DNA of 64,000 bases from an uncultured delta proteobacterium. GTDB taxonomy: Bacteria > Desulfobacterota > Binatia > JACPRU01. The stretch lies in contig CAWBOU010000016.1 in NCBI GenBank assembly GCA_963790365.1, forward strand, positions 141,783 to 205,782, in the 5' to 3' direction. The notes beneath the pieces were generated by a model. That model did not search any database and was not told where the DNA came from. It worked only from the letters and a program-made list of their open reading frames with translations. Position numbers and translations under genes: made by a program. Positions 1-64,000 of this stretch are shown piece by piece. The first letter of the stretch is position 1. Each line of letters opens with the position of its first letter.

Positions 1-504
1 GCACCGCGGCGATGCCGCCGAGGATGCGCCAGGCCTTGTCCTCTGGCACGCGATGCACCGCGATCACCGCGACGATGAAGACGTAGAACGCATACGCGTT
101 CACGAGGATCGGCAGGTACGGGACGACCGTCGCAGCGGCCGCGACCGGCGAGATCGCGCTCGCATACGCGACGATGCGGAAGCTCGACTCGAACGTCGCT
201 TCGCCGCCGAGCGCGCGGGAGACGAAGAGCGTGATCGCGGTCCCGATCAGCAGCCCGATCGAGCCGAGGATCGGCACGAGGATCAACGCCGCGAAGAAGC
301 CGTGGATGCCGATGCCCGCGAGCGAGAGGAGCGCGAGGATCGCGCCGTAGACGAGGAGCATCACGGCGGCAAACGTGCCCGGCTCCTCGTAGCCGCCCTC
401 GCGCGGCATCCGGCTGAAGAAGTCCTTCGGATCCATCAGGATCGCGGCCGCCCGCTCGGGCGCGGCGGCGGCGATGGCGGCGAGATCGGGAGCCTGTTCG
501 TCCA
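1..504 (-). CDS. Yip1-domain membrane protein (3' end runs off the window)
   Basis: Not in the ORF track because it has no in-window stop. My reverse-strand translation from the ATG (504-502) reads MDEQAPDLAAIAAAAPERAAAILMDPKDFFSRMPREGGYEEPGTFAAV..., followed by several hydrophobic helices. This is the Yip1/YIPF pattern. The listed 436..2019(-) ORF is a different, Arg-rich frame. Confidence 0.55.
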
Positions 505-648
505 TGGGCGGAACCTACCACCGCGACTTCGCAGCGAAAAGCTCAGGTGGCCATTGCGACGGTCCGAGGGATTCGAAGCCTTGAGTCGAAGCTCCGCCGC
601 GTCTACAGTCCCCCGTCCGCCGCCCCGGGTTCCGTTACCCCGAACCAA

Positions 649-1977
649 ATGACCGAAGAGCTCAGGCCCTACCTCTATTTGATCGGGGCATTCGCCCTCG
701 TCTTGCTGAACGGGTTCTTCGTCGCGGCCGAATTCGCGGTCGTCAAGGTGCGGAGCTCGCGCCTGGATGAGATCGCGCGGAAAGGCAACCTCGCCGCGAA
801 ATCGGCGCAGCACGCGGTGCAGAACCTCGAGGGCTACCTCTCGGCGGCGCAGCTCGGCATCACGCTCGCGAGCCTCGGGCTCGGCTGGGTCGGCGAGCCG
901 GCGTTCGCCCAGCTCATCGAGCCGGTGCTCACGAGCCTCGGCGTCACGTCCGAGCGGGTCATCCATACCGTCTCGATCACGATCGCCTTCACGCTGATCA
1001 GCGCGCTCCATCTCGTGCTCGGCGAGCAAGCGCCGAAGCTCATGGCGATCCAGAAGGCGGAGAGCACGATCCTCGCGCTCGCCGTGCCGCTTCGCGCCTG
1101 TTACTACGTCTTCTATCCGTTCCTTCGCGTGCTGAACGCGGCGTCGAACGGGCTCCTCCGGCTGATCGGGATCACGCCGGTGCACGGCGAGAACCTCGTT
1201 CACTCCGAAGAAGAGCTCCGCATCATCCTCGCCGAGTCGGCCAAGGTCGGCGCGGTGTCGGGCCTCAAACGCCGGCTCCTCGACAACGTGTTCACCTACA
1301 CCCGTCGCACCGCGCAGGAGATCATGGTGCCGCGCAACGACATCGTCTTCCTCTCGCTCGCACGCTCCTGGGAGGAGAACCTCTCGATCATCCGCACGCA
1401 GCAGCACACGCGTTACCCGCTCTGCACGCTCTCGCTCGACCACGTGGTCGGCATGGTGCACCTGAAGGACGTCTTCCACTCGTGGGACGAGATCAAGCAG
1501 ACCGAGGATCTCGTGAAGCTGAAGCGCGACATCCTCTTCGTGCCGGAGTCGACGACGCTCGATCAACTGCAGCGCCAGTTCCAGCAGAAGCGCGTACACA
1601 TCGCGATCGTCGTCGACGAGTACGGCGGCACGGCCGGCCTGGTGAGCCTCGAGGACGTGCTCGAGGAGCTGGTCGGCGAGATCCAGGACGAGTTCGATCG
1701 CGAGGAGTCGAAGATCCAACGCACGCCCGAGGGGGACCTCGTCGACGGGCTCTTGCTCGTCGAGGAGGCGAACGCGCAGCTCGGCCTCGATCTCGAGGAG
1801 ACGGAAGCGCGCACGATCGGCGGCTATCTGACCGCCGTCCTCGGCCGGATCCCCCGCGTCGGCGACACGATCGCGGTCGGCAATCGCGAGCTCCGCGTCG
1901 TCGAGATGAAGAACCGCCGCGTGGCACGGATCCTCGTGCGGAAGCTCTCCGGGGAATCCCGGGAAGCGCATCCCTGA
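649..1977 (+). CDS. CNNM/TlyC-family hemolysin-like membrane protein (DUF21 + CBS pair + CorC_HlyC)
   Basis: Track ORF 547..1977. I start it at ATG 649 (MTEELRPYLYL), where the hydrophobic DUF21 part begins. Family hallmarks are 'FFVAAEFAVVKVR', 'GITLASLGLGWVGEPA', 'VLGEQAPK', the CBS-type 'IMVPRNDIVFL..HTRYPL..VVGMVHLKDV' and 'IAIVVDEYGGTAGLVSLEDVLEELVGEIQDEFD'. Confidence 0.85.
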   Translation: MTEELRPYLYLIGAFALVLLNGFFVAAEFAVVKVRSSRLDEIARKGNLAAKSAQHAVQNLEGYLSAAQLGITLASLGLGWVGEPAFAQLIEPVLTSLGVTSERVIHTVSITIAFTLISALHLVLGEQAPKLMAIQKAESTILALAVPLRACYYVFYPFLRVLNAASNGLLRLIGITPVHGENLVHSEEELRIILAESAKVGAVSGLKRRLLDNVFTYTRRTAQEIMVPRNDIVFLSLARSWEENLSIIRTQQHTRYPLCTLSLDHVVGMVHLKDVFHSWDEIKQTEDLVKLKRDILFVPESTTLDQLQRQFQQKRVHIAIVVDEYGGTAGLVSLEDVLEELVGEIQDEFDREESKIQRTPEGDLVDGLLLVEEANAQLGLDLEETEARTIGGYLTAVLGRIPRVGDTIAVGNRELRVVEMKNRRVARILVRKLSGESREAHP

Positions 1978-2049
1978 ACGCCGCGGTGCGGTTGGAAATC
2001 CGCGCCACGACCGGTACAAGCGGGCGATTGCGCTGAGGGAGGGTTGTCC

Positions 2050-3975
2050 ATGGCCAACGACGTGCCGCTCACGAGCGAGCAGGAATCCCGGCAGGTCGCC
2101 GAGCAGGCTCGGCAGACCGAATGGGAGGGGAAAGGGTTCGTTCGCGATCTATTCCTCGGCAAGTTCGGGGTGGACTTCATCTATCCGTTCCCCCGCGAGC
2201 GCGAAGAACGCCCAGAATTCACGAAGTTTTACGACGGAGTTGCGCGATTTCATCCGCGACAAGGTCGACTCCGTGGCGATCGACGAGACCGGCGAGTACC
2301 CGGAGGAGGTCGTCGACGGCCTGCGCAAGCTCGGCGCCTTCGGCATGAAGATCCCGAAGGAGTACGGCGGGCTCGGCTTCACCGTCGTCGAGTACTGCAA
2401 GGTGATGGAGATGGTCGGGAGCTACGACGGCAACATCACCGCGCTCCTCTCCGCGCACCAGTCGATCGGCGTGCCGCAGCCGCTCAAGCTCTTCGGCACG
2501 CCCGAGCAGAAGAAGAAGTACCTGCCGCGCTGCGCCGCCGGCGCGATCTCGGCGTTCGCGCTCACCGAGCCGCACGTCGGCTCCGACCCGGCGAGCCTGT
2601 CGACGACGGCCGAACGCGACGGCGACACACTACGTCCTGAACGGCGAGAAGCTCTGGTGCACGAACGGCACGCTCGCCGAGCTGCTGGTCGTGATGGCGC
2701 GCGACCCGAAGACGAAGAAGATCAGCGCGTTCGTCGTCGAGACCGACTGGCCGGGCGTGAAGGTCGAGTACCGCTGCCGCTTCATGGGCCTCAAGGCGCT
2801 CGCCAACGGCGTCGATCAGCTTCACGGACGTGCGCGTGCCGCGCGAGAACCTGATCGGCGAGGAGGGCAAGGGCCTGAAGATCGCGCTCGATCACGCTGA
2901 ACACCGGCCGCCTCACGCTGCCCGCGGTCTGCGCCGGCATCGCCAAGCAGTGCCTCGAGATCGTGCCGCGGCTGGTCGAACGCGCGCGAGTCAGTGGGGC
3001 GTGCCGATCTGGAAGCACGAGGCGATCGCGCACGAGATCGCCGACATGGCGGCGACGACGTTCGCGATGGACTCGGTCGCGAAGCTCGCGAGCGCAGATG
3101 GCCGACCGCGGCGGCTACGACATCCGCCTCGAGGCGGCCGCGGCGAAGGAGTGGAACACCGTCCGCGCGTGGGAGATCGTCGACCAGACGCTGCAGATCC
3201 GCGGCGGGCGCGGCTACGAGACCGAAGCGCTCGCTCGCGCGGCCGCGGCGAGACGCCGATCCCGGTCGAGCGCATGATGCGCGACTGCCGCATCAACCTG
3301 ATCTTCGAGGGCTCGAGCGAGATCATGCACCTCTTCATGGCGCGCGAGGCGGTCGACAAGCACCTCCAGGTCGCCGGCGCGATGATCGACCCGAAGAACG
3401 GCGTCAAGGAGAAGCTCGCGGCGCTGCCGAAGATCCTCGGCTTCTACGCCGGCTGGTACCCGCCGCTCTGGCTCCGCGGCATCTCGGAACGCTGGGCCGC
3501 TACGGCGAGTTCGGCCGGCTGGCGACGCATCTCCGCTTCGTCGAGCGCAGCGGCCGCAAGCTCGCGCGCGAGAGCTTCCACGGCATGGCCGTCTACCAGG
3601 CCAAGATGGAGCGGAAGCAGGGCTTCCTCTTCCGCTGCGTCGACGTCGTCATGGAGCTCTTCGCGATGTCGGCGGCGTGTCGCGCACGCGAAGCAGCTCG
3701 AGGACGACACGGATCCCGAAGCGCGCGCACGGCGATCGAGCTCGCGGATCTCTTCTGCCGCGGCTCGCGCCGCAAGGTGAAGCGGCTCTTCCAGGACCTC
3801 TGGAGCAACGACGACGCGCTCCGCAGCAAGGTCGCGGCTCAGCGTCATGGCGGGCGAGCACACCTGGCTCGCGAAGGGCGTGATGGACCTCGGGCTCTCC
3901 GCGGAGGACTTCAAGACGCGCGCGCTCACCGACGCCGGCCGCGAGGTTGCCGGCGAGGCGCGCCGCTCGGCGTAG
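2050..3975 (+). pseudogene. Long-form acyl-CoA dehydrogenase, interrupted by many +1/-1 frameshifts (pseudogene or consensus errors)
   Basis: An SD (GGAGGG) lies 8 nt before ATG 2050. Homology hops between frames. Track 2044..2640 gives MANDVPLTSEQ..GKFGVDFIYPFP. Track 2240..2854 gives LRDFIRDKVD..IPKEYGGLGFTVVEYCKVMEMVG..ALTEPHVGSDPASL. Track 2691..2900 gives LWCTNGTLAELLVVMARDP. Tracks 2963..3277 and 2830..3780 give RLTLPAVCAGIAKQCLEIV, WGVPIWKHEAIAHEIADM, QMADRGGYDIRLEAAAAKEW..QIRGGRGYETE and VERMMRDCRINLIFEGSSEIMHLFMAREA. The stop is TAG 3973-3975. Confidence 0.8.
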
Positions 3976-3996
3976 CGGAGGCGTTTTCCGATCGCG

Positions 3997-6602
3997 ATGG
4001 CTCAAGCCCGAGCGGTGGCCGTGGCCCGGCGGGTCGCGGTCGCGGAAGAGAGCCGGTCACCCGAGGCCGAGCGTCCCAAGGTCGGCGGTAAGTTCTTCGT
4101 CCGGGGCGACGAGAAGATCTACCTCCGCGGTGTGACGTACGGGCCGTTCGCGTCGGCTCGCACGGCGATCCGTTCCCCGAGCCGAGCAGGCGCGAGCGCG
4201 ACTTCGCGCTGATGCGCGAGCTCGGCGCGAACTGCGTGCGCACGTTCACGCGTGCCGCCGCGCTGGCTGCTCGATCTCGCCGCCGAGCACGGCCTCTGGG
4301 TGCTGGTCGGGGCTCCCGTGGGCGCAGCACATCTGCTTCCTCGACTCGGAAGAGACGGTCATGGCGAATCGCGCGGCACGGTCCGTCAGGCGGTCGAGAA
4401 GCTCGCGCGGCCACCCGGCGGTCTTCGGCTACCTCGTCGGCAACGAGATCCCGCCCGACATCGTCCGCTGGTACGGTCCCGAGCGGATCGCGCGCTTCCT
4501 GCGCCGCTCTGCGCCGAGGTGAAGTCCGCGAAACGCGATCCGACCGCGCTGGTCAGCTACGCGAACTTCCCGTCGACCGAGTATCTCGATCTCGAGTTCG
4601 TCGACTTCCTCTGCTTCAACGTCTACCTGCACGCGAGCACGACTTCCGCCGCTACCTCGCGCGCCTGCAGAACCTCGCCGATCGACAAGCCGCTCGTGCT
4701 GACCGAGTTCGGCATCGACTCGATCCGCGAGGGCGACGACGGCGCAGGCGGAGATGCTCGTCGTGGCAGATCCGCGCCGCGTTCGAAGGCGGGCGCCGCC
4801 GGCACGTTCGTCTTCTCCTGGACCGACGAGTGGTTCACCGGCGGCGTCGGCAGATCGACGGACTGGGCGTTCGGCCTGGTCGACGCGCGAGCGCCGAAGC
4901 CGAAGCCGGCGTTCCACGCGGTGCAGCGGCAGTACGCCGCGCCGCTGCCGCCGCGCTTCGCGAATCCGCCGAAGGTCTCGGTCGTGATCTGCGCCTACAA
5001 CGCCGAGCGCACGATGGAGGCGTGCCTCGCGTCGCTGACGAAGCTCCACTACCCCGACTACGAGGTCATCGTCGTCAACGACGGCTCGACGGACGCGCAC
5101 GCGCCGAGCATCGAGCGCACGCGCGTCGATCCCCGGCTCTTCGCGCTGATCAGCCAGGAGAACAAGGGCCTGTCGGTCGCGCGCAACGTCGGCATGGAGG
5201 CCGCGACCGGCGAGATCGTCGCCTACACCGACTCCGACTGCGTCGTCGACCCGGACTGGCTCACCTACCTGGTCTGCACGATGGTCCGGCACGGCTTCGT
5301 CGCCGTGCGGCGGGCCGAACTTCCCGCCGCCCGAGGCGGTCGCTCGTGCCGGCGTGCGTCGCCGTCGTCGCCGGGCGGGCCGACGCACGTGCTCGCTCAA
5401 CGACGAGGTCGCCGAGCACATCCCCGGCTGCAACATGGCGTTCCGGAAGGACGCGCTCGAGGAGGTCGGCGGCTTCGAGCCGCATCTTCGCGGCGGCGGG
5501 CGACGACGTCGATCTCTGCTGGCGCCTCCAGAACCGCGGCTACGCGATCGGCTTCAGCCCGGCGCGCCATGGTCTGGCACTTCCGGCGCAACACGGTGAA
5601 GGCGTACCTCAAGCCAGCAGCGCGGCTACGGCAAGGCGGAGGCGCTGCTCTACTTCAAGCATCCGTACCGCTTCAACATGCTCGGCCAGTCGCGCTGGCT
5701 CGGCCGCATCTACGGCGAGCTCACCGTCGACGTTCTTCTCGCGCCGTCCGGTCATCTACTACGGCACGTTCGGCCGCGGGCTCTTCCAGACGCTCTACGA
5801 GCCGCCGTCGTCGCTGCTTCTCGTACCTGCCGTTCACGCTCGAGTGGAACGTGGTGGCGGTGATGCTGCTCTTCTGCGGCGCTCGCCTCGGGCAGCTACT
5901 TGGCGCTCGCGGCGGTGCCGCTCGCTGGTCTCGTTCGGTGGCATCGATCGTCCTCGCGCTGCAGCGCGCCGCATCGATCCGCGCTACGACGGCGTCAGGA
6001 CGCGCGCTGCTCGCGCTGCTGATTTATCTGGGACCGCTCTGGGCGTGCCTACGAGCGCTACCGGTGGCGGCTCCGCGGGCTCGGCAACGTCGAGCCGATC
6101 GAGCTTCGACCGAGCCCCGGCAGAAGCCGCGCGCGCTGGCTCTGCACGCGAGTTCCGCGTCGCGCTACTGGAGCGAGACGGAGCGCGGAGAAGGAGGATC
6201 TGCTCCAGGGGCTCGTCGAGTTTCTCGTGCCGCGCAAGTACTTCGTCGACATCGACCGCGGCTGGAACGACTGGGACCTCGAGATCCACCGCGGCATCTG
6301 GGCGAACTCGCGGTTGACGGTCGCCGTCGAGAACCACGGCGGCGAGAAGCGACTCTTGCGACGTGCGCTGCGTGCAGCGAACCTCTCCCTTCGGCCATCG
6401 TCTGCTCGCCGGCTGCGCGATCCTCGTCGCGTCCGCGATCGCGCTCCAGGTGCCGAACGTGATCGCCGTCGGCGCTCTCCTCGGCGCGGCGACGCTCTGC
6501 CTCGGCGTCTACAAGAACTACCGGCTGGGGCAGATCCTCTATCACGTGGTCGACATCGTCGCGGCGAAGGCCGGGCTCCCGCCGGCGGGCAACGGTCGGT
6601 GA
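3997..6602 (+). pseudogene. Glycoside-hydrolase-like TIM-barrel module fused to a family-2 glycosyltransferase with a membrane C-terminus; multiply frameshifted
   Basis: The pieces are spread over tracks 3997..4212, 4212..6317, 4252..6462, 5354..5599, 5678..5863 and 6363..6602. The GH-like part reads KVGGKFFVRGDEKIYLRGVTYGPF, DFALMRELGANCVRTFT, HPAVFGYLVGNEIPPDIVRWYGPE, DKPLVLTEFGIDSIREGDDG and AGTFVFSWTDEWFTGG. The GT2 part reads KVSVVICAYNAERTMEACL..YEVIVVNDGSTD..ENKGLSVARNVGMEAATGEIVAYTDSDCVVDPDWL, NMAFRKDALEEVGGFEP and DDVDLCWRLQNRGYAIGFSPA. The tail is hydrophobic. Confidence 0.65.
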
Positions 6603-8409
6603 GCCGAGGAAGCGCCGCGCCCGCGCCGTCGTCGGGTGCGCTCCTCGTCCGCGTTGCGGCCTATCTCGTCCCGTATCGGGGGACGTTCGCGCTCGCGCTC
6701 CTCGGCGTCGTGACGATCGCCGCGCTCGAGCTCCTGAAACCGTGGCCGCTGAAGATCGTCGTCGACTCCGTGCTCGGCGAGGCGCGACCCCCGCTCGAGT
6801 TGCTCTCCGGATGGTCGCGGTCGGCCTTGCTCGCGCTCTCCTGCGTCGCGCTCGTCGTGATCCACGCCGGGCTCGCGGTGATCGTTTACGCCAACAACCG
6901 CGTGACGATCGAGATCGGGCAGCGGATGGTGAGCGATCTGCAGAGCGATCTCTACCAGCACCTGCAGCGTCTCTCGCTCGCGTTCCACGCGAATCGCGCC
7001 GTCGGCGATCTTCTCTATCGGCTGACCGCCGACACGTTCGCGATCCAGACGCTCACGATGAACGGCGTCTTCTCGCTCGCGAGCTCGGGTCTCTTCCTCG
7101 TCGGCATGACCGCGGTGCTCGCGTGGATCGAGCCGATCCTCGCGCTCGTCGCGCTCGCGATCGTCCCCGTCCTCTACCTCTGCATCCAGCGCATGAACGC
7201 GACGATCACCGAGCAATCGACGCTCGCGCGCGAGCACGAGAGCGGGCTCTACACGATGGTCCAGCGAGGGCTGTCCGCGATCCGCGTCATCCAGGCGTTC
7301 ACGCAGGAAGAGAGCGAGCACCAGCGGTTCCTCGACCAGAGTCGCACGAGCCTCGCCGCGAGCCGCCGGCTCTACCTCGTGCAGACGCTCTACGCGGGCG
7401 TGGTCAACATGATCGTCGCGGCGGGCACCGCGGCCGTGCTCTGGTTCGGCGCGTCTCGCGTGCTCTCGGGCGCGATGAGCGTCGGCGACGTGCTCGTGTT
7501 TCTCGGCTACCTCGCGTCACTGTACGCCCCGATCAGCAGCGGCGAGCCACACGATCGGCGTCGTGCAGGCGGCGATGGCCGGCATCCGGCGCGTGTTCGA
7601 GATCCTCGACGAGCGCGAGACGGTGGTGAGCGGCCCGCGCGCGCTCGAGCGCTCCGCGGTGCAGAGGGGAGATCACTTTCGACAGGGTCTCCTTCAGCTA
7701 CGACGGCGATCGCCGCGTGCTCGACGACGTTTCCTTGAACGTCCCGCCCGGGTCCACGGTCGCGCTCGTCGGACCGACCGGCGCGGGCAAGACGACGCTC
7801 GTCAGCCTGGTTTCCCGCTTCTACGATCCGAGCGGGGGACGCGTGCTGCTCGACGGCGTCGACCTCCGCGAGCTCGATCTCGGCGATCTCCGGCGCGCCA
7901 TCGCGATGGTGCTGCAGCCGCCGATCGTCTTCCCGGCGACGCTGCGCGAGAACATCGCCTACGGGCGCCCCGGCGCGCGCCCGGAAGAGATCGAGAAGGC
8001 GGCTGCGCTGGCGCAGCTCACCCCGCTCCTCGCGCGCCTGCCGCAGGGCCTCGACACCATGATCGGCGAGGGCGGGGCAACCGTTTCGGAGGGAGAGCAA
8101 CAGCGCCTCACGATCGCGCGCGCGCTCCTCCGCGACGCGCCGATTCTGATCCTCGACGAGCCGACGGCCTCGCTCGACGCAGAAACGGAGTCGCTCCTCA
8201 TGGCCGGGCTCCGGAGCCTCATCACCGGCCGCACGACGTTCCTCATCGCGCACCGCCTCGCGACCGTCCGCGAGGCGGATCTGATCCTCGTGCTCCGCGA
8301 CGGGCGGATCGTCGAGAGCGGCAGCTACGCCGCGCTCGTCCGCCAGCAAGGCTTCTTCGCGCGCTTGGTCCAGCTCCAGGACGGGCTGCGCGCCAATTCC
8401 TCCGTTTGA
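6599..8409 (+). pseudogene. ABC exporter, fused permease + ATPase (MsbA/ABCB type), with two frameshifts near 7545 and 7670
   Basis: GTG 6599 overlaps the upstream stop (GTGA). The six-helix TMD lies in track 6227..7738 (VAAYLVPYRGTFALALLGVV..). The linker lies in frame 7563 (VQAAMAGIRRVFEILDERE). The NBD lies in track 7717..8409, with Walker A GPTGAGKTT, signature VSEGEQQR, Walker B ILILDEPT and H-loop TTFLIAHRL. Confidence 0.85.
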
Positions 8410-8414
8410 GCGCG

Positions 8415-9566
8415 ATGCGCGTCATCGTCACCGGTCTCATCGGTACCTATCCGCTCGGCGGCGTCGCCTGGGACTACCTCCAGTTCGTGAAGGGCTTCGT
8501 CGCGCTCGGCTGCGACGTCACCTATCTCGAGGACACGAAGCAGTGGGCGTACGATCCGGTCGGCCAGACGTTCACGGAAGATTGCCGCCCGAACGTCGAG
8601 CATCTCCGCCGCGTGCTCGCGCGCGTGCCCGGCATGGAGAGCGCGTTCGCGTTCCGTGATCCGAACGGAACCCTCTTCGGGCTCGGAGAAGAAGAGCTCG
8701 CGCGGCGCTGCCGGGAAGCAGATCTGCTGCTGAACGTCTCCGGATCGATCTGGCCGGAGGGCATTTACCGCGAGCCGCGGATCGTCGCCTACTACGACAG
8801 CGACCCGCTCTACACGCAGGCGGTCGCGTTCGCGCCGCGGTCCGACGATCCCGACGGCTCGCAGAGCTGGATCCCGCGGCACGACGTCTTCTTCACGATG
8901 GCCGAAAACCTCGGTGCTCCCGATTGCGTGATTCCCGACTGCGGCCTCGACTGGAAGCTCACCCGCCAGCCGATCACGCTCGACGACTGGAGCCCGAGCC
9001 CGGCGACCGGGGATCGCTTCACGACCGTGATGTCGTGGAAGACGAGCCCGAAGCTCCCCGTCGTCGACGGGCGGACGTACGGCGGCAAGGATGTCGAGTT
9101 CTTGCGATTCCTCGATCTCCCGAGCCGAACCGGCGCGGCGCTCGAGATCGCGGTCTCCGGCGCGGCGCCGCGCGACCGGCTGACGGCCGCCGGCTGGCGG
9201 CTCGTCGACGCCTGGGAGCGGTCGTCGACGATGGAGATCTATCGCGACTACATCGGCGGCTCGCTCGCAGAGTGGAGCATCGCCAAGGAAGCGTACGTGG
9301 CGAGTCGGAGCGGGTGGTTCAGCTGCCGGAGCGCCTGCTACCTGGCGATGGGGCGTCCGGTCGTCGTGCAGGACACCGGCTTCTCGAGCGTCTATCCGAA
9401 GGCCGAAGGCATCTGGTCGTTCGGCACTCCGACGGAAGCCGCCGCGGCGCTCGACTCGGTGCGCGCGGACTACGCCCGTCAGTGCGAGGCCGCGCGGGCG
9501 ACCGCCGAGACTTACTTCCGCGCCGAGACCGTGCTCGAGAAGCTACTGCGAGACGCTGGGCTCTAG
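8415..9566 (+). CDS. GT-B-fold glycosyltransferase-like protein (CgeB/DUF3880-like)
   Basis: This is the in-frame part of track ORF 7563..9566. ATG 8415 follows the ABC stop after a 5-nt gap. The N-terminus is MRVIVTGLIGTYPLGGVAWDYLQFVKGFVALGCDVTYLED and the C-terminus is SCRSACYLAMGRPVVVQDTGF..FGTPTEAAAALDSVRADY. Both resemble CgeB-type GT-B proteins. The family call is from memory only. Confidence 0.5.
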   Translation: MRVIVTGLIGTYPLGGVAWDYLQFVKGFVALGCDVTYLEDTKQWAYDPVGQTFTEDCRPNVEHLRRVLARVPGMESAFAFRDPNGTLFGLGEEELARRCREADLLLNVSGSIWPEGIYREPRIVAYYDSDPLYTQAVAFAPRSDDPDGSQSWIPRHDVFFTMAENLGAPDCVIPDCGLDWKLTRQPITLDDWSPSPATGDRFTTVMSWKTSPKLPVVDGRTYGGKDVEFLRFLDLPSRTGAALEIAVSGAAPRDRLTAAGWRLVDAWERSSTMEIYRDYIGGSLAEWSIAKEAYVASRSGWFSCRSACYLAMGRPVVVQDTGFSSVYPKAEGIWSFGTPTEAAAALDSVRADYARQCEAARATAETYFRAETVLEKLLRDAGL

Positions 9567-10355
9567 CGGCGGAACCTTCGCCTCGGAGATCGTGAGCGGT
9601 CCGCGGCGGCTGTAGACGACCACGTCGTCCGGGATCCCCGTGCCCTGGAGCTTGAGGATCAGGCGCATGCGCTCTTCTTGCTTCTTGTCGACCTTCTCCG
9701 GGCCGCGCCGGCGCATCCGCGTGCGAACGATCTTCTCCTCGACGACCGATTCGACCTCGGCGTCGGCGAGCTGGTAGGTCTTGCCGTTCGCGCGGATCGA
9801 GACGCGTTGCTGGGCGCGCGCGCTGAGCTTCGGATCGAGCCCGTAGACGATCAGCGAGTCTTCCCACGGCCAGATGCGGGAGGCGACCGTGTCGACGAGC
9901 GTGGCATCCTCTTCGACGATCGTCTGATGGGCGGTGACGAGCCGCCAGCCGGACAGCGGCACCAGCGCGATCGCGAACACCGTCGCCATCACGGTGGCGA
10001 CCGGTCGGTCGAGGCGAATCCGCTTGCCGAGATCGATCGTCACCAGGTCGATGACGAGCGGAAGCGCGACGGCCGCGGCGCTCGCGAGCACCAGGACGAC
10101 GCCGTTCCACGGCACGCCGAGCTCGTTCGTGACCTCGAGAATGCCGGCGGTCAGCAGGACGCCGAACAGACAGGCGGTCGTTCGCCTCGCGGTTCCCTGG
10201 TAGAGGACGAACATCAGGGTGGGGACCAGCACGAGCGGGATCACCGCTTCGGCGAGCTCGCCTTCCCGGTACGCCGCGCCGAGCACGAGCGCGACCAGAA
10301 AGGCCGTGAGCGCGCCGAGAACGGCCGAAACCAGGATTTTGAAGCTTTCGCGCAC
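9543..10355 (-). CDS. Hypothetical membrane protein (about 5 TM helices + charged C-terminal half)
   Basis: Track ORF with a GTG start. It has clean hydrophobic helices followed by a Lys/Glu/Arg-rich soluble part. It overlaps 8415..9566 convergently by 24 nt. I recognise no family. Confidence 0.55.
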   Translation of the reverse strand: MRESFKILVSAVLGALTAFLVALVLGAAYREGELAEAVIPLVLVPTLMFVLYQGTARRTTACLFGVLLTAGILEVTNELGVPWNGVVLVLASAAAVALPLVIDLVTIDLGKRIRLDRPVATVMATVFAIALVPLSGWRLVTAHQTIVEEDATLVDTVASRIWPWEDSLIVYGLDPKLSARAQQRVSIRANGKTYQLADAEVESVVEEKIVRTRMRRRGPEKVDKKQEERMRLILKLQGTGIPDDVVVYSRRGPLTISEAKVPPLEPSVSQ

Positions 10356-10439
10356 TGTGACTGCCTATCTAACGCTGTCTCCGAGTATACGGCTCGCCTC
10401 GTCGACAGGGCAACTGCGCGCGTCGCGAATCCTCCCCGC

Positions 10440-11024
10440 TCAAGCCCTCATGCGGACGAGCTTTTCGACGTACTTGCCGATCATGTCCGCTTCCAGATTG
10501 ACGGGTGTGCCCGGGCGGAGGTGCCCGAGCGTCGTGACCGACGCGGTGTGCGGGATCACCGCCACGGTGAACGCACCGGCCTCGCAGGAGAAGACCGTCA
10601 GGCTCACGCCGTCGACCGCGATCGAGCCCTTCTCGACGAGGTAACGGTCCATCTCGGCCGGGGCGGCGAACCGATACAGCGTAAAGTCCGCGTCGGGGGT
10701 CAAAGAAACGAGGCGGCCGACTCCGTCGACGTGGCCGAACACGAGGTGTCCGGAGAGCCGATCGCCGAGGCGAAGGCTCCGCTCGAGGTTGACGGACGCC
10801 CCGGGGGCGAGCTCGCCGAGCGTCGTTCGCCGGAGCGATTCGGGAGAGACGTCGAAGTCGAACGTGCCGGCGCCGGTCGCCGTCACGGTCATGCAGGCAC
10901 CGCTCACGCAGACGCTTTCGCCGAGCGCGAGGTCCGCGAACGGCGCCGCGACGGTCAGCCGCCGGCTCTCGTCGCCCGCGATCGCGGCAACCGTGCCGAC
11001 GGCCTCGACGATGCCCGAAAACAC
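10440..11024 (-). CDS. ribE: Riboflavin synthase alpha chain
   Basis: Track ORF 10440..11114. The conserved N-terminus is (V)FSGIVEAVG, with GTG at 11024. Also present are 'LGESVCVSGACMTV', the second lumazine-binding repeat 'GHVDGVG..', 'KGSIAVDGVSLTV' and 'VIPHT..T.LG...G..VNLE.D'. Confidence 0.85.
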   Translation of the reverse strand: MFSGIVEAVGTVAAIAGDESRRLTVAAPFADLALGESVCVSGACMTVTATGAGTFDFDVSPESLRRTTLGELAPGASVNLERSLRLGDRLSGHLVFGHVDGVGRLVSLTPDADFTLYRFAAPAEMDRYLVEKGSIAVDGVSLTVFSCEAGAFTVAVIPHTASVTTLGHLRPGTPVNLEADMIGKYVEKLVRMRA

Positions 11025-11141
11025 GAGGTCAATCCCCAGCGTGGGACGCACCTGCCGCGCGCCGTTCCGGACGGTTGCGCCGCCCCATGCGCCGAGCGGC
11101 AGGAACGTCCCCATCGCCGATAGAACGCATACCGAAGCGTT

Positions 11142-11462
11142 CTATCGGCCGCGGAACAGCCGGCCGACCCAGCCTTCCTGCTCGCGCTGGGAGAGCGCCT
11201 GCAGCTCGCCCGCGTCGAGCCAGACGCCGCCGCAGGTCCCGCATTCGTCGATCTCGACGCCGTCTTGGGTCCGCGACGTCAGGCGGTTCCCGTCCTTCGG
11301 GCAACGGCCCTTGGCGAGGTCGCGTACGGCTCCTTCCTGCTCGGCCGCCTTCGCGTTCCGGATCTTCTCGAGCGCCGCCTTGTCGCGCTCGGCGAAGTAC
11401 TTGTCCTCTTCCGCCTTCCGCTTGTCTTGGAGCTTATCGCCGAAGCGGTCTCTCTCGACCAT
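11142..11462 (-). CDS. Small zinc-ribbon (zf-TFIIB-like) protein with an N-terminal Lys/Glu-rich helix
   Basis: Track ORF. It contains 'RCPKDGNRLTSRTQDGVEIDECGTCGGVWLDAGEL', the CxxC..GVWLDxGEL ribbon pattern. The first knuckle is C-x2-D rather than C-x2-C. Confidence 0.65.
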   Translation of the reverse strand: MVERDRFGDKLQDKRKAEEDKYFAERDKAALEKIRNAKAAEQEGAVRDLAKGRCPKDGNRLTSRTQDGVEIDECGTCGGVWLDAGELQALSQREQEGWVGRLFRGR

Positions 11463-11513
11463 GCTGCCTCCTCAAGTAGTCGCGGGGTATACCATGCACC
11501 TCACTCCCAGCGA

Positions 11514-12188
11514 ATGATCCCCCTGCGAGACGATCTGCCCTCGTCGGCCTTTCCGGCCGTCACCTACGCCTTGATCGCCGCGAACGTGGCCGCGTTCGTC
11601 TACGAGCTGCAACTCGGACACGCGCTCGAGCCGTTCGTTCGCGAGTTCGGCCTCGTGCCCGCGCGCTTCCACACCGCGGCGGATCCCGGCGCGCGGTTCT
11701 TCCCGTTCCTGAGCAGCATGTTCCTCCACGGCGGGATCCTCCATCTCGCCGGCAACATGCTCTACCTCCACATCTTCGGGGACGGCGTCGAAGGTCACCT
11801 CGGGCACGCGCGGTTCCTCGCCTTCTATCTCGTGTGCGGCGTGGCGGCCGCCGCGCTCCAAGTGGCGATGTTCCCGAACTCGACGCTGCCCATGGTGGGT
11901 GCGAGCGGCGCGATCGCGGGAGTCACCGGCGCCTATTTTCTCTGCTTTCCGTTCGCGCGGATCGTCACGCTGGTTCCGCTCTTCGTCGTCGTCCGCTACG
12001 TGCGCGTTCCCGCCGTGCTGTTTCTCCTCCTCTGGTTCGTGATGCAGCTCGCCTACGGTTCGGCGACGCTCGGCATGGAAGGGACGAACGTCGGCGGCGT
12101 CGCATGGTGGGCGCACGTCGGGGGCTTCCTCGCCGGCATGCTCGGCGCCGCCGCGCTCGGACCCGCCGCGCGCCGCTCGCGGACCTAA
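11514..12188 (+). CDS. Rhomboid-family intramembrane serine protease
   Basis: This is the in-frame part of track 11265..12188, starting at ATG 11514 (MIPLRDD). It has 'FLHGGILHLAGNMLYL' (the HxxxN region), the catalytic 'GASGAIAGVTGAY' (GxSG) and a distal 'AHVGGFLAG' His. Confidence 0.85.
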   Translation: MIPLRDDLPSSAFPAVTYALIAANVAAFVYELQLGHALEPFVREFGLVPARFHTAADPGARFFPFLSSMFLHGGILHLAGNMLYLHIFGDGVEGHLGHARFLAFYLVCGVAAAALQVAMFPNSTLPMVGASGAIAGVTGAYFLCFPFARIVTLVPLFVVVRYVRVPAVLFLLLWFVMQLAYGSATLGMEGTNVGGVAWWAHVGGFLAGMLGAAALGPAARRSRT

Positions 12189-13003
12189 AATTCGACGCCG
12201 GCGCGCTTGCGGAGGCCGAACGCGACCGCGGCGGAGATCACCAGGAAGACGACCAGCCAGTGGAGTGACACACCGGCGAGCTCGAGGTCGAGTGGGGGAG
12301 TCGTCACGGTGATCGACTCGACGCCCGCGGGAGCGTCGATCGCGGGCTCGGTCGGCGCAAACAGCAGCGAGTCGAGCGATGCGGCCGCGCGACGTGGTGC
12401 CATCCCGGAAACCGACGTCGAGACGCTCACGGCTTTCTCGACGCGCTGATCGCCCGCGTGAAGCGCGAGCGTTTGCGCGCCGGGCTCCGTCGCGCGGATC
12501 CGCCATGCGACCTCTCGCCGCGAAGGGATGCGCACCGGCCGCGATTCGACGACGAGCCCCGAGGATCCCTCGAGCGCCCACGTCTCGAGGCTCCCTCCCG
12601 GCGCCATGATCGCGGTGACGAGCGCGCGCTCGCCCGGATGGAGCGAGCGGCTCGCGTAACGCGCGTCGAGATGCGCAAAGAAGATCGCGAACGGCGCCAG
12701 GATGACGAGGAACGGGACCAGCATGTTCGCCAGGTAGATCCCGAGCGCGGCGAACGTCCGCGCCTGCGCGCGGAGCACGACGCCGAGGTCCTCCTGGTAG
12801 ATGCGGACGGCGAGCAGGTTCGCCTGGATCCGTTGCTTCGCGCGCTTGATCGCGGCGGGGCGCGACGTCCAGCGGAACGCGAACAGCAGCAAGACGCCGC
12901 TCACCGCGGAGACGATCACGAGGCTCGCGAGCGGCCCGAGACGCGCGAGCGGATCGAGCAGCAGCCCGAAGACCACGCGCGAGGATTCGTGAAGCAGCGC
13001 CAA
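12185..13003 (-). CDS. Hypothetical membrane protein (last gene of the AP-family operon)
   Basis: Track ORF with a TTG start 4 nt after the stop of 13008..13208. It has N-terminal helices, a central soluble segment and a C-terminal TM helix. I recognise no family. Confidence 0.5.
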   Translation of the reverse strand: MALLHESSRVVFGLLLDPLARLGPLASLVIVSAVSGVLLLFAFRWTSRPAAIKRAKQRIQANLLAVRIYQEDLGVVLRAQARTFAALGIYLANMLVPFLVILAPFAIFFAHLDARYASRSLHPGERALVTAIMAPGGSLETWALEGSSGLVVESRPVRIPSRREVAWRIRATEPGAQTLALHAGDQRVEKAVSVSTSVSGMAPRRAAASLDSLLFAPTEPAIDAPAGVESITVTTPPLDLELAGVSLHWLVVFLVISAAVAFGLRKRAGVEF

Positions 13004-13007
13004 GCGG

Positions 13008-13208
13008 CTATTCGATGTAGCCGAGGCCTTCGAGGCGCTTCCGGACTTCTTCCTCGTCCTTCGCTTCCTCGAGATGCTTCACCTGTCCTTCGATCAGGTG
13101 GACGACGAAATCCTGCACCGAGGCGTACCCCGCCTGGCCGGCCACCTTCTCGATGCGCTCCCAGAGCGCCTTGTCGATCACGATCTTCTTCGATCCGAAC
13201 ATAGTCAC
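13008..13208 (-). CDS. Small (about 65 aa) ribbon-helix-helix-like protein ending in ..RLEGLGYIE
   Basis: Track ORF. GTG 13208 overlaps the upstream stop (GTGA). An alternative ATG at 13202 is preceded by GAGGTG. 'KKIVIDKALWERIEKVAGQAGYASVQDFVVHLIE' has a strand-helix-helix pattern. The fold call is an inference. Confidence 0.5.
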   Translation of the reverse strand: MTMFGSKKIVIDKALWERIEKVAGQAGYASVQDFVVHLIEGQVKHLEEAKDEEEVRKRLEGLGYIE

Positions 13209-15166
13209 CTCAAAAAAGGCTTGCCGAGCATCTCCTTCGGCGGCGTCAGGCCGAAGAGCGAAAGCACGGTCGGCGCGACGTCGACGAGCGCCGGGGCATC
13301 GGCGGCGACGTCACGGTTCGAAAGCAGCACGCCGGGCACGAGATCCGCGGCCATGCAGTGGTCGCCGCTCCATTTTTTCTTGTTGTCTTCGACGATGGGC
13401 TCCGGGACCTCGCCGAGCGCGGAGGCGTCCGACACGCGATAACCGCCGGCGTAGCCGACGACGATGTCGGGCGCGATCGCCGGATCCGGCGCCGCGTAGA
13501 TCTCCTCGCGGCGGTAGACGCGCGCCACGACCGACTGCCCGCTCGCGGGATCCTGGAACGCGAGCAGCTTCTCCTGCAGCTCGGCGAGCACCTTCTCGCG
13601 GAGCGGCGGCGGCACGATGCCGAAGCGCTCGCGCCCCTGCAGGTTCAAGTAGAGCCCATTCAAGCCGACCGCATATGCCTTCGTCCGCGACCAATCGACG
13701 TCGCGGAAGAGCTCGCCGCCCACGCGGCGCCCGGCGCGGAGTCGCAGGAAGCCTTGGTCGCGAAGCCAGCTGTTCAGATGGACCGCGCGCCGGAACGACG
13801 AGAACCCGTGATCGGAGAGGACGAGGAGCGTCGTCTCGTCGAGCTTCGGACCGAGTGCCTCGAGCGTGCGGCCGAGCGCGACGTCGAGCTCGCGATACGC
13901 ATCGCGGATCGCGTTCTCGTTCCCGGGCGAGCCCCCGGCGGGGTGGTCCGCCTCGAGCGTCCGCCAGAACATGTGCGCGACCTGGTCGGCGCCGCCGAAG
14001 TAGACGAACAGGAGCCCGCGATCGAAGCGCTGGAGCTCGGCTTCGAGAAGCCGCATCCGCTCTTCGTAGATGCGCTTCGCCTGATCGAGAAAGCCCGCGT
14101 CGTCGAGCATGCCCGCGGTCAGGCTCGCGGTGTTCTCCGGCAAGCCTTGCGTGTAGAAGCGCCCCGCGCGCGCGGCGAGGTCCTCGGCATAGTCGTCGGG
14201 CGTCGAGATCGGCAGCGCGGGATCGATCGGGTCGATGTTGACCGGCGTCGTGTAGAGCCGGAGGTGCGGCTTCGCGCCCATCAGATGGAACCGGACCATG
14301 CCGCCGACGTCGGCGACGCCGGGGATGAGATCGAACCGCACGGGAACCCACTCGCTCCACTCGCCTTTTTGGAGGAGCACCGACTCGCTGCCGACGTCGA
14401 TCTTCGCCGCCTCCGACTCGGCGTCGACCCAGACGTCGAAGTCGCGCACGAGCCGGGTCTTCTTGCGGAGAAACGGGCTCTCCGGGCCGGGGATCGAGCC
14501 GCGCGCGTGCCCGTCGCGCACCGCGACCCGGTAGATCAGCCCGCCGGAGACGCTGCGCTCGCCGCCGTCCGCCGGATCGGACGTGTAGAAGAGGAACGTA
14601 CCGTAGGTGCCGCGCAGATCCGGCGTGCCCATGTCGGAGAGCGTCCGCGCCTCGCTCGGCTCCGGCGGGAAGTTCGCCGGGATCTTCACCACGGTCGCGG
14701 GAATCCCGTTCTCGACGAGCACGTTCCAGAACGCCTTGCCGCGCCGGAGAAGCTCGACCTTGCCGGCGCGCGGCATCTGGTAGTCGCCGATCGTGACGTA
14801 GGGCTCTTCCTCTTCGGCCTTGGAGGTCGAAAGGAACGGCAGCACCGCGAGCGAGCCGGGCGGCTTCGGATCGCGGTGGATGAAGTCGAAGATGCCGTGG
14901 CTGCCCGGATCGAGCCCGGTGATGAACGTCGACCAGGCGACCGGTGACTGCGGCGGCACGGTGGTGCCGAAGCGATGGACGCCGCGCGCGGCGAGCTTCG
15001 CGAAGTTCGGGAGCTCGCCGGCCCCGAGGAAGCGCTCGAGGAGATTCGGATCGAGGCCGTCGAAGCCGAGGATCACGACCCGCCGGTCGGTCGTCGTCGC
15101 GGACGGCGCTTCCGTTGCGCAGCCGACGAGCACGGCGGCCGCGAGCGCGAGCCAGAGCCGCTTCAT
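13205..15166 (-). CDS. Alkaline-phosphatase-superfamily protein (type I phosphodiesterase/nucleotide pyrophosphatase-like), lipoprotein
   Basis: Track ORF. It has the lipobox 'AAAVLVGC', 'VVILGFDGLDPNLL', 'TTVPPQSPVAWSTFITGLDPGSHGIFDF', 'LLVLSDHGF' and 'WSGDHC'. It is a paralogue of the next gene. Confidence 0.8.
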   Translation of the reverse strand: MKRLWLALAAAVLVGCATEAPSATTTDRRVVILGFDGLDPNLLERFLGAGELPNFAKLAARGVHRFGTTVPPQSPVAWSTFITGLDPGSHGIFDFIHRDPKPPGSLAVLPFLSTSKAEEEEPYVTIGDYQMPRAGKVELLRRGKAFWNVLVENGIPATVVKIPANFPPEPSEARTLSDMGTPDLRGTYGTFLFYTSDPADGGERSVSGGLIYRVAVRDGHARGSIPGPESPFLRKKTRLVRDFDVWVDAESEAAKIDVGSESVLLQKGEWSEWVPVRFDLIPGVADVGGMVRFHLMGAKPHLRLYTTPVNIDPIDPALPISTPDDYAEDLAARAGRFYTQGLPENTASLTAGMLDDAGFLDQAKRIYEERMRLLEAELQRFDRGLLFVYFGGADQVAHMFWRTLEADHPAGGSPGNENAIRDAYRELDVALGRTLEALGPKLDETTLLVLSDHGFSSFRRAVHLNSWLRDQGFLRLRAGRRVGGELFRDVDWSRTKAYAVGLNGLYLNLQGRERFGIVPPPLREKVLAELQEKLLAFQDPASGQSVVARVYRREEIYAAPDPAIAPDIVVGYAGGYRVSDASALGEVPEPIVEDNKKKWSGDHCMAADLVPGVLLSNRDVAADAPALVDVAPTVLSLFGLTPPKEMLGKPFLR

Positions 15167-17253
15167 GCCGCGGTGGCGACGTCGAGCGGCCGCCCCTCCA
15201 TGTGGGCTGGCGCGGCGACGCCGTAGAGGCGGAGCACGGTCGGCGCGATGTCGACGATCGAGGGCGTCTCCGCGGCGAACTTCCGGTTGGAGAAGAGGAC
15301 GCCCGGCACGAGCTCCGGGTCGACGCAGTGGTCGCCGCTCCAGCTCTTCGGGTTGTCGACGACGACGTCACCCGCGACCTTGCCGACGGCGGCCTCCCAC
15401 GAGACGCGATAGCCGTCCGCGTAGCCGACGATCAGATCGGGAGACTGATCGAGGTACGGCCCCTTGTACCGCTTGGCGACGTCGACCATGTCGCGAATGA
15501 CCGGACGCTCCTGCTCCGGATCGCGGAGCCCCTCGAGCTTCTCGGCGATCTCGCGCTTCAGCGCTTCGGTCTCGGCGCCCGGCGCGACGATGCCGTGTGC
15601 TTCACGGCCGCGCACGTTGCAGTAGAGCCCGGCGAGGCCGACCGCGTACGCGCGCGTGCGCGACCAGTCGACGTCGCGGAGGTACTCGCCGTCGCCCGAT
15701 GCGCCGTCCTTCAGCGCTAAGTACCCCTCGCGGAGCAGCCACGCGTTCAGGTTCACGCCGCGGCGGAACGAGGCGAAGCCGTGATCCGAGAGCACGAAGA
15801 GCACCGTGCGCTCGTCCACGTGCGCGAGGATCCGGCCGAGCATCTCGTCCATGCGCACGTAGAGATCTTCGACGACGCGCGCGAAGCGCTGTTGATCGCC
15901 GGGCCGGGCCGCGCGCGGATCTGGATCGTTGTAGCGGTAGAACATGTGCTGCACGCGGTCGGTCGCATCGAAGACGCAAACGACGATTCCGCGGCGCGTC
16001 TTCTCGAGTGCGTCGAAAAGCTGCCGCTCGCGCTCCTCGTGAATCAGATACGCCTGCTCGAGGAAGCCGTCTTCGTCGAGGACGCGCTCGTTCAGCGCCC
16101 ACGTGTCCTCCGCGAGGCCCAAGGTCGCAAAGCGCCCGAGCAGCTTCGCGAGATAGGGCGCGTAGACCTTCGGATGCGAGACCGGCACGGACGGGTGCTC
16201 CGGGTCGATGTTGATCGGCGTCATGTACAGACCGAACGCGCTTGGCGAATCCGCGAAGCGGAAGCGCGCGATGCCGCGGATCTTGACGCCGGGTGCGGCG
16301 GAGAACGCGAGCGGAATCCACTCCGAGTGAGCGCCGCGTCGGACCTCGAAGCGCTCCGAGCCGATCGTGACGCGCGCGAGGTCCTTGCCTTCGAGCGCGA
16401 TCTCGAGCGGGAGCTCGAGCGGCGCACCGTCTCGGCGAAACGGATGAGACGGACCCGGGATCTTGCCGAAGAGCCGTTGGCCGTCGCGCCGGAGCGGCAC
16501 GCGCATCCCGCCGGTGTGCTCGGCGTTCTCCGTCGCCTCGGTGAAGAACGTGAAGCTGCCTTGCGTGCCGCGGAGGTCGGGCACACTCATGCCGGCGAGG
16601 CACGCGCCGTGAAACTTCTCGGCGGGGAAGCTCGCGGGCACGCGGAGCACCGAGGAGAAGACGCCGTGGCGACCGAGGATCTGCCAGAACGTCGGCGCCT
16701 TCCGGTACGAGCGGATGCGCGCCTTGCCGAGCGGCAGCTGGAATTTGCCGATCGCGAGCGAGCGACTCGCCGATTCGATCGCGGAGGTGGAGAGAAAGGG
16801 AAGATACGAGCGCGCGTCGCGCGCGAGGAAGTCGAAGATCCCGTGGCGCGCGGGGTGGACGCCGGTCATGAACGACGACCAGGCGACCGGAGAGAGCGGC
16901 GGATGCGTCGTGCCGAGCCGGCGGAAGCCGCCGCGTTCGGCGAGCGCGCGGAAGTGCGGCAGCTTGCCCTCCGCCATCCAGCGCTCGGTGAGCTTCGGAT
17001 CCATGCCGTCGAGCCCGACGAGGATCACGCGCCGCGGAGCGTTCTTCGGGATCCGTCGGCGTCGGATCGCGCGGATGACGAGCCGTACCGGGTACGTGAG
17101 GAGCGTGAAGAGCGCGAGGATGATCGCCCAGATGAGGACGAAGAACGAGCCGACGAACGCGAAGCCGGCGCCGGGGCCGATGTACGCCTCCGCGGCTCCG
17201 GGCAGGACGACGAGGAAGAAGAGCGGGAGCGCGAGGCGACGAACGAGTCTCAT
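15163..17253 (-). CDS. Alkaline-phosphatase-superfamily protein, membrane-anchored paralogue
   Basis: Track ORF 15163..17385. I start it at ATG 17253 (MRLVRRLALPLFFLVV), which gives a signal/TM region. It has 'VILVGLDGMDPKL', 'TTHPPLSPVAWSSFMTGVHPARHGIFDF', 'LFVLSDHGF' and 'WSGDHC'. Its stop overlaps the start of 13205..15166 by 4 nt. Confidence 0.8.
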   Translation of the reverse strand: MRLVRRLALPLFFLVVLPGAAEAYIGPGAGFAFVGSFFVLIWAIILALFTLLTYPVRLVIRAIRRRRIPKNAPRRVILVGLDGMDPKLTERWMAEGKLPHFRALAERGGFRRLGTTHPPLSPVAWSSFMTGVHPARHGIFDFLARDARSYLPFLSTSAIESASRSLAIGKFQLPLGKARIRSYRKAPTFWQILGRHGVFSSVLRVPASFPAEKFHGACLAGMSVPDLRGTQGSFTFFTEATENAEHTGGMRVPLRRDGQRLFGKIPGPSHPFRRDGAPLELPLEIALEGKDLARVTIGSERFEVRRGAHSEWIPLAFSAAPGVKIRGIARFRFADSPSAFGLYMTPINIDPEHPSVPVSHPKVYAPYLAKLLGRFATLGLAEDTWALNERVLDEDGFLEQAYLIHEERERQLFDALEKTRRGIVVCVFDATDRVQHMFYRYNDPDPRAARPGDQQRFARVVEDLYVRMDEMLGRILAHVDERTVLFVLSDHGFASFRRGVNLNAWLLREGYLALKDGASGDGEYLRDVDWSRTRAYAVGLAGLYCNVRGREAHGIVAPGAETEALKREIAEKLEGLRDPEQERPVIRDMVDVAKRYKGPYLDQSPDLIVGYADGYRVSWEAAVGKVAGDVVVDNPKSWSGDHCVDPELVPGVLFSNRKFAAETPSIVDIAPTVLRLYGVAAPAHMEGRPLDVATAA

Positions 17254-17372
17254 GGCGGGGGCAAAGCGTACGCGAATAGCGGATACGCCCCCCAGCCGCA
17301 ATTCGGCCTCCCCGCACTTTCTCGTCGACTTTCGGAAAGCCTCGGGGCTAGAGGACGCTTCGTTCCAGGCAG

Positions 17373-18755
17373 ATGCTGCGATCACCAGGCGTTCTTCGAT
17401 GGAACGGAGCCGTGCCGAAGGAGGTCGGCGCGCCGCTCCTCGTCGAGGTGCGCCGTGCGCTCGGTCGTCCGATCGACGGAGCCTCCCTCTTCGTCTTTCG
17501 ATTCTTCGCCGGCGTGCTGATCGCCTACGAGTTGGTCGCGAGCCTCGCCGGCGGCCGATTCGCCGAGTACGTCGAGCCGAGCTTCCACTTCTCGTATCCG
17601 TTCTTCGAGTGGCTCCGCCCGTGGCCGCCCTCGGTCATGGCGATTCATTGGGGCGTGACGATCGCCCTCGCGCTCCTCGTCGCGGCAGGCGCCTGGACGC
17701 GCGTGGTCGCGCCCGCGCTCTTCCTCGCGTGGACGGCGCTGTTCCTCATGGAGCGTTCGGAATACCTGAACCACGCGTATCTCTATTGCTGGATCACGTT
17801 CTGGCTCGCGGTGCTTCCGGTCGGGCAGGCGCTCTCGATCGATGCGTGGCGCCGGCCGGAGCGCGTGAACGGGCAAATCCCGGCGTGGGTCCTCGGCGCT
17901 CTCGGCGTTCAGATGGCGATCGTCTACGTCTTCGCCGGGATCGCCAAGCTCGACGTCGACTGGCTATCGGGCGCCGCGATGCAATGGCGCACTCTGCAGA
18001 ATGAGCCCCGGCAGCTGCTTCTGCCATGGCTCAGTCATCCGTTGTCGCCGACGGCGATCGCATGGGGCGGGCTGGTGTTCGATCTCGCGATCGTCCCCGC
18101 GCTGCTGTGGCGACGAACGCGTGCTCCCGCGTTCGCCGTGGCGATCGCTTTCCATCTCGCGAACGCGGTCCTGTTCGGCTTGAAGAGCTTCCCATGGTTC
18201 TCGATCGCGGCGACGACCTTGTTCCTCGACCCATCCTGGCCGAGGCACACGCCCTTCGGTCGCTGGCTGCCGACTCTCCCGAGCGGAACCTCGAGCTCCC
18301 GCGCCGTCTCGCTCGGACTCGTCGCCGCGCTCGGACTCTGCGCCATCGTGCAAATCGCCGTACCGCTGCGCCATTGGGCGTACGCCGGGAACGTGAGCTG
18401 GACCGAGGCTGGATACCTATTCTCGTGGCGCATGCTGACCCGTGCGAAATACGGGTTCGTGGTGTTCGAGGTCGTCGATCCGCGGAACAACGCGCGATCG
18501 ATCGTCGATCCTCGCGATTTCCTCACGGATCGGCAGGATGCGCGCATGGCGTATCAGCCCGACATGATTCTCCAGTTCGCCCGCTTCCTCGCCGACGAGC
18601 GAGAACGGGAGTCGGGTCACAGACCCCGGGTCTATGCGAAGGGTCTGGTCAGCCTGAACCGAGGCCCGCGTCGGCCCCTCGTCGATCCCAACGTCGACCT
18701 CGCGGCCGAGCGTTGGACGTTCCGGTCGTGGCCGTGGGTCCTCCCGCGACCGTGA
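17373..18755 (+). CDS. HTTM-domain protein (vitamin K-dependent gamma-carboxylase-like), full length
   Basis: Track ORF. It has 'DGASLFVFRFFAGVLIAYE', 'ERSEYLNHAYLYCW' and several further helices. The post-membrane region reads 'WTEAGYLFSWRMLTRAKYGFVVFEVVDP...YQPDMILQFARFL', typical of HTTM/VKGC-like proteins. Confidence 0.8.
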   Translation: MLRSPGVLRWNGAVPKEVGAPLLVEVRRALGRPIDGASLFVFRFFAGVLIAYELVASLAGGRFAEYVEPSFHFSYPFFEWLRPWPPSVMAIHWGVTIALALLVAAGAWTRVVAPALFLAWTALFLMERSEYLNHAYLYCWITFWLAVLPVGQALSIDAWRRPERVNGQIPAWVLGALGVQMAIVYVFAGIAKLDVDWLSGAAMQWRTLQNEPRQLLLPWLSHPLSPTAIAWGGLVFDLAIVPALLWRRTRAPAFAVAIAFHLANAVLFGLKSFPWFSIAATTLFLDPSWPRHTPFGRWLPTLPSGTSSSRAVSLGLVAALGLCAIVQIAVPLRHWAYAGNVSWTEAGYLFSWRMLTRAKYGFVVFEVVDPRNNARSIVDPRDFLTDRQDARMAYQPDMILQFARFLADERERESGHRPRVYAKGLVSLNRGPRRPLVDPNVDLAAERWTFRSWPWVLPRP

Positions 18756-18762
18756 GCCGCGA

Positions 18763-19536
18763 TCATTTCGCCTGCGGCGGGCGGAGAGAGCCCAGGTAGG
18801 CGACGAGGTTTTCGAGGTCGGTCTTCGACAATGCGTCGTAGCCCGGCATCGTCGAACGGTTCGGGAGCTCGACCTTCGCGAGCTCTCGCTTGAGAAACGA
18901 GCGCAGCTCGCCCTCCATGTCCTGCACGTGGATCGAATACTCGTCCTCGTTCAGATGGATCCCGGTGACGGTTTTTCCGGAACGGGTGCTGACGACGACG
19001 GCTAGATAGTCGTGCGGCACGTCGGCGCTCGGCTCGACGATCGACCGGCGAAGGTACGGCACCGCACGCCGCATCCCGATGGCGGTGAGATCGGGTCCGG
19101 AGATCCCGCCCCGGCCCTTGATCGAATGGCACGAGGCACAACCCTGCTGCTCGTAGACGAACTCCCCGAGGACGGCGTTTCCCGTTGCGGGCTCGTCCGC
19201 GACGCCGCCCCGGGCGAGCTGACGAACGTATGCGACCAATGGCCGGATCTCCTTCGCCGGAAGATCGCGCAGCCCCGGCATCTCGGTTCCCGGAATGCCC
19301 CCGCGAATGATTCGAAAGAGGTCGCGATCCGATTGCGCGTGCCGAAAGCGGCCGGTCCGGAGCACGGAGCCGCGGCCGCCTTCACCTTCTGCCCCGTGGC
19401 AATGAGCGCAGCGAGCTTCGTACGATCGCCGCCCGATCTCCAGCTCGGAATCGGCGGCGATCGCGGCCGAGGCGAGCCAGAGGACGGCTCCACCGGCGAG
19501 GCGCCGGGCGCGGCGATTCGCCCGGTGTCGCTTCAT
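18763..19536 (-). CDS. Dihaem c-type cytochrome
   Basis: Track ORF. It has a signal peptide and two CXXCH motifs (CAHCHG and CASCHS). Its ATG overlaps the PQQ-dehydrogenase stop (ATGA). Confidence 0.8.
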   Translation of the reverse strand: MKRHRANRRARRLAGGAVLWLASAAIAADSELEIGRRSYEARCAHCHGAEGEGGRGSVLRTGRFRHAQSDRDLFRIIRGGIPGTEMPGLRDLPAKEIRPLVAYVRQLARGGVADEPATGNAVLGEFVYEQQGCASCHSIKGRGGISGPDLTAIGMRRAVPYLRRSIVEPSADVPHDYLAVVVSTRSGKTVTGIHLNEDEYSIHVQDMEGELRSFLKRELAKVELPNRSTMPGYDALSKTDLENLVAYLGSLRPPQAK

Positions 19537-21146
19537 TCGCCGCCGAGCTCGAAGGCGATCAACAGCGAGCCGATGGGGATCGTCATGACCTGCTTGCCGC
19601 GGCTCAGGAACGTGATGGGACTCGCGAAGACGCGGCCGCCGCCCTGGAAATGCCAGAGATCTTTCCCGGTACGAGCGTCGAGGGCGTAGAAGTTACCACT
19701 GTCCGTCGCGGAAAAGACGACATTTCCCGCGGTCGACAGCACGCCGGCCCAGGGTGGAGCGTTGACCCGGTGCCGCCAGCGGATCTCTCCGGTCTCGGGC
19801 ACCATGGCGATCAACCAACCCCAGCGCTCGTCGAAGCGAAAGCTCGGACCGCCGCCGCCGCTGCCACCGAGGAACGGCTCGCCGGGCCGAAATTCCGGCG
19901 CCTCCGACTTGAAGAGGCGTCGGCGCTCTTCGCGGGCGGAGAAATACAGCAGCTTCGTCTTCGGGTGGTAGCTCGGCGACATCCAATTCGCGCCGCCGTC
20001 GACGCCCGGCCAGATGCTTTCGTTTCCTTCGGGCGTCGGCTCCTGTCCGGGATTGAGCACCGGACGTCCATCGGCGGCGATCTCCTTCGCCCAGGTGACT
20101 TTCACGTACGGCTTGGCGAGCAGGAACTCGCCGGTCTCGCGGTCGAGGACGTAGTGAAATCCGTTCCGATTCGGCGTGACGACGAGCTTGCGCGGCCGCC
20201 CGCCGAAGCTCGAGTCGAGCAGCACCGGCACCTGGGTCGCGTCCCAGTCGTTCGTGTCGTGAGGCGTGAACTGGAAATGCCACTTCAGCTTGCCGGTGTC
20301 GGCGTCGAGCGCGAGGAGCGAGCACGTGTAGAGATTGTCGCCCGGGCGGACGTCGCGGTTGAAGTTGGGGCCGGGGTTTCCGCTACCCCAGTAGACGAGG
20401 TTCAGCTTCGGATCGAAGGAGCCCGTGACCCACGTCGGGCCGCCGCCGTGCTTCCAGGAATCGCCGCTCCAGGTCTCCGAGCCGGGTTCGCCGGGCTCGG
20501 GAACGGTCCAGAAGCGCCACAGGCGTTCGCCGGTCTTCGCGTCGTACGCGTCGACGAAGCCGCGAATGCCCCCTTCGCCACCCGCGATCCCGACGATCAC
20601 TTTGTCGTCGAGCGCGAGCGGGGCGCCGGTGGACGAATAGTTGAGCTTCGCGTCGGCGAGCTGTCGCCGCCAGAGGACGCTGCCGGAGCGCGCGTCGAGC
20701 GCGAAGAGGTGAGCATCGAACGTCGCGAAGAAGAGCGTACGGCCGAGCATCGCGAGACCGCGGTTCACCTGCCCGCAACAGGCGAAGACCTTGTCGCGGA
20801 TGGGGTAGCGAAACGTCCACAGCGTGAGGCCCGTCTCCGCGTCGATCGCGAGAACGTCCGCCGGAGGACGCGTGACGTACATGACCCCGTCGACCACGAT
20901 CGGCGTCGTCTCGATCTTCGCGCCCCCGAGCTGATGGATCCATTTCACGCGCAAGCGACCGACGTTCGCGGCCGTGATCTGGTCGAGCGCGCTGTAGTGG
21001 TGGCTACGATAGTCGCCGCTGTACGTGAGCCAGTTCTCCGGCTCTCCGGCGGCCGCGAGCAGGCGCTCGTAGGTGACCTCTCTCGCGCGGGCGGGCTCGG
21101 CCAAGGCGATGACGACGAGCGCCGTCGCGAAGAGGAGGCGGACCAT
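19533..21146 (-). CDS. PQQ-dependent dehydrogenase (methanol/ethanol quinoprotein family)
   Basis: Track ORF. It has a signal peptide, 'NWLTYSGDYRSHHYSALDQI', the vicinal Cys pair 'FACCGQVNRG', and the propeller repeats 'ALDARSGSVLW', 'AYDAKTGERLW' and 'ALDADTGKLKW'. Confidence 0.85.
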   Translation of the reverse strand: MVRLLFATALVVIALAEPARAREVTYERLLAAAGEPENWLTYSGDYRSHHYSALDQITAANVGRLRVKWIHQLGGAKIETTPIVVDGVMYVTRPPADVLAIDAETGLTLWTFRYPIRDKVFACCGQVNRGLAMLGRTLFFATFDAHLFALDARSGSVLWRRQLADAKLNYSSTGAPLALDDKVIVGIAGGEGGIRGFVDAYDAKTGERLWRFWTVPEPGEPGSETWSGDSWKHGGGPTWVTGSFDPKLNLVYWGSGNPGPNFNRDVRPGDNLYTCSLLALDADTGKLKWHFQFTPHDTNDWDATQVPVLLDSSFGGRPRKLVVTPNRNGFHYVLDRETGEFLLAKPYVKVTWAKEIAADGRPVLNPGQEPTPEGNESIWPGVDGGANWMSPSYHPKTKLLYFSAREERRRLFKSEAPEFRPGEPFLGGSGGGGPSFRFDERWGWLIAMVPETGEIRWRHRVNAPPWAGVLSTAGNVVFSATDSGNFYALDARTGKDLWHFQGGGRVFASPITFLSRGKQVMTIPIGSLLIAFELGGE

Positions 21147-21242
21147 GCGCGAGACCTCCTAGATCGCGATCGGCTCCGCGGCAACAGCGGCTTGACAACC
21201 CTCGGGTCGCGTGGGACGCCCGCCGACCGACCGGACGTCGAA

Positions 21243-23504
21243 ATGATTCGATCGCGACGAACTTTCCTCACCGCGTCGGTGCGTGGGCTGCTCTTCGCCG
21301 CTCTCTGCATCGCGTGCAGCAAGCCACCGCCGCCGAACGTCTTGATCGTGACGTTCGACACCGCTCGTTACGATCGGTTCGGGTTCGCCGGGGATCCGCA
21401 CGCGGTCACTCCCCACGTCGACTCGCTCGCAGCCCGTGGCGTGAGCTTCGATCAGGCTTACTCGAGCGTACCGCTCACCCTTCCCGCGCACACCACGATG
21501 ATGACCGGGCTCGAGCCGTTCGAGCACGGCGTGCACAACAACGGCCACTTTCAGGTGCCGGACTCCGTGCCGACGCTCGCCGAGATCTTGCGGAACGCTG
21601 GATACGACACGGCCGCGTTCGTCTCCGCCGCCGTGCTCGAGGCACAGCACAAGCTCTCTCGCGGTTTCGACGTCTACGACGACGACACGAACAAGCGAAG
21701 CGGCACGCTCGACACGAGCGTGCCGAAGCGGCGCGGTGACGAGACGACCACCGCGGCGATCCGCTGGCTCGACCGGCGAAGCCGGGGCTCTCGGCCCTTC
21801 TTCCTCTGGATCCATTACTTCGACCCCCATCGTCCCTACCAACTGCCGGCGGCCTACGAGAGAAAGAGCGACCGCTACGCCGCGTCGATCTCGTTCGCCG
21901 ATGCCGAGCTCGGGCGCGTTCTCGAACGGGTCGCCGACGTCGAAGGCGAGCGCGGAACGCTCGTGCTCTTCACGTCGGACCACGGCGAGGGTCTCGGCGA
22001 GCACGGCGAGTCGACGCATGGGCTCGTGGCGTACGACTCGACCTTGCGGGTTCCGCTGATCATGAGCGGCCCCGGCGTCCCGAGCGGCATCCGCAGCGCG
22101 GTGCTGACGGGCCACGCGGACATGGTGCCGACGGTCCTCGCCGCCACCGACTTGCGGGCACCGTCGCCGGTCTCGGGTCGGAGCCTCTTCGACGCTGCTC
22201 GCGAAGACACGTCCGACGCCGACTCCGCGGTGCGGTACTTCGAATGCGAAGCGGCGCACTTCGAGTTCGGATGGGCGCCGCTCGCCGGCATGCGCACGGC
22301 TCGTTGGAAGTACACGGCGACGCCCGATCCGCCGGAGCTCTACGACGTGCTCGCGGATCCCCACGAGCTCCACGACCTCGTCGATCGAGAGCCCGAGGTG
22401 CGCGTGAGAATGGAGGAACGGTGGGCGAAGATCCGCGCGCGACGTGAGGCGGGCACGCCCGATGCACGGCTCGTCGGCGTCTCGCTCGAGACCATGGAGC
22501 GACTCGCCGCGCTCGGGTACGTGCAAGCGCCGCAGACGTTCGCACCCGGGGAGCAGCCGGACCCGCGTAAGTTCGTTGCCACACAGGATTGGATGGATCG
22601 CGCCCGCGATCTCGCTCGCGCGGGCAAGTTCGCTCCCGCGATCGAGCAGCTCGAAGCGCTCCGTCAGAGCTCCTCGATCCGCGTGCTCGTGCTCCGCACC
22701 TTGGCGCCGATGTATGCGGAGGCGGGTCGGCTGGAGGACTCGATCCGCACGTTTCGCGAGTACATCGATCTCGCGCAGACCGAGGAATCGCGGCTCGGCC
22801 TCGCGCGCGTCCTGATCGCGGCCGATCGCTCGGCGGAGGCGCTCGCGTTGCTCGACGGGCTCGAGCAGCGCGACGCGGCGAGCGTGGTCACGCTTCGCGC
22901 GGTCGCGCTCGCCGATCTGGGGCGCCGGGACGAGGCGCGAGCGTTGATCGACGAGAAGCTCGAAGGCACCGAACGCCAGCGGCTGCGAGCGGTCGTGGTG
23001 ATCGAAGGCGCGCCCTTCGACGGCGGCGAAGCGGAGTTGCGTGCTCTCGCCGCCGAAGCGCCGGATGATCCGCGGTTGAAGAGTTGGCTCGGATACTACC
23101 TCGCGATCTGGGGTCGGCCCGACCAGGCGGAGGAGGCGCTCCGGCTGCTGCGGGCGACCGCGAAGGCGCATCCCCTCGACGCCGAGTTCCACGCCAACCT
23201 CGGTTGGGCTGCGTATCGACTCGGGCAGAACGACGAGGCGCTCGCCGAGCTCGCGGCGGCGCTCCGCATCGACGGCACTCGACAGCGAGATCGCTTCCGT
23301 CTCGCGTTCGCGCTCGCTCGGCACGGCGAACGCGAGCGCGCGATCGGTCTCTTGAAGGACGCGGTCGCCGCTCGACCGGGCGCCGCGTGGGCGAAAGAGG
23401 AGGCACCGCGGATGATCGCGTTGCTCGAACGGTCGACGAACGGGCGACCGCAAGGAAAGAAGGCCGAAGCGTCGCTGCGCGAGCTCGCGCGCGCGGGGGA
23501 CTGA
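21243..23504 (+). CDS. Sulfatase-like (PF00884-type) hydrolase/transferase fused to C-terminal TPR; lipoprotein (paralogue S1)
   Basis: This is the in-frame part of track 19650..23504, from ATG 21243 (MIRSRRTFL..CIAC). It has 'NVLIVTFDTARYDRFG', 'PLTLPAHTTMMTGLEPFEHGVHNN', 'FLWIHYFDPHRPY', 'FTSDHGEGLGEHGE' and the hinge 'LAALGYV', followed by TPR-like helices. Confidence 0.85.
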   Translation: MIRSRRTFLTASVRGLLFAALCIACSKPPPPNVLIVTFDTARYDRFGFAGDPHAVTPHVDSLAARGVSFDQAYSSVPLTLPAHTTMMTGLEPFEHGVHNNGHFQVPDSVPTLAEILRNAGYDTAAFVSAAVLEAQHKLSRGFDVYDDDTNKRSGTLDTSVPKRRGDETTTAAIRWLDRRSRGSRPFFLWIHYFDPHRPYQLPAAYERKSDRYAASISFADAELGRVLERVADVEGERGTLVLFTSDHGEGLGEHGESTHGLVAYDSTLRVPLIMSGPGVPSGIRSAVLTGHADMVPTVLAATDLRAPSPVSGRSLFDAAREDTSDADSAVRYFECEAAHFEFGWAPLAGMRTARWKYTATPDPPELYDVLADPHELHDLVDREPEVRVRMEERWAKIRARREAGTPDARLVGVSLETMERLAALGYVQAPQTFAPGEQPDPRKFVATQDWMDRARDLARAGKFAPAIEQLEALRQSSSIRVLVLRTLAPMYAEAGRLEDSIRTFREYIDLAQTEESRLGLARVLIAADRSAEALALLDGLEQRDAASVVTLRAVALADLGRRDEARALIDEKLEGTERQRLRAVVVIEGAPFDGGEAELRALAAEAPDDPRLKSWLGYYLAIWGRPDQAEEALRLLRATAKAHPLDAEFHANLGWAAYRLGQNDEALAELAAALRIDGTRQRDRFRLAFALARHGERERAIGLLKDAVAARPGAAWAKEEAPRMIALLERSTNGRPQGKKAEASLRELARAGD

Positions 23505-23513
23505 GGGCGGCGG

Positions 23514-25253
23514 CTAGAAGGGGCGGAGCGACGCCGGCTGCGAGGTTCGTTGCCCGATCTCGCCGAGGTGCCGCTCGACCCGGCGCGCGAGCTTCCGGTT
23601 GCCGCCTTCGGTGGCGAGCTCGAGCGCTCGGCGATGATGCGACAGCGCCTCGTCGAGCACGCCTTGCCGTTCGAGCGCAGTCGCGAGCTGGAAGTGGGCG
23701 GTTGCGCGCTCTGGCTGCACCCGCACTGCTTCGCGGAAGGCCGCGACGGCCTCGTCACCGTGTCCTTCGCGCGCGAGCGCCGCGCCGAGACAGAGGTGCC
23801 CGGCGATCTTGGCCGGGGCGGCTTCGATCGCGGCGCGACAATGTGCGATCCGTTCGGCCGCGGGCGCACGCCGCGCCTCGAGCATCTCCAGCGAGAACCG
23901 CGCTTCACGGTGATCGGGTTGGACCGCGAGCGCGACTCGCAGCGGCTCGAATGCCTCTCCCTCCCGGTCGGCGACGGTCAGCGCGCGTCCGAGCTCGAAT
24001 TGTCCCTGAGCGTAGTCGGGCAAGACGTCGGTGAGCGCTCGATAGCGCTCGATCTTCGGAACCTGATCGTACGATTGCGCGAGCCCGAGGAGAACGACGG
24101 GAAGGACGAACGCGGCCCAAGCGGCGCCGTGCTGGCGGCTGCTGGCGATCCGGCCGAGCACGCGCTCCGGTCCACTGCTGCCGAGCGTCTGGCGCGTCTC
24201 GGGCTCGCGCAGCTTCCAGATGAAGCCGTCGTAATAGAAGTGAAGGAGCGCGGAGGTGACGAGCAGACCTTCCAGCGTCTTCTTCAGCGTGGACGCGTCG
24301 AAGCCGTCGGCGACGAATGCGAGTGAGCCGTAAGCGAGCACCAAGCCGACGTACGCTCCGACCAGCGCTCCGCTCCGGCGGAAAAGGAAACGAGTGAAGC
24401 CACCGACGGTCGAGTCCATGTCGACGCGCTTCAAGTTGAACATCCACACGATCGCCAGGTACTGAACGTCGTGGAAGAGCTCGAAGATCGCCTCGCCGAC
24501 GAGCGGATGCGCGATCGTCACGCCGGTCACCCACCAGCTCGCGAAGCTGACCGCCATGAGCGTGAGCTTGATCGGGTTCCATTGCGTGCGGGCGCCGGGC
24601 TCGAGGAGCGCCTTCGCGTAGACGAGCGTGACGAGCACGGTGCCGAGCACCCAGACGTGTCGTGCCGCGCTCAGTAGCTCGACGCCGAGGTACGGACCGC
24701 CGCAGGCATAGAACGTCTCGAGCAAGGGGCCCAATCGCGGCGTCGACCACAGGGTGCCGATGCCGAACCAGGCGACGCACATGGCGAGATCCAGTCGCGC
24801 CATGCGCGCGTCCAACCGCCCGGCGCGCGCGTCGTAGATGCGCAGAAAGCCGTACGTCTGCATCATCCCGTGCCACATCGCCCACGCGACGGAGATCAGG
24901 AAGACGCCGCGCAGCCCGACGATGCTCGAGTAGACGCACGCGGCGACGAGGAGCGCCGGCACGATCGTGAACCGCGCGCGGAAGCGCTGGAACAACGCGC
25001 GATCACCGTAGGCGCGAATCATCCCGGGTAAGTGATGGCCGGTCGCGCAGAAGGTGGCGACGAAGAGCGAGATCTCGGTCCACGACCAGCGGGCGTGGGC
25101 GCCCCAGAGCAGCGGTCCGGCGAGCAGCGGCGTGAGGACGATCAGCGCGAGATCCGCCGGCCCGCCGATGATCCACCGCGACCCGCGGAGCGCTGGCGCG
25201 GCGGTGGCGACGCCGGGTGACGTCGAGGCGTAGGCGGAGCTCGGTGCGCTCAT
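23514..25253 (-). CDS. Polytopic membrane protein with conserved His motifs fused to C-terminal TPR
   Basis: Track ORF 23514..25514. I start it at ATG 25253 (MSAPSSAY). It has about 10 hydrophobic helices carrying 'TGHHLPGMIRAYGD', 'AMWHGMMQTYGF', 'ELFHDVQYLAIVW' and 'LLHFYYDGFIWKLRE'. The C-terminal ~200 aa are TPR-like. I recognise no family name. Confidence 0.6.
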   Translation of the reverse strand: MSAPSSAYASTSPGVATAAPALRGSRWIIGGPADLALIVLTPLLAGPLLWGAHARWSWTEISLFVATFCATGHHLPGMIRAYGDRALFQRFRARFTIVPALLVAACVYSSIVGLRGVFLISVAWAMWHGMMQTYGFLRIYDARAGRLDARMARLDLAMCVAWFGIGTLWSTPRLGPLLETFYACGGPYLGVELLSAARHVWVLGTVLVTLVYAKALLEPGARTQWNPIKLTLMAVSFASWWVTGVTIAHPLVGEAIFELFHDVQYLAIVWMFNLKRVDMDSTVGGFTRFLFRRSGALVGAYVGLVLAYGSLAFVADGFDASTLKKTLEGLLVTSALLHFYYDGFIWKLREPETRQTLGSSGPERVLGRIASSRQHGAAWAAFVLPVVLLGLAQSYDQVPKIERYRALTDVLPDYAQGQFELGRALTVADREGEAFEPLRVALAVQPDHREARFSLEMLEARRAPAAERIAHCRAAIEAAPAKIAGHLCLGAALAREGHGDEAVAAFREAVRVQPERATAHFQLATALERQGVLDEALSHHRRALELATEGGNRKLARRVERHLGEIGQRTSQPASLRPF

Positions 25254-25416
25254 GCCGCTCGGTCTTCTCGCAGGCTCTAGCATCCGGCCGAGAGGGTTGC
25301 CACCGGCTTGACGCCCATCAGTCCGGCTGTCACAACGGCCCGCTATCGCAGTGTTCATCTCCGTACCCCGGCCGTCCCTGCGTCTGCGACTCGTCGGAGC
25401 GCCGCTCGGGAGGAAA

Positions 25417-27651
25417 GTGAGCAAGCTCGGCGGTTGCGTCGTCCTCGCGATCGCGCTCGCCGGCTGCACCCGAACGCCGCCACCGAACGTCTTGATCGTG
25501 ACCCTCGATACCACCCGCTACGATCGCTTCGGCTACAGCGGCGACGAAGAAGCGAAGACTCCCGTCACGGATGCGCTCGCCCGCCGCGGGGTTGCGTTCG
25601 ATCAGGCCTTTGCCAGCACGCCGCTGACGCTGCCCTCGCACACCTCGATCCTGACGGGCCTCGAGCCGTTCGAGCACCGTGTGCGCAACAACGGAAACTT
25701 CAAGGTGCCCGAGGGGCTCGACACGCTGGCGGAGCGGTTGACGAGCGCCGGCTACGACACTGCGGCGTTCGTCTCGGCGATGGTCTTGCACTCGCGCTAC
25801 GGCCTGAACCAGGGCTTCGCGACGTACGACGACCAGATCTCCGCCGCCCGCAAAGTCCTCGACTTCACGATCCCCCGCCGCCACGGCACGGAGACGACCG
25901 AAGCGGCGCTCGGCTGGTTGCGCGCGCGCCCCGCCGACCGACCGTTCTTTCTCTGGGTGCACTACTTCGATGCTCACATGCCGCACGAGCTGAAGCCGCC
26001 CTACGACTCGGTGGCGGACGGCTACGCGGCGGCTTTGTCCTACCAGGACGAGGAGCTCGGTCGCCTGCTCGATGGCGTCGCCGGGGCCGAGGGCAAACGA
26101 GGAACGATCGTCGTCTTGACCGCGGATCACGGGGAGAGCCTCGGCGAACATGGCGAGAAGACGCATGGCACCGTCGCCTACGATTCGACGCTGCACGTTC
26201 CGCTCATCGTCGCGGGCCCCGGTGTTCCGGCCGGCCGTCGCAGCGACGCCTACGTCCGGCACGCCGACATCTTCCCGACGGTGATGGACGCGACGGGCCT
26301 CGCGAGCTCTACGCCGCTTTCCGGGCGAAGCTTGGTGCGGCTCGCGCGGAAAGCATCGGACGACGAAACGGTCGTCGGATACTTCGAGAACCACGGGCCT
26401 CACGAAGATCTCGGCTGGAGCAAGATCGAGGGTGTGCGGAACGCACGGTGGAAATACACGGCGTTGCCCGAGCCGGCCGAGCTCTACGACGTCCGCGCGG
26501 ACCCGGAAGAAGCTCTGAACTTGATCGAGTCGAGCCCCGAGGCCCGCGAGCAGATGGAGTCGCTCTGGCACGACTTGCCTCGCGTTCAGGAGGCGGAGTC
26601 GGAGGAGGCGCGTCTCGACGAGGTGACGGCCGAGGCGCGCGAGCAGCTCGCGTCACTCGGCTACGTCCAGGCGCGACGGGAGTTCGCTGCGGGGGACGCC
26701 CCCGATCCGCGCAAGTTCGTATCGGTGCATGACTGGGTGGAGGCGGCAGCGTTTCTCGCGAGCGCGGGGCGCTACGCGGAGGCGCTCGAGCGCCTGGAGA
26801 CGCTCGCCCGGAGCCCGTCGGTCGAAGTGCTCGTGCTCCGCACGCTCGCTCCCGTGTACTCGCTCCTCGGACGGCTCGAGGATTCGATCGGCGCGTATCG
26901 ACGCTACGCCGAGCTGACCGGCGCGGAGGATGCCCACCTCGGGCTCGCGCAAACGCTTCTCCGCGCCAAGCGACCGGAGGAGGCGCTCGCCGAGCTGGAG
27001 CGCCTCGATGCGCGATCTTGGAAGGTCGCCACCGAGCGCGCCGCCGTCCTCGTTCGACTCGGACGCGGCGCCGAAGCACGCGCCGCGATCGATCTCGCAT
27101 TCGCCGCGCCCGAGCTACAGCGAGAGCGTCTCACGCGGCGCTCGGCGTTGGTGATGGAGCGTCCGCCCGACGCCGACGGGGAACGTGAGTTGCGAAGCCT
27201 CCTCGCCGAGGCTCCGGATGATCCGCTGTTGAAGAGCCGACTCGGGACTTACCTCGTCCGGCTCGGGCGCCGCGAGCACGGCGACGAAGCGCTCGTGCTG
27301 CTCCGTTCGGCAGCGGCCTCGAGCCCGGACGATTTCGAGTTGCTCGCGAGCCTGGGTTCGGCGGAGTTCGAGCTCGGATACGACGAGCAAGCGATCGCGA
27401 CGTTGCAAAACGCGCTGCGCATCGGTGGGCGGCGGCCCGGTGACCTCTACCGGATCGCGCTGCCGATGCTTCGCCGCGGCGATCGCGAAGGCGCGCTCAC
27501 GAGCTTGCGGGAGGCGCTCGACCGCGAGCCCGGCGCGCGATGGGCGAAGAATGCTCGCCGCCTCGTCGCGAAAATCGAGCGCGCCGTGCAGGCCGAAGCG
27601 AAGAAGTCGAGCCATGCGTCGCCGACGCAGAAAGCGAACCGAAAAAGTTGA
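25417..27651 (+). CDS. Sulfatase-like hydrolase/transferase-TPR fusion; lipoprotein (paralogue S2)
   Basis: Track ORF 25351..27651. I prefer GTG 25417, which has GGAGGA upstream (VSKLGGCVVLAIALAGC). It has 'NVLIVTLDTTRYDRFG', 'PLTLPSHTSILTGLEPFEHRVRNN', 'FLWVHYFDAHMPH', 'LTADHGESLGEHGE' and 'LASLGYV', followed by TPR. Confidence 0.85.
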   Translation: MSKLGGCVVLAIALAGCTRTPPPNVLIVTLDTTRYDRFGYSGDEEAKTPVTDALARRGVAFDQAFASTPLTLPSHTSILTGLEPFEHRVRNNGNFKVPEGLDTLAERLTSAGYDTAAFVSAMVLHSRYGLNQGFATYDDQISAARKVLDFTIPRRHGTETTEAALGWLRARPADRPFFLWVHYFDAHMPHELKPPYDSVADGYAAALSYQDEELGRLLDGVAGAEGKRGTIVVLTADHGESLGEHGEKTHGTVAYDSTLHVPLIVAGPGVPAGRRSDAYVRHADIFPTVMDATGLASSTPLSGRSLVRLARKASDDETVVGYFENHGPHEDLGWSKIEGVRNARWKYTALPEPAELYDVRADPEEALNLIESSPEAREQMESLWHDLPRVQEAESEEARLDEVTAEAREQLASLGYVQARREFAAGDAPDPRKFVSVHDWVEAAAFLASAGRYAEALERLETLARSPSVEVLVLRTLAPVYSLLGRLEDSIGAYRRYAELTGAEDAHLGLAQTLLRAKRPEEALAELERLDARSWKVATERAAVLVRLGRGAEARAAIDLAFAAPELQRERLTRRSALVMERPPDADGERELRSLLAEAPDDPLLKSRLGTYLVRLGRREHGDEALVLLRSAAASSPDDFELLASLGSAEFELGYDEQAIATLQNALRIGGRRPGDLYRIALPMLRRGDREGALTSLREALDREPGARWAKNARRLVAKIERAVQAEAKKSSHASPTQKANRKS

Positions 27652-27685
27652 AAGGGCGCGGCGTCTGCCGCGATTGAGGGAAGCG

Positions 27686-30241
27686 ATGAATCGATGGTTC
27701 CGAATTTTCGCGACTATCCTGTGGATCGGGGTCGCCACGGCGTCCTGCAGCAAGCGGATCGAGGGGCCGAACGTGGTGCTGATCACGCTCGATACGACCC
27801 GCGCCGACCGCCTGGGCACGATGGGTTACAAACAAGCGCAGACTCCGGTGCTCGACGCGCTCGCCACGCGCGGCGCCGTCTTCGAGCGTGCGTACAGCTC
27901 CGCACCGATCACGCTGCCGTCGCACACGACGATGCTGACGGGGCTCGAGCCCAATCGGCACCGCGTCCACAACAACGGCGCGTTCGTCGCTCCGCCCTCG
28001 CTCGAGACGTTGCCGGAGCGACTGAAGGAGCGCGGATATCGTACGGGCGCGTTCGTGAGCGCGTTCGTGATCGATCGGGCGTTCGGCCTCGATCAAGGCT
28101 TCGACGTCTACGACTCCGATACTCCTCAGGATTATCAGCCGCCGATCGTGATGATCCCCAAGCGCAACGGCAGCGACACGACCGACAATGCACTCACGTG
28201 GGTGAAGGGCGTCGGCGACGCTCCGTATTTTCTGTGGGTCCACTATTACGACGTCCATATTCCGCGGTACGCGCCTGCCCCCTTCAACAAGATCCCCGAT
28301 CGCTACGATGGCGCGCTCGCGTACGTCGATTCTCAGATCGGGCGCCTGTTGGCCGACGTCGAGAAGACGGCGAACGGACGCGAGACGCTGATCATCGTCA
28401 CCGCCGACCACGGGGAGAGCCTCGGCGCGCACGGGGAGCTCACTCACGGCGGATTGGTCTACGACTCGTCGCTCCACGTGCCGATGATCGTGGCCGGACG
28501 CGGGTTTCCCGCGGGGACGCGGTCCCGCAACTTCGCGAGGACTTCCGACGTCACGCCGACGGTGCTCGCCGCCGTCGGGGCGCCGCTCCCGACGGACCTG
28601 GACGGCCGCCCGCTGCAGAATCGGCTGGCCAAGGAGGACGAAGCGGAAACCGCGTACTTCGAGACGATGCTTCCGTCGAGCGATTTCGGTTGGGCGCGCC
28701 TTGCCGGCATTCGCACGCCGCGCTGGAAGCTGACCGGAGAGCCGCTTCCCGTCGAGCTCTTCGACGTGATGGCCGATCCCGAGGAGGCCGCGGATCGTGC
28801 GACGCAAGCGCCGGACGAGGTCGCGCGGTTGACCAAGGCGTTCGAAGCGATACGCGCCGCGCCGCTCACGGAGCGTTCGGAGATGCCCGCGGAAGTCGAA
28901 GAGAAGCTCGCGGCTCTCGGCTACGTCGCCCAGGCGCAGCGCTTCGAGCCCGGCAAGGAGCCCGATCCGCGAACGGCGATCGGCGCGATCACCCTCGTGC
29001 AGATGTCCCGAACGCTCTTGTCCGAGGGCAAGGTCGGCGAATCGATCGAAATGCTGGAGCTCTTCGGCCAGAGCCCGATCGCCGCGCCGATCGCTTGGCG
29101 GATGCTCGGTCCGCTGTACGTGCGCGCGGGCCGGTACGACGACGCGGTCGAGACCTACAAACAGCTCGCGGCGTCGACGAACAACATCCAGATCGAGATC
29201 CAGATGGCCGGCGCTCTCCTGATGGCCGAGCGTGCGACGGAAGCGCTCGAGTTGCTCGACGAGATCGAGAAGGCTTCTCCGGCGCGCGCTTCCCTGCTCC
29301 AGCTCCTGCGCGGTCGCGCGCTGCTCGCGGTGAACAAGCCGGAAGAAGCGATCAAGGTCGCCGCGCCTGTGCTCGAAGAGGATCCTTGGAACGACGCCAT
29401 GCTGGAGGTCGAGAGCGCCGCGCGCGCGAAGCAGGACGAGGTCGCGGAGATCGGGCGCCTCCAGCAACTCATCCGGAAGGCACCCAAGACAACGAAGCTC
29501 GTCGAGACTCGCGGTTGGCTCGCGCGTCTTTTGCACCGCCGGGGGCGTGATCGTGAAGCGAGAGAGCTCATCGATGCGGTAGCCAATCCTCCGCTCGAGC
29601 AGCAAGCGTTGCTCGCCGACATCGCGGCCGCGCACGGCGATGTCGAACGAGCCGTGAAGATCTACGAGAAGCTCGTCGCCTTGCTACCCGAGGGTGTCGA
29701 CTTCGCGCGGAGCCTCGCACGGCTCTACGTCGGGGTCGGTCGACACGACGACGCGCTGAAAACTTACGAGAGAGTGATCGCCGCGAATCCCAAGGACCCG
29801 TCGTCCTACGTCGATCGCGGCGCCCAGCTCTTCCGCCTGAAGCGCGTCGCCGAAGCGGAGCAGGACTATCGCAAGGCTCTCGCGCTCGACGAGCGGCAGC
29901 CCGAGGCCTCGTTCAACCTCTCGTTGTTGCTGCTGCGCAAGGGCGCCGACGGCGAAAAGGAGGCGGAGAAGTGGCTGCTGAAGGCGGTGGAGCAGCGGCC
30001 CGAATACGCCAAGGCGCACTACCACCTCGCGCGGCTTTACAATGCGCGCAAGGATCCGCGCGCGGCGACCCACGCAGAGAAGGCGGCCGCCGCATCGAGC
30101 GCAGCTCGAACGGCCGCGGCCGGAGCAGCGAGCCGTGGTCTCGGACGAGCTGGCTCCGCGGCGACCAAAGTCGAGAAAGTCGAGGGGCAGGTCGGCTCCG
30201 TTGAGGGGCAGACTGGCTCGCCCGCAACGAAAACGCGCTGA
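27686..30241 (+). CDS. Sulfatase-like hydrolase/transferase-TPR fusion; lipoprotein (paralogue S3)
   Basis: This is the in-frame part of track 27425..30241. ATG 27686 lies 34 nt after the S2 stop (MNRWFRIFATILWIGVATASC). It has 'NVVLITLDTTRADRLG', 'PITLPSHTTMLTGLEPNRHRVHNN', 'FLWVHYYDVHIPRY', 'VTADHGESLGAHGE' and 'LAALGYV', then a long TPR region and an Ala/Ser/Gly-rich tail. Confidence 0.85.
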   Translation: MNRWFRIFATILWIGVATASCSKRIEGPNVVLITLDTTRADRLGTMGYKQAQTPVLDALATRGAVFERAYSSAPITLPSHTTMLTGLEPNRHRVHNNGAFVAPPSLETLPERLKERGYRTGAFVSAFVIDRAFGLDQGFDVYDSDTPQDYQPPIVMIPKRNGSDTTDNALTWVKGVGDAPYFLWVHYYDVHIPRYAPAPFNKIPDRYDGALAYVDSQIGRLLADVEKTANGRETLIIVTADHGESLGAHGELTHGGLVYDSSLHVPMIVAGRGFPAGTRSRNFARTSDVTPTVLAAVGAPLPTDLDGRPLQNRLAKEDEAETAYFETMLPSSDFGWARLAGIRTPRWKLTGEPLPVELFDVMADPEEAADRATQAPDEVARLTKAFEAIRAAPLTERSEMPAEVEEKLAALGYVAQAQRFEPGKEPDPRTAIGAITLVQMSRTLLSEGKVGESIEMLELFGQSPIAAPIAWRMLGPLYVRAGRYDDAVETYKQLAASTNNIQIEIQMAGALLMAERATEALELLDEIEKASPARASLLQLLRGRALLAVNKPEEAIKVAAPVLEEDPWNDAMLEVESAARAKQDEVAEIGRLQQLIRKAPKTTKLVETRGWLARLLHRRGRDREARELIDAVANPPLEQQALLADIAAAHGDVERAVKIYEKLVALLPEGVDFARSLARLYVGVGRHDDALKTYERVIAANPKDPSSYVDRGAQLFRLKRVAEAEQDYRKALALDERQPEASFNLSLLLLRKGADGEKEAEKWLLKAVEQRPEYAKAHYHLARLYNARKDPRAATHAEKAAAASSAARTAAAGAASRGLGRAGSAATKVEKVEGQVGSVEGQTGSPATKTR

Positions 30242-30405
30242 GTTGTTTGACAAGGGCGCGGAAAACGAAGTAGACAGCCGCCTGTGATTCGTAGTGGCGC
30301 GAATGCCGCCGGCTGGACGAGGGGTTAGACAGAAGCTGACCGCATGTCCGGCGCGGTGGTCTTTTCGAAATTCAACCTGACACGAAGATTGCGGAGGACG
30401 GAACA

Positions 30406-31047
30406 ATGAAGGCGGTGAATCGGATGGGTTGGCTGCTGAGCCTCGCAGGCGCGTTGCTGCTGACGGCGACCACGAGCTGGGCGGGGTACGGTGAGCGGAC
30501 GGACGTTCTCTCCTCGAACGGCGAATCGTTCACGAACGCCGGCATCGATGACGACGGTAACTTCGTGTTCGACAACGCCTATGGCGTTTACAACTACAAC
30601 TCGTACAACTACGGCTACATCTACCGCACGGTGACGACGCCCGGCGGGAACGCGTCGGTGTACGCGGCCTTCGCCGTCGACGAGCCCGATCTCGTCGAGC
30701 GCGAGAGCGGCAAGTCGAAGCTCAAGTCGAGCGACCAGCTCTTCGTCGAGGATGTGACCCTGTACTCGGCGGGCGGACTCGGCACCGTTGCGAACGCGGC
30801 CGACACCTTCAACCTCCCCGGCTGCAAGGGCAAGATCAAGCTCCAGGGCCCGCCGGCCCCCTACTCCCCGACCGACACGAGCAGCGCAGCGACTGCCGTC
30901 ACGGTGGTCAACTGCACCGAGCCGGCGTTGGCGGCGCTCTTCCCGGATGCCACGGTTCGCGCCCGCGTGCAGGAGCTGATCGGTACGCGTGACGACGGCA
31001 CCGGCCTCAAGTTCAAGGGCGCCGGACTCGTCGATACGGACCTCTAA
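30406..31047 (+). CDS. Secreted protein of unknown family, triplet copy 1
   Basis: Track ORF with GGAGGA 8 nt upstream. It has a Sec signal ending ..TTSWA|GYGERTD and a mature ~187 aa. Motifs are GIDDDGNFVFDNAY, YNYNSYNYGYIYRTVTTPGGNASVY, two Cys residues, and the C-terminus GLVDTDL. Confidence 0.85.
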   Translation: MKAVNRMGWLLSLAGALLLTATTSWAGYGERTDVLSSNGESFTNAGIDDDGNFVFDNAYGVYNYNSYNYGYIYRTVTTPGGNASVYAAFAVDEPDLVERESGKSKLKSSDQLFVEDVTLYSAGGLGTVANAADTFNLPGCKGKIKLQGPPAPYSPTDTSSAATAVTVVNCTEPALAALFPDATVRARVQELIGTRDDGTGLKFKGAGLVDTDL

Positions 31048-31094
31048 TCGATTCGGATCAGGCGACCTCCTAAGCAAGAGGAGAGGGGATACCA

Positions 31095-31724
31095 GTGAAA
31101 CTCGGCAAAGCTCTGGCGACGGCAATTGCGGTGTTGTGCCTGACCAGCCCGACCTGGGCGGGTTATGGCGAGCGGACGGACGTGCTGTCCTCCGCTGGTG
31201 AATCGTTCACGAACTCCGGCATCGACGACGACGGCAACTTCGTGTTCGACAATGCGTACCTCGTCTACAACTACAACTCGTACAACTACGGCTACATCTA
31301 CCGCACGGTGACGACCCCGGGCGGGAACGCGTCGGTGTACGCGGCCTTCGCCGTCGACGAGCCCGATCTCGTCGAGCGCGAGAGCGGCAAGTCGAAGCTC
31401 AAGTCGAGCGACCAGCTCTTCGTCGAGGACGTGACCCTCTACTCGGCGGGCGGACTCGGCACGGTCGCGAACGCGGCCGACAGCTTCAACCTCCCCGGTT
31501 GCAAGGGCAAGATCAAGCTGAATGGCCCGCCGGCTCCCTACGATCCGACGGCAACCGATACTGCGGCAACCGGCGTGACGACCGTCAAGTGCACCGAGGC
31601 GGCGATGGCGGCGCTCTTCCCGGACGCCACGGTTCGCGCCCGCGTGCAGGAGCTGGTCGGTACGCTTGACGACGGCACCGGCCTCAAGTTCAAGGGCGCC
31701 GGACTCGTCGATACGGATCTATAG
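31095..31724 (+). CDS. Secreted protein of unknown family, triplet copy 2
   Basis: Track ORF with a GTG start and GAGGAG upstream. The signal ends ..SPTWA|GYGERTD. The mature region is a close paralogue of copy 1. Confidence 0.85.
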   Translation: MKLGKALATAIAVLCLTSPTWAGYGERTDVLSSAGESFTNSGIDDDGNFVFDNAYLVYNYNSYNYGYIYRTVTTPGGNASVYAAFAVDEPDLVERESGKSKLKSSDQLFVEDVTLYSAGGLGTVANAADSFNLPGCKGKIKLNGPPAPYDPTATDTAATGVTTVKCTEAAMAALFPDATVRARVQELVGTLDDGTGLKFKGAGLVDTDL

Positions 31725-31763
31725 AAACGCACAGCTTCTTAAGGACAAGCGAAAGGATCGAGA

Positions 31764-32402
31764 ATGAAAGCATCGAAACTTCTGGTAACGGTGTTCGCCA
31801 TCGCGACCGCGGTCTGCTTCGCGAGCCCGAGCTGGGCGGGCTACGGTGAGCGGACCGACATCCTGTCGACGAACGGCGAGTCGTTCACGAACTCCGGCAT
31901 CGACGAAGACGGCAACTTCGTCTTCGACAACGCGTACTCAATCTACAGCTACAACTCCTACAACTACGGCTGGATCTACCGGACCGTGACGACGCCGGGC
32001 GGGAACGCTTCGGTGTACGCGGCCTTCGCCGTCGACGAGCCTGATCTCGTCGAGCGCGAGAGCGGCAAGTTGAAGCTCAAGTCGAGCGACCAGCTCTTCG
32101 TCGAGGACGTGACTCTCTTCTCGGCGGGCGGACTCGGCACGGTCGCGAACGCGGCCGATAGCTTCAACCTCCAAGGCTGCAAGGGCAAGGTCAAGCTCAC
32201 CGGGCCGCCGGCTCCGTACTCCCCGACCGACACCAGCAGCGCAGCGGCGGGCGTCGCGGTCGTCAACTGCACCGAGGCCGCGCTCGCGGCGCTCTTCCCG
32301 GACGGCACGGTTCGCGACCGCGTACAGGAGCTGCTCGGCACGCGTGATGACGGCACCGGCATCAAGTGGAAGGCGACCGGGCTCGTCGATACCGATCTCT
32401 AG
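31764..32402 (+). CDS. Secreted protein of unknown family, triplet copy 3
   Basis: Track ORF with AAAGGA upstream. The signal ends ..SPSWA|GYGERTD. This is the most diverged copy (for example GWIYRT and GIKWKATG). Confidence 0.85.
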   Translation: MKASKLLVTVFAIATAVCFASPSWAGYGERTDILSTNGESFTNSGIDEDGNFVFDNAYSIYSYNSYNYGWIYRTVTTPGGNASVYAAFAVDEPDLVERESGKLKLKSSDQLFVEDVTLFSAGGLGTVANAADSFNLQGCKGKVKLTGPPAPYSPTDTSSAAAGVAVVNCTEAALAALFPDGTVRDRVQELLGTRDDGTGIKWKATGLVDTDL

Positions 32403-32440
32403 ATCGCGCAGCCTCTAACCAAACATCAATTCAACGAAGT

Positions 32441-32483
32441 GCGGGTCGGTCGCGCTCAGGCACGACCGGCCCGCGCCGTTTTT
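32441..32483 (+). terminator. Candidate intrinsic terminator after the triplet array
   Basis: The stem gcgggtcggtcg (32441-32452) pairs with cgaccggcccgc (32463-32474). That is 12 bp including one G-U pair, with a 10-nt loop. After a gccg spacer comes TTTTT (32479-32483), a rare run in this GC-rich DNA. Confidence 0.5.
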
Positions 32484-32490
32484 GGGAAGC

Positions 32491-33048
32491 ATGAAGAAAC
32501 TCGTTTTCACCACGCGAATCGCGTTCGCCTGCACGATGCTGCTCGGCTGGATCGTGGCGGGCTGCTCCAAGGAGTCGCCTTCCGCCGCTCTACCATCGGT
32601 CGACGCGGGTGAGGTTGCCGCTGCGGTTTCCGCGGATGGCGAGGTGACTCTCGCCGCCAACCAGGTGACGCGCCAAGCGGCACTCAAGGAGCTCGCGCGC
32701 GCCGCCAAGTTCGAGCTCGTCGTCAAGCCGATCGACAAGACCGAACAGACGACCCTGCGGCTCGAAGGTGTTTCCCTGGACGATGCGGTCGAGAAGCTCG
32801 CTGGAGGAGATCCCTACTTCTTGTCCTACAAGTTCGACTCGGCGACCTCGCGGCACGTGCTGCAAACGGTGGCCGTCGGCGAGCACCAGGACGCGCGCTC
32901 GATCCATCTCAAACGGCGCCGCGAGCGGCGCGCGAAGATCGACCTCAGGAAGAAAGAGCTCCTGAAGCAGAAGCAAGAGCGCGAGGCGACAGGGGAGGCA
33001 CCGCCGTCTCCGTCAGCGGCCGAAACCCCGACCGCTCCGCTGAGCTAG
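32491..33048 (+). CDS. Lipoprotein with an STN-like domain and a Lys/Arg/Glu-rich tail
   Basis: Track ORF 32482..33048. I prefer ATG 32491 (MKKLVFTTRIAFACTMLLGWIVAGC). 'VTLAANQVTRQAALKELARAAKFELVV...TLRLEGVSLDDAVEKLAG' resembles a secretin/TonB short N-terminal (STN) domain. It is followed by 'KRRRERRAKIDLRKKELLKQKQERE'. It is a paralogue of 36057..36791. Confidence 0.55.
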   Translation: MKKLVFTTRIAFACTMLLGWIVAGCSKESPSAALPSVDAGEVAAAVSADGEVTLAANQVTRQAALKELARAAKFELVVKPIDKTEQTTLRLEGVSLDDAVEKLAGGDPYFLSYKFDSATSRHVLQTVAVGEHQDARSIHLKRRRERRAKIDLRKKELLKQKQEREATGEAPPSPSAAETPTAPLS

Positions 33049-33929
33049 GGTGACGCCCAGGGAAGCGGCGCAAGGGCGATGCTGTAGGTGAGAATCGCGA
33101 GGAACGCGCCGAGGTAGAGAAGCCAGGTGCCGGACGGGCGCGCCTCACACTGCGCCATTCCCATGGCGGCGAGAACCCAGCCGAAGAGCGGAACCTGCGC
33201 GACCACGTAGGTGGTGAACAGAAAGCCCGCGAGGATCAGGTCGCGCCACTTGGACAAGCCGCGATTCCGCGGCCAGAGGAACGCGGCGGCGACGAGCGCC
33301 TCGATCGCCTGGGTCCACCACGTCATCAGCTGTCCGGCCCAGTAGGCGCGCGAGGTGCCGTGCAGCACGATGCTCGCGGGCGCGGTGTCGTAGCGGTGGA
33401 GCAGCTCCTCGACGGCGAGATAGTTCTCGCGGAGGAGGTTCGAATCCATTCCGGCGAGCCAACTCGCGGAGAGACGGAAGCGCGGCTCGCCCTGCAGCAT
33501 CAGGAAGTGGAAGAAGCTGCCGTCGAGGTAGTCGGGGGTGATCGCCTTCTGAACGACGGACAAGAGAAAGACGAGGCCGATCAGCAGGCGGGCGCTCCAG
33601 GCGATCACCTCTTCCGGGCGGGTGGCCAACAGCGCCAAGCCGATGCAGAGCGTCCAGTAGTTGATCAGGTACTTGTGGTTGTCGACGATCCACCAGCTTT
33701 CGAAGATCGACCAGGCGAGCGCCGCGGAGATCACGAACCAGAGGGCGGCGGCGCGGCGTAGCGGGGCGTAGAGCAGAGCCGCCACCGGCAGCAAGATCGT
33801 CGTGTAGCCGATCGAGTGATCCTGCGTGAGCAGCACGCACGTGGCCGCCAGCGAGAGCTCGACCGGATCGGGGCGGTCGCGCGTCAAACGCTCGCGCAGG
33901 CGACGGAACCAGGCACGCATCGAAGCCAT
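33045..33929 (-). CDS. Truncated HTTM-like polytopic membrane protein (SdpB-like?), module A
   Basis: Track ORF. It has about 8 helices. 'WWIVDNHKYLINYW' aligns with 'SEYLNHAYLYCW' of the full-length HTTM protein at 17373. It is a close paralogue of 43089..43943. Confidence 0.6.
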   Translation of the reverse strand: MASMRAWFRRLRERLTRDRPDPVELSLAATCVLLTQDHSIGYTTILLPVAALLYAPLRRAAALWFVISAALAWSIFESWWIVDNHKYLINYWTLCIGLALLATRPEEVIAWSARLLIGLVFLLSVVQKAITPDYLDGSFFHFLMLQGEPRFRLSASWLAGMDSNLLRENYLAVEELLHRYDTAPASIVLHGTSRAYWAGQLMTWWTQAIEALVAAAFLWPRNRGLSKWRDLILAGFLFTTYVVAQVPLFGWVLAAMGMAQCEARPSGTWLLYLGAFLAILTYSIALAPLPWASP

Positions 33930-33936
33930 GGGTCTC

Positions 33937-35502
33937 TCAGGGGAAAGTCGCGCGCACGCGCTCGGGCATTTTCCACGTGCGGTCGAAGTCCGGCCGATTC
34001 GGCACGAACACCGCGCTCAGATCGTCTTCGAACACCATGCGCCAGTCGGAACGTCGGCGCATCAGTCGATATTGCGGCAGGCGTCGCTCCACGAGCACGA
34101 GCTCGGTCGGATATTCGTCCAGCAACCGCTCCCACCCCGGCTTGCCGAAGAGAAAGGCCCAGTTGTCGCTCGCGGAGGTCTCGTCATAGAGCTCGGCGCG
34201 ACTGTCGAAGGAAACGCGGCACGCGGGGTACAGCTTCCAGATGATGAACGCGCCCCAGACGTAGGGCGTGGCGATGTTCCCGGAAAGCTCGTTCAATCGG
34301 ATGAACTCGGCGGCACCGTACGGGAAAGAACGGACCTTGCGAACGTGGTGCTCGAACGTCCAGACTTTCCAACGTTGCGGCTGCGCGACCTCGCGAGCCG
34401 CGACGAGGAAAATCGCCGTGCCGGCGATCGCGGCCAACGCACGACGGGCTCCCATGGAGAGACCCCTCGGCGGCGCGAGGAGCCCGGAGAACCGCGCCGC
34501 GAGCGGCTGAAGCGCGCGAGTGATGGCGCCGGGGAGGAACGCCGCGACCGCGATCCCGAAGAACGGGATGTGCCGGATCTGAAGACAAGCCGCGAGCAAC
34601 GTGACTGCGATGACCCCGGATCGAGCAGCGTCCCGCCTGAGCTCCGTAGCGAGCACCGCAGCAGCCGTTGCGATCGCCAACGCGACCATCGTGACGAACG
34701 GCTTCTGCGGCAAGGTGAAGAGCGAGCCCCACTCGATGATGTTTTCGCGGGGCGTCCCCGCGGCGCGGAGCGCGAACCGCCAGTAGTCGAGCCCCCAAGG
34801 GGTCAGCAACGTCGCGAGCGTGGCAGCCAAGGCGAACCCGACGAGCGGGATCATGCGTTCACGAGCGACGGGCTCGGCCGCCCGGGCGAACACCGCCGCA
34901 GCGAGGCGCCCGAGCGTGTAGACCCACAGGATTCCAACGCCGGCTGTGACGCCGCCGTGGAAGTTCGCCCAGACGAGCATCAAAGGCACCAGCCACGCGA
35001 GACGCTTCGAGCCACGGGCGCCTGCCGACGCGAGCACCCAGAGCTCGACCGCGAACAGAAAGAACGTGATCCCCTGCGGACGGAAGAACGAGTAGGCGGG
35101 TGCGGTCGGCGTCGCGACGGAGAGCAGCACGGCGCAAGCCACCCACCATGCGGCACCCTGGGCCCGTGCGGCCGCGTAGACCGCGATGCACGTGCCGAGC
35201 CAGAGACCGGCCCTGACGACGAGCAAGCCGGTGCCTCCGAGCTCGCGCGCGATGAGGTAGGTGCAGACGTCGCTCAGCCAGTGGTACACCCACGGCTCGA
35301 TCGTCGGCATGTAAGAGAAGGGGTCGATCTTGGTGACCTCTCCCGATTCGACGATGAGCCGGCCGTACGCCATGTAGCCCCACGTGTCGACCAACACGAC
35401 GGGCGCCGGCTGGAACGTCAGAAGCGTCGCTGCAACCGCCGCCCCGATGCAGACCACGAGCGCGACGCCGGGCAAGTCCCTACCCAAGCCGGACATCGAC
35501 AT
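33937..35502 (-). CDS. Large polytopic membrane protein with a C-terminal soluble domain (GT-C-like architecture; function unassigned)
   Basis: Track ORF. It has about 12 helices ('LVWANFHGGVTAG') followed by ~150 aa of soluble sequence ('FPYGAAEFIRLNELSGNIATPYVWGAFIIWKLYPACRVSFDSR'). The architecture resembles GT-C enzymes. I recognise no diagnostic motif. Confidence 0.45.
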   Translation of the reverse strand: MSMSGLGRDLPGVALVVCIGAAVAATLLTFQPAPVVLVDTWGYMAYGRLIVESGEVTKIDPFSYMPTIEPWVYHWLSDVCTYLIARELGGTGLLVVRAGLWLGTCIAVYAAARAQGAAWWVACAVLLSVATPTAPAYSFFRPQGITFFLFAVELWVLASAGARGSKRLAWLVPLMLVWANFHGGVTAGVGILWVYTLGRLAAAVFARAAEPVARERMIPLVGFALAATLATLLTPWGLDYWRFALRAAGTPRENIIEWGSLFTLPQKPFVTMVALAIATAAAVLATELRRDAARSGVIAVTLLAACLQIRHIPFFGIAVAAFLPGAITRALQPLAARFSGLLAPPRGLSMGARRALAAIAGTAIFLVAAREVAQPQRWKVWTFEHHVRKVRSFPYGAAEFIRLNELSGNIATPYVWGAFIIWKLYPACRVSFDSRAELYDETSASDNWAFLFGKPGWERLLDEYPTELVLVERRLPQYRLMRRRSDWRMVFEDDLSAVFVPNRPDFDRTWKMPERVRATFP

Positions 35503-35505
35503 GCC

Positions 35506-35952
35506 TCAACGCTCGACGACCGCCTCGCGCACCTTCACGGGCGTGAGCCTATGGTCGCGAGAGTCGAAGACGACGCGCCAAACTTCCACTCGCAGGTAGC
35601 GTGCGCGCACTGCGCCGCCCTCTTTCGCCACCGACTGGTTGAAATCGGCGGCGAGCTCGTTTGCGAGCGAAGACAAACGCTCGGGCGTAGGAATCGAGCG
35701 GACTTCCCAGGTGAGACGCTCGAACCGCGCGGGAATCCGGAGCGGTGTTTCGCGGCCATCTTCTCCTACGAGATAGCAACGCACGATGCGCCGACGGGGG
35801 TTATCCACCGTCGAGAACATGCCAAACCCGCCACCCTTCCAAGGCGTGAGATCGTGAACACGAACTTGGTAGGCCTGGGCGGCGGCGATGAGGAGGAGGA
35901 TCGCGGGTGCCGTCCAGCGCAAGACGCGGTCGCGAACGTCCACCGTGCTCAT
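35506..35952 (-). CDS. Small single-TM protein with a W-x-GGGFGMFSTVD motif (SdpA-like?), module A
   Basis: Track ORF 35506..36024. I start it at ATG 35952 (MSTVDVRDRVLRWTAPAILLLIAAAQAY). It is a paralogue of 42628..43092. Shared motifs are 'W(K/R)GGGFGMFSTVD', 'IPTPERL/ILPTPDRL' and 'VEVWR..FD'. Confidence 0.6.
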   Translation of the reverse strand: MSTVDVRDRVLRWTAPAILLLIAAAQAYQVRVHDLTPWKGGGFGMFSTVDNPRRRIVRCYLVGEDGRETPLRIPARFERLTWEVRSIPTPERLSSLANELAADFNQSVAKEGGAVRARYLRVEVWRVVFDSRDHRLTPVKVREAVVER

Positions 35953-36056
35953 CCGATGCGAGCGTCGCGCCGGGGCGGCGTCGTCGCCGGGCCGAGCCCT
36001 AGCACAACGATCGAGAGGTCGCACTCTGGGAGCCTGCTTTTCGCCCTAGACCCGGC

Positions 36057-36791
36057 ATGCTACAGCGGTCGGTGTCGATGGGCCGCCGGCTTCTTTTCCT
36101 CAGTCTCGTCGTCTTGCAGGCGGCGACGCTCACTTGGCCGGGCGCTGCTCGAGGCGCGTTGATCGACTACGAGGACGGCCGGCTCTCGGCTGATGCGCAA
36201 GGCGTACAGGCGGAAAGCTTGTTCGCCGCGCTCGAAAAGCAGGCCGGCGTGCGGGTCGAAGCCTCGAAGCAGATCCGCGAGAAGTCGGTGACGGTGAGCT
36301 TTCGCGCGCTCCCGGTGGAAGACGGGATGCGCCAGATCGTCCGGAGCTTGGGGATTCCGGGGTACGCCGTGCTCTACGATCCGAAAGCAGCTCGGCAGAC
36401 GTACGTCTTGATGGAGTCGACCGCGGCGGCGCCGAGCCTCGCGAAGCCATCCGTCGCGCCCCCGGCCCCGGTTGCCGCGGCTGATCCGAATTCCTCACCG
36501 ACCCCGCGGCAGCTCGACAAAGAGGAGCTCCTGGAGCTCGCCAAGCAGCGACGCGAGGCGCGCCTCCGCTCGGACCCGGAGCGTCAACAGAAGCTCGAGG
36601 CGAAGCGATTGGAGAAAGAGGATCGCAAGCGCGCCAACGAGGAGCGGAAGCAAGAGCGGGCCGAGCAGAAGCGCGAGCGCGACGGACAGAAGGGGATCGA
36701 GCGAGAAGCGCGCCGCGCGGCGCGTGAAGCCGTGGGCGCGAATCCGGTCGACGGCGCCGGCAAGGAAACGGTCGAGCGCGCTCGGCAGTGA
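36057..36791 (+). CDS. Secreted STN-like protein with a long Lys/Arg/Glu-rich tail
   Basis: Track ORF. It has a signal peptide. 'SADAQGVQAESLFAALEKQAGVRVEA...VTVSFRALPVEDGMRQIVRSLG' is STN-like. It then has a Pro/Ala linker and 'QRREARLRSDPERQQKLEAKRLEKEDRKRANEERKQERAEQKRERD'. Its stop overlaps the start of the next gene (GTGA). Confidence 0.55.
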   Translation: MLQRSVSMGRRLLFLSLVVLQAATLTWPGAARGALIDYEDGRLSADAQGVQAESLFAALEKQAGVRVEASKQIREKSVTVSFRALPVEDGMRQIVRSLGIPGYAVLYDPKAARQTYVLMESTAAAPSLAKPSVAPPAPVAAADPNSSPTPRQLDKEELLELAKQRREARLRSDPERQQKLEAKRLEKEDRKRANEERKQERAEQKRERDGQKGIEREARRAAREAVGANPVDGAGKETVERARQ

Positions 36792-39700
36792 TCCTGCGGC
36801 TCATGCGGTTGCGCCAGGCAGCCGTCTTCGGCGCGCTCTGCCTCCTGCTGCTCCAGCCGTGCCGAGCCGGCGCGACGACGCCGGGCGAGGCCGCCGATCT
36901 CCGTGACGTCGGCGTGGCCGAGCTCGAGAACGAGCGTCCGATCGACGCCGAGAAGGCCTTTCGTCGGCTGATCGAGATCGCCGCCGGGGATCCGCTCGGG
37001 CACGCGAACCTGGCGATCGCGTTGCTTCGCCAACAGAAGCACGCCGAGGCGCTCAGCGCAGTCGGCCGAGCTCTCGAGCGCGCACCCGGCCGGCCCGATC
37101 TCTTGTCGATCGAAGGAGAGATCCTCGCCGCCGACGGGCAGCTGGACGAAGCGCTCCGCGTGCTCGCCGACGCCGCACGTGGTGCTCCGGACGATCCCGA
37201 AACGCAGTTCGCGTTGGCCCGCCACGCTGCCACGGTCGATGGCGACCAAGCGAAGGCGTTGGCCGGCGAAGCCCTCGAGCGTCTCGCCGACCTGCGCCCG
37301 GAAAACTTGGTGGTGAACCTGCAACGCGCGCGCTCGGCAGTTGGCGCGGGCGACCGTGCGACGGCGTCGTCCGCCTACCTCCGGATCAAGGAGCTCTCGT
37401 GGAACGCGCCGCCGGCCGCGGCTCAGCTTCTGGAGCGGATCCTCGGCGCGCTCGCCGACGGCAAGCTCGAGCAGGCACGGACGCCATCTCTCCAGCTCGA
37501 GAACGTCCTCAAAGTCACGAACGCGTATCAACGGAGCCTGCAAGAGCTCTACATCGGAATCCAGGGACGTCCGATCCTCCGGTTCGCGAGCGAGCCGCCG
37601 GCGGAATCGTTCGGTGATCCGTTGCCGGTCGCGTTCCGCGCGTCACGTCTCGACTCCGGCGAAACGCTCGCCGCGGGCCTCGTGGCCGCCGACTTCGACG
37701 GTGACGGTCGCGGCGACGTGGCGCGGATCCGCGGCGGATCGCCGCGCATTCTCGAGGTGCGACTCGCGTCCTCGCAATGGAAGGTCGATCACCGTTTCCC
37801 GGTGGACGGTGCCGCGCAATTGCTCGTGGCGGATCTCGACAACGACGGCGCGCTCGATCTCGGCACTTTCGGTGCGAACGAGGCGAGCGTTTTTCGTGGC
37901 AACGGCCGTGGCGCGTTCGAGGCGGTCGCCGGTGCCTTCGGCCTCGGTGGCGGCGCAGCCGCGGTCGCGGCCGATTTCGATGCCGACGGCGATCTCGACG
38001 TCGCGGTCGCCGGTGGCAAGGCCAAGCCGCTCGAGCTCCACCGCAACGCGGGCCCCGGCCGCTTCGAGGCGATTGGAGCGGCGCCTTTTCCGAAGCTCGG
38101 TGCGGAGCTCCCACGTGCGATGCGAGCGGCGGACGTCGACCGCGATGGGGACCTCGACCTCGTGATCGCGAGCGGCAAGCGTCTCGTGTGGCTGTCGAAT
38201 CAGCGACAGGGGCGTTTCGAAGACCGCGGCGAGGAGGCCGGCCTCGCGAGCGCATCGGGAGTGGAGTCGGTCGTGAGCGCAGACCTCGACAACGACGGCC
38301 GCCCCGATCTCCTGACGGCGGGCCGGCAGGTCGCGATCTGGCGGAACGCCGGCGGCGGGCGTTTCGAGGGCCAGCAGGCGGCGGTCTCCTCCAAGAAGGG
38401 CAAGTATTCGTCGCCTATCGCTTTCGACGCCGACAACGACGGCCGGCTCGAAGTCGCGGCGATCCTCGAACGCCGACTGGTCCTCGTCGGGCAGCGCCCG
38501 AGCCTCGTGTTCGAAGCGATCTCGATCGAAGGCTCGCCCGGCGCGCTGTCGATCGTCGCCGCGGCGGACCTCGATGCCGACGGCGACGTCGATCTCGTGG
38601 CCGGTGGTCCTTCGGGCCTCTACCGCCTCGACAACGAGGGCGGTAATCGCAACCACTGGTTGAGCGTCCGACTGCGAGGCCTGAAGGAAGGAAACGGCAA
38701 GAACAACCTCTTCGGCTTCGGCGCGACGATCGAGGTGCGAAGCGGCTCCGCGCTGCAGTATCGCGAAGTCGTCGGACCAGTCACGCACCTCGGCCTCGGC
38801 AAGAGAAAGTCCGCCGATGTGCTGCGCGTCGTCTGGACGAACGGCGTGCCGCAGAACCGACTGCGAGTGGGCGGCGACCAGTCGATCGTCGAAGAGCAAG
38901 TGCTCAAGGGAAGCTGTCCGATGCTGTTCGCGTGGAACGGCCAGCGCTACGAGTTCGTCACCGATCTCCTGTGGAACGCGCCGCTCGGATTGCCGGTGGG
39001 ACTCGACGTTTGGGCAGGAGCCGAGCCCGAAGAGCTCGTCGAAGTTCGCGGCGCGGTTCCCGACCGCGGAGTCTACCGTCTTGCCGTGACCGAGGAGCTT
39101 TGGGAGGCGGCCTACTTCGACCGCGCACGTCTCTGGGTCGTCGACGCGCCGCCGGACGTCGCGGTAGCGAGCAACTTGCGCGTCGTGCCGGGGCGGAAGC
39201 TCGGCACCCGCTTGCTCGGCAGTCGCGGCGTGCGGCCCGTCGCGGCTGCTTGGGACGGAGCGGGGCGCGAAGCCACCGAGCAGGTCGCCCGTCGCGACGA
39301 AGTCTACGCGGACGGCTTCGAGGAAGGACCGTACCAGGGAGTGTCCGCCCGTCCGTGGAGCTTCACGTTCGACCTCGGCGAGGCGCCCGCCGCACCGATT
39401 CGACTGCTTCTCGAAGGCTGGATCTTCCCGTCGGACGCGAGCCTGAACATCGCCATGGCACAGCGCGCCGATCTCGAGCGGCCGTCGCCGCGCCTCGAGG
39501 TCGAGACGCCGAACGGCTGGCGCACGCTCGTCGCGGATCTCGGGCATCCGGCGGGCAAGACGAAGACCATGGTCGTCGACACGCCGCCGCTACCGGCCGG
39601 ATCGCATCGATTGCGGATCGTGTCCGCTCTGTGGCTCTCGTGGGACCAGATTGCGTGGACGAGGGACATCGCCGACGATGCGTTGCTCGTCCGCGCGAAG

Positions 39701-40162
39701 CTCGACCCGTCCGCCGCGAACCTTCGCTACCGCGGTTTTTCGCGCGTGCGACGCCAGGCGCCGAACGCGCCCCATGTCTTCGACTACGAGCACGTTCGGC
39801 GCGATTCACCATGGCTGCCGTTTCGCGGTCCCTACACGAGGTACGGAGATGTGCGTCCCTTGCTCGATGCCGCCGATGATCGAGTGGTGATCTTCGGGCC
39901 CGGGGACGAGCTCGCGATCGGATTCGACGCCGCGACGTTGCCGCGGCCGCCGGCGGGCTGGATCCGATCCGTGTTCCTCGAGAGCACGGGATGGGACAAG
40001 GACGCCGACCGAAACACCTACGAGGCGTCTGGCGTCGAGCCGCTGCCTTTCCACGAGATGAGCGGCTACCCCTACGCGCCGGGCGAGACATACCCGGACG
40101 ACGCGTTCCACCGAGACTATCGCCGCGAGTGGCTCATCCGGGAGGCTCCGGGAGCGGAGTGA
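36788..40162 (+). CDS. TPR + FG-GAP/VCBS repeats + ASPIC/UnbV (CRTAC1-type) protein with a ~430-aa C-terminal extension
   Basis: Track ORF of 1124 aa. It has a signal peptide and N-terminal TPR-like helices. It has repeated D-x-D-x-D-G loops (DFDGDGRGD, DLDNDGALD, DFDADGDLD, DVDRDGDLD, DLDNDGRPD, DLDADGDVD). The ASPIC part reads 'NHWLSVRLRG..GFGATIEVRSG...THLGLGKRKSADVLRVVWTNG'. Confidence 0.8.
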   Translation: MILRLMRLRQAAVFGALCLLLLQPCRAGATTPGEAADLRDVGVAELENERPIDAEKAFRRLIEIAAGDPLGHANLAIALLRQQKHAEALSAVGRALERAPGRPDLLSIEGEILAADGQLDEALRVLADAARGAPDDPETQFALARHAATVDGDQAKALAGEALERLADLRPENLVVNLQRARSAVGAGDRATASSAYLRIKELSWNAPPAAAQLLERILGALADGKLEQARTPSLQLENVLKVTNAYQRSLQELYIGIQGRPILRFASEPPAESFGDPLPVAFRASRLDSGETLAAGLVAADFDGDGRGDVARIRGGSPRILEVRLASSQWKVDHRFPVDGAAQLLVADLDNDGALDLGTFGANEASVFRGNGRGAFEAVAGAFGLGGGAAAVAADFDADGDLDVAVAGGKAKPLELHRNAGPGRFEAIGAAPFPKLGAELPRAMRAADVDRDGDLDLVIASGKRLVWLSNQRQGRFEDRGEEAGLASASGVESVVSADLDNDGRPDLLTAGRQVAIWRNAGGGRFEGQQAAVSSKKGKYSSPIAFDADNDGRLEVAAILERRLVLVGQRPSLVFEAISIEGSPGALSIVAAADLDADGDVDLVAGGPSGLYRLDNEGGNRNHWLSVRLRGLKEGNGKNNLFGFGATIEVRSGSALQYREVVGPVTHLGLGKRKSADVLRVVWTNGVPQNRLRVGGDQSIVEEQVLKGSCPMLFAWNGQRYEFVTDLLWNAPLGLPVGLDVWAGAEPEELVEVRGAVPDRGVYRLAVTEELWEAAYFDRARLWVVDAPPDVAVASNLRVVPGRKLGTRLLGSRGVRPVAAAWDGAGREATEQVARRDEVYADGFEEGPYQGVSARPWSFTFDLGEAPAAPIRLLLEGWIFPSDASLNIAMAQRADLERPSPRLEVETPNGWRTLVADLGHPAGKTKTMVVDTPPLPAGSHRLRIVSALWLSWDQIAWTRDIADDALLVRAKLDPSAANLRYRGFSRVRRQAPNAPHVFDYEHVRRDSPWLPFRGPYTRYGDVRPLLDAADDRVVIFGPGDELAIGFDAATLPRPPAGWIRSVFLESTGWDKDADRNTYEASGVEPLPFHEMSGYPYAPGETYPDDAFHRDYRREWLIREAPGAE

Positions 40163-42596
40163 CGCTCGCCGATCGCTCCTTCTTCGCGAGCGCGGCGGCC
40201 TTCGCTTCGTGGTCGGCGGCGCGGGAATCGCCGCGCTTCCGATAGATCTCGGAGAGGATGCGGTGCGCGCCCGCATGGTCGGGGCGAGCATCGACGACCT
40301 GGCGCGACCACTTCTCGGCTTCACGATCGTCGCCCTTCGCGAGCAACAATGACGAAAGGCGGAACGCAGCTTCGCTGCGACCCGCATCGATGGAGAGCGC
40401 TTTGCGGAAATCGGCCTCGGCGTCCGCCGCGCGTCGGAGCCGTGCCAAGACGGTGCCGCGTCCCACGTACGCGAATGCGTCGTTCGGATTCAGCTGGAGA
40501 ATCTTCTCGTAGAGCGGGAGCGCTTCTTCGTTTCTCCCGAGTCCGGAATAGACGCTCGCGAGCCTGCGCGCGTAGCCTACGGCACCTGGCAGATCGGCGA
40601 CCAGCTCTTCGTAAAGGGTAGCCGCTTTCTTCGCGTCGCCGTCGGCGAGAGTGATTTCGGCGAGAAGCGCTCGCTGTTGCGGGGGCTTGCCCGTCGCCGA
40701 TTCGAGGAGCGCGCGCGCTTCCTGGTTTCGCCCGTGGCGATGGAGCAGGGTCGCGAGCAAGCCACGAGCGTGTACGAGGCGCTGCGACTCCGGCGCCTTC
40801 TTCAGAGCGTCCTCGAGCTTGGCGATTGCGGCGCCTTCGTCTTGCGATGCACGCGCGTTCGAATCGAGCGTGAGCACCCCATCGTTCCACGGATCGTCGG
40901 CGAGGAGCTTCGTCGTCTCGCGGATCGCCTCCTCGGGCTTGTTCGCCGCGAGGAGCGCGCGGGCACGAATCAGGGCGAGGTTCGACGGCGGCTTCGTGCT
41001 CTCGCTCGCGACTTGGTCGAGCACCACGAGCGCCTCGCCGGCGCGGTCGGCCATGGTGAGCACCTCGGCGAGCTGAAGCCGCACGTTGACGTTCCCCGTG
41101 AGATCGGCCAGGTCGCGGTAGGTCTTGACGGCGTCCTCGTAGCGCTGCGTCCGGAAATAGATCGGGCCGAGGACCCCCAGGGCGACGGGCCGAATCACCT
41201 CGTTCGCGGTAAAGAGACGCAGCGCCTCGATGGCATCGGCGATGCGCCCCTGCCAGGCGATCGTCTCCGCGCGCTCGATCAACGTCACCGCCGAGACCAT
41301 GGCTCGCGGATCGGGTCTCTTGTCGGGCTCGAAGCGCTGCGCCTGGGCGACGTAGCCGAGCGCGGCGAGCTTCTGCGCGACGTCAGGATCGACCGCGCCT
41401 GCATCGGCGATCTCGGCCGGGCGGAGCTTCTCGTACGACTTGGTGAGCTCTTCTACGACCGCTGGCTGGTTGGCGGCGACGTCCTCGAGCTCGCCGGGAT
41501 CGGCGAGAGTGTCGTAGAGCTCCACCGGCTTCGGCTCGGCGGTCAGCTTCCATCGTTCCGTGCGCACGCCGCCGACGACCGACCAGCCGTACGCCTGTGC
41601 GGGAAAGTGCGTCTCGAAGTAGGCGACTTCCGCATCGGCTTTCTCCGCCAGACGCTGCTGGAGCGGGCGGCCGCTCGAATTCGCCGCCGGCGCAGCTCCC
41701 ACGGCGAGCAACACCGTCGGCGTCACGTCCGCCGTTTTGGCGAAGGCCTTGGAGCGCTCGTTGCCGCCGAACCCGGGCCCGGCGACGATCAGAGGAACCC
41801 GCAGCGTCGAGTCGTACGCCACGAGGCCGTGAGCCATTTCGTCGTGATCGCCGAGGCCCTCGCCGTGGTCCCCGACGGCGATGATCAGGGTCTCGCGGCC
41901 GCCGCTCGCCTGATCCGCGCCCGCCAGGAGGCGGCCGATCTCCGAGTCCACGTACGCGAGCGAGCCGTCGTACCGATTGCCGATGCGGTCGAAGGGAGGC
42001 GGTGCATGTCGGGGGAGATGGACGTCGTAGTAGTGCACCCACGCGAAATGAGGGCCGCTCGCGGATTGCCGGAGCCAGGCCAAGGCGCGATCCGTCGTCT
42101 GCTTCGCCTCGCGTCGCGCGTGCAAGAACGAAAGCTGCCCGTAGTCTCGGTCCGTTTCGTCGTCGTAGGTGTCGAAGCCTTGATCGAGGCCGAATTCGCG
42201 ATCGAGGACGACCGAGCTCACGAAGGCGCCGGTGCGATAGCCGCGAGCGTGGAGGAGCTCGGCGAGGGTCTCGAGTGAGGGCGGCGCGATGAAACCGCCG
42301 TTGTCGTGCACGCGGTGCTGGTTCGGATCGAGCCCGGTGAGCAGCGTGACGTGGGATGGCAACGTCATCGGTGCGCTCGCGAAAGCGCGCTCGAACGTCG
42401 CTCCGCGCGCGGCGAGAGCGTCGAGATTGGGGGTCGCCGCTTTGGCATGGCCGTAGGCGCCGATCCGGTCCGCGCGCGTGGTGTCGAGCGTGACGAGCAA
42501 CACGTTTGGGCTACTCGGGCGCTGGCAGGAGATGAACGAGAGCGCCCCGAGCAGGATGAGCGTCGCGACGATCCGTTTCCGATGGTTCTGCTTCAT
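40134..42596 (-). CDS. Sulfatase-like hydrolase/transferase-TPR fusion; lipoprotein (paralogue S4)
   Basis: Track ORF 40134..42680. I start it at ATG 42596 (MKQNHRKRIVATLILLGALSFISC). It has 'NVLLVTLDTTRADRIG', 'PMTLPSHVTLLTGLDPNQHRVHDN' (42333-42371), 'FAWVHYYDVHLPRH', 'AVGDHGEGLGDHDE' and 'LAALGYV', followed by TPR. It is closest to S3. Confidence 0.85.
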   Translation of the reverse strand: MKQNHRKRIVATLILLGALSFISCQRPSSPNVLLVTLDTTRADRIGAYGHAKAATPNLDALAARGATFERAFASAPMTLPSHVTLLTGLDPNQHRVHDNGGFIAPPSLETLAELLHARGYRTGAFVSSVVLDREFGLDQGFDTYDDETDRDYGQLSFLHARREAKQTTDRALAWLRQSASGPHFAWVHYYDVHLPRHAPPPFDRIGNRYDGSLAYVDSEIGRLLAGADQASGGRETLIIAVGDHGEGLGDHDEMAHGLVAYDSTLRVPLIVAGPGFGGNERSKAFAKTADVTPTVLLAVGAAPAANSSGRPLQQRLAEKADAEVAYFETHFPAQAYGWSVVGGVRTERWKLTAEPKPVELYDTLADPGELEDVAANQPAVVEELTKSYEKLRPAEIADAGAVDPDVAQKLAALGYVAQAQRFEPDKRPDPRAMVSAVTLIERAETIAWQGRIADAIEALRLFTANEVIRPVALGVLGPIYFRTQRYEDAVKTYRDLADLTGNVNVRLQLAEVLTMADRAGEALVVLDQVASESTKPPSNLALIRARALLAANKPEEAIRETTKLLADDPWNDGVLTLDSNARASQDEGAAIAKLEDALKKAPESQRLVHARGLLATLLHRHGRNQEARALLESATGKPPQQRALLAEITLADGDAKKAATLYEELVADLPGAVGYARRLASVYSGLGRNEEALPLYEKILQLNPNDAFAYVGRGTVLARLRRAADAEADFRKALSIDAGRSEAAFRLSSLLLAKGDDREAEKWSRQVVDARPDHAGAHRILSEIYRKRGDSRAADHEAKAAALAKKERSASVTPLPEPPG

Positions 42597-42627
42597 CACT
42601 TCTCTCGCAATGACGGTTCCGTGTGCT

Positions 42628-43092
42628 ATGAGCGCCGCTTCACCTCGCCGAATGACTCGCTGGTGGCAACGGTCCTGCATCTACGTCGCTCCTGCGGTCC
42701 TGGTCGGCGTTGCGGCGACCCAGGTCTATCACGTCCGCGCGAACGGGTTGACCGTGTGGCGAGGCGGTGGCTTCGGCATGTTCTCGACGGTCGACGGCCC
42801 GAGCCAGAGGCTGCTCCGGGCGTACCTCCTCGTGCAGGGCAAAGAGGTCGCGCTGACCGTCCCTCGTGACCTCGCGCGTGCGAACGCCGTGGCGAGGATC
42901 TTGCCGACGCCGGATCGTCTTCGTGCGCTCGGAGCGGAGCTGCTCGCGGTCGTGCGAAGCTCGCTCCCAGACGCGCGACAACCCCCCCAGAAGCTCGCCG
43001 TGCGCGTCGAGGTCTGGCGCCTGGCGTTCGACCCATCGACGTCGCGGCTGGAGCCGACCAAGTTTCGCGAAGCGGTCGTCGTGGAAGAATGA
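42628..43092 (+). CDS. Small single-TM protein with a W-x-GGGFGMFSTVD motif (SdpA-like?), module B
   Basis: This is the in-frame part of track 42478..43092. The candidate start is ATG 42628, with 42652 (MTRWWQR) as an alternative. It is a paralogue of 35506..35952. Its stop overlaps the next start by 4 nt. Confidence 0.6.
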   Translation: MSAASPRRMTRWWQRSCIYVAPAVLVGVAATQVYHVRANGLTVWRGGGFGMFSTVDGPSQRLLRAYLLVQGKEVALTVPRDLARANAVARILPTPDRLRALGAELLAVVRSSLPDARQPPQKLAVRVEVWRLAFDPSTSRLEPTKFREAVVVEE

Positions 43093-43943
43093 AGCTCGTC
43101 GCCAGACTCTTCGAAGATCGCGACCGGCTCGATCTCTCGCTGACCGCGACTTGTCTCCTCCTTGCGGTCGACCGTTACACACGACCGATTCCGATTCTCC
43201 TCGCCCTCCTCGCCCTCTTCTTCCGCTCGCTGCAACGGAGCGCGGGCTTCTGGCTGATCCTGGCCGCTGCGATCGGCGTCGGTACGTTCGACGGTTGGCC
43301 GCACCTCGACAACCACAAGTACCTCATCAACTACTGGCCGCTGGCGATCGGCTGTTGCCTGTTCGCGGCCGAACCCGAGCGCGCGATCGCCGCCAACGCC
43401 CGGCTCCTGATCGGCCTCGTTTTCCTGCTGGCCGTGGTCCAGAAGCTCGCCTCGCCAGATTTCCTCGACGGCAGCTACTTTCATTTTCAGCTGCTGAAGG
43501 ATCCTTACTTCGCGCCGCTTGCGCGCTGGGGAGGGACCAGCGCCACGCTGCTCGACGCAAATCTGCGCGGTATCGCCGGTCTGCACGATTACTCGACGCC
43601 CCCGAGCTCGCTCGTCTTGATCGCCGGCCCGAGGGTTCCCGCGATCGCCCAGGCGATGACGTGGTGGACGCTGTTGATCGAGGTCGCCGTGGCCGTCGGG
43701 TTTCTCGTTCGGCGCCCCGCCTGGATCGCGCGAGCTCGGGATCCCATCCTCTTGCTCTTCCTGTTCACGACCTACCTCTTCGCTCACGTCGCTGCCTTCG
43801 GCTGGATCCTCGTGGCGATGGGTCTGGCACAAACGGAGCCGCGCGCACGGCTCGTGCGCGGCCTCTACGTGCTCGCGTTCCTCGCCGTCCTCGCGTACGC
43901 GCTTCCGCACGTCGCTTACAACTGGGAAGCGCAGGCGGATTGA
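43089..43943 (+). CDS. Truncated HTTM-like polytopic membrane protein (SdpB-like?), module B
   Basis: Track ORF. It has 'WPHLDNHKYLINYWPLAIG', 'ARLLIGLVFLLAVVQK..PD(F/Y)LDGS(Y/F)FHF' and 'MTWWT..IE..VA..FL'. These are shared almost verbatim with 33045..33929. Confidence 0.6.
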   Translation: MKLVARLFEDRDRLDLSLTATCLLLAVDRYTRPIPILLALLALFFRSLQRSAGFWLILAAAIGVGTFDGWPHLDNHKYLINYWPLAIGCCLFAAEPERAIAANARLLIGLVFLLAVVQKLASPDFLDGSYFHFQLLKDPYFAPLARWGGTSATLLDANLRGIAGLHDYSTPPSSLVLIAGPRVPAIAQAMTWWTLLIEVAVAVGFLVRRPAWIARARDPILLLFLFTTYLFAHVAAFGWILVAMGLAQTEPRARLVRGLYVLAFLAVLAYALPHVAYNWEAQAD

Positions 43944-45653
43944 TCAGCGGAGAGGCGGCACGGCGACGTACACGCGGGCGAGAAGCGTTTCTCGCTCGTC
44001 GAGCGGGACGCGACACGGTCGGCGCTGTTCGTAGGCGGCGAGGCGATCCGCGATCCAGTCAGGAGCCTTGCCGGGAAAAGCCTTCTCGACGGCTTCCTTG
44101 GCTGCGCGTTGCCAGGCCACGGCACGATCGAAGCGCCCGTTCTCGGCCTCGGCCATGGCGACGGTCTCGGCTGCTTGAACGCTGACCGCGTCGGCGAGGA
44201 TCTCGTCGACTTCCTCGCTCTTGCGATCGCGATTGCCGAGAAGCTCTTCTGCGAGCTCGAGTGAGCGCTTCGGCTCGCGAAGCTTCTCGTCGGGGCTCGC
44301 CGCCAGCAGTCGCGCGAGCAAGAGCTTGAACGGCTGGTAACCGGTGTCCTGCGACGAGTCCTCCTCGATTCGTTTCCGGGCTTCGTCGTAGCGGCCGAGT
44401 CGCAGCAGGGCGACATCGCGCTGCGCCCGCGTGCGCACCGTCGTCGGATCGAGCCGAATCGCCTCTTCGAACGCGCCCAGGGCCTCCGCGTGGCGTCCTC
44501 GTTTCGTCTCCAGGATGGCGAGCCTCGTCCAACCCTCGTGAAGCCTCGGATCGAGGCGAACTGCCTCTCGCAGGTGAGTCTCGGCGGCCTCGAGATCGCC
44601 GCTCTCGGTGAGCGCGCGACCGAGTAGCGTTCGTATCGTCGGGTCCGCCGGCTTCGTCTTGGCGGCAATGTCCGCGTGCTTGACGGCCTCCGACACCTGC
44701 CCACCCTCGAGCAGGAACCTGGCGAAGGCGTTGCGCAACCCAGCGTCCTCCGGTCGGGCTTGCATGGCGAGCTCGAACGCGCGCCCCGCCGCTTGGCGGT
44801 CGCCGCGCCTGAGCGCGGCCTTGGCGCGCCGGGAGTGGACTCTCGCGCTGTCCGCCATCCCGTCGAGCGAATCCATCCGCGTATCCGGCCAGGCGAGCGG
44901 CACCTGATTGTTGATGTCGGACGGGACCCTCGCGAGATGTTCTTGAGCGCGGCGCATGTCGCCGAGCCCGCGATACGCGAGGCCGAGGAGCTGATGCAGC
45001 TTGGAAACGTCGGGCTGATTGGCCAGGACCCGTTCGAAGTGCTCCGTAGCCTCCTGGTAGCTCTTTCGTGACAACGCCGTCGATCCGAGTCCGACCAGCG
45101 CCCCGGGGTTCGACGGTTCCGCCGCGAGCGCGGCGCGAAAGTGTTGTTCCGCTTTGTCGATGGCTCCCGAGGCGAGCTCGGTGTCGCCGAGATGGATGAG
45201 GATCGCCGCGTCTCCGGGCGCCAAGGCGAGCGCCCGTTCGAACGCGGCTCGGGCCTCGTCCATGCTGGAATTGAGGAAGATCATCCCGAGGTAGTACGGC
45301 CAGCGCACTTCTTTCGGGGCGAGGCGCTCGGCGTTGCGGTAGCAAGTGACCGCCACCTCCGGAAAGACGTAGACCTGGTGCCACATCCCCAGCCGGCCAT
45401 ACGCGAGCCCGAGATCCTCCGGGTCGGCCGTCGGGTTGCGGAGTAATTCGTCTACCTCGTTTCGTACGAGGTCGTATTGTTGGCGGACGGGGCGGTCGAG
45501 CTCGTCGAGACGAAGCACCGGCGGAACGTCCTCGAGCCCCGCCTTCCACGCGGGTGGAGCTTCGTCGCGGGAGCACGCGAGCACGGTGACGGTGAGCGAG
45601 AAGCTCGCGAGCAGAACGGCTCGCCAGAACGGGTTGCGCAAACGATCGACCAT
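43944..45653 (-). CDS. TPR-repeat lipoprotein
   Basis: Track ORF. It has the lipobox 'VTVLAC' followed by ~10 TPR-like helix pairs. It lies 7 nt downstream of the CRTAC1-type gene 45661..47418 on the same strand. Confidence 0.75.
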   Translation of the reverse strand: MVDRLRNPFWRAVLLASFSLTVTVLACSRDEAPPAWKAGLEDVPPVLRLDELDRPVRQQYDLVRNEVDELLRNPTADPEDLGLAYGRLGMWHQVYVFPEVAVTCYRNAERLAPKEVRWPYYLGMIFLNSSMDEARAAFERALALAPGDAAILIHLGDTELASGAIDKAEQHFRAALAAEPSNPGALVGLGSTALSRKSYQEATEHFERVLANQPDVSKLHQLLGLAYRGLGDMRRAQEHLARVPSDINNQVPLAWPDTRMDSLDGMADSARVHSRRAKAALRRGDRQAAGRAFELAMQARPEDAGLRNAFARFLLEGGQVSEAVKHADIAAKTKPADPTIRTLLGRALTESGDLEAAETHLREAVRLDPRLHEGWTRLAILETKRGRHAEALGAFEEAIRLDPTTVRTRAQRDVALLRLGRYDEARKRIEEDSSQDTGYQPFKLLLARLLAASPDEKLREPKRSLELAEELLGNRDRKSEEVDEILADAVSVQAAETVAMAEAENGRFDRAVAWQRAAKEAVEKAFPGKAPDWIADRLAAYEQRRPCRVPLDERETLLARVYVAVPPLR

Positions 45654-45660
45654 CTCGAGC

Positions 45661-47418
45661 TCAGCGATCCGCCGGCGGCTGACCGGTCCCGGAAACGAGC
45701 GTGGAATAACGGCTCGGCTTCACGTCCCGCCATTCTTCGACCGTGCCGTCCGGCCAGGCGACGCGAACAGCGTCGAACGTGGGCCGGTCGCCCAGCCCGA
45801 TCAATACCCGCGGATCGTTTGCCGATTGATAGCTGCCGTCGGCCCGTGAGCGACGCAGCAGCGACGGAAGTTCGCGACGAACCACCGTCACCTTGGCCCC
45901 CGGCATGTCTCGCTTTTCGCGCTTCCCCACCAATCGCAACCCCAGCCAGTGCTTCTTCGCTCCGACTTCGTTCACCATCAACCGCGCCGGGCCGTCGTCG
46001 TTCGTGACGAGGATGTCGGTGTCGCCGTCGTTGTCGACGTCACCGAACGAGGCGCCACGGCCCACGGCGGCTACGGCCAATGCCGCGCCGGCTTTCGCGG
46101 ACACGTCCTCGAACGTACCGTCACCCTTGTTGCGCAGCAGTTGGTTCTTCTGTTGGTACGGGAACGGATCGCCGGCGCGGACGAATGCGTCCTGCGCGCG
46201 AACGGCGCCGTTGGCCGTGAAGATGTCGAGCCATCCGTCGTTGTCGTAGTCGAAAAACGCCGTGCCGAAACCCGTGAACGGGAGGGTCGGACCGGCGAGA
46301 CCCGCTTCGACGGTCCGATCCTCGAACAGCCCGTCCCCGAGGTTCTGATAGAAGGTGTGGTACTCCGACTCGAGGTTCGTCACCCACAAGTCTTCGTCCC
46401 CGTCGTTGTCGGCATCACCGACGTCGACGCCCATGCCGGAATGCGGCTTCCCGTTACGGTCGACCGCGCATCCGCTGAGCACGGCGGTGTTCTCGAAGGT
46501 TCCGTCGCCCTTGTTGCGCCATAGGAAATTCGGCTTCTCGTCGTTCGCGACCCAGAGATCGAGCCAGCCGTCCTGGTCGGCGTCGAGCGCGATCACGCCG
46601 AGACCGGGCCCTCGCTCGGCGAAGATCCCGGCGCGCTGCGTGACGTCTTCGAAGGTCCCGTCGCCCCGGTTGTGAAACAGCAGGTCCGGTTGGTCGCGAA
46701 ACGACATCGGACCGCAGTACTCCTTGTTGCCGCCCGTCGAGCTGCAGCGCTTGTGCGTCGCGACGGTGAAGTCCGTGTATGTCGCGACGTAGAGGTCCAA
46801 CCAGCCGTCGCGATCGTAGTCGAAGAACGTCGAGCTCGTGTTCCAGAACGCGCTCGAGATCCCAGCTGTTTTGGTCGTCTCGCGGAACTTACCGTCGCCG
46901 TCGTTGTGCCAGAGCTCGAGCGCTCCGAGCTGGCTCACGAGCAGATCGATCCGTCCGTCGTTGTCGTAATCGCCGATCGCGACACCCTGTCCATAAGCAC
47001 GGGTGCGGATCCCGCTCGCCTCGGTGACGTCGGTGAATCGCAGCCCGCTCCCCGCGGAATCGTTGCGATAGAGCCGTGAGAGGGCCGGAGTCGATCCATC
47101 TGCGGCCTTACCGGGCTGATCGGCTCTGCCCGATTGGACGAAGAACACGTCGAGATCGCCGTCGTCGTCGTAATCGAAAAACGTTCCGCCCGCCCCTTGG
47201 ACCTCCGGGAAGTAGAACTGCCCGGTACGGCCCGCATCATGCACGAAATTCAACCCGACTTCGGCCGCCCGATCGACGAAGAGGTCGCCTGCGCCAGCAG
47301 GCACAGCGGTCGTCGCGCTCGTTCCCGTCTCCTGCTTGCGACAGCCGCTCAGGAGCACGAGAACGGCGAGAGTGGTGGCGATCCCCGCTCGTCGCCGGAG
47401 TACAGCGTGCATGCGCAA
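45661..47418 (-). CDS. CRTAC1-type FG-GAP/ASPIC lipoprotein
   Basis: Track ORF. It has the lipobox 'LLSGC' and the loops 'DYDDDGDLD', 'DYDNDGRIDL', 'DYDRDGWLDL', 'DADQDGWLDL', 'DADNDGDEDL', 'DYDNDGWLDI' and 'DVDNDGDTDI'. The ASPIC tail reads 'KHWLGLRLVG...LIGLGDRPTFDAVRVAWPDG'. Confidence 0.85.
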   Translation of the reverse strand: MRMHAVLRRRAGIATTLAVLVLLSGCRKQETGTSATTAVPAGAGDLFVDRAAEVGLNFVHDAGRTGQFYFPEVQGAGGTFFDYDDDGDLDVFFVQSGRADQPGKAADGSTPALSRLYRNDSAGSGLRFTDVTEASGIRTRAYGQGVAIGDYDNDGRIDLLVSQLGALELWHNDGDGKFRETTKTAGISSAFWNTSSTFFDYDRDGWLDLYVATYTDFTVATHKRCSSTGGNKEYCGPMSFRDQPDLLFHNRGDGTFEDVTQRAGIFAERGPGLGVIALDADQDGWLDLWVANDEKPNFLWRNKGDGTFENTAVLSGCAVDRNGKPHSGMGVDVGDADNDGDEDLWVTNLESEYHTFYQNLGDGLFEDRTVEAGLAGPTLPFTGFGTAFFDYDNDGWLDIFTANGAVRAQDAFVRAGDPFPYQQKNQLLRNKGDGTFEDVSAKAGAALAVAAVGRGASFGDVDNDGDTDILVTNDDGPARLMVNEVGAKKHWLGLRLVGKREKRDMPGAKVTVVRRELPSLLRRSRADGSYQSANDPRVLIGLGDRPTFDAVRVAWPDGTVEEWRDVKPSRYSTLVSGTGQPPADR

Positions 47419-47551
47419 TCGAAGCCGCCCTCGCTCCGATTTCGCGAAGGCCGTCCGGCTCGTCTATCGGATCGCTTCTTAGCACTCAACTGCTGACACA
47501 GCGTGTTGCGATTCACCGAGGCCTTGCTATTACGGTGCGATCGTAACGGAG

Positions 47552-49525
47552 GTGATGTCGATGCGGAGCGACGATCGACCGGGAATTCCGGTCTGGATTG
47601 CAGCCACACTCCTGATCTCGAGCCCCGTGCTCGCCGCGGATCCACCGGCCGCGAAGGAGACGAAAGCGGCGGAGGAGCGGATCGTCCCAGTCCCGAAGCG
47701 CGATATCGGCGCGGAGACGCTCGAGGCGAGGAAGGCCCATCAGCTGAAGAAGGCGAAGGAGTACAAGGTCTTCCACGACTTTCAGTTCGCCGACCTGCTC
47801 CCCGAGAGCGGCATCACCTTCTTGAACCGGATCACGCCCGATTCCGCGAAAGACCGGATCGCCGTTCACTATGACCACGGCGACGGGCTCGTCGCCTCCG
47901 ACGTCGACGGCGACGGCAAGCTCGACATCTACTTCGTGAGCCAACTGCCGGGAAATCAGCTCTGGAAGAACCTCGGCGGCGGCAAGTTCAAGAACATCAC
48001 CGCCGAGGCCGGTGTGGGAATGCCTGGCGAGATCAGCGTCGCCGCGACGTTCGCGGACATCGACAACGACGGTGACGCCGATCTCTACGTGACCACCGTC
48101 CGTACTGGAAACATGCTGTTCGAGAACGACGGCAAGGGCAAATTCAAGGACATCTCCAAGCAGTCCGGCCTCGATTACGTCGGACACTCTTCGGGCGCGG
48201 TGTTCTTCGACTACAACAACGACGGCCGACTCGACTGCTTCCTCGTGAACGTGGGTAAGTACACGGGCGACAAGCAGGGCGTCGACGGTTACTACATCGG
48301 GCACGCCGACGCGTTTCACAGCCACCTTCGTCCCGAACGGAACGAGCCGAGCGTCCTCTACCGCAACGAAGGCAAGAACCGTTTCGTCGACGTGACCAAG
48401 GAAACGGGCTTGGTGGAGGAGAGCTGGAGCGGCGACGCGAGCATCGTCGATCTCAACGAAGACGGTTGGCTCGACGTCTACGTTCTCAACATGCAGGGCA
48501 ACAACCACTACTTCGAGAACCAGAAGGGGGAGAAGTTCGTCGACAAGACCTCACAGCACTTCCCGAAGACCTCGTGGGGAGGCATGGGGATCAAGTTCTT
48601 CGACTTCGACAACAACGGTCACCCCGACCTCTACGTGACCGACATGCACTCGGACATGGGCGAGGCGGCGATCGCGGCCCGACCGAAGGACGAGAAGAAG
48701 AAGTACCTCCCGCCGGTTCCCGAGCAAGCCAAGACCGTGCTGCGCGGCTGGGAGACGAGCGTCTTCGGCAACTCGTTCTACTTGAATCTCGGCGGCGGCA
48801 AGCTGGAAGAAGTCTCCGACAAGATCGGCGCGGAGAACTACTGGCCGTGGGGCCTCAGCGTCGCCGATTTGAACGCCGACGGGTGGGATGACGCCTTCGT
48901 CGCTTCGAGCATGAACTTCCCGTTCCGGTACGGGATCAACTCGGTTCTGCTGAACGAGGACGGCAAGGTCTTCCGCGATAGCGAGTTCGCGGTCGGCGTC
49001 GAGCCTCGGCGTGACGGACGGACCAAGATTCCCTGGTTCGAGATCGAGTGCGACGGCCCCGACAAGAAGCACGAGCTCTGCAAGGACCGCCAGGGGCATT
49101 GGACGGTGCACGCGAATCTCGGCTCACGCTCCTCCGTGATCTTCGATCTCGACGACGACGGCGACCTCGACATCGTCACGAACGAGTTCAACTCGGAGCC
49201 GATCGTGTTCGTGAGCAATCTCTCCGAGAAGAAGAAGATCAACTGGCTGAAGGTCGTGCTCGAAGGCACGAAGTCGAACCGCGACGCCGTGGGTGCGACC
49301 GTCAAGGTGACCGCCGGCGGCAAGGTGTATACGAAGTGGAATGATGCGACGTCCGGCTATCTGTCGCACGGCGTGCTGCCGCTCTATTTCGGCCTCGGTG
49401 AAGCGACCAAGGTCGACAAGGTCGAGGTTCGCTGGCCGTCGGGAAAAGTTCAGGAGACGACGACCGGCATCGAGGTCAACAAGCCGCTGAAGATCAAGGA
49501 AGAGGGCTCGGCGAAGTCATCCTGA
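47552..49525 (+). CDS. CRTAC1-type FG-GAP/ASPIC secreted protein
   Basis: Track ORF. It has a signal peptide, multiple D-x-D-x-D-G loops (DVDGDGKLD, DIDNDGDAD, DYNNDGRLD, DLNEDGWLD, DFDNNGHPD, DLNADGWDD, DLDDDGDLD) and the ASPIC tail 'NWLKVVLEG..GATVKVTAGG...LYFGLGEATKVDKVEVRWPSG'. Confidence 0.85.
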   Translation: MMSMRSDDRPGIPVWIAATLLISSPVLAADPPAAKETKAAEERIVPVPKRDIGAETLEARKAHQLKKAKEYKVFHDFQFADLLPESGITFLNRITPDSAKDRIAVHYDHGDGLVASDVDGDGKLDIYFVSQLPGNQLWKNLGGGKFKNITAEAGVGMPGEISVAATFADIDNDGDADLYVTTVRTGNMLFENDGKGKFKDISKQSGLDYVGHSSGAVFFDYNNDGRLDCFLVNVGKYTGDKQGVDGYYIGHADAFHSHLRPERNEPSVLYRNEGKNRFVDVTKETGLVEESWSGDASIVDLNEDGWLDVYVLNMQGNNHYFENQKGEKFVDKTSQHFPKTSWGGMGIKFFDFDNNGHPDLYVTDMHSDMGEAAIAARPKDEKKKYLPPVPEQAKTVLRGWETSVFGNSFYLNLGGGKLEEVSDKIGAENYWPWGLSVADLNADGWDDAFVASSMNFPFRYGINSVLLNEDGKVFRDSEFAVGVEPRRDGRTKIPWFEIECDGPDKKHELCKDRQGHWTVHANLGSRSSVIFDLDDDGDLDIVTNEFNSEPIVFVSNLSEKKKINWLKVVLEGTKSNRDAVGATVKVTAGGKVYTKWNDATSGYLSHGVLPLYFGLGEATKVDKVEVRWPSGKVQETTTGIEVNKPLKIKEEGSAKSS

Positions 49526-51122
49526 CGTCGCCGAGCTCCGACTCCCGACGCTTCGGGCGCTCGGGGGGATCGTAGCGGTAGTACGCGTGGCCGATGATCG
49601 CCGTCGGTTGCGCGTGCGCGATCCAGTTCTCCGCGGAGTCGCCGTACTCGAGCGACAGTACGGCGCGCACTCGCGCGGCGTAGTGCGCGCTGAGGAACAG
49701 CGTGCGCCGTGGGGGCCGGAGGGCTCTCCGCCAGGGTATTCGGGGACCGGTCACGCCGTAGAGCTCCGGTGACACCGAGCCGAAGTGGCAGATCACATAT
49801 TCGGTGACGCCCTCTCGCTCGAGATACTCGCGGAGCTGGATCAGGCCCTGTCCCCAGTCGACGTTCGACTCGTCGAGCCACTCGGGGCCGTGCCGGGAAC
49901 CGCCGGCGAGCTCGTTGAAGTACGAGAGGTGGTCGGGCGCGACCGTCACGAACGCGGTCGCCTGCCAGAGGAGGAGCGCGCCGACGATCGCCGCGACGGC
50001 CGGTTTCCGTGCCGAGAGCACGAGACCGATCCGGCCGGCGAAGACGTAGAGGAAGGGCGAAACCGGGATCAGGTACCGCACCCCCAAGCTCGGCGCGAGA
50101 GCGGTGACGAGCGCCGCGAAGGCGACCGCGGGAGCGATCAGCGACGCTTCTTCGAGCGCCGTCGTCCTCCGTCCTCGGAAGAACAGAGCGACGGAAAGCG
50201 CGAGGAGCAGGATCGTCGCGAGCGGCGTCTTGAGGAGCCAGGCGATCGGGAAGTAGCGCAGGTCCCGGCCTTCCTGGATCTCTCCCAGCAGCACGTAGTC
50301 GAAGCCCGCGCGGTGGTCGCTTTCCAGGCTCGTGAGCCCGTTCCAATAAAAGGCCGGATCGCGGGGGAAGAGGTAGGTCGCCCACACGACGAGCGCGGCG
50401 AGCGCGAGAAGAGCGCCGAACGGGACAGCGGCGCGGAGGATACGCGTGCGCGGCGTGCGCGACCACGTCCAAAGCGCGAGCGCGAGCGGCGGAAGCACGA
50501 TCGCCGTGAACTTCGTCGCGAGGGCGAGCCCGAGCGCGACGGCGGATGCGAGCAGCGGAATCGTCGATTCCGAACGAAGCGCGTGCCGGAAGAGGAAGAA
50601 GAAGAGCGTCGCAAAGCACGCGAGCGGAACGTCGGTGGTGATCAATTGCGCGTGAGCGGTGATCGTCGGGTCCGTCACGTAGAGAAAGAGCGACAACAGC
50701 GCTCCGCGTGCCCCCCAGAGCTGATACGACCAGACCGTGACGAGCGCGGCCAAGCCGAACGAAAGCGCGATCGCGGGGAGGCGACACCAGGGAAGGATCG
50801 CTTGCACGTCGTTCGCGTCGAAGAAGAGCTTTCCGAAGCGCCATTGATACGTCGTGAAGACTGCCTGTTCGATCTCCTGTTCCGTCGCCGGCATGCGGGC
50901 GCCGAGCAAGAGGAGCGGAACGGCCGCGAGCTCCTTGACGAGCGGCGGATGCATCGGATTGAGCACGATTTTCCCGGTCTGGAGATACGAGTACCCGGCG
51001 GAAAGATGGACGACTTCGTCGTAGGTGATCGACTTTCGCAGCGAGAATGCGAGCGGCAGCACGAGCGCGGCCATCAGCAGCGCGGCGATGAGGATCCGCT
51101 CCGGACGTGAAGTGGTAGCCAA
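49494..51122 (-). CDS. GT-C glycosyltransferase, family 39 (ArnT/PMT-like)
   Basis: Track ORF. It has about 11-12 helices. The first periplasmic loop carries 'SITYDEVVHLSAGYSYL..NPMHPPLVKEL' (the DE motif of PMT/ArnT enzymes). It has a C-terminal soluble domain. It overlaps 47552..49525 convergently by 32 nt. Confidence 0.7.
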   Translation of the reverse strand: MATTSRPERILIAALLMAALVLPLAFSLRKSITYDEVVHLSAGYSYLQTGKIVLNPMHPPLVKELAAVPLLLLGARMPATEQEIEQAVFTTYQWRFGKLFFDANDVQAILPWCRLPAIALSFGLAALVTVWSYQLWGARGALLSLFLYVTDPTITAHAQLITTDVPLACFATLFFFLFRHALRSESTIPLLASAVALGLALATKFTAIVLPPLALALWTWSRTPRTRILRAAVPFGALLALAALVVWATYLFPRDPAFYWNGLTSLESDHRAGFDYVLLGEIQEGRDLRYFPIAWLLKTPLATILLLALSVALFFRGRRTTALEEASLIAPAVAFAALVTALAPSLGVRYLIPVSPFLYVFAGRIGLVLSARKPAVAAIVGALLLWQATAFVTVAPDHLSYFNELAGGSRHGPEWLDESNVDWGQGLIQLREYLEREGVTEYVICHFGSVSPELYGVTGPRIPWRRALRPPRRTLFLSAHYAARVRAVLSLEYGDSAENWIAHAQPTAIIGHAYYRYDPPERPKRRESELGDVRMTSPSPLP

Positions 51123-51146
51123 AATCCGCTAGACGCGCGCTTCGCG

Positions 51147-53027
51147 ATGCCGAGAAAACGCAATCGGACGAGCGAAGAGGCTCCGCGCGCACGGACACTG
51201 CCCCGGGCGCTCGCCGCGATCGTCGCGCTGATCGCGTTCCTGCAATACGCGAACACGCTCGGCCACGAGTTCACCTTCGACGACGGAGCGGTGATCAGCG
51301 AGAACGTGCTGACTCAACGGGGTGTCGCCGCGATCCCGAAGATCCTCTCGTCCACGTATCGCGAGGGATCGCTGACGAGGGACTTGAATCTCTATCGCCC
51401 GCTCTCGCGGGTCGTGTTTGCCGCCCAGTGGGAGCTGTTCCCCGGCGACCCGCGGGCGGGTCATTGGACGAACGTTCTCCTGTTCTCCCTCACCGCCGTC
51501 CTCCTGTTGTTCACGATCCATGCGTATGGCGCCGATCTCCGTTTCGCATTCGTCGCCACGTTGCTGTTCGTCGTCCATCCCATCCACACCGAGGTCGTCG
51601 CCAGCATCAAGAGTCTCGACGAGATATTGGCGTTTCTTTTCTTCCTCGTCACCATGCTGTTTGCGCGCCGTCACCTCGCGTCCGGTGCGAAATGGCAGCT
51701 CGCGGTCGCGTCGCTCGCGTTTTTCCTGGCTCTGCTGTCCAAGGAATCCGCGCTCACGTTCCTCGTCGTCGTGCCGTTCGCGGTGTGGATGTTCACCGAG
51801 GCGACGAGAGCGAGACAGGTCGCCGTCGCCGGCGCGCTCGTCGGTTCGACCGTCGCCTACTTCGCGCTCCGGACGAGCCTGCTCGGCCTTCCCCAGGTCG
51901 GGCGGATCCTCGCTCTCGACAACGTCCTCTACGATGCGACCGCGGCCGATCGTTTCGCGACCGCCGTTTCTCTACTCGGCCGCTATCTGCGCTTGCTCGT
52001 CGTTCCCCATCCCCTCGTCGCCGACTATTCCTACGCGCAGATCCCGCTGCTCGGTCTCGGCGACCCGAGGTTTTGGGCCTCGTTGCTCGCTCTCGCCGTC
52101 CTCGGCGTCGTCGCCGTGGCGACGATATCGAGGAGCCGATGGCTCTCGTTCGGAATCGCGTATTTCTTCCTGACCGCGGCGATCGTTTCGAACGTCTTCT
52201 TCCTGATCGGCACCGCGTTCGCCGAGCGGGTGATGTACGCGCCGTCGCTCGGCGTCTGCGTCGTGGCCGCCGCGGCGTGGGCGCGTCTCCTCGGCGAGAC
52301 GGACGGGCGCGAGCCGACGGATCTGCGCTCGTTCTTCTCCGTCCGAACGGTCGCGTGGCTGCCGATCGCGGTGTTGACCGTGCTCTTCATCGGCAAGTCC
52401 GTCCTGCGGAACCGCGATTGGCACGACAACTTTTCGCTCTTCTCGGCGGACGTGCAGCGCTCGACGAACAGCGCGCGACTCCACTACCTGCTGGGACAGC
52501 TCCTGTCGCAGCGGGGCCAAGTCGATGCGGGGATGCCGGAGCTCGAGACCGCGACTCGCCTCTACCCGCGGTTCGGCGACGCGTACAACGCGATCGGCAG
52601 AATCCAACTCGATCGCGACGACGTGACGAGCGCCGAGGCGAGCTTCGGGAAGGCGATCGAGCTCGACGGGCGCAACCCGATCTACCGAAACAACTACGGC
52701 AGTGTCTTCATGAGGAAAGGACAACTCGCCGAGGCCAAGGAGCAGTTCGAAGCCGCGCTGCGAGGCTACGAGTGTTACGCCGACGCGTACTACAACCTCG
52801 GGGCCGTGCACGGCACGCAGGGACAGATGAGTCGCGGTGAACCGATGGTCGCGAGGTCTCACTTCCAAGAGGCGATCACGAATTTCGAGAAGGCTGTGCG
52901 CTGCAACCCTCGCTTCGCGGCGGCGCACTTCGCGCTCGGAATGACATACCGTCAGTTGGGCGAGGAACAGACGGCCCGGCGCTCTCTTCAGCGCGCGCGC
53001 GAGCTCGGGTACCGGCCCGGACGATAG
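51147..53027 (+). CDS. TMTC-like GT-C membrane protein fused to TPR (DUF1736-type)
   Basis: Track ORF. It has 'LGHEFTFDDGAVISENV' (the first-loop acidic pair as in TMTC O-mannosyltransferases), about 10 helices, 'AERVMYAPSLG', and then C-terminal TPRs ('YPRFGDAYNAIGRIQL', 'CYADAYYNLGAV', 'NPRFAAAHFALGMTY'). Confidence 0.7.
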   Translation: MPRKRNRTSEEAPRARTLPRALAAIVALIAFLQYANTLGHEFTFDDGAVISENVLTQRGVAAIPKILSSTYREGSLTRDLNLYRPLSRVVFAAQWELFPGDPRAGHWTNVLLFSLTAVLLLFTIHAYGADLRFAFVATLLFVVHPIHTEVVASIKSLDEILAFLFFLVTMLFARRHLASGAKWQLAVASLAFFLALLSKESALTFLVVVPFAVWMFTEATRARQVAVAGALVGSTVAYFALRTSLLGLPQVGRILALDNVLYDATAADRFATAVSLLGRYLRLLVVPHPLVADYSYAQIPLLGLGDPRFWASLLALAVLGVVAVATISRSRWLSFGIAYFFLTAAIVSNVFFLIGTAFAERVMYAPSLGVCVVAAAAWARLLGETDGREPTDLRSFFSVRTVAWLPIAVLTVLFIGKSVLRNRDWHDNFSLFSADVQRSTNSARLHYLLGQLLSQRGQVDAGMPELETATRLYPRFGDAYNAIGRIQLDRDDVTSAEASFGKAIELDGRNPIYRNNYGSVFMRKGQLAEAKEQFEAALRGYECYADAYYNLGAVHGTQGQMSRGEPMVARSHFQEAITNFEKAVRCNPRFAAAHFALGMTYRQLGEEQTARRSLQRARELGYRPGR

Positions 53028-53051
53028 CGCTCCTCGCCGTCGCGAGCGGCG

Positions 53052-53810
53052 ATGCAACTTGACTCCGGCGAGACCAGATGGAATACGCGCCGACCAATGC
53101 TCGAATCCGGCTCGCTCGAGTCACAGGTTCACGCGGGCCGCGAACGGTCGATCGGAAGCAGCGAGGGTCTCGACGAACGGGTCCTCGCCCATGCGATCAC
53201 GAAGAGCGAAGCCGCCCAGCGATTCGCGCGCGGGGAATGCGGCCGTGCCGCCGCGATCGCCTTTGCGCGCGAATATTATCCGGTCTGCCTGCAGTTCCCG
53301 CTCTTCCTGGCCGCGGCGATCAGCCACGTGTCCGACGAGGGCACGCGTCTCCTGCTCGTCGCGAATCTCTACGAGGAGCACGGGAGCCTCGACGCCACGC
53401 GAACCCACCCGGAGCTGTTTCGCCGCTACATCCGCAGTCTCGATCTCGCGCCCGAAGCGCTTGCGAATGGTGGATCGGTCGGCGCGCGTCTGGCGCAGCG
53501 CTTTCGGACCGTCTGTCAGGAAGGGCCCGACTATCGCGCCGCGGCGATCCTCTACGCGTTCGAAGCGCTCTTCAGTCCCGCCTGCGCGATGCTCGCGGAA
53601 GGGCTCCGCCGGATGGGAATGTCCGACGCGGCCGTGACGTTCTTCGACGTGCACGCGATCGCCGATGTCTCGCATGCGGTGCAGCTGCGCTCGAGCGTTG
53701 CCGCGGCGTGCCGCTCCCCTCGAGAATGGGAAGTCGCCGTGGCGACCGCCGACGAGGGCGGTCGTCTCCTGTACGAGCTCTTCGACTTCGCCGCCGCGAC
53801 GTCGTCCTAG
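53052..53810 (+). CDS. Haem-oxygenase-like di-iron (iron-containing redox enzyme / CADD-PqqC-like) protein
   Basis: Track ORF, with an alternative start at ATG 53097. The ligand-like pattern is 'NLYEEHG......THPELF', 'YAFEALF' and 'VHAIADVSH' (H-x3-D-x2-H). Confidence 0.65.
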   Translation: MQLDSGETRWNTRRPMLESGSLESQVHAGRERSIGSSEGLDERVLAHAITKSEAAQRFARGECGRAAAIAFAREYYPVCLQFPLFLAAAISHVSDEGTRLLLVANLYEEHGSLDATRTHPELFRRYIRSLDLAPEALANGGSVGARLAQRFRTVCQEGPDYRAAAILYAFEALFSPACAMLAEGLRRMGMSDAAVTFFDVHAIADVSHAVQLRSSVAAACRSPREWEVAVATADEGGRLLYELFDFAAATSS

Positions 53811-54853
53811 AGGAGGGCGGCGAAACGCTGCTTGATTCTGCGCTCGATCGAGCGCCCGAACGCGAGCGCGAGCAGTGGATCCTCGCCGCGCTGCGCGCGG
53901 AATGCGAGTTTGCGGCAAGCAACGTGCCGTTCTGGTCGGAGCGGTTTCGCGACGCGAACGTAGGGCCTGAGACGATCGGTGCGGTCGACGATCTTCGACG
54001 TCTCCCCTTGTTGACGAAGCGCGAGCTGCGCTCGCTCGCGCCGTTCGATCTCGTTCCGCCGGCGAGCCGTCATCGTCTGTACCTCTGTCGGAGCACGAGC
54101 GGCACGACCGGCACGCCGACCTCGGTCTTCTGGACGAGGGCCGACTGGCGGGCGCTGATCGAGACGATGGCGCGAGCTCTCGGCGATCACCGTCCGGAGG
54201 GCGAGCTCATCGCCTTCAACGGCTATCACCTCGGGCACGCGGCGGGCCGCGGCTACGAGGACGTCGTTCGTCTGCTCGGCGGCACGAGCGTGCCTCGTCA
54301 CTACCTCGCGGACGACGAAGCAGCGACGCTCGAGCAGCTCGGCGCGTTCGGTTGCAATACGTTGATCCTCACCCAGCGCTCGGGACTGAAGAAGAGCGGT
54401 CGGGCGGTCGAGGACCTGATGCGTCACGACGGCGACTTCTTCGCTCGCTACGGGATTCGTTGGTGGCTGGGCTCGAGCAGCACGTTCACCGCGGAGGTCC
54501 GCGAGACCGCAGTGCGCCAAGGCGTCCGCGCCGTGACGAACCTGTATGGCTCGTCGGAGTTCGGCACGCTCGCCGTGTCGTGCCGAGCTCGGCCCGAAGA
54601 GTTCCACCTCGCGTTCGGACACGTCTTCGTCGAAGTGGTGGGAGCGGACGGCGTCGCCGTGAGCTCCGGCGAGCGCGGCCGGATCGTCGTCAGTCATCTT
54701 CTCGCATCGCACCCCGACGGCGGCCGGGGGCCGCACGAAGGGTCGCAGCTCCTTCGCCTCGACAACGGCGACGACGCGACGTTCTTCGCGGGCGCGTGCG
54801 CTTGCGGCTTGACGACGCCGCGGATTCGCGACGTTCGCCGCGGCGAGAGCTGA
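53726..54853 (+). CDS. Adenylate-forming enzyme, phenylacetate-CoA ligase/CapK (COG1541)-like
   Basis: This is the in-frame part of track 53078..54853. It has 'SNVPFWSERFRDA', 'LPLLTKRELR' and the P-loop 'STSGTTGTPTSVFWT', 'YGSSEFG'. The only canonical in-frame start upstream of the conserved N-terminus is ATG 53726, which overlaps the upstream gene by 85 nt. The start is uncertain. Confidence 0.65.
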   Translation: MGSRRGDRRRGRSSPVRALRLRRRDVVLEEGGETLLDSALDRAPEREREQWILAALRAECEFAASNVPFWSERFRDANVGPETIGAVDDLRRLPLLTKRELRSLAPFDLVPPASRHRLYLCRSTSGTTGTPTSVFWTRADWRALIETMARALGDHRPEGELIAFNGYHLGHAAGRGYEDVVRLLGGTSVPRHYLADDEAATLEQLGAFGCNTLILTQRSGLKKSGRAVEDLMRHDGDFFARYGIRWWLGSSSTFTAEVRETAVRQGVRAVTNLYGSSEFGTLAVSCRARPEEFHLAFGHVFVEVVGADGVAVSSGERGRIVVSHLLASHPDGGRGPHEGSQLLRLDNGDDATFFAGACACGLTTPRIRDVRRGES

Positions 54854-54856
54854 CGC

Positions 54857-56650
54857 TCAGGGCTCGTGTCGGACGAGCACCCCGTCGACCGGCGGGTCGG
54901 CGACGACCTCACGCTGGCCGCTCGGCCACACGATCTCCAGGCGCTCGACGCGCGTGGCGGAGCCGAGGCCGAGCGTCACCTCCGGCTCCGACTGAGAGAG
55001 GTATCCGCGGGTGGGCATGACTTGCCGCGATCGCGTCTGCCCGTCGACGCGAGCGTTCACGAGCGCGCCGATCGCCTGCCGGTTCTTCCCCTTGCCGACC
55101 AATCGGAGCCGCAGCCAATGATGTCGGAGCGCTTGATCGTTGCGGAGGAGCAACGGGGGCCCGCCGATTTGGACGAGGATCACGTCCAGATCGCCGTCGC
55201 CTTCGATGTCCGCGTAGGCGGAGCCGCGGCCCGCGATCGGGCGGAAGACGTCGGCGCCGGCGTGTGATTCGGGAACCGGCAGGAACGCGGGCGATCGATC
55301 GCCGCCGCGGTTCCAAAAGAGCTGTGCCGGTTGGAGATAGCGTTGCTCGGGCTGGATCTTCTCGATGTCGGGCTCGATGTGTCCGTTCGCGCTCATGAGA
55401 TCGAGCCGACCGTCGAGGTCGTAGTCGAAGAAGAAGAGCCCGAATTTCAAAAGCGCCTGGCTCGCCGTGCCGACGCCCTCGGCGATCGCGCGATCGGCGA
55501 ACACCACCTCGTCGCGACGCGAGACGTAGAGCGAGTTCATCTCGTTCGCAAAGTTGCCGATCGCGATCCCGAGCGCGTCGTCGTTGCGAAAACGCGCCGA
55601 ATCGATCCCCATCGCGCCGCGCGTCTGTCCGAAGCTGTCGAATGCGACGCCGGCGATCGCGCCGATCTCCTCGAACCCTTTCCCCTCCCGATTGCGAAAG
55701 ACGAAGTTCTGCACGGTGTCGTTCGCGACGACGAGATCGATCCACCCGTCATCGTCCAGATCGACGGGGGCGACTCCCAGGGATTTCGCGAGCGGCGCTT
55801 CCGTCGCCGGGTTCCGCACGTGCAAACCGGCTTGCTTTGCGACCTCGGTGAAGCGCCCGCCGCCGTCGTTGCGATAGAGGTAAGGGAAGCTGCCCGCGAA
55901 GTGCAGCGGCGGCCCATACGCGCGGCCGATCCCGGGCAGGCGGTAGTCGACGGCGAGATCGATCTCCCGGGTCCACCGCACGTAGTTGGCGACGAACAGG
56001 TCGAGGTCCTGGTCGCCGTCGACGTCGAGCCACGCCGCGCTCGTGCTCCAGTCGGCCGGGTCGCCGGCGACGTTCGCCTCGGTGGTGACGTCCGCGAAGC
56101 GGCCGCCGCCCAGATTGCGAAAGAGGCGGTTGCCGCCGACGGCAGTCACGAAGAGATCGATGCGATCGTCCGCGTCGAAATCGGCCGCCGCGGCGCCCAT
56201 GCCGTAGAGCTGGACGTCGAGGCCCGATCCCGCCGTCACGTCGGCAAAGCGGCCGCCGTCGTTGCGAAGGAGCGCGAGTGACGGTCGTGAGTCGCGGGCT
56301 TCGCGCCAGGGCCAATCGCGGCCGCCGACGAGGACGAGGTCGGGATCTCCGTCGCCGTCGAAGTCGAAGAAAGCGACGCCGCCGCCCATCGTCTCCGGGA
56401 GGAGCTTTTCGCCGTAAGCGCCGTTCCGGTGGACGAAATCGATGCCGGCCGAGCGGGTGACGTCGACGAAGCGCACAGAGGGAATTCCCTCGGTTTGGCG
56501 CGAGCCGACGCCGGTGGTTCCCGGGAGCTCGTAAGGCCGGGACCACCACAGGGCGAGCCCGCCCAGCAGCAACGCCGTCACGGCGGCCGCGCCCAGGGCG
56601 CGGCGCGCGAAGCTCGCGGCCTTGTCGTCCACCGCGCGCCCCTCTATCAT
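54857..56650 (-). CDS. CRTAC1-type FG-GAP/ASPIC protein (N-terminal TM anchor)
   Basis: Track ORF 54857..57535. I start it at ATG 56650 (MIEGRAVDDKAASFARRALGAAAVTALLLGGLALWW). It has the loops 'DFDGDGDPD', 'DFDADDRID', 'DVDGDQDLD', 'DLDDDGWID', 'DYDLDGRLD' and 'DIEGDGDLD'. The ASPIC tail reads 'HHWLRLRLVG...VTLGLGSATRVERLEIVWPSG'. Confidence 0.85.
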   Translation of the reverse strand: MIEGRAVDDKAASFARRALGAAAVTALLLGGLALWWSRPYELPGTTGVGSRQTEGIPSVRFVDVTRSAGIDFVHRNGAYGEKLLPETMGGGVAFFDFDGDGDPDLVLVGGRDWPWREARDSRPSLALLRNDGGRFADVTAGSGLDVQLYGMGAAAADFDADDRIDLFVTAVGGNRLFRNLGGGRFADVTTEANVAGDPADWSTSAAWLDVDGDQDLDLFVANYVRWTREIDLAVDYRLPGIGRAYGPPLHFAGSFPYLYRNDGGGRFTEVAKQAGLHVRNPATEAPLAKSLGVAPVDLDDDGWIDLVVANDTVQNFVFRNREGKGFEEIGAIAGVAFDSFGQTRGAMGIDSARFRNDDALGIAIGNFANEMNSLYVSRRDEVVFADRAIAEGVGTASQALLKFGLFFFDYDLDGRLDLMSANGHIEPDIEKIQPEQRYLQPAQLFWNRGGDRSPAFLPVPESHAGADVFRPIAGRGSAYADIEGDGDLDVILVQIGGPPLLLRNDQALRHHWLRLRLVGKGKNRQAIGALVNARVDGQTRSRQVMPTRGYLSQSEPEVTLGLGSATRVERLEIVWPSGQREVVADPPVDGVLVRHEP

Positions 56651-56695
56651 CCCTCGGCTGGTCGCAGGAACTTCCGAGCTCGGAGATTGCCCCCG

Positions 56696-57808
56696 GTGAC
56701 CGACACGTCCGTCTGGCATCTGCGGCTCGTCCGCGCGGCGTTCTGGTTCGCTTGCTGGACGCTGATCGGGCTTTCTTTCGCGGGCCAGTTCTACATCTCG
56801 AGCGCCAAGGCCGGGGTGGACGTGGGGATCGGCCAGGCCGTGAATTGGGCGCTCGGGGACTGGTACGTCTTCGCGGCGCTTTCGCTCGGAGTCGTGCGGC
56901 TCGCGCGCCGCTTCCCCTTCGAGCCGAGCGAGTGGAAGAGGAGCTTGGTCGTTCACACGTTCGCGAGCGTGCTGTTTTCGTTCGCGTACATGGCGGCTCG
57001 CGCTTGGGTCGGCCAGCTGCAGCAATGGCTCGCCGGTCAGCCCGCGTCTTTCGAGGCGACGTTCGTGCCGCTTCTCGTGAAGACGTGGCACTTCAACGTC
57101 CTGGTGTTCTGGGTGATCGTCGCCGTGACCCAGGCCATCGACTATTCGCGGAAGTACCGAGAGCGCGAGCTGAGCGCGGCGGAGCTCGAGACACACCTCG
57201 CCCGGGCGCGCCTTCGCGCGCTGCAGATGCAGCTGAACCCGCATTTTCTGTTCAATACGCTCCATGCGATCTCCACGCTCATGCACCGCGACGTCGAGGC
57301 TGCGGATCGAATGATCGCGCGGTTGAGCGAGCTCTTGCGGCGCACGCTCGAAGGACACGACGCCCAAGAGGTGCGCCTGGCGGACGAGCTCGATTTTCTG
57401 AACGGCTACCTCGAGATCGAGCGTGCTCGCTTCGGTGAGCGCCTCACCGTACGGCTCGACGTCGCGCCGGACGTGCTCGACGCTCAGGTGCCGAGCCTGA
57501 TTCTCCAGCCGCTCGTCGAGAACGCGATCCGCCACGGGATCGAGCCGAACCCCGGCGCCGGGCGCGTGGAGGTCGCCGTGCGCCGTGACGGGGACATGCT
57601 GATCGTGACGATCGAGGACAACGGTCGCGGCCTACCCGAGAAGATCGACGAGCGCGTCGGGCTCGCGAACACGCGCGCGCGCCTTAGGCACCTCTACGGC
57701 GATCGACACGAGTTCGATCTCTCCGACGCGCCGGGCGGTGGTCTGCGGGCCAGGATGGTGATCCCGCTGCGCGTGACCGCGCGCGCGGTCGCCGGTGTCG
57801 CCGCGTGA
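56696..57808 (+). CDS. Sensor histidine kinase, LytS/YehU-type (His_kinase + HATPase_c)
   Basis: This is the in-frame part of track 56429..57808, from GTG 56696 (GGAG 10 nt upstream). It has about 4 TM helices, then 'LRALQMQLNPHFLFNTLHAIS', 'ELDFLNGYLEIERARFGERL', 'PSLILQPLVENAIRHG' and 'DNGRGL'. Confidence 0.85.
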   Translation: MTDTSVWHLRLVRAAFWFACWTLIGLSFAGQFYISSAKAGVDVGIGQAVNWALGDWYVFAALSLGVVRLARRFPFEPSEWKRSLVVHTFASVLFSFAYMAARAWVGQLQQWLAGQPASFEATFVPLLVKTWHFNVLVFWVIVAVTQAIDYSRKYRERELSAAELETHLARARLRALQMQLNPHFLFNTLHAISTLMHRDVEAADRMIARLSELLRRTLEGHDAQEVRLADELDFLNGYLEIERARFGERLTVRLDVAPDVLDAQVPSLILQPLVENAIRHGIEPNPGAGRVEVAVRRDGDMLIVTIEDNGRGLPEKIDERVGLANTRARLRHLYGDRHEFDLSDAPGGGLRARMVIPLRVTARAVAGVAA

Positions 57809-58569
57809 AGCTTCGCGTCCTCATCGTCGACGACGAGCCGCTCGCGCGGGAGCGTCTCAGAGGGCTTCTCGCCGAGGAGCCGGACGTGGAGATCGTCGGC
57901 GAATCTGCCGACGGGTGGGAGGCGGTGCGCGCCGTCCGAGCGTCGACGCCGGATGTGCTCTTTCTGGACGTGCAGATGCCCGGCCTCGACGGGTTCGGTG
58001 TCGTCGAGACGTTGGGGCCCGGCGCGGTGCCCGCGGTGGTGTTCGTCACCGCCTTCGACCGCTTCGCGATTCGTGCGTTCGAGGTGCACGCCGTCGACTA
58101 CCTGTTGAAACCATTCGACCGCAGTCGTTTCCGCGAAGCGCTCGCGCGCGCGTCGGCGCGCGTCGGGCGAGCCGCGCCGGCGCCTGACGTCGCGCTCGAG
58201 AAGCTGATCGGCGATCTCAAGTCGCAGATCGAGCGACCGCGTCGATTGGCGATCAAGGAGCAAGGGCGCATCCTGTTCCTCGACGTCGAGGAGATCGACT
58301 GGATCGAAGGCGACGACAACTATGCCGTCGTGCACGTCGGGCCGGGCTCCCACCGAACGCGCGAGACGTTGACGGCGCTCGAGCGGCGGCTTCCGGCGGA
58401 ACGCTTCGTCCGGGTCAGTCGCTCCGCCATCGTCAATCTGGAGCGGGTGCGCGAGATGCATCCGATGTTTCACGGCGACCAAGTCGTCATCCTCAAGGAC
58501 GGCACCAAGGTTCCGGTGAGTCGCGGACATCGGGCACGTCTCGTGCCCCTGCTCGGGCGAGACGGCTAG
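57805..58569 (+). CDS. LytR/AlgR-family response regulator (REC + LytTR DNA-binding domain)
   Basis: Track ORF. The GTG overlaps the kinase stop (GTGA). It has 'RVLIVDDEPLARERL', 'DVLFLDVQMPGLDG', 'VDYLLKPF' and the LytTR part 'ILFLDVEEIDWIEGDDNYAVVH..SRSAIVNLERVREM'. Confidence 0.9.
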   Translation: MKLRVLIVDDEPLARERLRGLLAEEPDVEIVGESADGWEAVRAVRASTPDVLFLDVQMPGLDGFGVVETLGPGAVPAVVFVTAFDRFAIRAFEVHAVDYLLKPFDRSRFREALARASARVGRAAPAPDVALEKLIGDLKSQIERPRRLAIKEQGRILFLDVEEIDWIEGDDNYAVVHVGPGSHRTRETLTALERRLPAERFVRVSRSAIVNLERVREMHPMFHGDQVVILKDGTKVPVSRGHRARLVPLLGRDG

Positions 58570-58651
58570 AGGCGTTCGCCTCCAACGGCGAGCAGCTCGC
58601 CTCGCGAGCGCGGCATTCTACCCCAGGAAACCGTCGGTTTTCCGTCCGTTC

Positions 58652-60916
58652 GTGTATGAGCGCGCGCGGATGCGCCTCGCCAAGCCTGCGGTTCTCACCG
58701 CACTCTGCGCAGGAGTCGCCGCACTCGTGTGGTGGACGACGAAGGACCCGGAGCCGCCGCGCCCGAAGTCCGGTACGCAAGCAATGGTTCGGCTTCTGGC
58801 CGAGCTGGCCGAATCGATTGCCGTACCGGAGAATCTCTTCGATTCGCGACCCTGGCTCGCGGCGGCCGAGAAGGAAGCAGCGAACGGCGGCGGCGAGGAG
58901 CAACCTCAGCTCGCCCGGGAACACGGCGACCGCCTCGTGATCGCCGGACGGACGCGCGAGGCAGTCGAGCGCTTGGAGAGGCTCGAGCGCCGGGTCGACG
59001 AAGACTCCACGGGCTTGCCGCCCAACTTCGCCGGGCGCGTCGGTCGGTCCCTCGGCATCGCGCGGCTACGGCTCGCCGAGGAACAGAACTGCATCACCAA
59101 CCACAACGCCGATTCCTGTCTCCTGCCGATCCGGAACGGCGGTATCCATCGCATTCAAGAAAGCGGGCGGGAGGCGATCCGTGTCTATCGCAAGCTGCTC
59201 GAGGCGGACTCGAACGATCTCCATTCCCGCTGGATGCTGAACTTGGCGTACCAGACGGTCGGCGAGTATCCGCGCGAGGTTCCCCCGCAATGGCTCATTC
59301 CGCCGGCAGCCTTCGAATCGGATGCCGACATCGGCCGGTTTCGCGACGTCGCGTCCGACGTCGGTCTCGCGGGCTCCGGCGTCGCGGGTGGCAGCGTGCT
59401 CGAGGATTTCGACCGAGACGGTGACCTCGACGTGATGTCTTCCTCGATGGGAGTCGAGGATCAGCTGCGCTACTTCCGGAACGACGGAGACGGACGGTTC
59501 ACGGATCGCACGAAGGAAAGCGGAATCACGGGCCTGACCGGCGGCCTCAACATGACGCACGCCGATTACGACAACGACGGCTGGCCCGACGTGCTCGTCC
59601 TGCGCGGCGGATGGTTCGAGTCGTTCGGGGTGTTTCCGAGCTCGCTTCTGCGAAACAACGGAGACGGCACCTTCGACGACGTGACCGAGGCGGCCGGCTT
59701 GATGAATTTTCACCCGACGCAGACCGCAGCGTGGGGCGACTTCGACAACGACGGCTGGCTCGATCTCTACATCGGCAACGAGGACAGCCCCAAGGACGAC
59801 CATCCTTCGCGGCTGTTCCGCAATCGCGGGGACGGCACGTTCGTCGACGTCACGAAGGACTGCGGCGTCGCCCTGCGAGCGTACGTCAAAGGCGTGACGT
59901 GGGGTGACTACGACAACGACGGGCGCCTCGATCTCCACGTCTCGGTCCTCGGCAGAGGGAACGTGCTCTTCCACAACGAAGGGCCGAGCGCGTCGGGACA
60001 ATGGCGCTTTCGGAACGCGACCCGCGAAGCCCGCGTCGGCGGCCCACGTCAGAGCTTCGCCACGTGGTTCTGGGACTACGACAACGACGGGTGGCTGGAT
60101 CTCTACGTCGCGTCGTTCCCCAGGATGTATCCGCCGGGCGTCGCCTACGCGGCCGCCGCCGAGTCATTGGGCATCCCGATCGAGGCGGATCATCCGCGCC
60201 TCTACCACAACGAACGCAACGGCACGTTCCGCAACGTCACCGAAGAAGCCCGCGTCGCGCGTGTCGAGTACGCGATGGGATCGAACTTCGGCGACCTCGA
60301 CAACGACGGCTTCCTGGATTTCTATCTCGGGACCGGCGCGCCGGAATTCGATGCGCTCGTGCCCAATCGGATGTACCGCAATGCCGAAGGCAAGTACTTC
60401 CAGGACGTGACGACCTCGGGGGGCTTCGGCCATCTCCAGAAGGGGCATGGGGTCGCGTTCGGTGACGTCGACAACGACGGGGACCAGGACGTCTACGCCG
60501 ACATGGGCGGAGCGTTCTTCGGCGACATCTACCGCAACGCGCTGTTCGAGAACCCGGGCCACGGCAACCACTGGATCACCTTGAAGCTCGTCGGCTCGCG
60601 GTCGAACCGTTCGGCGATCGGGGCGCGACTGCGCCTATCCGTCGAAGGTCCAGAAGGGGACCGGGACGTCTTCGCGACGGTCTCGACGGGAGGCAGCTTC
60701 GGCTCTTCCAGCCTCCAGCAGGAGATCGGCCTCGGCCGTGCGACGCGGATCCGCGAGTTGGAAGTCCGCTGGCCGATCGGCGGGTCGCCGCAGGTCTTCC
60801 GGGATCTCGCCGTCGACCAAGTGCTCGAGATCCGCGAAGGCGAAGATCGCGTGATTCCCGTGGAGACGCGCCGGTTTCGCCTCGGCCGCGTCGCGGTCGC
60901 GAAGAAGCACCACTGA
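58652..60916 (+). CDS. CRTAC1-type FG-GAP/ASPIC protein with an N-terminal helical (TPR-like) region
   Basis: Track ORF, with an alternative start at 58670 (MRLAKPAV). It has a TM/signal region and the loops 'DFDRDGDLD', 'DYDNDGWPD', 'DFDNDGWLD', 'DYDNDGRLD', 'DYDNDGWLD', 'DLDNDGFLD' and 'DVDNDGDQD'. The ASPIC tail reads 'NHWITLKLVG..GARLRLSV...EIGLGRATRIRELEVRWPIG'. Confidence 0.85.
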   Translation: MYERARMRLAKPAVLTALCAGVAALVWWTTKDPEPPRPKSGTQAMVRLLAELAESIAVPENLFDSRPWLAAAEKEAANGGGEEQPQLAREHGDRLVIAGRTREAVERLERLERRVDEDSTGLPPNFAGRVGRSLGIARLRLAEEQNCITNHNADSCLLPIRNGGIHRIQESGREAIRVYRKLLEADSNDLHSRWMLNLAYQTVGEYPREVPPQWLIPPAAFESDADIGRFRDVASDVGLAGSGVAGGSVLEDFDRDGDLDVMSSSMGVEDQLRYFRNDGDGRFTDRTKESGITGLTGGLNMTHADYDNDGWPDVLVLRGGWFESFGVFPSSLLRNNGDGTFDDVTEAAGLMNFHPTQTAAWGDFDNDGWLDLYIGNEDSPKDDHPSRLFRNRGDGTFVDVTKDCGVALRAYVKGVTWGDYDNDGRLDLHVSVLGRGNVLFHNEGPSASGQWRFRNATREARVGGPRQSFATWFWDYDNDGWLDLYVASFPRMYPPGVAYAAAAESLGIPIEADHPRLYHNERNGTFRNVTEEARVARVEYAMGSNFGDLDNDGFLDFYLGTGAPEFDALVPNRMYRNAEGKYFQDVTTSGGFGHLQKGHGVAFGDVDNDGDQDVYADMGGAFFGDIYRNALFENPGHGNHWITLKLVGSRSNRSAIGARLRLSVEGPEGDRDVFATVSTGGSFGSSSLQQEIGLGRATRIRELEVRWPIGGSPQVFRDLAVDQVLEIREGEDRVIPVETRRFRLGRVAVAKKHH

Positions 60917-60941
60917 GGACCCCTTCCCACCCCCGCCGCGA

Positions 60942-60964
60942 GCCGCTTCGCCCCCCCAAGCGGC
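60942..60964 (+). terminator. Candidate hairpin terminator (no U-tract)
   Basis: gccgctt (60942-60948) pairs with aagcggc (60958-60964), with a 9-nt C-rich loop, 26 nt after the stop of 58652..60916. It lacks a T-run, so function is uncertain. Confidence 0.3.
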
Positions 60965-61049
60965 GCTTCACCACCAGATCATTGCCAATCGCCGCCGATC
61001 GTCCGATCTTCCCCCGGCTCGCCACCGATCCACATTCGGAGCACCCTCG

Positions 61050-63864
61050 ATGACGACCCCGCACCGTAAGCGCTACGTCCCGGCCGTCGGCCCGCGGCCT
61101 GAAGAAGCTGCTGTTCGTGGTCTTCGGCCTGTTCGCGCTGCTCGCGGTCAACGCCGTCTACCTCTCGAGCGATCACGGTCCTCGAGTCGGTGACGGGGCT
61201 CGTCTACCAGAACTAGTTTTACCAATACATGTTCCTGGTCCACCTCGTGCTCGGCGCGGCGATCGTGGTGCCGGTCGTGGTGTTCGGCGTCGATCCACAT
61301 CCGAAACGCCCGCAACCGTCCCAACCGCCGGGCGGTGCGCGTCGGCTACGCGCTGTTCGGCGACGAGCCTCGTCCTGCTCGTCAGCGGCATCGTGCTCAC
61401 GCGCCTCGAGGGTGTCGTTCGAGGTCCGCGATCCGAACGTGCGCAGCGTCGCCTACTGGGCGCACGTCGTCGACGCCGTTCGCGGTCGCTGGCTCTTCGT
61501 CCTCCACCGCCTCGCCGGCCGGCGATCAAGTGGAAGGTCGGCGGAGCCTGGGCGTCGGTCGCCGCGGGCTTCGCCGTCCTGATGGTCGCCTTCCAGTCGC
61601 AGGATCCGCGGCAGTGGAACGTCGTCGGCCCCGACTCCGGCGAGAAGTACTTCTTCCCGTCGCTCGCGCGCACGGCGACCGGCAACTTCATCCCGGCGAG
61701 GGCGCTGATGGACGACGACTACTGCAAGAGTGCCACGCCGACGTCCACGAGCGGCTGGGCCCACAGCGTGCACCGCTTCAGCTCGTTCAACAACCCGGCC
61801 TACCTGTTCTCGGTGCGCGAGACGCGCAAGGTGTCGCTCGAGCGCGACGGCAACGTGCAGGCCTCGCGCTGGTGCGCCGGCTGCCACGACCCGGTGCCGT
61901 TCTTCAGCGGCGCGTTCGACGACCCGAACTTCGACGACGTCAACCATCCGACGGCGCAGGCCGGCATCACCTGCACGGTCTGCCACGCGATCACGCACGT
62001 CAACAGCACGCGCGGCAACGCCGACTACACGATCGAGGAGCCGGTCGCACTACCCGTTCGCCTACAGCGACAACCCGGTGCTGCAGTGGGTCAACAACCA
62101 GCTCGTCAAGGCCAAGCCCGAGTTCCACAAGAAGACGTTCCTCAAGCCGTTCCACAAGACGGCCGAGTTCTGCTCCACCTGCCACAAGGTGCACCTGCCG
62201 GTGGAGCTGAACCACTACAAGTTCCTCCGCGGCCAGAACCACTACGACACGTACCTGCTGTCGCGGCGTCTCCGGGCCACGGCGTGCAGAGCTTCTACTA
62301 CCCGCCGAAGGCGAAGCCGAACTGCAACGGCTGCCACATGCCGCTGCAGGCCTCGCGACGACTTCGGCGCGAAGTTCTTCGACGACTCGACGGCAGCTCA
62401 AGATCCACAACCACCTGTTCCCGGCCGCGAACACGGCGATCCCGAAGCTGCTCGAGCATGCCCGACGTGGGTGATCGACGCGCATCGCAGAAGTTCCTCG
62501 AAGGGGTGATGCGCGTCGACCTGTTCGGCGTTCGCGAGGGCGGCGACGATCGACGGCGCGCTGATCGCGCCGCTGCGGCCCGAGGTGCCGACGCTGGAGC
62601 CCGGCAAGAGCGTACCTGCTCGAAACGGTGATCCGCACGGTGAAGATGGGCCACCCGTTCACGCAGGGCACGGCCGACTCGAACGAGGTCTGGCTCGACG
62701 TGACCGTCACGAGCGGCGACCGCGTGATCGGCCGCAGCGGCGGCCTGGGACGGCGACGGCGAGGTCGATCCCTGGTCGCACTTCGTCAACGTCTACATGC
62801 TCGACCGCGACGGCAACCGCATCGACCGCCGCAACCCGCAGGACATCTTCATGCCGCTCTACAACCACCAGATCCCGCCCGGCGCGGCCGACGTCGTCCA
62901 CTACGGTTGCAGGTGCCGCCCGACGTCACCGAGCCGATCACGTCGAGGTCAAAGCTGCAGTACCGCAAGTTCGACACGATGTACATGAAGCTCGTCTACG
63001 GGCCCGGACTATGTCGAACGACCTGCCCGTGACGACTCTCGCGACCGACCAGGTCACCTTCCCCGTCGGCGGGTTCGACGGCGGCGGTGACGAATCCGCC
63101 GTCGCCGATCGATCCCGCTTGGCAGCGCTGGAACGACTACGGCATCGGCCTCTTCCGCAAGGGCAACACCGGCTCTTCAAGGGCGAGCTGCGTCAGGCGG
63201 AGCAGGCGTTCCTCGAGGTCGAGCGCTCGGTCGGCCCGACGGGCCGCTGAATCTGGCGCGTGTGTATATCAACGAGGGCCGTCTCGACGACGCGGTGGCG
63301 GCGCTGAAGGCCGCGGCCGAGCACAATCCCGCCCGCGCCTCCCTGGTCGGTCGCGTGGTTCACCGGGCTCGTCAACAAGCAGAACGGCTTCCTCGACGAG
63401 GCGATCGCAGACTTCACGAAGCTCGTGGGACAAATTCACCGACGCGGGTCCGCGCGGCTTCGATTTCAGCCAGCGACTACAAGCTGCTCAACGAGCTCGG
63501 CCAGACGCTGTTCGAGCGCGCGAAGCACGAACGCGGCGACGCCAAGCGCGCCGAGCGAGATCGGTACCTCGCGGAGTCGCAGCGCTTCTTCGAGCGAACG
63601 CTCGCGATCGATTCCGAGAACGCGACGGCGCACTACAATCTCGGATTCTTGTTCGAGCTCGGGCGATCAGAAGAAGGCGGACCAACACCGCCAGCTCTAC
63701 GCGAAGTACCGCCCGGACGACAACGCGCGCGATCGTGCGATCGCCGTTCACCGGCGCGCGAATCCGGCGGCGAACCACGCGGCCGAGGCGATCGTGATCT
63801 ACGATCTGCACGCGGAGGGGCATTCGAGCTCGCCGCTACGCCAATGCGGGTTGCGCGGCGATGA
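61050..63864 (+). pseudogene. Membrane-anchored multihaem c-type cytochrome fused to C-terminal TPR; heavily frameshifted
   Basis: ATG 61050 gives MTTPHRKRYVPAVGPR.KKLLFVVFGLFALLAVNAVYL. Homology is then spread over all three + frames (tracks 61117.., 61229.., 61335.., 61730.., 62585.., 62628.., 63087.., 63262..). There are five CXXCH motifs: 61723-61736 (interrupted by a 1-nt deletion), CAGCH 61873-61887, CTVCH 61972-61986, CSTCH 62171-62185 and CNGCH 62323-62337. The TPR-like C-terminus reads 'LNLARVYINEGRLDDAVAALKAAAEHNP' and 'NATAHYNLGFLFEL'. The stop is at 63862-63864. Confidence 0.7.
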
Positions 63865-64000
63865 GCGATCTCGGACCCGAGCGCAAACCCGCTCCCGAGG
63901 AGCCGGTCGAAGACGAGTTCGTCCCGGTCGACGACGCCGTCATCGGCGCGCGTTCCGCTGGTCGGTCGTTGCCGTCGTCGTCATCGCGGTCGTCGGCGCC
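63861..64000 (+). CDS. Start of a further gene (unknown; possibly another membrane-anchored envelope protein), runs off the window
   Basis: The ATG at 63861 overlaps the upstream stop (ATGA) and reads MSDLGPERKPAPEEPVEDEFVPVDDAVIG. A TM-like 'AFRWSVVAVVVIAVVGA' follows in a different frame, implying another frameshift near 63945. Confidence 0.4.
   Translation, partial: MSDLGPERKPAPEEPVEDEFVPVDDAVIGARSAGRSLPSSSSRSSA

Follow-up and report, generated by a model that had tools for sequence, protein, structure and literature searches.

A Binatia-restricted family of small exported proteins encoded directly behind TPR-fused, sulfatase-fold lipoproteins

A 64,000-nucleotide stretch of DNA from an uncultured delta proteobacterium of the Binatia (the window hereafter) encodes three similar small exported proteins in tandem, and raises the question of what these proteins are and which of their neighbours they work with. 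A preliminary description, made from the sequence alone, had proposed three secreted proteins of no recognisable family as a plausible cargo or substrate of a surrounding island. The genes themselves are as described there (Table 1): they lie on one strand, separated by 47 and 39 bp, and direct reading of the sequence places a purine-rich, Shine-Dalgarno-like site before each copy (GGAGG, GGAGAGGGG and AAGGA). The GC3 of the triplet is 0.85–0.87, and the composition at codon positions 1 and 2 is typical of genuine genes at the 67% GC of the window. All of the sequence motifs quoted in the preliminary description are present in the three copies, and the sequence of copy 2 equals the copy-2 row in the P0004 alignment, which comes from a 278-kb NCBI/ENA contig.

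Table 1 Features of the window that bear on the tandem array
Feature	Position	Strand	Details
Sulfatase-fold + TPR lipoprotein, third and more distal upstream paralogue	21243..23504	+	Pfam Sulfatase E 2e-46, Phosphodiest, TPR
Sulfatase-fold + TPR lipoprotein A	25351..27651	+	Pfam Sulfatase E 6e-45, TPR; lipobox LAGC
Sulfatase-fold + TPR lipoprotein B, directly upstream of the array	27686..30241	+	Pfam Sulfatase E 5e-46, Phosphodiest E 1e-14
Family copy 1	30406..31047	+	213 aa; signal peptide residues 1–26 (SWA↓GY); mature part 187 aa
Family copy 2	31095..31724	+	209 aa
Family copy 3	31764..32402	+	212 aa
Probable intrinsic terminator closing the array	32439..32485	+	GC-rich 14-bp-stem hairpin, then UUUUU
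Small lipoprotein, 188-aa type	32491..33048	+	Lipobox, alpha/beta domain of ~80 aa, K/R/E-rich tail
PMT_2 gene	49494–51128		~17 kb from the array
TMTC-like TPR gene	51111–53027		~19 kb from the array

The copies are true paralogues. Their mature parts are 84–91% identical, and are therefore related rather than near-identical as first thought, while their signal peptides are indeed divergent. An assembly expansion of one gene can be rejected because neither the signal peptides nor the spacers share sequence, the copies have diverged by 0.3–0.4 at synonymous sites, and the three-copy layout is found in independent assemblies (L001, L002, L052 and L057). With dN/dS values of 0.17–0.25, the mature parts are under purifying selection. 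The loop bracketed by the two cysteines has the highest dN (0.10–0.23), as had been noticed; it is not the only variable segment, since the C-terminal part varies too, and its own dN/dS of 0.24–0.30 indicates relaxed constraint and not positive selection. A core block of the genes retains 96–100% nucleotide identity, and in a comparison across the family the array copies group by lineage. Arrays of three copies have arisen by tandem amplification more than once, and gene conversion has acted locally on the core, which points to selection for dosage together with some diversification of an exposed loop. The hairpin of the probable terminator behind the array has a folding energy of −40.3 kcal/mol (z = −3.85, 0 of 200 shuffles equally stable); a consensus promoter and terminator scan around the array missed it and returned nothing useful. 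The 165-bp gap 5′ of copy 1 can form a long hairpin of uncertain meaning that is not significantly stable (z = −1.7).

The proteins match no recognised family, as the preliminary description had stated. Pfam returned 0 families for copies 1 and 2, and the best Pfam match of copy 3 is DUF7433, whose score of 12 bits (E-value 0.17) falls short of the cut-off of 24.2. No match to the triplet proteins was found in NCBIfam, PHROGs or PADLOC, the A5 profile gave 0 matches to PDB sequences at E-values up to 10, the distant and divergent members of the family have no curated family match either, and a full-text literature search yielded nothing relevant to it. Among 1.84 billion proteins the family has seven representatives, to which a more divergent subgroup was added through synteny. 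The taxonomy of the family rests on these relatives. They carry the gene module described below in several loci, and all named sources are Candidatus Binatia or "delta proteobacterium" soil metagenome-assembled genomes. A locus search in GTDB species representatives with a close alignment found nothing, and the diverse alignments offered no segment of sufficient conservation for such a search. The 48 genome loci returned by a degenerate DNA pattern for the C-terminal Q-x-L-I-G-x3-D-G-T-G-x-K were all chance matches, for example inside MiaB-like genes, and a stricter version of the pattern led to a single JGI metagenome contig, L052. On the evidence of these searches, the three genes belong to a family of small exported proteins that had not been described before and is confined to the Binatia.

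Export through the Sec pathway, also part of the first account, is supported, as the signal peptides of the family have a conserved Ala at −1. Directly after the cleavage site the mature proteins begin with the motif (E/D)(R/N)(T/P)(D/E)(I/L), which is kept down to ~27% identity and into the divergent subgroup. The signal peptides of the triplet are of the standard SPase I type, (S/T)WA↓G, and not of class III (G↓F/M-T-L-x-E), the mature N-terminus is polar (GYGERTD) and the model discussed below has no N-terminal helix in the mature part, and we therefore rejected a type IV pilin with a disulfide "D-region" loop. Every mature family member contains exactly two cysteines; the count given earlier holds for the mature part and not for the full copies 2 and 3, which have a third Cys within the signal peptide. 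The proteins are hydrophilic, with a GRAVY of about −0.25 (−0.04 to −0.36 over 22 members trimmed to the mature part; for three further members no trimming was possible, and their scores include the signal peptide). The pI spans 4.3 to 9.3 across the family, so net charge is not conserved, which weakens the case for a simple shared ligand-binding surface; given this range, we set aside the idea that a conserved "lysine ladder" forms a surface for anion binding. Across the superfamily as a whole there is no invariant Ser, Thr or Tyr, which argues against a single conserved phospho-acceptor site.

An AlphaFold model of copy 1 reached a pLDDT of 85 and a pTM of 0.78. When 12 close homologues alone were supplied the pLDDT was 42 and the model unusable, and the addition of members 27–50% identical raised it to 85. 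The model is a hydrophilic, up-and-down antiparallel beta domain, probably barrel-like, with a variable hairpin loop and a short helical insert, a helix-turn-helix that precedes the last strand. Strands 140–147 and 163–170 border the variable loop, making C140 and C170 cross-strand neighbours, and these two residues (GC-K/N ... C) would form one invariant disulfide that staples the base of the hairpin. A Foldseek search of this model, one of the checks proposed at the outset, found no significant neighbour in PDB (best E-value 0.11, TM at most 0.42 by target and at most 0.29 by query) or in BFVD (best E-value 0.063). Judged against these two databases, the family is possibly a new fold. The top non-significant neighbours are OmpX, VtrC, lipocalin- and avidin-type barrels and Ups1/PRELID carriers, which resemble the model in size and in their all-antiparallel meander (TM 0.15–0.37, E-values of at least 0.06, no sequence-family match) and differ from it in lacking the disulfide-stapled loop, the late helix-turn-helix and the hydrophilic composition.

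We also considered an integral outer-membrane beta-barrel of the OmpX/OmpA/OmpW type. We rejected it, as the window proteins end in ...GLVDTDL and are hydrophilic, there is no OMP match in Pfam, and OmpX itself aligns with a TM of 0.27/0.37 and an E-value of 0.25. The divergent subgroup has an aromatic C-terminus (...YWGVNY), which casts a weak doubt on this exclusion. Two other features picked out early on, the Pro/Ser/Thr stretch and the Ca-loop-like DDDGN turn, are present in the triplet and restricted to the subgroup that is at least 75% identical; the loop of distant members is shorter and has no Ser/Thr runs, so neither is a feature of the family as a whole. Ca or lanthanide binding by the turn, an idea prompted by a nearby PQQ dehydrogenase, was rejected because conservation of the turn stops at the closest subgroup, and a PQQ gene is not among the conserved neighbours.

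As had been observed, three TPR-fused phosphoesterase-like lipoproteins are encoded upstream of the array in the window, the most distal of which is separated from A and B by a minus-strand gene. Wherever a locus includes upstream DNA, A and B are followed directly by between one and three copies of the family gene (the window, L002, the P0016 contigs, L003, L053–L058, L061, L074 and L076); the orthologue of B immediately precedes the family genes in all of these loci, and that of A occupies the same position in L002, L053–L058 and L061. This link is the sole universal feature of the family's genomic context. The number of copies is not tied to the number of enzymes: L074 has two enzymes and three copies and L076 two enzymes and one copy, so we rejected a 1:1 ratio. 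In these two loci the module is flanked by unrelated housekeeping genes and looks like a self-contained unit. A fourth recurrent component is the 188-aa-type protein encoded behind the array, which has no Pfam match. An HMM of this protein matches the ORFs that immediately follow the family genes in L053, L055, L056 and L057 (E-values 1e-14 to 2e-19) and in L001, whereas in L002 the match precedes them; the versions in L074 and L076 are fused to HEAT repeats. The protein adjoins family genes in seven loci.

Other neighbours do not share this constancy. The preliminary description had placed the triplet beside an SdpAB-like maturation module, which would make the proteins precursors of a secreted toxin or signal peptide like SdpC, the sporulation-delaying toxin of Bacillus subtilis, matured by the 294-aa and 172-aa membrane proteins encoded nearby. 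The triplet is reminiscent of SdpC in its size (an exported precursor of ~200 aa), signal peptide and two cysteines, and the 294-aa protein, whose gene starts 643 bp after the array, is a multi-pass membrane protein with faint HTTM-like motifs: it aligns weakly with the HTTM protein of the window over NHxYL and K...D(W/Y)L.G (BLASTP E-value 1e-4). However, the hhalign probability of this resemblance is a non-significant 1.5%, and neither neighbour matches any Pfam or NCBIfam model, including SdpA (PF17418) and SdpB (HTTM-type, TIGR04033), at E-values up to 10. The 294-, 521- and 172-aa genes accompany the family in the window and its closest relative L001, and are absent from L002, L053–L058, L074 and L076. 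Additionally, it is the whole mature protein that is conserved here and predicted to fold, not a short C-terminal peptide, and its negative GRAVY leaves no hydrophobic toxin-like segment. The absent co-occurrence largely refutes an SdpC-like role, which we consider hardly credible.

The same comparison bears on glycosylation. The island does contain PMT/TMTC-type genes within 20 kb of the array, at 49.5–53 kb, and the triplet could be O-glycosylated cargo whose Pro/Ser/Thr loop between the cysteines is mannosylated by these PMT_2/TMTC-type GT-C enzymes. The loop, GPPAPY(S/D)PT(D/A)T(S/D)(S/T)AA, is like the Pro/Thr-rich O-mannosylation sites of bacteria, which are known from actinobacterial Pmt substrates, and in L002 a PMT_2 gene immediately follows the three-copy array. 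Yet L002 is the only other locus with an adjacent PMT-type gene, and its Cys loop (...FDAVNLEYDFG...) has no Pro/Ser/Thr run; the 521-aa membrane protein of the window has no detectable kinship to the L002 PMT_2 protein or to any PDB chain. Furthermore, the run is confined to the subgroup at least 75% identical, the compact L074 and L076 modules have no GT-C gene within 10 kb, and the loop dN/dS describes a segment that is constrained and not site-conserved. O-mannosylation of the triplet is improbable, and the GT-C genes do not appear to be conserved partners. Applied to the whole family, the early cargo proposal holds for the TPR-phosphoesterase-like genes, whose partner or cargo the proteins would be, and fails for an O-mannosylation or Sdp-like island.

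Among the upstream lipoproteins, a lipobox follows the start at 21243 in the distal paralogue (LCIAC), B has the lipobox ATASC and many TPR matches, and the true start of A is probably at about 25417. While the upstream enzymes have a sulfatase fold and are overall most similar in sequence to true sulfatases, they have no C/S-x-P-x-R motif, and we therefore rejected a formylglycine-dependent sulfatase. In an HMMER alignment, T-L-P-S-H of B occupies the position of S-T-P-A-R, C-V-P-A-R and S-T-P-S-R in three solved sulfatases, and A contains LDTTRYDR...TLPSH. From these motifs, the catalytic domain would use a Thr nucleophile in place of formylglycine. Weak NCBIfam matches are to the EptA/MCR and YejM families, and the TPR region resembles that of OGT (E-value about 7e-18). 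Homologues of these sulfatase-TPR proteins outside the Binatia have no such small-protein neighbour, which indicates that the enzymes can work without the small beta protein.

We propose that the triplet proteins are soluble periplasmic partners or clients of the TPR-tethered phosphoesterase-like enzymes, a reading to which we give about an even chance (roughly 0.5). Each copy carries a Sec signal peptide for cleavage by SPase I, whose removal would release a hydrophilic protein of ~187 aa that is predicted to fold into the up-and-down antiparallel beta domain, presumably in the periplasm. There it would meet two paralogous lipoproteins that combine an alkaline-phosphatase-superfamily (sulfatase-fold) domain with a long TPR array and are encoded with it in a fixed gene module, which in most loci includes the 188-aa-type protein. 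By recruiting the small beta proteins, the TPR arrays may supply the phospho(di)esterase/transferase-like domains with dedicated clients or partners; the small protein could itself be modified or demodified, or it could have no catalytic part and serve as a subunit that binds the real substrate and presents it. We advance more tentatively a narrower version, in which a new fold family is the dedicated client of a new kind of periplasmic enzyme, a TPR-tethered, Thr-nucleophile, sulfatase-fold pair of lipoproteins by which a phospho-form is covalently added or removed, or is its obligatory substrate-presenting subunit, and forms with the 188-aa-type protein a self-contained four-gene envelope-modification module specific to Binatota.

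Known systems offer partial parallels. Like the enzymes of the window, OGT and the O-mannosyltransferases TMTC1-4 fuse a catalytic domain to a long TPR array that presumably recruits protein clients, and here a candidate client is encoded beside the enzyme. They differ in that the catalytic domain in the window has an alkaline-phosphatase/sulfatase fold rather than that of a glycosyltransferase, and the enzymes are lipoproteins, probably periplasmic. To judge from the motifs, the Thr nucleophile would be shared with alkaline-phosphatase-superfamily enzymes that decorate envelope proteins or glycans: the phosphoethanolamine transferases PptA and EptC, LtaS and NPP phosphodiesterases. PptA and EptC modify specific exported proteins. 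In PptA, EptC and LtaS the lipid donor is taken by a multi-pass membrane domain at the N-terminus, which is missing from the enzymes of the window; these are lipoproteins with a C-terminal TPR array.

The amplification of the array invites two further explanations. It is possible, though rather unlikely, that the proteins play an abundant structural part in the envelope, for instance in a surface or periplasmic lattice, as a fibre subunit or as a protein associated with the outer membrane, with the TPR lipoproteins as assembly or anchoring factors instead of enzymes that act on them. Strong Shine-Dalgarno sites, the strong terminator immediately behind the array and repeated amplification with gene conversion would suit such a role, as would the Tyr/Asn/Gly-rich beta strands, the small beta-barrels, outer-membrane ones among them, in the weak Foldseek lists and the aromatic C-termini of the divergent subgroup. 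Against it, no Foldseek match is significant (best E-value 0.06, TM at most 0.37), the window group ends in ...VDTDL with no aromatic beta-signal, and the proteins are hydrophilic. In the alignment and the model, a conserved Arg or Lys at position 74 lies on the hydrophobic face of core strand 68–77, which is unfit for a lipid-facing surface, and assembly genes of the usher, secretin or sortase type are missing from the conserved module.

Small disulfide-bonded periplasmic beta proteins that are encoded beside an enzyme and tandemly amplified are typical inhibitor or immunity genes, as in MliC/PliC and the Tli arrays. By analogy, the triplet might neutralise the adjacent phosphoesterase-like enzymes or related enzymes of competitors, which would account for tandem arrays of diverging paralogues and is compatible with the variable loop and lineage-specific amplification. 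We regard this as very unlikely: neither a toxin-delivery domain nor secretion-system genes accompany the enzymes, which are ordinary Sec lipoproteins, gene conversion has homogenised the core instead of letting it diversify, and there is no PADLOC or other family match.

If the partnership with the TPR lipoproteins is correct, the triplet would represent a new exported protein family, possibly with a new fold, of a practical reach limited by its great rarity and its confinement to one candidate phylum. Through its fixed genomic partner, it would open to experiment a large and uncharacterised set of "sulfatase-like" TPR lipoproteins, which are routinely mis-annotated as sulfatases although they have no formylglycine motif, and the pair would add a periplasmic case in which an enzyme of the alkaline-phosphatase superfamily recruits its client through TPRs. 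Binatota are abundant in soils and uncultured, and a lineage-specific envelope module would be among the few concrete leads to the biology of their cell surface.

The three tandem genes are real paralogues and no artefact of assembly. Our ORF listing and a direct reading of the sequence agree on three reading frames on the same strand, each with its own purine-rich SD-like site and separated by spacers of 47 and 39 bp, as the preliminary description had stated. In a window of ~67% GC, their GC3 of 0.85-0.87 and position-1/2 pattern mark them as genuine genes of this genome. The proteins are 81-86% identical over their full length and 84-91% identical in their mature parts. Each begins with a classical signal peptide of the SPase I type, in which a basic n-region and a hydrophobic core lead to (S/T)-W-A just ahead of G-Y-G-E-R-T-D; a lipobox is absent. 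All of the motifs originally quoted are found in the copies; the count of exactly two Cys holds for every mature protein, with one more Cys in the signal peptides of copies 2 and 3.

Codon-level comparison of the copies gives a saturated dS of 0.6-2.1 for the signal peptides, and a dS of 0.32-0.40 with a dN/dS of 0.17-0.25 for the mature parts. Together with spacers that are unrelated in sequence, these values rule out the expansion of a single gene during assembly, a possibility that had been raised. Constraint is strongest in the N-terminal beta region (dN/dS 0.07-0.18), and the Cys-bracketed loop, previously singled out as rich in substitutions, has the highest dN (0.10-0.23) at a dN/dS of 0.24-0.30, values that indicate relaxed constraint rather than positive selection. 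Over a central block of ~120 nt the copies share 96-100% identity, which, along with mosaic patterns among metagenomic relatives, points to local gene conversion. A GC-rich hairpin with a 14-bp stem and a U-run lies 3' of copy 3 (z = -3.85). The hairpin upstream of copy 1 may act in attenuation, partial termination or transcript processing, although its stability falls short of significance (z = -1.7).

Coordinates of the array and of other features in the window
Feature	Position	Strand	Remarks
Phosphodiesterase/NPP protein	13205-15367	-	type I
Phosphodiesterase/NPP protein	15163-17385	-	type I; paralogue of preceding
HTTM + VKGC lumenal-domain protein	17373-18755	+	Pfam E 5e-71, 8e-44
PQQ-dependent dehydrogenase + cytochrome c gene pair	18763-21146	-	dehydrogenase Pfam E 4e-83
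Sulfatase-TPR lipoprotein	21243-23504	+	
Sulfatase-TPR lipoprotein	25351-27651	+	
Sulfatase-TPR lipoprotein	27686-30241	+	
Long imperfect hairpin, then CUUUUC	30305-30365	+	in 165-bp gap from enzyme gene to copy 1
Copy 1	30406-31047	+	213 aa
Copy 2	31095-31724	+	209 aa
Copy 3	31764-32402	+	212 aa
188-aa-type lipoprotein	32491-33048	+	
Three-gene operon converging on array	33045-36024	-	172, 521, 294 aa
188-aa-type paralogue	36057-36791	+	
FG-GAP/ASPIC protein	36788-40162	+	
Sulfatase-TPR lipoprotein	40134-42680	-	
FG-GAP/ASPIC protein	45661-47418	-	
FG-GAP/ASPIC protein	47552-49525	+	
PMT_2/PMT GT-C glycosyltransferase	49494-51128	-	E 5e-9; divergent to next
TPR protein	51111-53027	+	TMTC_DUF1736 sub-threshold (22 bits, cut-off 27)
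Haem-oxygenase-like iron redox enzyme	53028-53810		
FG-GAP/ASPIC protein	58520-60916	+	

The earlier failure to recognise a family was borne out: neither the window copies nor distant members match Pfam-A, NCBIfam, PHROGs or PADLOC, and a 20-member profile returned zero matches among PDB sequences even at E up to 10. AlphaFold2 given close homologues only reached a pLDDT of 42; with 20 diverse members it produced a confident model (pLDDT 85, pTM 0.78). The model is an antiparallel meander (strands 37-47, 53-63, 68-77, 83-92, 96-101, 103-108 and 111-121, then shorter ones); the Pro/Ser/Thr segment forms the 15-residue loop of a hairpin (strands 140-147 and 163-170), and the C-terminal part consists of two short helices (172-192) and a last strand (201-210). 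The antiparallel course of the hairpin strands makes C140 and C170 neighbours across the two strands in the model, and we infer that a disulfide between them staples the variable loop. A Foldseek search gave no significant match (best E 0.11 in the PDB and 0.063 in BFVD; TM-scores normalised to the query at most 0.33), so that relative to these databases the predicted fold is provisionally novel. The weak matches are mostly small up-and-down beta-barrels. The window-group proteins are hydrophilic (GRAVY about -0.25), and in a core strand a conserved basic residue sits on the hydrophobic face; both observations favour a soluble domain over an integral outer-membrane barrel.

Relatives are few. 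Of 5.8 billion proteins surveyed as clusters, only nine clusters reach an identity of 75% or more. When the HMM was run exhaustively against 1.84 billion representatives, seven in all matched, with identity down to 27%, and a profile search contributed a few more, one annotated from a Candidatus Binatia MAG. Direct searches of GTDB species representatives returned no family member, and a specific pattern search found a single JGI contig. Using the upstream enzyme as an anchor, we reached the nearest genomes at 47-54% identity, all Candidatus Binatia and "uncultured delta proteobacterium" soil MAGs, and in seven genomes (loci L053-L058 and L061) the family HMM matches the ORF directly downstream of the enzyme (E 3e-12 to 2e-3). 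The divergent subgroup formed by these downstream genes is itself rare, with nine clusters, all "hypothetical". In L053 (8460-9182) and L061 (10657-11328) the C-terminal halves lose family similarity, apparently through frameshifts, which could reflect assembly error or pseudogenisation. Shared across the superfamily are the signal peptide, (E/D)(R/N)(T/P)(D/E)(I/L) immediately C-terminal to the cleavage site, a segment of the form (L/V)xEPDxVxR, a K-x-S-D turn, G-C-(K/N) with a second Cys 22-30 residues later in the members measured, and a helical segment that closes with L-(I/L)-G. Confined to the window's own subgroup are the DDDGN turn, the exact Tyr/Asn run, the P/S/T loop and the GLVDTDL tail.

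The most informative result on the family is its genomic setting. Wherever a locus includes upstream DNA (the window, L002, the two P0016 contigs, L003, L053-L058, L061, L074 and L076), one to three family genes lie on the same strand directly downstream of two paralogous sulfatase-fold + TPR lipoprotein genes, which extends the association first noted in the window. In other phyla, sulfatase-TPR homologues are not followed by a gene of this kind. In L074 and L076 unrelated housekeeping genes flank the module, which thus looks self-contained; whether FG-GAP/ASPIC, HTTM or Phosphodiest genes lie nearby varies between loci. The array has three copies in the window, L001, L002, L052 and L057, and array copies group by lineage in a tree, indicating repeated amplification or concerted evolution. 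A gene of the 188-aa type, named for the small lipoprotein that follows the array, is directly 3' of the family genes in the window, L001, L053 and L055-L057, and 5' in L002; in L074 (10922-11788) and L076 its product carries HEAT repeats. These proteins have an ~80-aa alpha/beta domain followed by a K/R/E-rich tail, the N-terminal domain being fused to HEAT_2 repeats in other Binatia, and match nothing in Pfam; the only similarity, a weak TolA-like one, is due to the charged tail.

The proteins encoded upstream of the family genes combine lipoboxes with a Pfam Sulfatase match (E about 5e-46), a secondary Phosphodiest match and long TPR arrays that are closest to consensus TPRs and to the TPR by which OGT recruits its substrates. 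When aligned with solved sulfatases by HMMER, they show T-L-P-S-H at the position of the C/S-x-P-x-R formylglycine motif. Of the four such paralogues in the window, the three inspected for this motif (the genes at 25351, 27686 and 40134) all have the replacement. Within the alkaline phosphatase superfamily, a Thr nucleophile characterises NPP-type phosphodiesterases and LtaS/EptA/PptA-type phospho-transferases, not sulfatases. Judged by this motif, the paralogues are probably phospho(di)esterases or phospho-transferases, and annotation as sulfatases would probably be wrong.

We put at about 0.5 the probability that the small protein forms a soluble beta domain in the periplasm, stabilised by a disulfide, and would serve as a dedicated client or partner of these TPR-tethered phosphoesterase/transferase-like lipoproteins. 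This reading joins observed facts (the genes, their export signals, selection, synteny and the active-site motif) to an inferred location, disulfide, interaction and chemistry. Against this reading count the lack of a hydroxyl residue invariant across the superfamily and of a conserved net charge across the family. That the proteins are instead an abundant structural component of the envelope seems doubtful, and an inhibitor or immunity-type role quite improbable. The preliminary description had proposed an O-glycosylated cargo of PMT-type enzymes; the P/S/T loop is limited to the window's subgroup and PMT_2 adjoins family genes only in L002, which makes this unlikely and at most subgroup-specific. 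Its other suggested partner, an SdpAB-like module, did not hold up, since the 294-, 521- and 172-aa operon recurs only in the closest relative, L001; an SdpC-like toxin precursor is thus very hard to sustain.

That operon has no family assignment and may encode an unrecognised membrane enzyme system. Its 172-aa protein has a WKGGGFGMFS motif; the multi-pass 521-aa protein, duplicated in L001, has an acidic VLVDTWGY after its first hydrophobic segment and no match in Pfam, NCBIfam or the PDB; and the 294-aa membrane protein shows faint HTTM-like motifs (NHKYL, K-x4-DYLDG). Elsewhere, the full-length, gamma-carboxylase-like (vitamin-K-dependent) HTTM protein adjoins the two phosphodiesterase/NPP genes, of which the 15163-17385 product has an N-terminal hydrophobic segment before its catalytic domain and an orthologue (81% identity) flanking the module in L002. 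The four FG-GAP/ASPIC (CRTAC1-like) genes, one of whose products has a TPR region at its N-terminus, lie scattered among TPR-only genes in a large envelope-related island. Methylotrophy and alcohol-oxidation potential has been reported for Binatota, with which the PQQ dehydrogenase/cytochrome c pair is consistent; the pair is not conserved beside the family.

The module is alike in logic to TPR-tethered protein-modifying enzymes (OGT, TMTC) and to enzymes of the alkaline phosphatase superfamily that modify exported proteins (PptA, EptC) but a member of neither, and the small protein matched none of the known families or systems against which it was compared. It represents an orphan family, new at family level and limited to an uncultured soil phylum, with a confidently predicted fold that lacks a match and a strictly conserved partner gene pair. 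Although rare and taxonomically narrow, this unusual family offers a clear experimental handle.

What the first reader, a model, noticed from the sequence alone, without database searches (positions are those of the whole stretch)
33045..35952. Duplicated module of a small TM protein (GGGFGMFSTVD) with a truncated HTTM protein resembles the SdpA/SdpB peptide-maturation pair
Module A (minus strand) runs in the order: a 148-aa single-TM protein, a 521-aa polytopic protein, then a 294-aa HTTM-like protein. The gaps are 3 and 7 nt. Module B (42628-43943, plus strand) has the same small and HTTM-like pair with a 4-nt overlap and no insert. The paralogues share long identical strings ('W(K/R)GGGFGMFSTVD', 'LDNHKYLINYW', 'RLLIGLVFLL.VVQK', 'MTWWT').

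In Bacillus subtilis the sdpABC operon encodes a small protein SdpA and a polytopic HTTM-like SdpB. Together they are needed to mature the secreted, disulfide-containing SdpC into the SDP toxin. SdpA-family and SdpB-family 'antimicrobial peptide system' profile models exist. The size, the order (small gene first), the coupling and the HTTM-like core all fit that pair.

From memory, the SdpA family has a G-W-G-F-F-S..NPR-like motif similar to G-F-G-M-F-S-T-V-D-N-P-R here. That recollection needs verification. The small protein also loosely resembles the post-membrane 'GYLFSWRM..F.V.D' region of the full-length HTTM protein at 17373, so the pair might instead be a split HTTM enzyme.

No SdpC-like gene follows either module. 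The two-Cys secreted triplet ~650 bp away is the obvious cargo candidate.
Basis: partly seen in the sequence, partly recalled or inferred. Interest (0 to 1): 0.75.

Follow-up and report, generated by a model that had tools for sequence, protein, structure and literature searches.

The report
Duplicated split carboxylase-like membrane enzyme
The window holds two copies of a widespread, unnamed two-gene module that looks like a vitamin-K-carboxylase-type membrane enzyme split into a catalytic core and a small lid subunit; it does not match the SdpA or SdpB family models, and in some other bacteria the module sits beside secreted proteins with clotting-factor-like Gla motifs.

Summary
Module A (small 35506-35952, 521-aa insert, large 33045-33929, minus strand) and module B (42628-43943, plus strand) are intact paralogues, 46% and 48% identical.

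The SdpA/SdpB reading fails its own test. No window protein, and none of 149 large-family or 50 small-family relatives, hits the HTTM, SdpA, SdpB, DUF5819 or VKGC-lumenal models. No SdpC-like gene is present.

The pair belongs to a large unannotated family: 1,639 clusters at 50% identity and at least 210 species genomes. Small is followed directly by large in 82 of 84 loci.

Profile comparison with canonical HTTM proteins is weak but colinear, and it beats all decoys. It places the family's most conserved residues on the GGCX active-site residues Asn159/His160, Lys218/Trp223, Asp263, Phe286 and Phe299. The invariant small-subunit loop WKGGGFGMFST follows a TM helix, as the GGCX lid loop LL9 does.

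Best reading: a split, quinol-dependent VKGC-like enzyme.

In about 10% of loci elsewhere the pair abuts secreted proteins with tandem Gla-core-like motifs. None lies in this window. The triplet 'cargo' is lineage-restricted, and the substrate here is unknown.

The parts
35506..35952 (-). Module A small subunit (148 aa). It has an N-terminal TM helix, the invariant loop and a beta-beta-alpha-alpha-beta-beta periplasmic domain.
   Evidence: ORF. 471 homologues, none with a Pfam domain among the 120 listed. AF2 model pLDDT 88.9. The large family follows it in 82/84 loci.
35803..35841 (-). Invariant loop WKGGGFGMFSTVD of small A (residues 38-50), proposed counterpart of GGCX lid loop LL9.
   Evidence: Coordinates verified. 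W-x-GGGFGMFST is invariant in 84/84 family members. The W..[YF] spacing equals GGCX W390..Y395 and window HTTM W343..Y348.
33937..35502 (-). 521-aa polytopic membrane protein inserted between small A and large A. It is a lineage-specific accessory gene of unknown family.
   Evidence: No Pfam, NCBIfam or PDB match. Only 20 homologues. It is retained in close relatives L146 and L147. Its distant homologues are not next to pairs. No other pair locus has an insert.
33045..33929 (-). Module A large subunit (294 aa), an all-helical polytopic core proposed to be a distant HTTM/VKGC-type catalytic subunit.
   Evidence: AF2 pLDDT 88.1, pTM 0.84. 1,639 family clusters. hhalign and decoy tests. Residue mapping to GGCX.
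33666..33683 (-). DNHKYL motif of large A. Asn84 and His85 align with GGCX Asn159 and His160, which bind the substrate Glu.
   Evidence: Asn and His are invariant in 149/149 members. Alignment. GGCX residue roles from PMC12647623.
33519..33548 (-). KAITPDYLDG motif of large A. Lys128 aligns with GGCX Lys218 (general base) and Tyr134 with Trp223.
   Evidence: Lys in 145/149 members; position 134 is always Phe or Tyr. Alignment.
42628..43092 (+). Module B small subunit (154 aa), with loop WRGGGFGMFSTVD at 42757-42795.
43089..43943 (+). Module B large subunit (284 aa). DNHKYL lies at 43308-43325 and VVQKLASPDFLDG at 43434-43472. It overlaps small B by 4 nt.
   Evidence: All mapped catalytic positions are retained. 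Arg150 is replaced by Tyr.

Best explanation
Each module encodes a two-subunit integral-membrane enzyme of the HTTM / vitamin-K-dependent-carboxylase (VKGC, GGCX) superfamily, split into two genes.

The ~290-aa large protein corresponds to the membrane core of GGCX with its three-helix cap. It keeps the residues that in GGCX do the following:
- bind the substrate carboxylate (Asn-His)
- deprotonate the quinol (Lys, braced by an aromatic residue, with a neighbouring acidic residue)
- stack on the naphthoquinone (Phe)
- stack on CO2 (Phe)

The ~150-aa small protein supplies the last TM helix, an invariant loop (WKGGGFGMFST) and a small periplasmic domain. The loop takes the place of GGCX lid loop LL9 over the quinone and substrate pocket.

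The two genes are co-translated (4-nt overlap in module B) and act as one enzyme whose active site faces the periplasm. The enzyme most likely uses menaquinol and O2 to generate a strong base that modifies an exported substrate, probably by carboxylation.

Shown here:
- the two-gene module and its near-universal adjacency
- the residue conservation
- the link to Gla-motif proteins in other genomes

Inferred, not shown:
- homology to HTTM
- formation of a complex
- quinol chemistry and carboxylation

The substrate in this genome is unknown. The 521-aa protein in module A is a lineage-specific accessory of unknown role.
For: 1. The module is real and obligate.
- Small is followed directly by large on the same strand in 82 of 84 loci from at least 10 phyla. 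The two exceptions are contig ends.
- There are 1,639 large-family clusters of uniform 250-340 aa length.

2. Similarity to HTTM.
- BLASTP against the window's canonical HTTM gives E 1e-4 and aligns NHKYL with NHAYL and VVQK with GIAK.
- The family HMM hits 53 of 57 canonical HTTM proteins in the same region, best E 6.7e-6.
- hhalign gives a colinear alignment of about 200 columns. Its score of 28.2 exceeds all 120 block-shuffled decoys, which average about 18.5 with a maximum of 26.1. With 149 representatives the score is 23.0 against a decoy maximum of 21.0.
- GGCX chain 9l24_A has by far the highest TM-score of the Foldseek hits (TMq 0.44, probability 0.57; most others lie between about 0.1 and 0.25).
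- The recurrent weak Pfam hits are to MauE, DoxX_3 and LMF1. From memory these share a clan with HTTM.

3. Catalytic residues. The mapping runs through the window HTTM to human GGCX, with residue roles taken from PMC12647623 and counts.
- N84/H85 align with N159/H160 (149/149 each).
- K128 aligns with K218 (145/149).
- F/Y134 aligns with W223 (149/149 aromatic).
- E210 aligns with D263 (145/149).
- F236 aligns with F286 (149/149).
- F249 aligns with F299 (145/149, plus 4 Tyr).
- The family's only three invariant residues are all among these.
- The AF2 model has three short helices after Lys128, like the GGCX cap.

4. The small subunit.
- Its architecture is a TM helix, then an invariant loop, then a domain.
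- The W-x4-[YF]..F-S pattern is shared with LL9 of GGCX and of 57 bacterial HTTM proteins.
- The loop has low pLDDT in the isolated model, as expected for an interface.

5. Precedent. The DUF5819 (one TM plus a domain) + HTTM pair was predicted by AF3 to rebuild GGCX, with Lys189 and Trp195 at the same K+6 spacing.

6. Context elsewhere.
- 9 of 82 pair loci carry secreted proteins with tandem Y.EEC..EGC..EEV.EL motifs.
- In 10 of 10 proteins carrying the motif (six from those loci, four from loci found by the pattern scan), the Pfam Gla domain was the best or second-best hit, always below threshold.
- A motif-first scan of 185,579 genomes found 13 such loci, and 11 have the pair within 8 kb. 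This includes 3 of 5 loci not used to define the motif.
Against: - No curated HTTM, SdpB, VKGC-lumenal or DUF5819 model is matched at E<=1 by any of about 200 family members.
- hhalign probability is only 2-9% (P 0.004-0.027).
- A profile search of PDB sequences misses GGCX.
- No Foldseek match is significant for either subunit, and GGCX is not among the top 50 matches for the small one.
- Small versus the VKGC lumenal domain is not significant (P 0.1-0.4).
- No complex was modelled, and no fused form was seen.
- Conserved catalytic residues do not prove Glu carboxylation. From memory, the Leptospira VKGC orthologue lacks carboxylase activity. MloH carboxylates a non-protein Asp.
- About 89% of pair loci, including this window and its close relatives, have no Gla-like neighbour.
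Confidence: 0.6

Rival explanations
1. The pair is a quinone-linked thiol/disulfide redox module of the DoxX/MauE type. It oxidises cysteines of exported proteins rather than carboxylating them. Under this reading the Cys-loop-rich neighbours seen elsewhere are disulfide substrates.
For: - The only recurrent Pfam hits among 149 members are MauE (7 members, best E 0.0023) and DoxX_3 (3 members).
- The DoxX-like protein NACHO/TMEM35A appears in the Foldseek list with probability 0.47.
- The neighbouring motif proteins are rich in invariant Cys.
Against: - The conserved residues are those of the GGCX carboxylation site: the Asn-His Glu-binding pair and Phe at the CO2 and quinone positions.
- The large protein has no invariant Cys.
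- The neighbour motif has about 8 invariant Glu per tandem unit, not only Cys.
- The MauE and DoxX hits are far below threshold and cover only part of the protein.
Confidence: 0.2
2. The modules are SdpA/SdpB-type maturation or export pairs that process a secreted two-Cys precursor (the triplet at 30406-32402) into an antimicrobial peptide.
For: - The architecture matches: a small gene first, then a polytopic HTTM-like partner, tightly coupled.
- The triplet and module A stay syntenic in close relatives.
Against: - No SdpA or SdpB model hit for about 200 family members, although the SdpB model does detect a canonical HTTM.
- No SdpC-like gene with a hydrophobic C-terminal toxin segment and no SdpRI-like immunity genes were found.
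- The triplet family has no relative in 185,579 species genomes. It is missing from all other pair loci and from around module B.
Confidence: 0.05
3. The pair is a conserved membrane complex with a non-quinone function, such as a transporter or an envelope-biogenesis factor. The resemblance to HTTM is convergent or too remote to be informative.
For: - All statistical links to HTTM are sub-threshold.
- About 12 loci place the pair after a LolA-like DUF2092 gene, and four of these also have a TonB-dependent receptor nearby.
- Module A hosts an extra polytopic protein.
Against: - Seven of seven GGCX membrane-domain catalytic residues fall on the family's most conserved columns.
- The alignment outscores every decoy.
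- The motif-first search leads back to the pair.
Confidence: 0.12

Closest known systems
[quoted passage not shown]
   Same: - The order of motifs along the membrane core is colinear.
- Asn-His, Lys plus an aromatic residue, an acidic residue, and two Phe sit at the aligned catalytic positions.
- Three short helices follow the Lys, as in the GGCX cap.
- A TM helix is followed by a W-x4-[YF]..F-S loop, as in LL9.
- In a subset of genomes the neighbours are secreted proteins with a Gla-core-like C-x4-C-x2-EE motif.
   Different: - It is split into two genes, with the C-terminal-equivalent part encoded first.
- It scores below every HTTM or lumenal-domain model threshold.
- The loop between His and Lys is about 15 residues shorter.
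- Tyr395 is replaced by Phe, and Trp223 by Phe or Tyr with one extra residue.
- The periplasmic domain is about 100 aa instead of the two large clamp domains.
- No propeptide-binding clamp is evident.
DUF5819 + HTTM pair (bioRxiv 10.64898/2026.08.19.745780), and the fused bacterial carboxylase MloH
   Same: - A single-TM protein with an extracytoplasmic domain is encoded next to an HTTM-type membrane protein.
- The pair is predicted to rebuild the GGCX architecture, with loop residues touching the quinone pocket.
- Lys and Trp are six residues apart, as in K128 and F/Y134 here.
   Different: - None of 50 small-family members hits Pfam DUF5819.
- The partner here lacks a recognisable HTTM domain and the DCC1-like C-terminal domain.
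- The invariant GGGFGMFST loop is specific to this family.
Bacillus subtilis SdpA/SdpB (TIGR04034/TIGR04033) of the sdpABC-sdpRI cannibalism locus
   Same: A small protein gene precedes a polytopic HTTM-superfamily protein gene. Both are needed together, in Sdp for maturation of a secreted protein.
   Different: - Neither family model is matched.
- There is no SdpC-like precursor and there are no immunity genes.
- The phyla differ: mostly Gram-negative and menaquinone-type, not Bacillota.
- From memory, SdpA was described as not being an integral single-pass protein. This could not be checked here.
DoxX / MauE / LMF1 membrane proteins
   Same: Weak recurrent Pfam hits and a helical-bundle membrane fold.
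   Different: These families are much smaller four-TM units. The hits are far below threshold. This work gives no evidence that they share the Asn-His / Lys / Phe set.

Membership tests
Pfam HTTM (PF05090) | Score at or above the gathering threshold against the HTTM profile | tested here: not met
   No hit at E<=1 for either window large protein, for 17 close homologues or for 149 diverse representatives. The same library scores the window's canonical HTTM at E 5e-71.
HTTM / VKGC superfamily (remote homology) | Colinear profile-profile similarity to the HTTM membrane domain beyond compositional chance | tested here: inconclusive
   hhalign P 0.004-0.027, probability 2-9%. The alignment is colinear over about 200 columns and scores above all 160 block-shuffled decoys. 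HMM against sequence, best E 6.7e-6 among 57 sequences.
HTTM / VKGC superfamily (remote homology) | Conservation of the GGCX membrane-domain catalytic residues N159, H160, K218, W223, D263, F286 and F299 | tested here: met
   At the aligned positions: N84 149/149, H85 149/149, K128 145/149, F/Y134 149/149, E210 145/149, F236 149/149, F249 145/149. Both window copies keep all of them. The caveat is that this rests on a weak alignment.
HTTM / VKGC superfamily (remote homology) | Fold of the membrane domain superposable on solved GGCX | tested here: inconclusive
   In the Foldseek PDB search no hit is significant. GGCX 9l24_A has the highest TMq (0.44) and probability (0.57), but E 1.3 and rmsd 13 A.
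VKGC lumenal domain (PF22777) | Small subunit matches the lumenal-domain profile or fold | tested here: not met
   No Pfam hit in 50 members. HMM and hhalign give P 0.1-0.4. GGCX is absent from the top 50 Foldseek matches. Only the TM + W-x4-[YF]..F-S (LL9) pattern is shared.
SdpB family (NCBIfam TIGR04033) | Score at or above the 178.4-bit cut-off, or any detectable hit | tested here: not met
   No hit at E<=1 for the window proteins. SdpB is not among the 25 families shown for 149 family members; 12 further single-member families were not shown. Positive control: the canonical HTTM in the window hits the model at E 5.6e-6.
SdpA family (NCBIfam TIGR04034 / Pfam SdpA) | Hit to the SdpA model | tested here: not met
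   No hit at E<=1 for the two window small proteins or for 50 family members. No positive control for the SdpA model could be run, and no SdpA sequence was obtained.
sdpABC-sdpRI system | Adjacent SdpC-like secreted precursor with a C-terminal hydrophobic toxin segment, and SdpR/SdpI immunity genes (PMC6818787) | tested here: not met
   No such genes flank either module. The nearby triplet has no relative outside the lineage.
DUF5819 + HTTM split carboxylase-like pair | Small partner matches Pfam DUF5819 | tested here: not met
   DUF5819 is not among the hits of 50 members at E<=1.
DUF5819 + HTTM split carboxylase-like pair | Architecture: a one-TM protein with an extracytoplasmic domain encoded next to the membrane core | tested here: met
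   AF2 shows a TM helix at residues 3-33 followed by an alpha/beta domain. The two genes are adjacent in 82/84 loci. Compare.
Vitamin-K-dependent carboxylase (function) | Quinol-, O2- and CO2-dependent carboxylation of Glu in a Gla-type substrate | not testable with these tools
   The only evidence is contextual. Gla-core-like secreted proteins lie next to the pair in 9/82 loci, and the pair lies next to 11/13 motif-first loci. None is in this window.

The most novel reading that the evidence does not exclude
The family is a two-subunit, menaquinol-dependent gamma-glutamyl carboxylase of bacteria. The secreted proteins with tandem Y.EEC..EGC..EEV.EL motifs encoded beside it in Acidobacteriota, Myxococcota, Binatia, Saprospiraceae and Acidimicrobiales would then be the first bacterial Gla proteins. 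Some carry a C-terminal HExxH domain, echoing the Gla-plus-protease layout of clotting factors. The two modules in this window would carry out the same chemistry on exported substrates encoded elsewhere.
Probability: 0.35. Interest if true: 0.85.

Novelty: new variant of a known kind. Interest (0 to 1): 0.65.

Why it matters
Bacterial relatives of the vitamin-K-dependent carboxylase have been known for about 20 years, but almost none has a function. The held literature yielded no description of a bacterial Gla protein.

This family is large: 1,639 clusters spread over many phyla. It is uniformly annotated 'hypothetical' and no curated model covers it. Yet it keeps the full GGCX active-site set, and in some genomes it is encoded next to proteins that look like Gla-domain substrates.

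That gives a concrete, cheap experiment: co-express three genes and look for +44 Da. The result would show whether gamma-carboxylation exists in bacteria. It would also show how a minimal, split carboxylase recognises its substrate without the large clamp domains.

For this window the practical result is a re-annotation. There are two paralogous split HTTM-like enzymes, not an Sdp-type toxin-maturation system.

Tried and rejected
- Direct family assignment. Pfam and NCBIfam scans of the window proteins and of about 200 relatives gave no HTTM, SdpA, SdpB, DUF5819 or VKGC-lumenal hit.
- Profile search of PDB sequences with the large family found nothing relevant.
- Foldseek searches of both AF2 models against the PDB gave no significant match.
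- Small subunit as a homologue of the VKGC lumenal domain is not supported statistically. Only the LL9-like pattern is kept as a lead.
- Fetching the B. subtilis sdp locus with a recalled SdpC sequence found nothing.
- The Perez Morales 2013 paper is not held.
- Triplet as conserved cargo is rejected. It has no relatives in 185,579 genomes and is absent from the other pair loci.
- The 521-aa insert as a general third subunit is rejected. It occurs only in this lineage. Its family could not be identified. A GT-C-like nature is only my guess from motifs.
- A Gla-like gene was sought in the window by regex and by HMM, and none was found.
It was replaced by a DNA pattern scan.
- No natural small-large fusion was seen among the top 150 representatives.
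- The organism could not be named.

Full report
**1. The observation**

The window is GC-rich, about 67%.

Module A, minus strand:
- small protein, 148 aa, 35506-35952
- 3-nt gap
- polytopic protein, 521 aa, 33937-35502
- 7-nt gap
- large protein, 294 aa, 33045-33929

Module B, plus strand:
- small protein, 154 aa, 42628-43092
- large protein, 284 aa, 43089-43943, overlapping the small gene by 4 nt (ATGA)

I re-derived the gaps, the overlap and the motif coordinates from the DNA. The small proteins are 46% identical (E 2e-38). The large proteins are 48% identical (E 1e-66). All quoted shared strings are present.

**2. Family models**

Neither Pfam nor NCBIfam gives any hit at E<=1 to HTTM, SdpA, SdpB, DUF5819 or the VKGC lumenal domain for the four proteins. 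The same is true for:
- 17 close homologues of the large protein
- 149 diverse representatives of the large family (for NCBIfam only 25 of 37 single-member families were displayed)
- 50 members of the small family

The libraries do work. The window's canonical HTTM protein (17373-18755) scores E 5e-71 on HTTM and 8e-44 on VKGC_lumenal_dom. It also reaches the NCBIfam SdpB model at E 5.6e-6. No SdpC-like precursor or immunity gene flanks either module. These genes make up the Sdp locus as described in PMC6818787.

**3. What the pair is**

The small protein has 471 detectable homologues, none with a Pfam domain among the 120 listed.

A full HMMER scan with the large-family profile finds 1,639 clusters at 50% identity with E<=1e-3. 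Of these, 854 have E<=1e-30. The top 150 are all 250-340 aa long, and none is fused to another domain.

A scan of 185,579 species genomes with the small-protein motif finds 210 genomes. They come from Planctomycetota, Acidobacteriota, Myxococcota, Bacteroidota/Rhodothermales, Gemmatimonadota, Verrucomicrobiota, Spirochaetia, Actinomycetota, Dadabacteria, Binatia and others. Deinococcus megaplasmids also carry the pair, and RefSeq calls both genes 'hypothetical protein' there.

In 82 of 84 fetched loci the small gene is followed directly, on the same strand, by a large-family gene. The two exceptions are contig ends. No other locus has a gene inserted between the two.

This is therefore an obligate, widespread and unannotated two-gene module. 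Several other genomes also carry two copies, for example L047/L080 and L075/L077.

**4. Relation to HTTM/VKGC**

The evidence is individually weak but consistent.
- BLASTP of large A against the in-window HTTM gives E 1e-4. It aligns NHKYL with NHAYL and VVQK with GIAK.
- The family HMM hits 53 of 57 canonical bacterial HTTM proteins in one region, best E 6.7e-6.
- hhalign probability is only 2-9% (P 0.004-0.027). At low mact the alignment is colinear over about 200 columns.
- The hhalign score exceeds every block-shuffled decoy: 28.2 against a maximum of 26.1 in 120 decoys, and 23.0 against a maximum of 21.0 in 40 decoys.
- The AF2 model is confident (pLDDT 88, pTM 0.84). Foldseek finds nothing significant, but GGCX (9l24_A) has the highest TM-score and probability in the list (0.44 and 0.57).
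- The recurrent sub-threshold Pfam hits are MauE, DoxX_3 and LMF1. From memory these share a clan with HTTM.

**5. Catalytic residues**

The 2025 GGCX structure paper (PMC12647623) assigns these roles:
- Asn159, His160 and Tyr395 bind the substrate Glu.
- Lys218 is the general base, braced by Trp223 and next to Asp263.
- Phe286 lies under the naphthoquinone and Met401 over it.
- Phe299 stacks on CO2.
- A three-helix cap and lumenal loop LL9 cover the pocket.

I mapped human GGCX to the window HTTM by phmmer and then to the large family by hhalign. Counts among 149 representatives are.

| Large family | GGCX | Conservation |
|---|---|---|
| N84 / H85 | N159 / H160 | 149/149 each |
| K128 | K218 | 145/149 |
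| F/Y134 | W223 | 149/149 aromatic; one extra residue, the K+6 spacing reported for the DUF5819 partner |
| E210 | D263 | 145/149 |
| F236 | F286 | 149/149 |
| F249 | F299 | 145/149, plus 4 Tyr |

The family's only three invariant residues (N84, H85, F236) are all on this list. Both window copies keep every one of these residues. Three short helices follow Lys128 in the model, as in the GGCX cap.

By the positive-inside rule the N-terminus and the RR and RNR loops are cytoplasmic. That places Asn-His and Lys at the periplasmic face. This topology is my inference from the sequence.

**6. The small subunit**

AF2 gives a confident model (pLDDT 89) with these parts:
- a TM helix at residues 3-33
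- a low-confidence loop
- a beta-beta-alpha-alpha-beta-beta domain

The loop W-x-GGGFGMFST is invariant in 84 of 84 members.

In GGCX and in 57 bacterial HTTM proteins, the last TM helix is followed by the LL9 motif. This reads W390-x4-Y395-G-Y-S-W in GGCX and W343-x-E-x-G-Y348-R-F-S-W in the bacterial proteins. The small subunit has W38-x4-F43-G-M-F-S at the same place after its helix. A low-confidence hhalign alignment pairs these elements colinearly (P 0.1).

The domain itself shows no significant similarity to the VKGC lumenal domain by sequence or by fold.

I therefore read the small protein as the counterpart of TM9 + LL9 + a reduced clamp. In other words, it is the active-site lid, encoded separately and upstream.

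A 2026 preprint reaches the same architectural conclusion for a different pair, DUF5819 + HTTM, by AF3 modelling. It also notes the fused bacterial carboxylase MloH.

**7. Genomic context elsewhere**

Clustering all neighbours within +/-6 kb of 82 loci shows no universal third gene. Two subsets stand out.
- About 12 loci have a DUF2092 gene and an unknown gene of about 250 aa upstream of the pair. Four of them also have a TonB-dependent receptor downstream.
- Nine loci encode secreted proteins with tandem Y.EEC..EGC..EEV.EL motifs. The motif has the C-x4-C-x2-EE core of the Gla domain. In five of these loci the gene lies directly upstream of the small gene. They come from Acidobacteriota, Myxococcota (including Nannocystis punicea), Binatia and Saprospiraceae.

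I scanned ten motif-bearing proteins against Pfam's 24,736 models. Six came from the nine loci above and four from loci found by the later pattern scan. The Gla domain was the best hit for nine and the second-best for one. E-values ran from 2e-4 to 0.5, all below threshold.

The longer forms add a C-terminal domain with an HExRH motif.

As a reverse test, a DNA pattern for the motif was scanned over all 185,579 genomes and gave 13 true loci. Eleven of them have the pair within the 8-kb locus. Eight of the 13 were the loci from which the motif was derived. Of the five new loci, three have the pair (two from Acidimicrobiales and one from Kofleriaceae). One lies at the edge of its fetched stretch. 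None sits next to a canonical HTTM gene.

This is the strongest functional clue, and it points to carboxylation of Glu-rich exported proteins.

**8. Context in this window**

No such motif occurs in any frame of the 64 kb or in the close relatives.

Close relatives (83-89% identical; L146, L147) keep the module-A layout. They have one or two polytopic inserts of about 500 aa, a convergent gene of about 200 aa, and the triplet genes.

The 521-aa family is tiny (20 homologues). It has no Pfam or PDB match, and its distant members are not near pairs. It is a lineage-specific accessory.

The triplet proteins are 81-86% identical to one another in this window. They have no relative in the species-genome collection, so they are not a general partner of the pair. 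Whether they are a local substrate cannot be told.

The duplication is wider than the pair. Each module is accompanied by a sulfatase-TPR gene (the two are 53% identical) and by an FG-GAP/UnbV_ASPIC gene. None of these families recurs at other pair loci.

**9. Verdict**

The Sdp interpretation is not supported.

I put about 0.6 on 'a two-subunit, periplasm-facing, quinol-dependent VKGC-like enzyme'. I put about 0.35 on actual gamma-carboxylation of proteins by this family.

The main rival is a DoxX/MauE-like thiol oxidase (about 0.2).

The taxa carrying the pair are almost all menaquinone-type phyla, and Proteobacteria are nearly absent. This fits naphthoquinol dependence, but it rests on chemotaxonomy recalled from memory.

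The family is a new, unannotated variant of a known kind. Its link to Gla-like proteins makes the old question of bacterial gamma-carboxylation directly testable.

Noticed in passing
L026:5317-5943 (Nannocystis punicea FL3), L007:5470-5961, L012:5521-5955, L061:1993-2727, L065:5425-5955; also L154, L160, L171: Secreted proteins with two tandem Y.EEC..EGC..EEV.EL units lie directly next to small+large pairs. The units have a Gla-domain-like C-x4-C-x2-EE core and about 8 invariant Glu. Pfam Gla was the best or second-best, sub-threshold hit in all 10 tested.
   Followed up: yes
L001:7178-8296, L037:5323-6357, L042:10326-11390, L069:9083-10595: Longer versions of the Gla-like proteins carry a C-terminal Cys-rich domain of about 250 aa with an HE(S/A)RH motif, which may be a metalloprotease. 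This gives a Gla-plus-protease layout reminiscent of clotting factors. The domain has no Pfam or NCBIfam match.
   Followed up: partly
L041, L048, L051, L052, L058, L062, L063, L071, L075, L076, L079, L080 (e.g. L058:4261-5914): In about 12 loci (Dadabacteria, Spirochaetia, Myxococcota and others) the pair is preceded, on the same strand, by a DUF2092 (LolA-like) gene. In most of these an unknown gene of about 250 aa follows the DUF2092 gene, and four have a TonB-dependent receptor downstream. This may be a second functional context.
   Followed up: partly
window 17373-18755 (+), with 15163-17385 (-): The same 64-kb window also encodes a canonical full-length HTTM + VKGC-lumenal protein, next to a type I phosphodiesterase-family gene. 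The genome therefore has at least three HTTM-superfamily systems close together.
   Followed up: partly
window 27692-30241 (+) vs 40134-42593 (-); 36788-40162 (+) and 45661-47418 (-): The paralogy extends beyond the pair. Two sulfatase-TPR lipoproteins are 53% identical, and there are two FG-GAP/UnbV_ASPIC proteins, one set near each module. None of these families recurs at pair loci in other genomes.
   Followed up: partly
window 30406-32402 (+): Three tandem secreted paralogues (209-213 aa, 81-86% identical, two Cys) end in the conserved sequence GLVDTDL. They occur only in close relatives (L146) and have no relative in 185,579 species genomes. No family match.
   Followed up: partly
L146:1995-5043: A close relative carries two tandem polytopic genes (495 and 517 aa, 50% and 63% identical to the window's 521-aa protein) between small and large, instead of one. 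A distant homologue of the 521-aa protein is also followed directly by a second ~500-aa gene of unchecked identity (L223:1507-4478).
   Followed up: no
window 43533-43535 (module B large, residue 149): Module B's large subunit has Tyr where 145 of 149 family members have Arg (Arg150 in module A numbering, in the D-x-R-F motif of the cap-like region). All mapped catalytic residues are intact.
   Followed up: no
window 32482-33048 (+) and 36057-36791 (+): Module A is flanked by two signal-peptide or lipoprotein genes with long Lys/Arg/Glu-rich tails. One gives a weak TolA-like hit (E 2e-4). They are not detectably related to each other (E 0.29). The first overlaps the end of large A by 4 nt, in convergent orientation.
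   Followed up: partly
L225:4412-5663 (Deinococcus taeanensis plasmid p_TS293_3): A divergent pair on Deinococcus megaplasmids has the loop variant WRGGGFGMYATVN. Both genes are 'hypothetical protein' in RefSeq. The pair lies next to an M3 metallopeptidase gene and IS elements.
   Followed up: no
window 42594-42627: Only about 34 nt separate the likely start of the divergent sulfatase-TPR gene (MKQNHRKR...) from the start of small B. That leaves very little room for two divergent promoters, so one of the starts may be mis-assigned.
   Followed up: no
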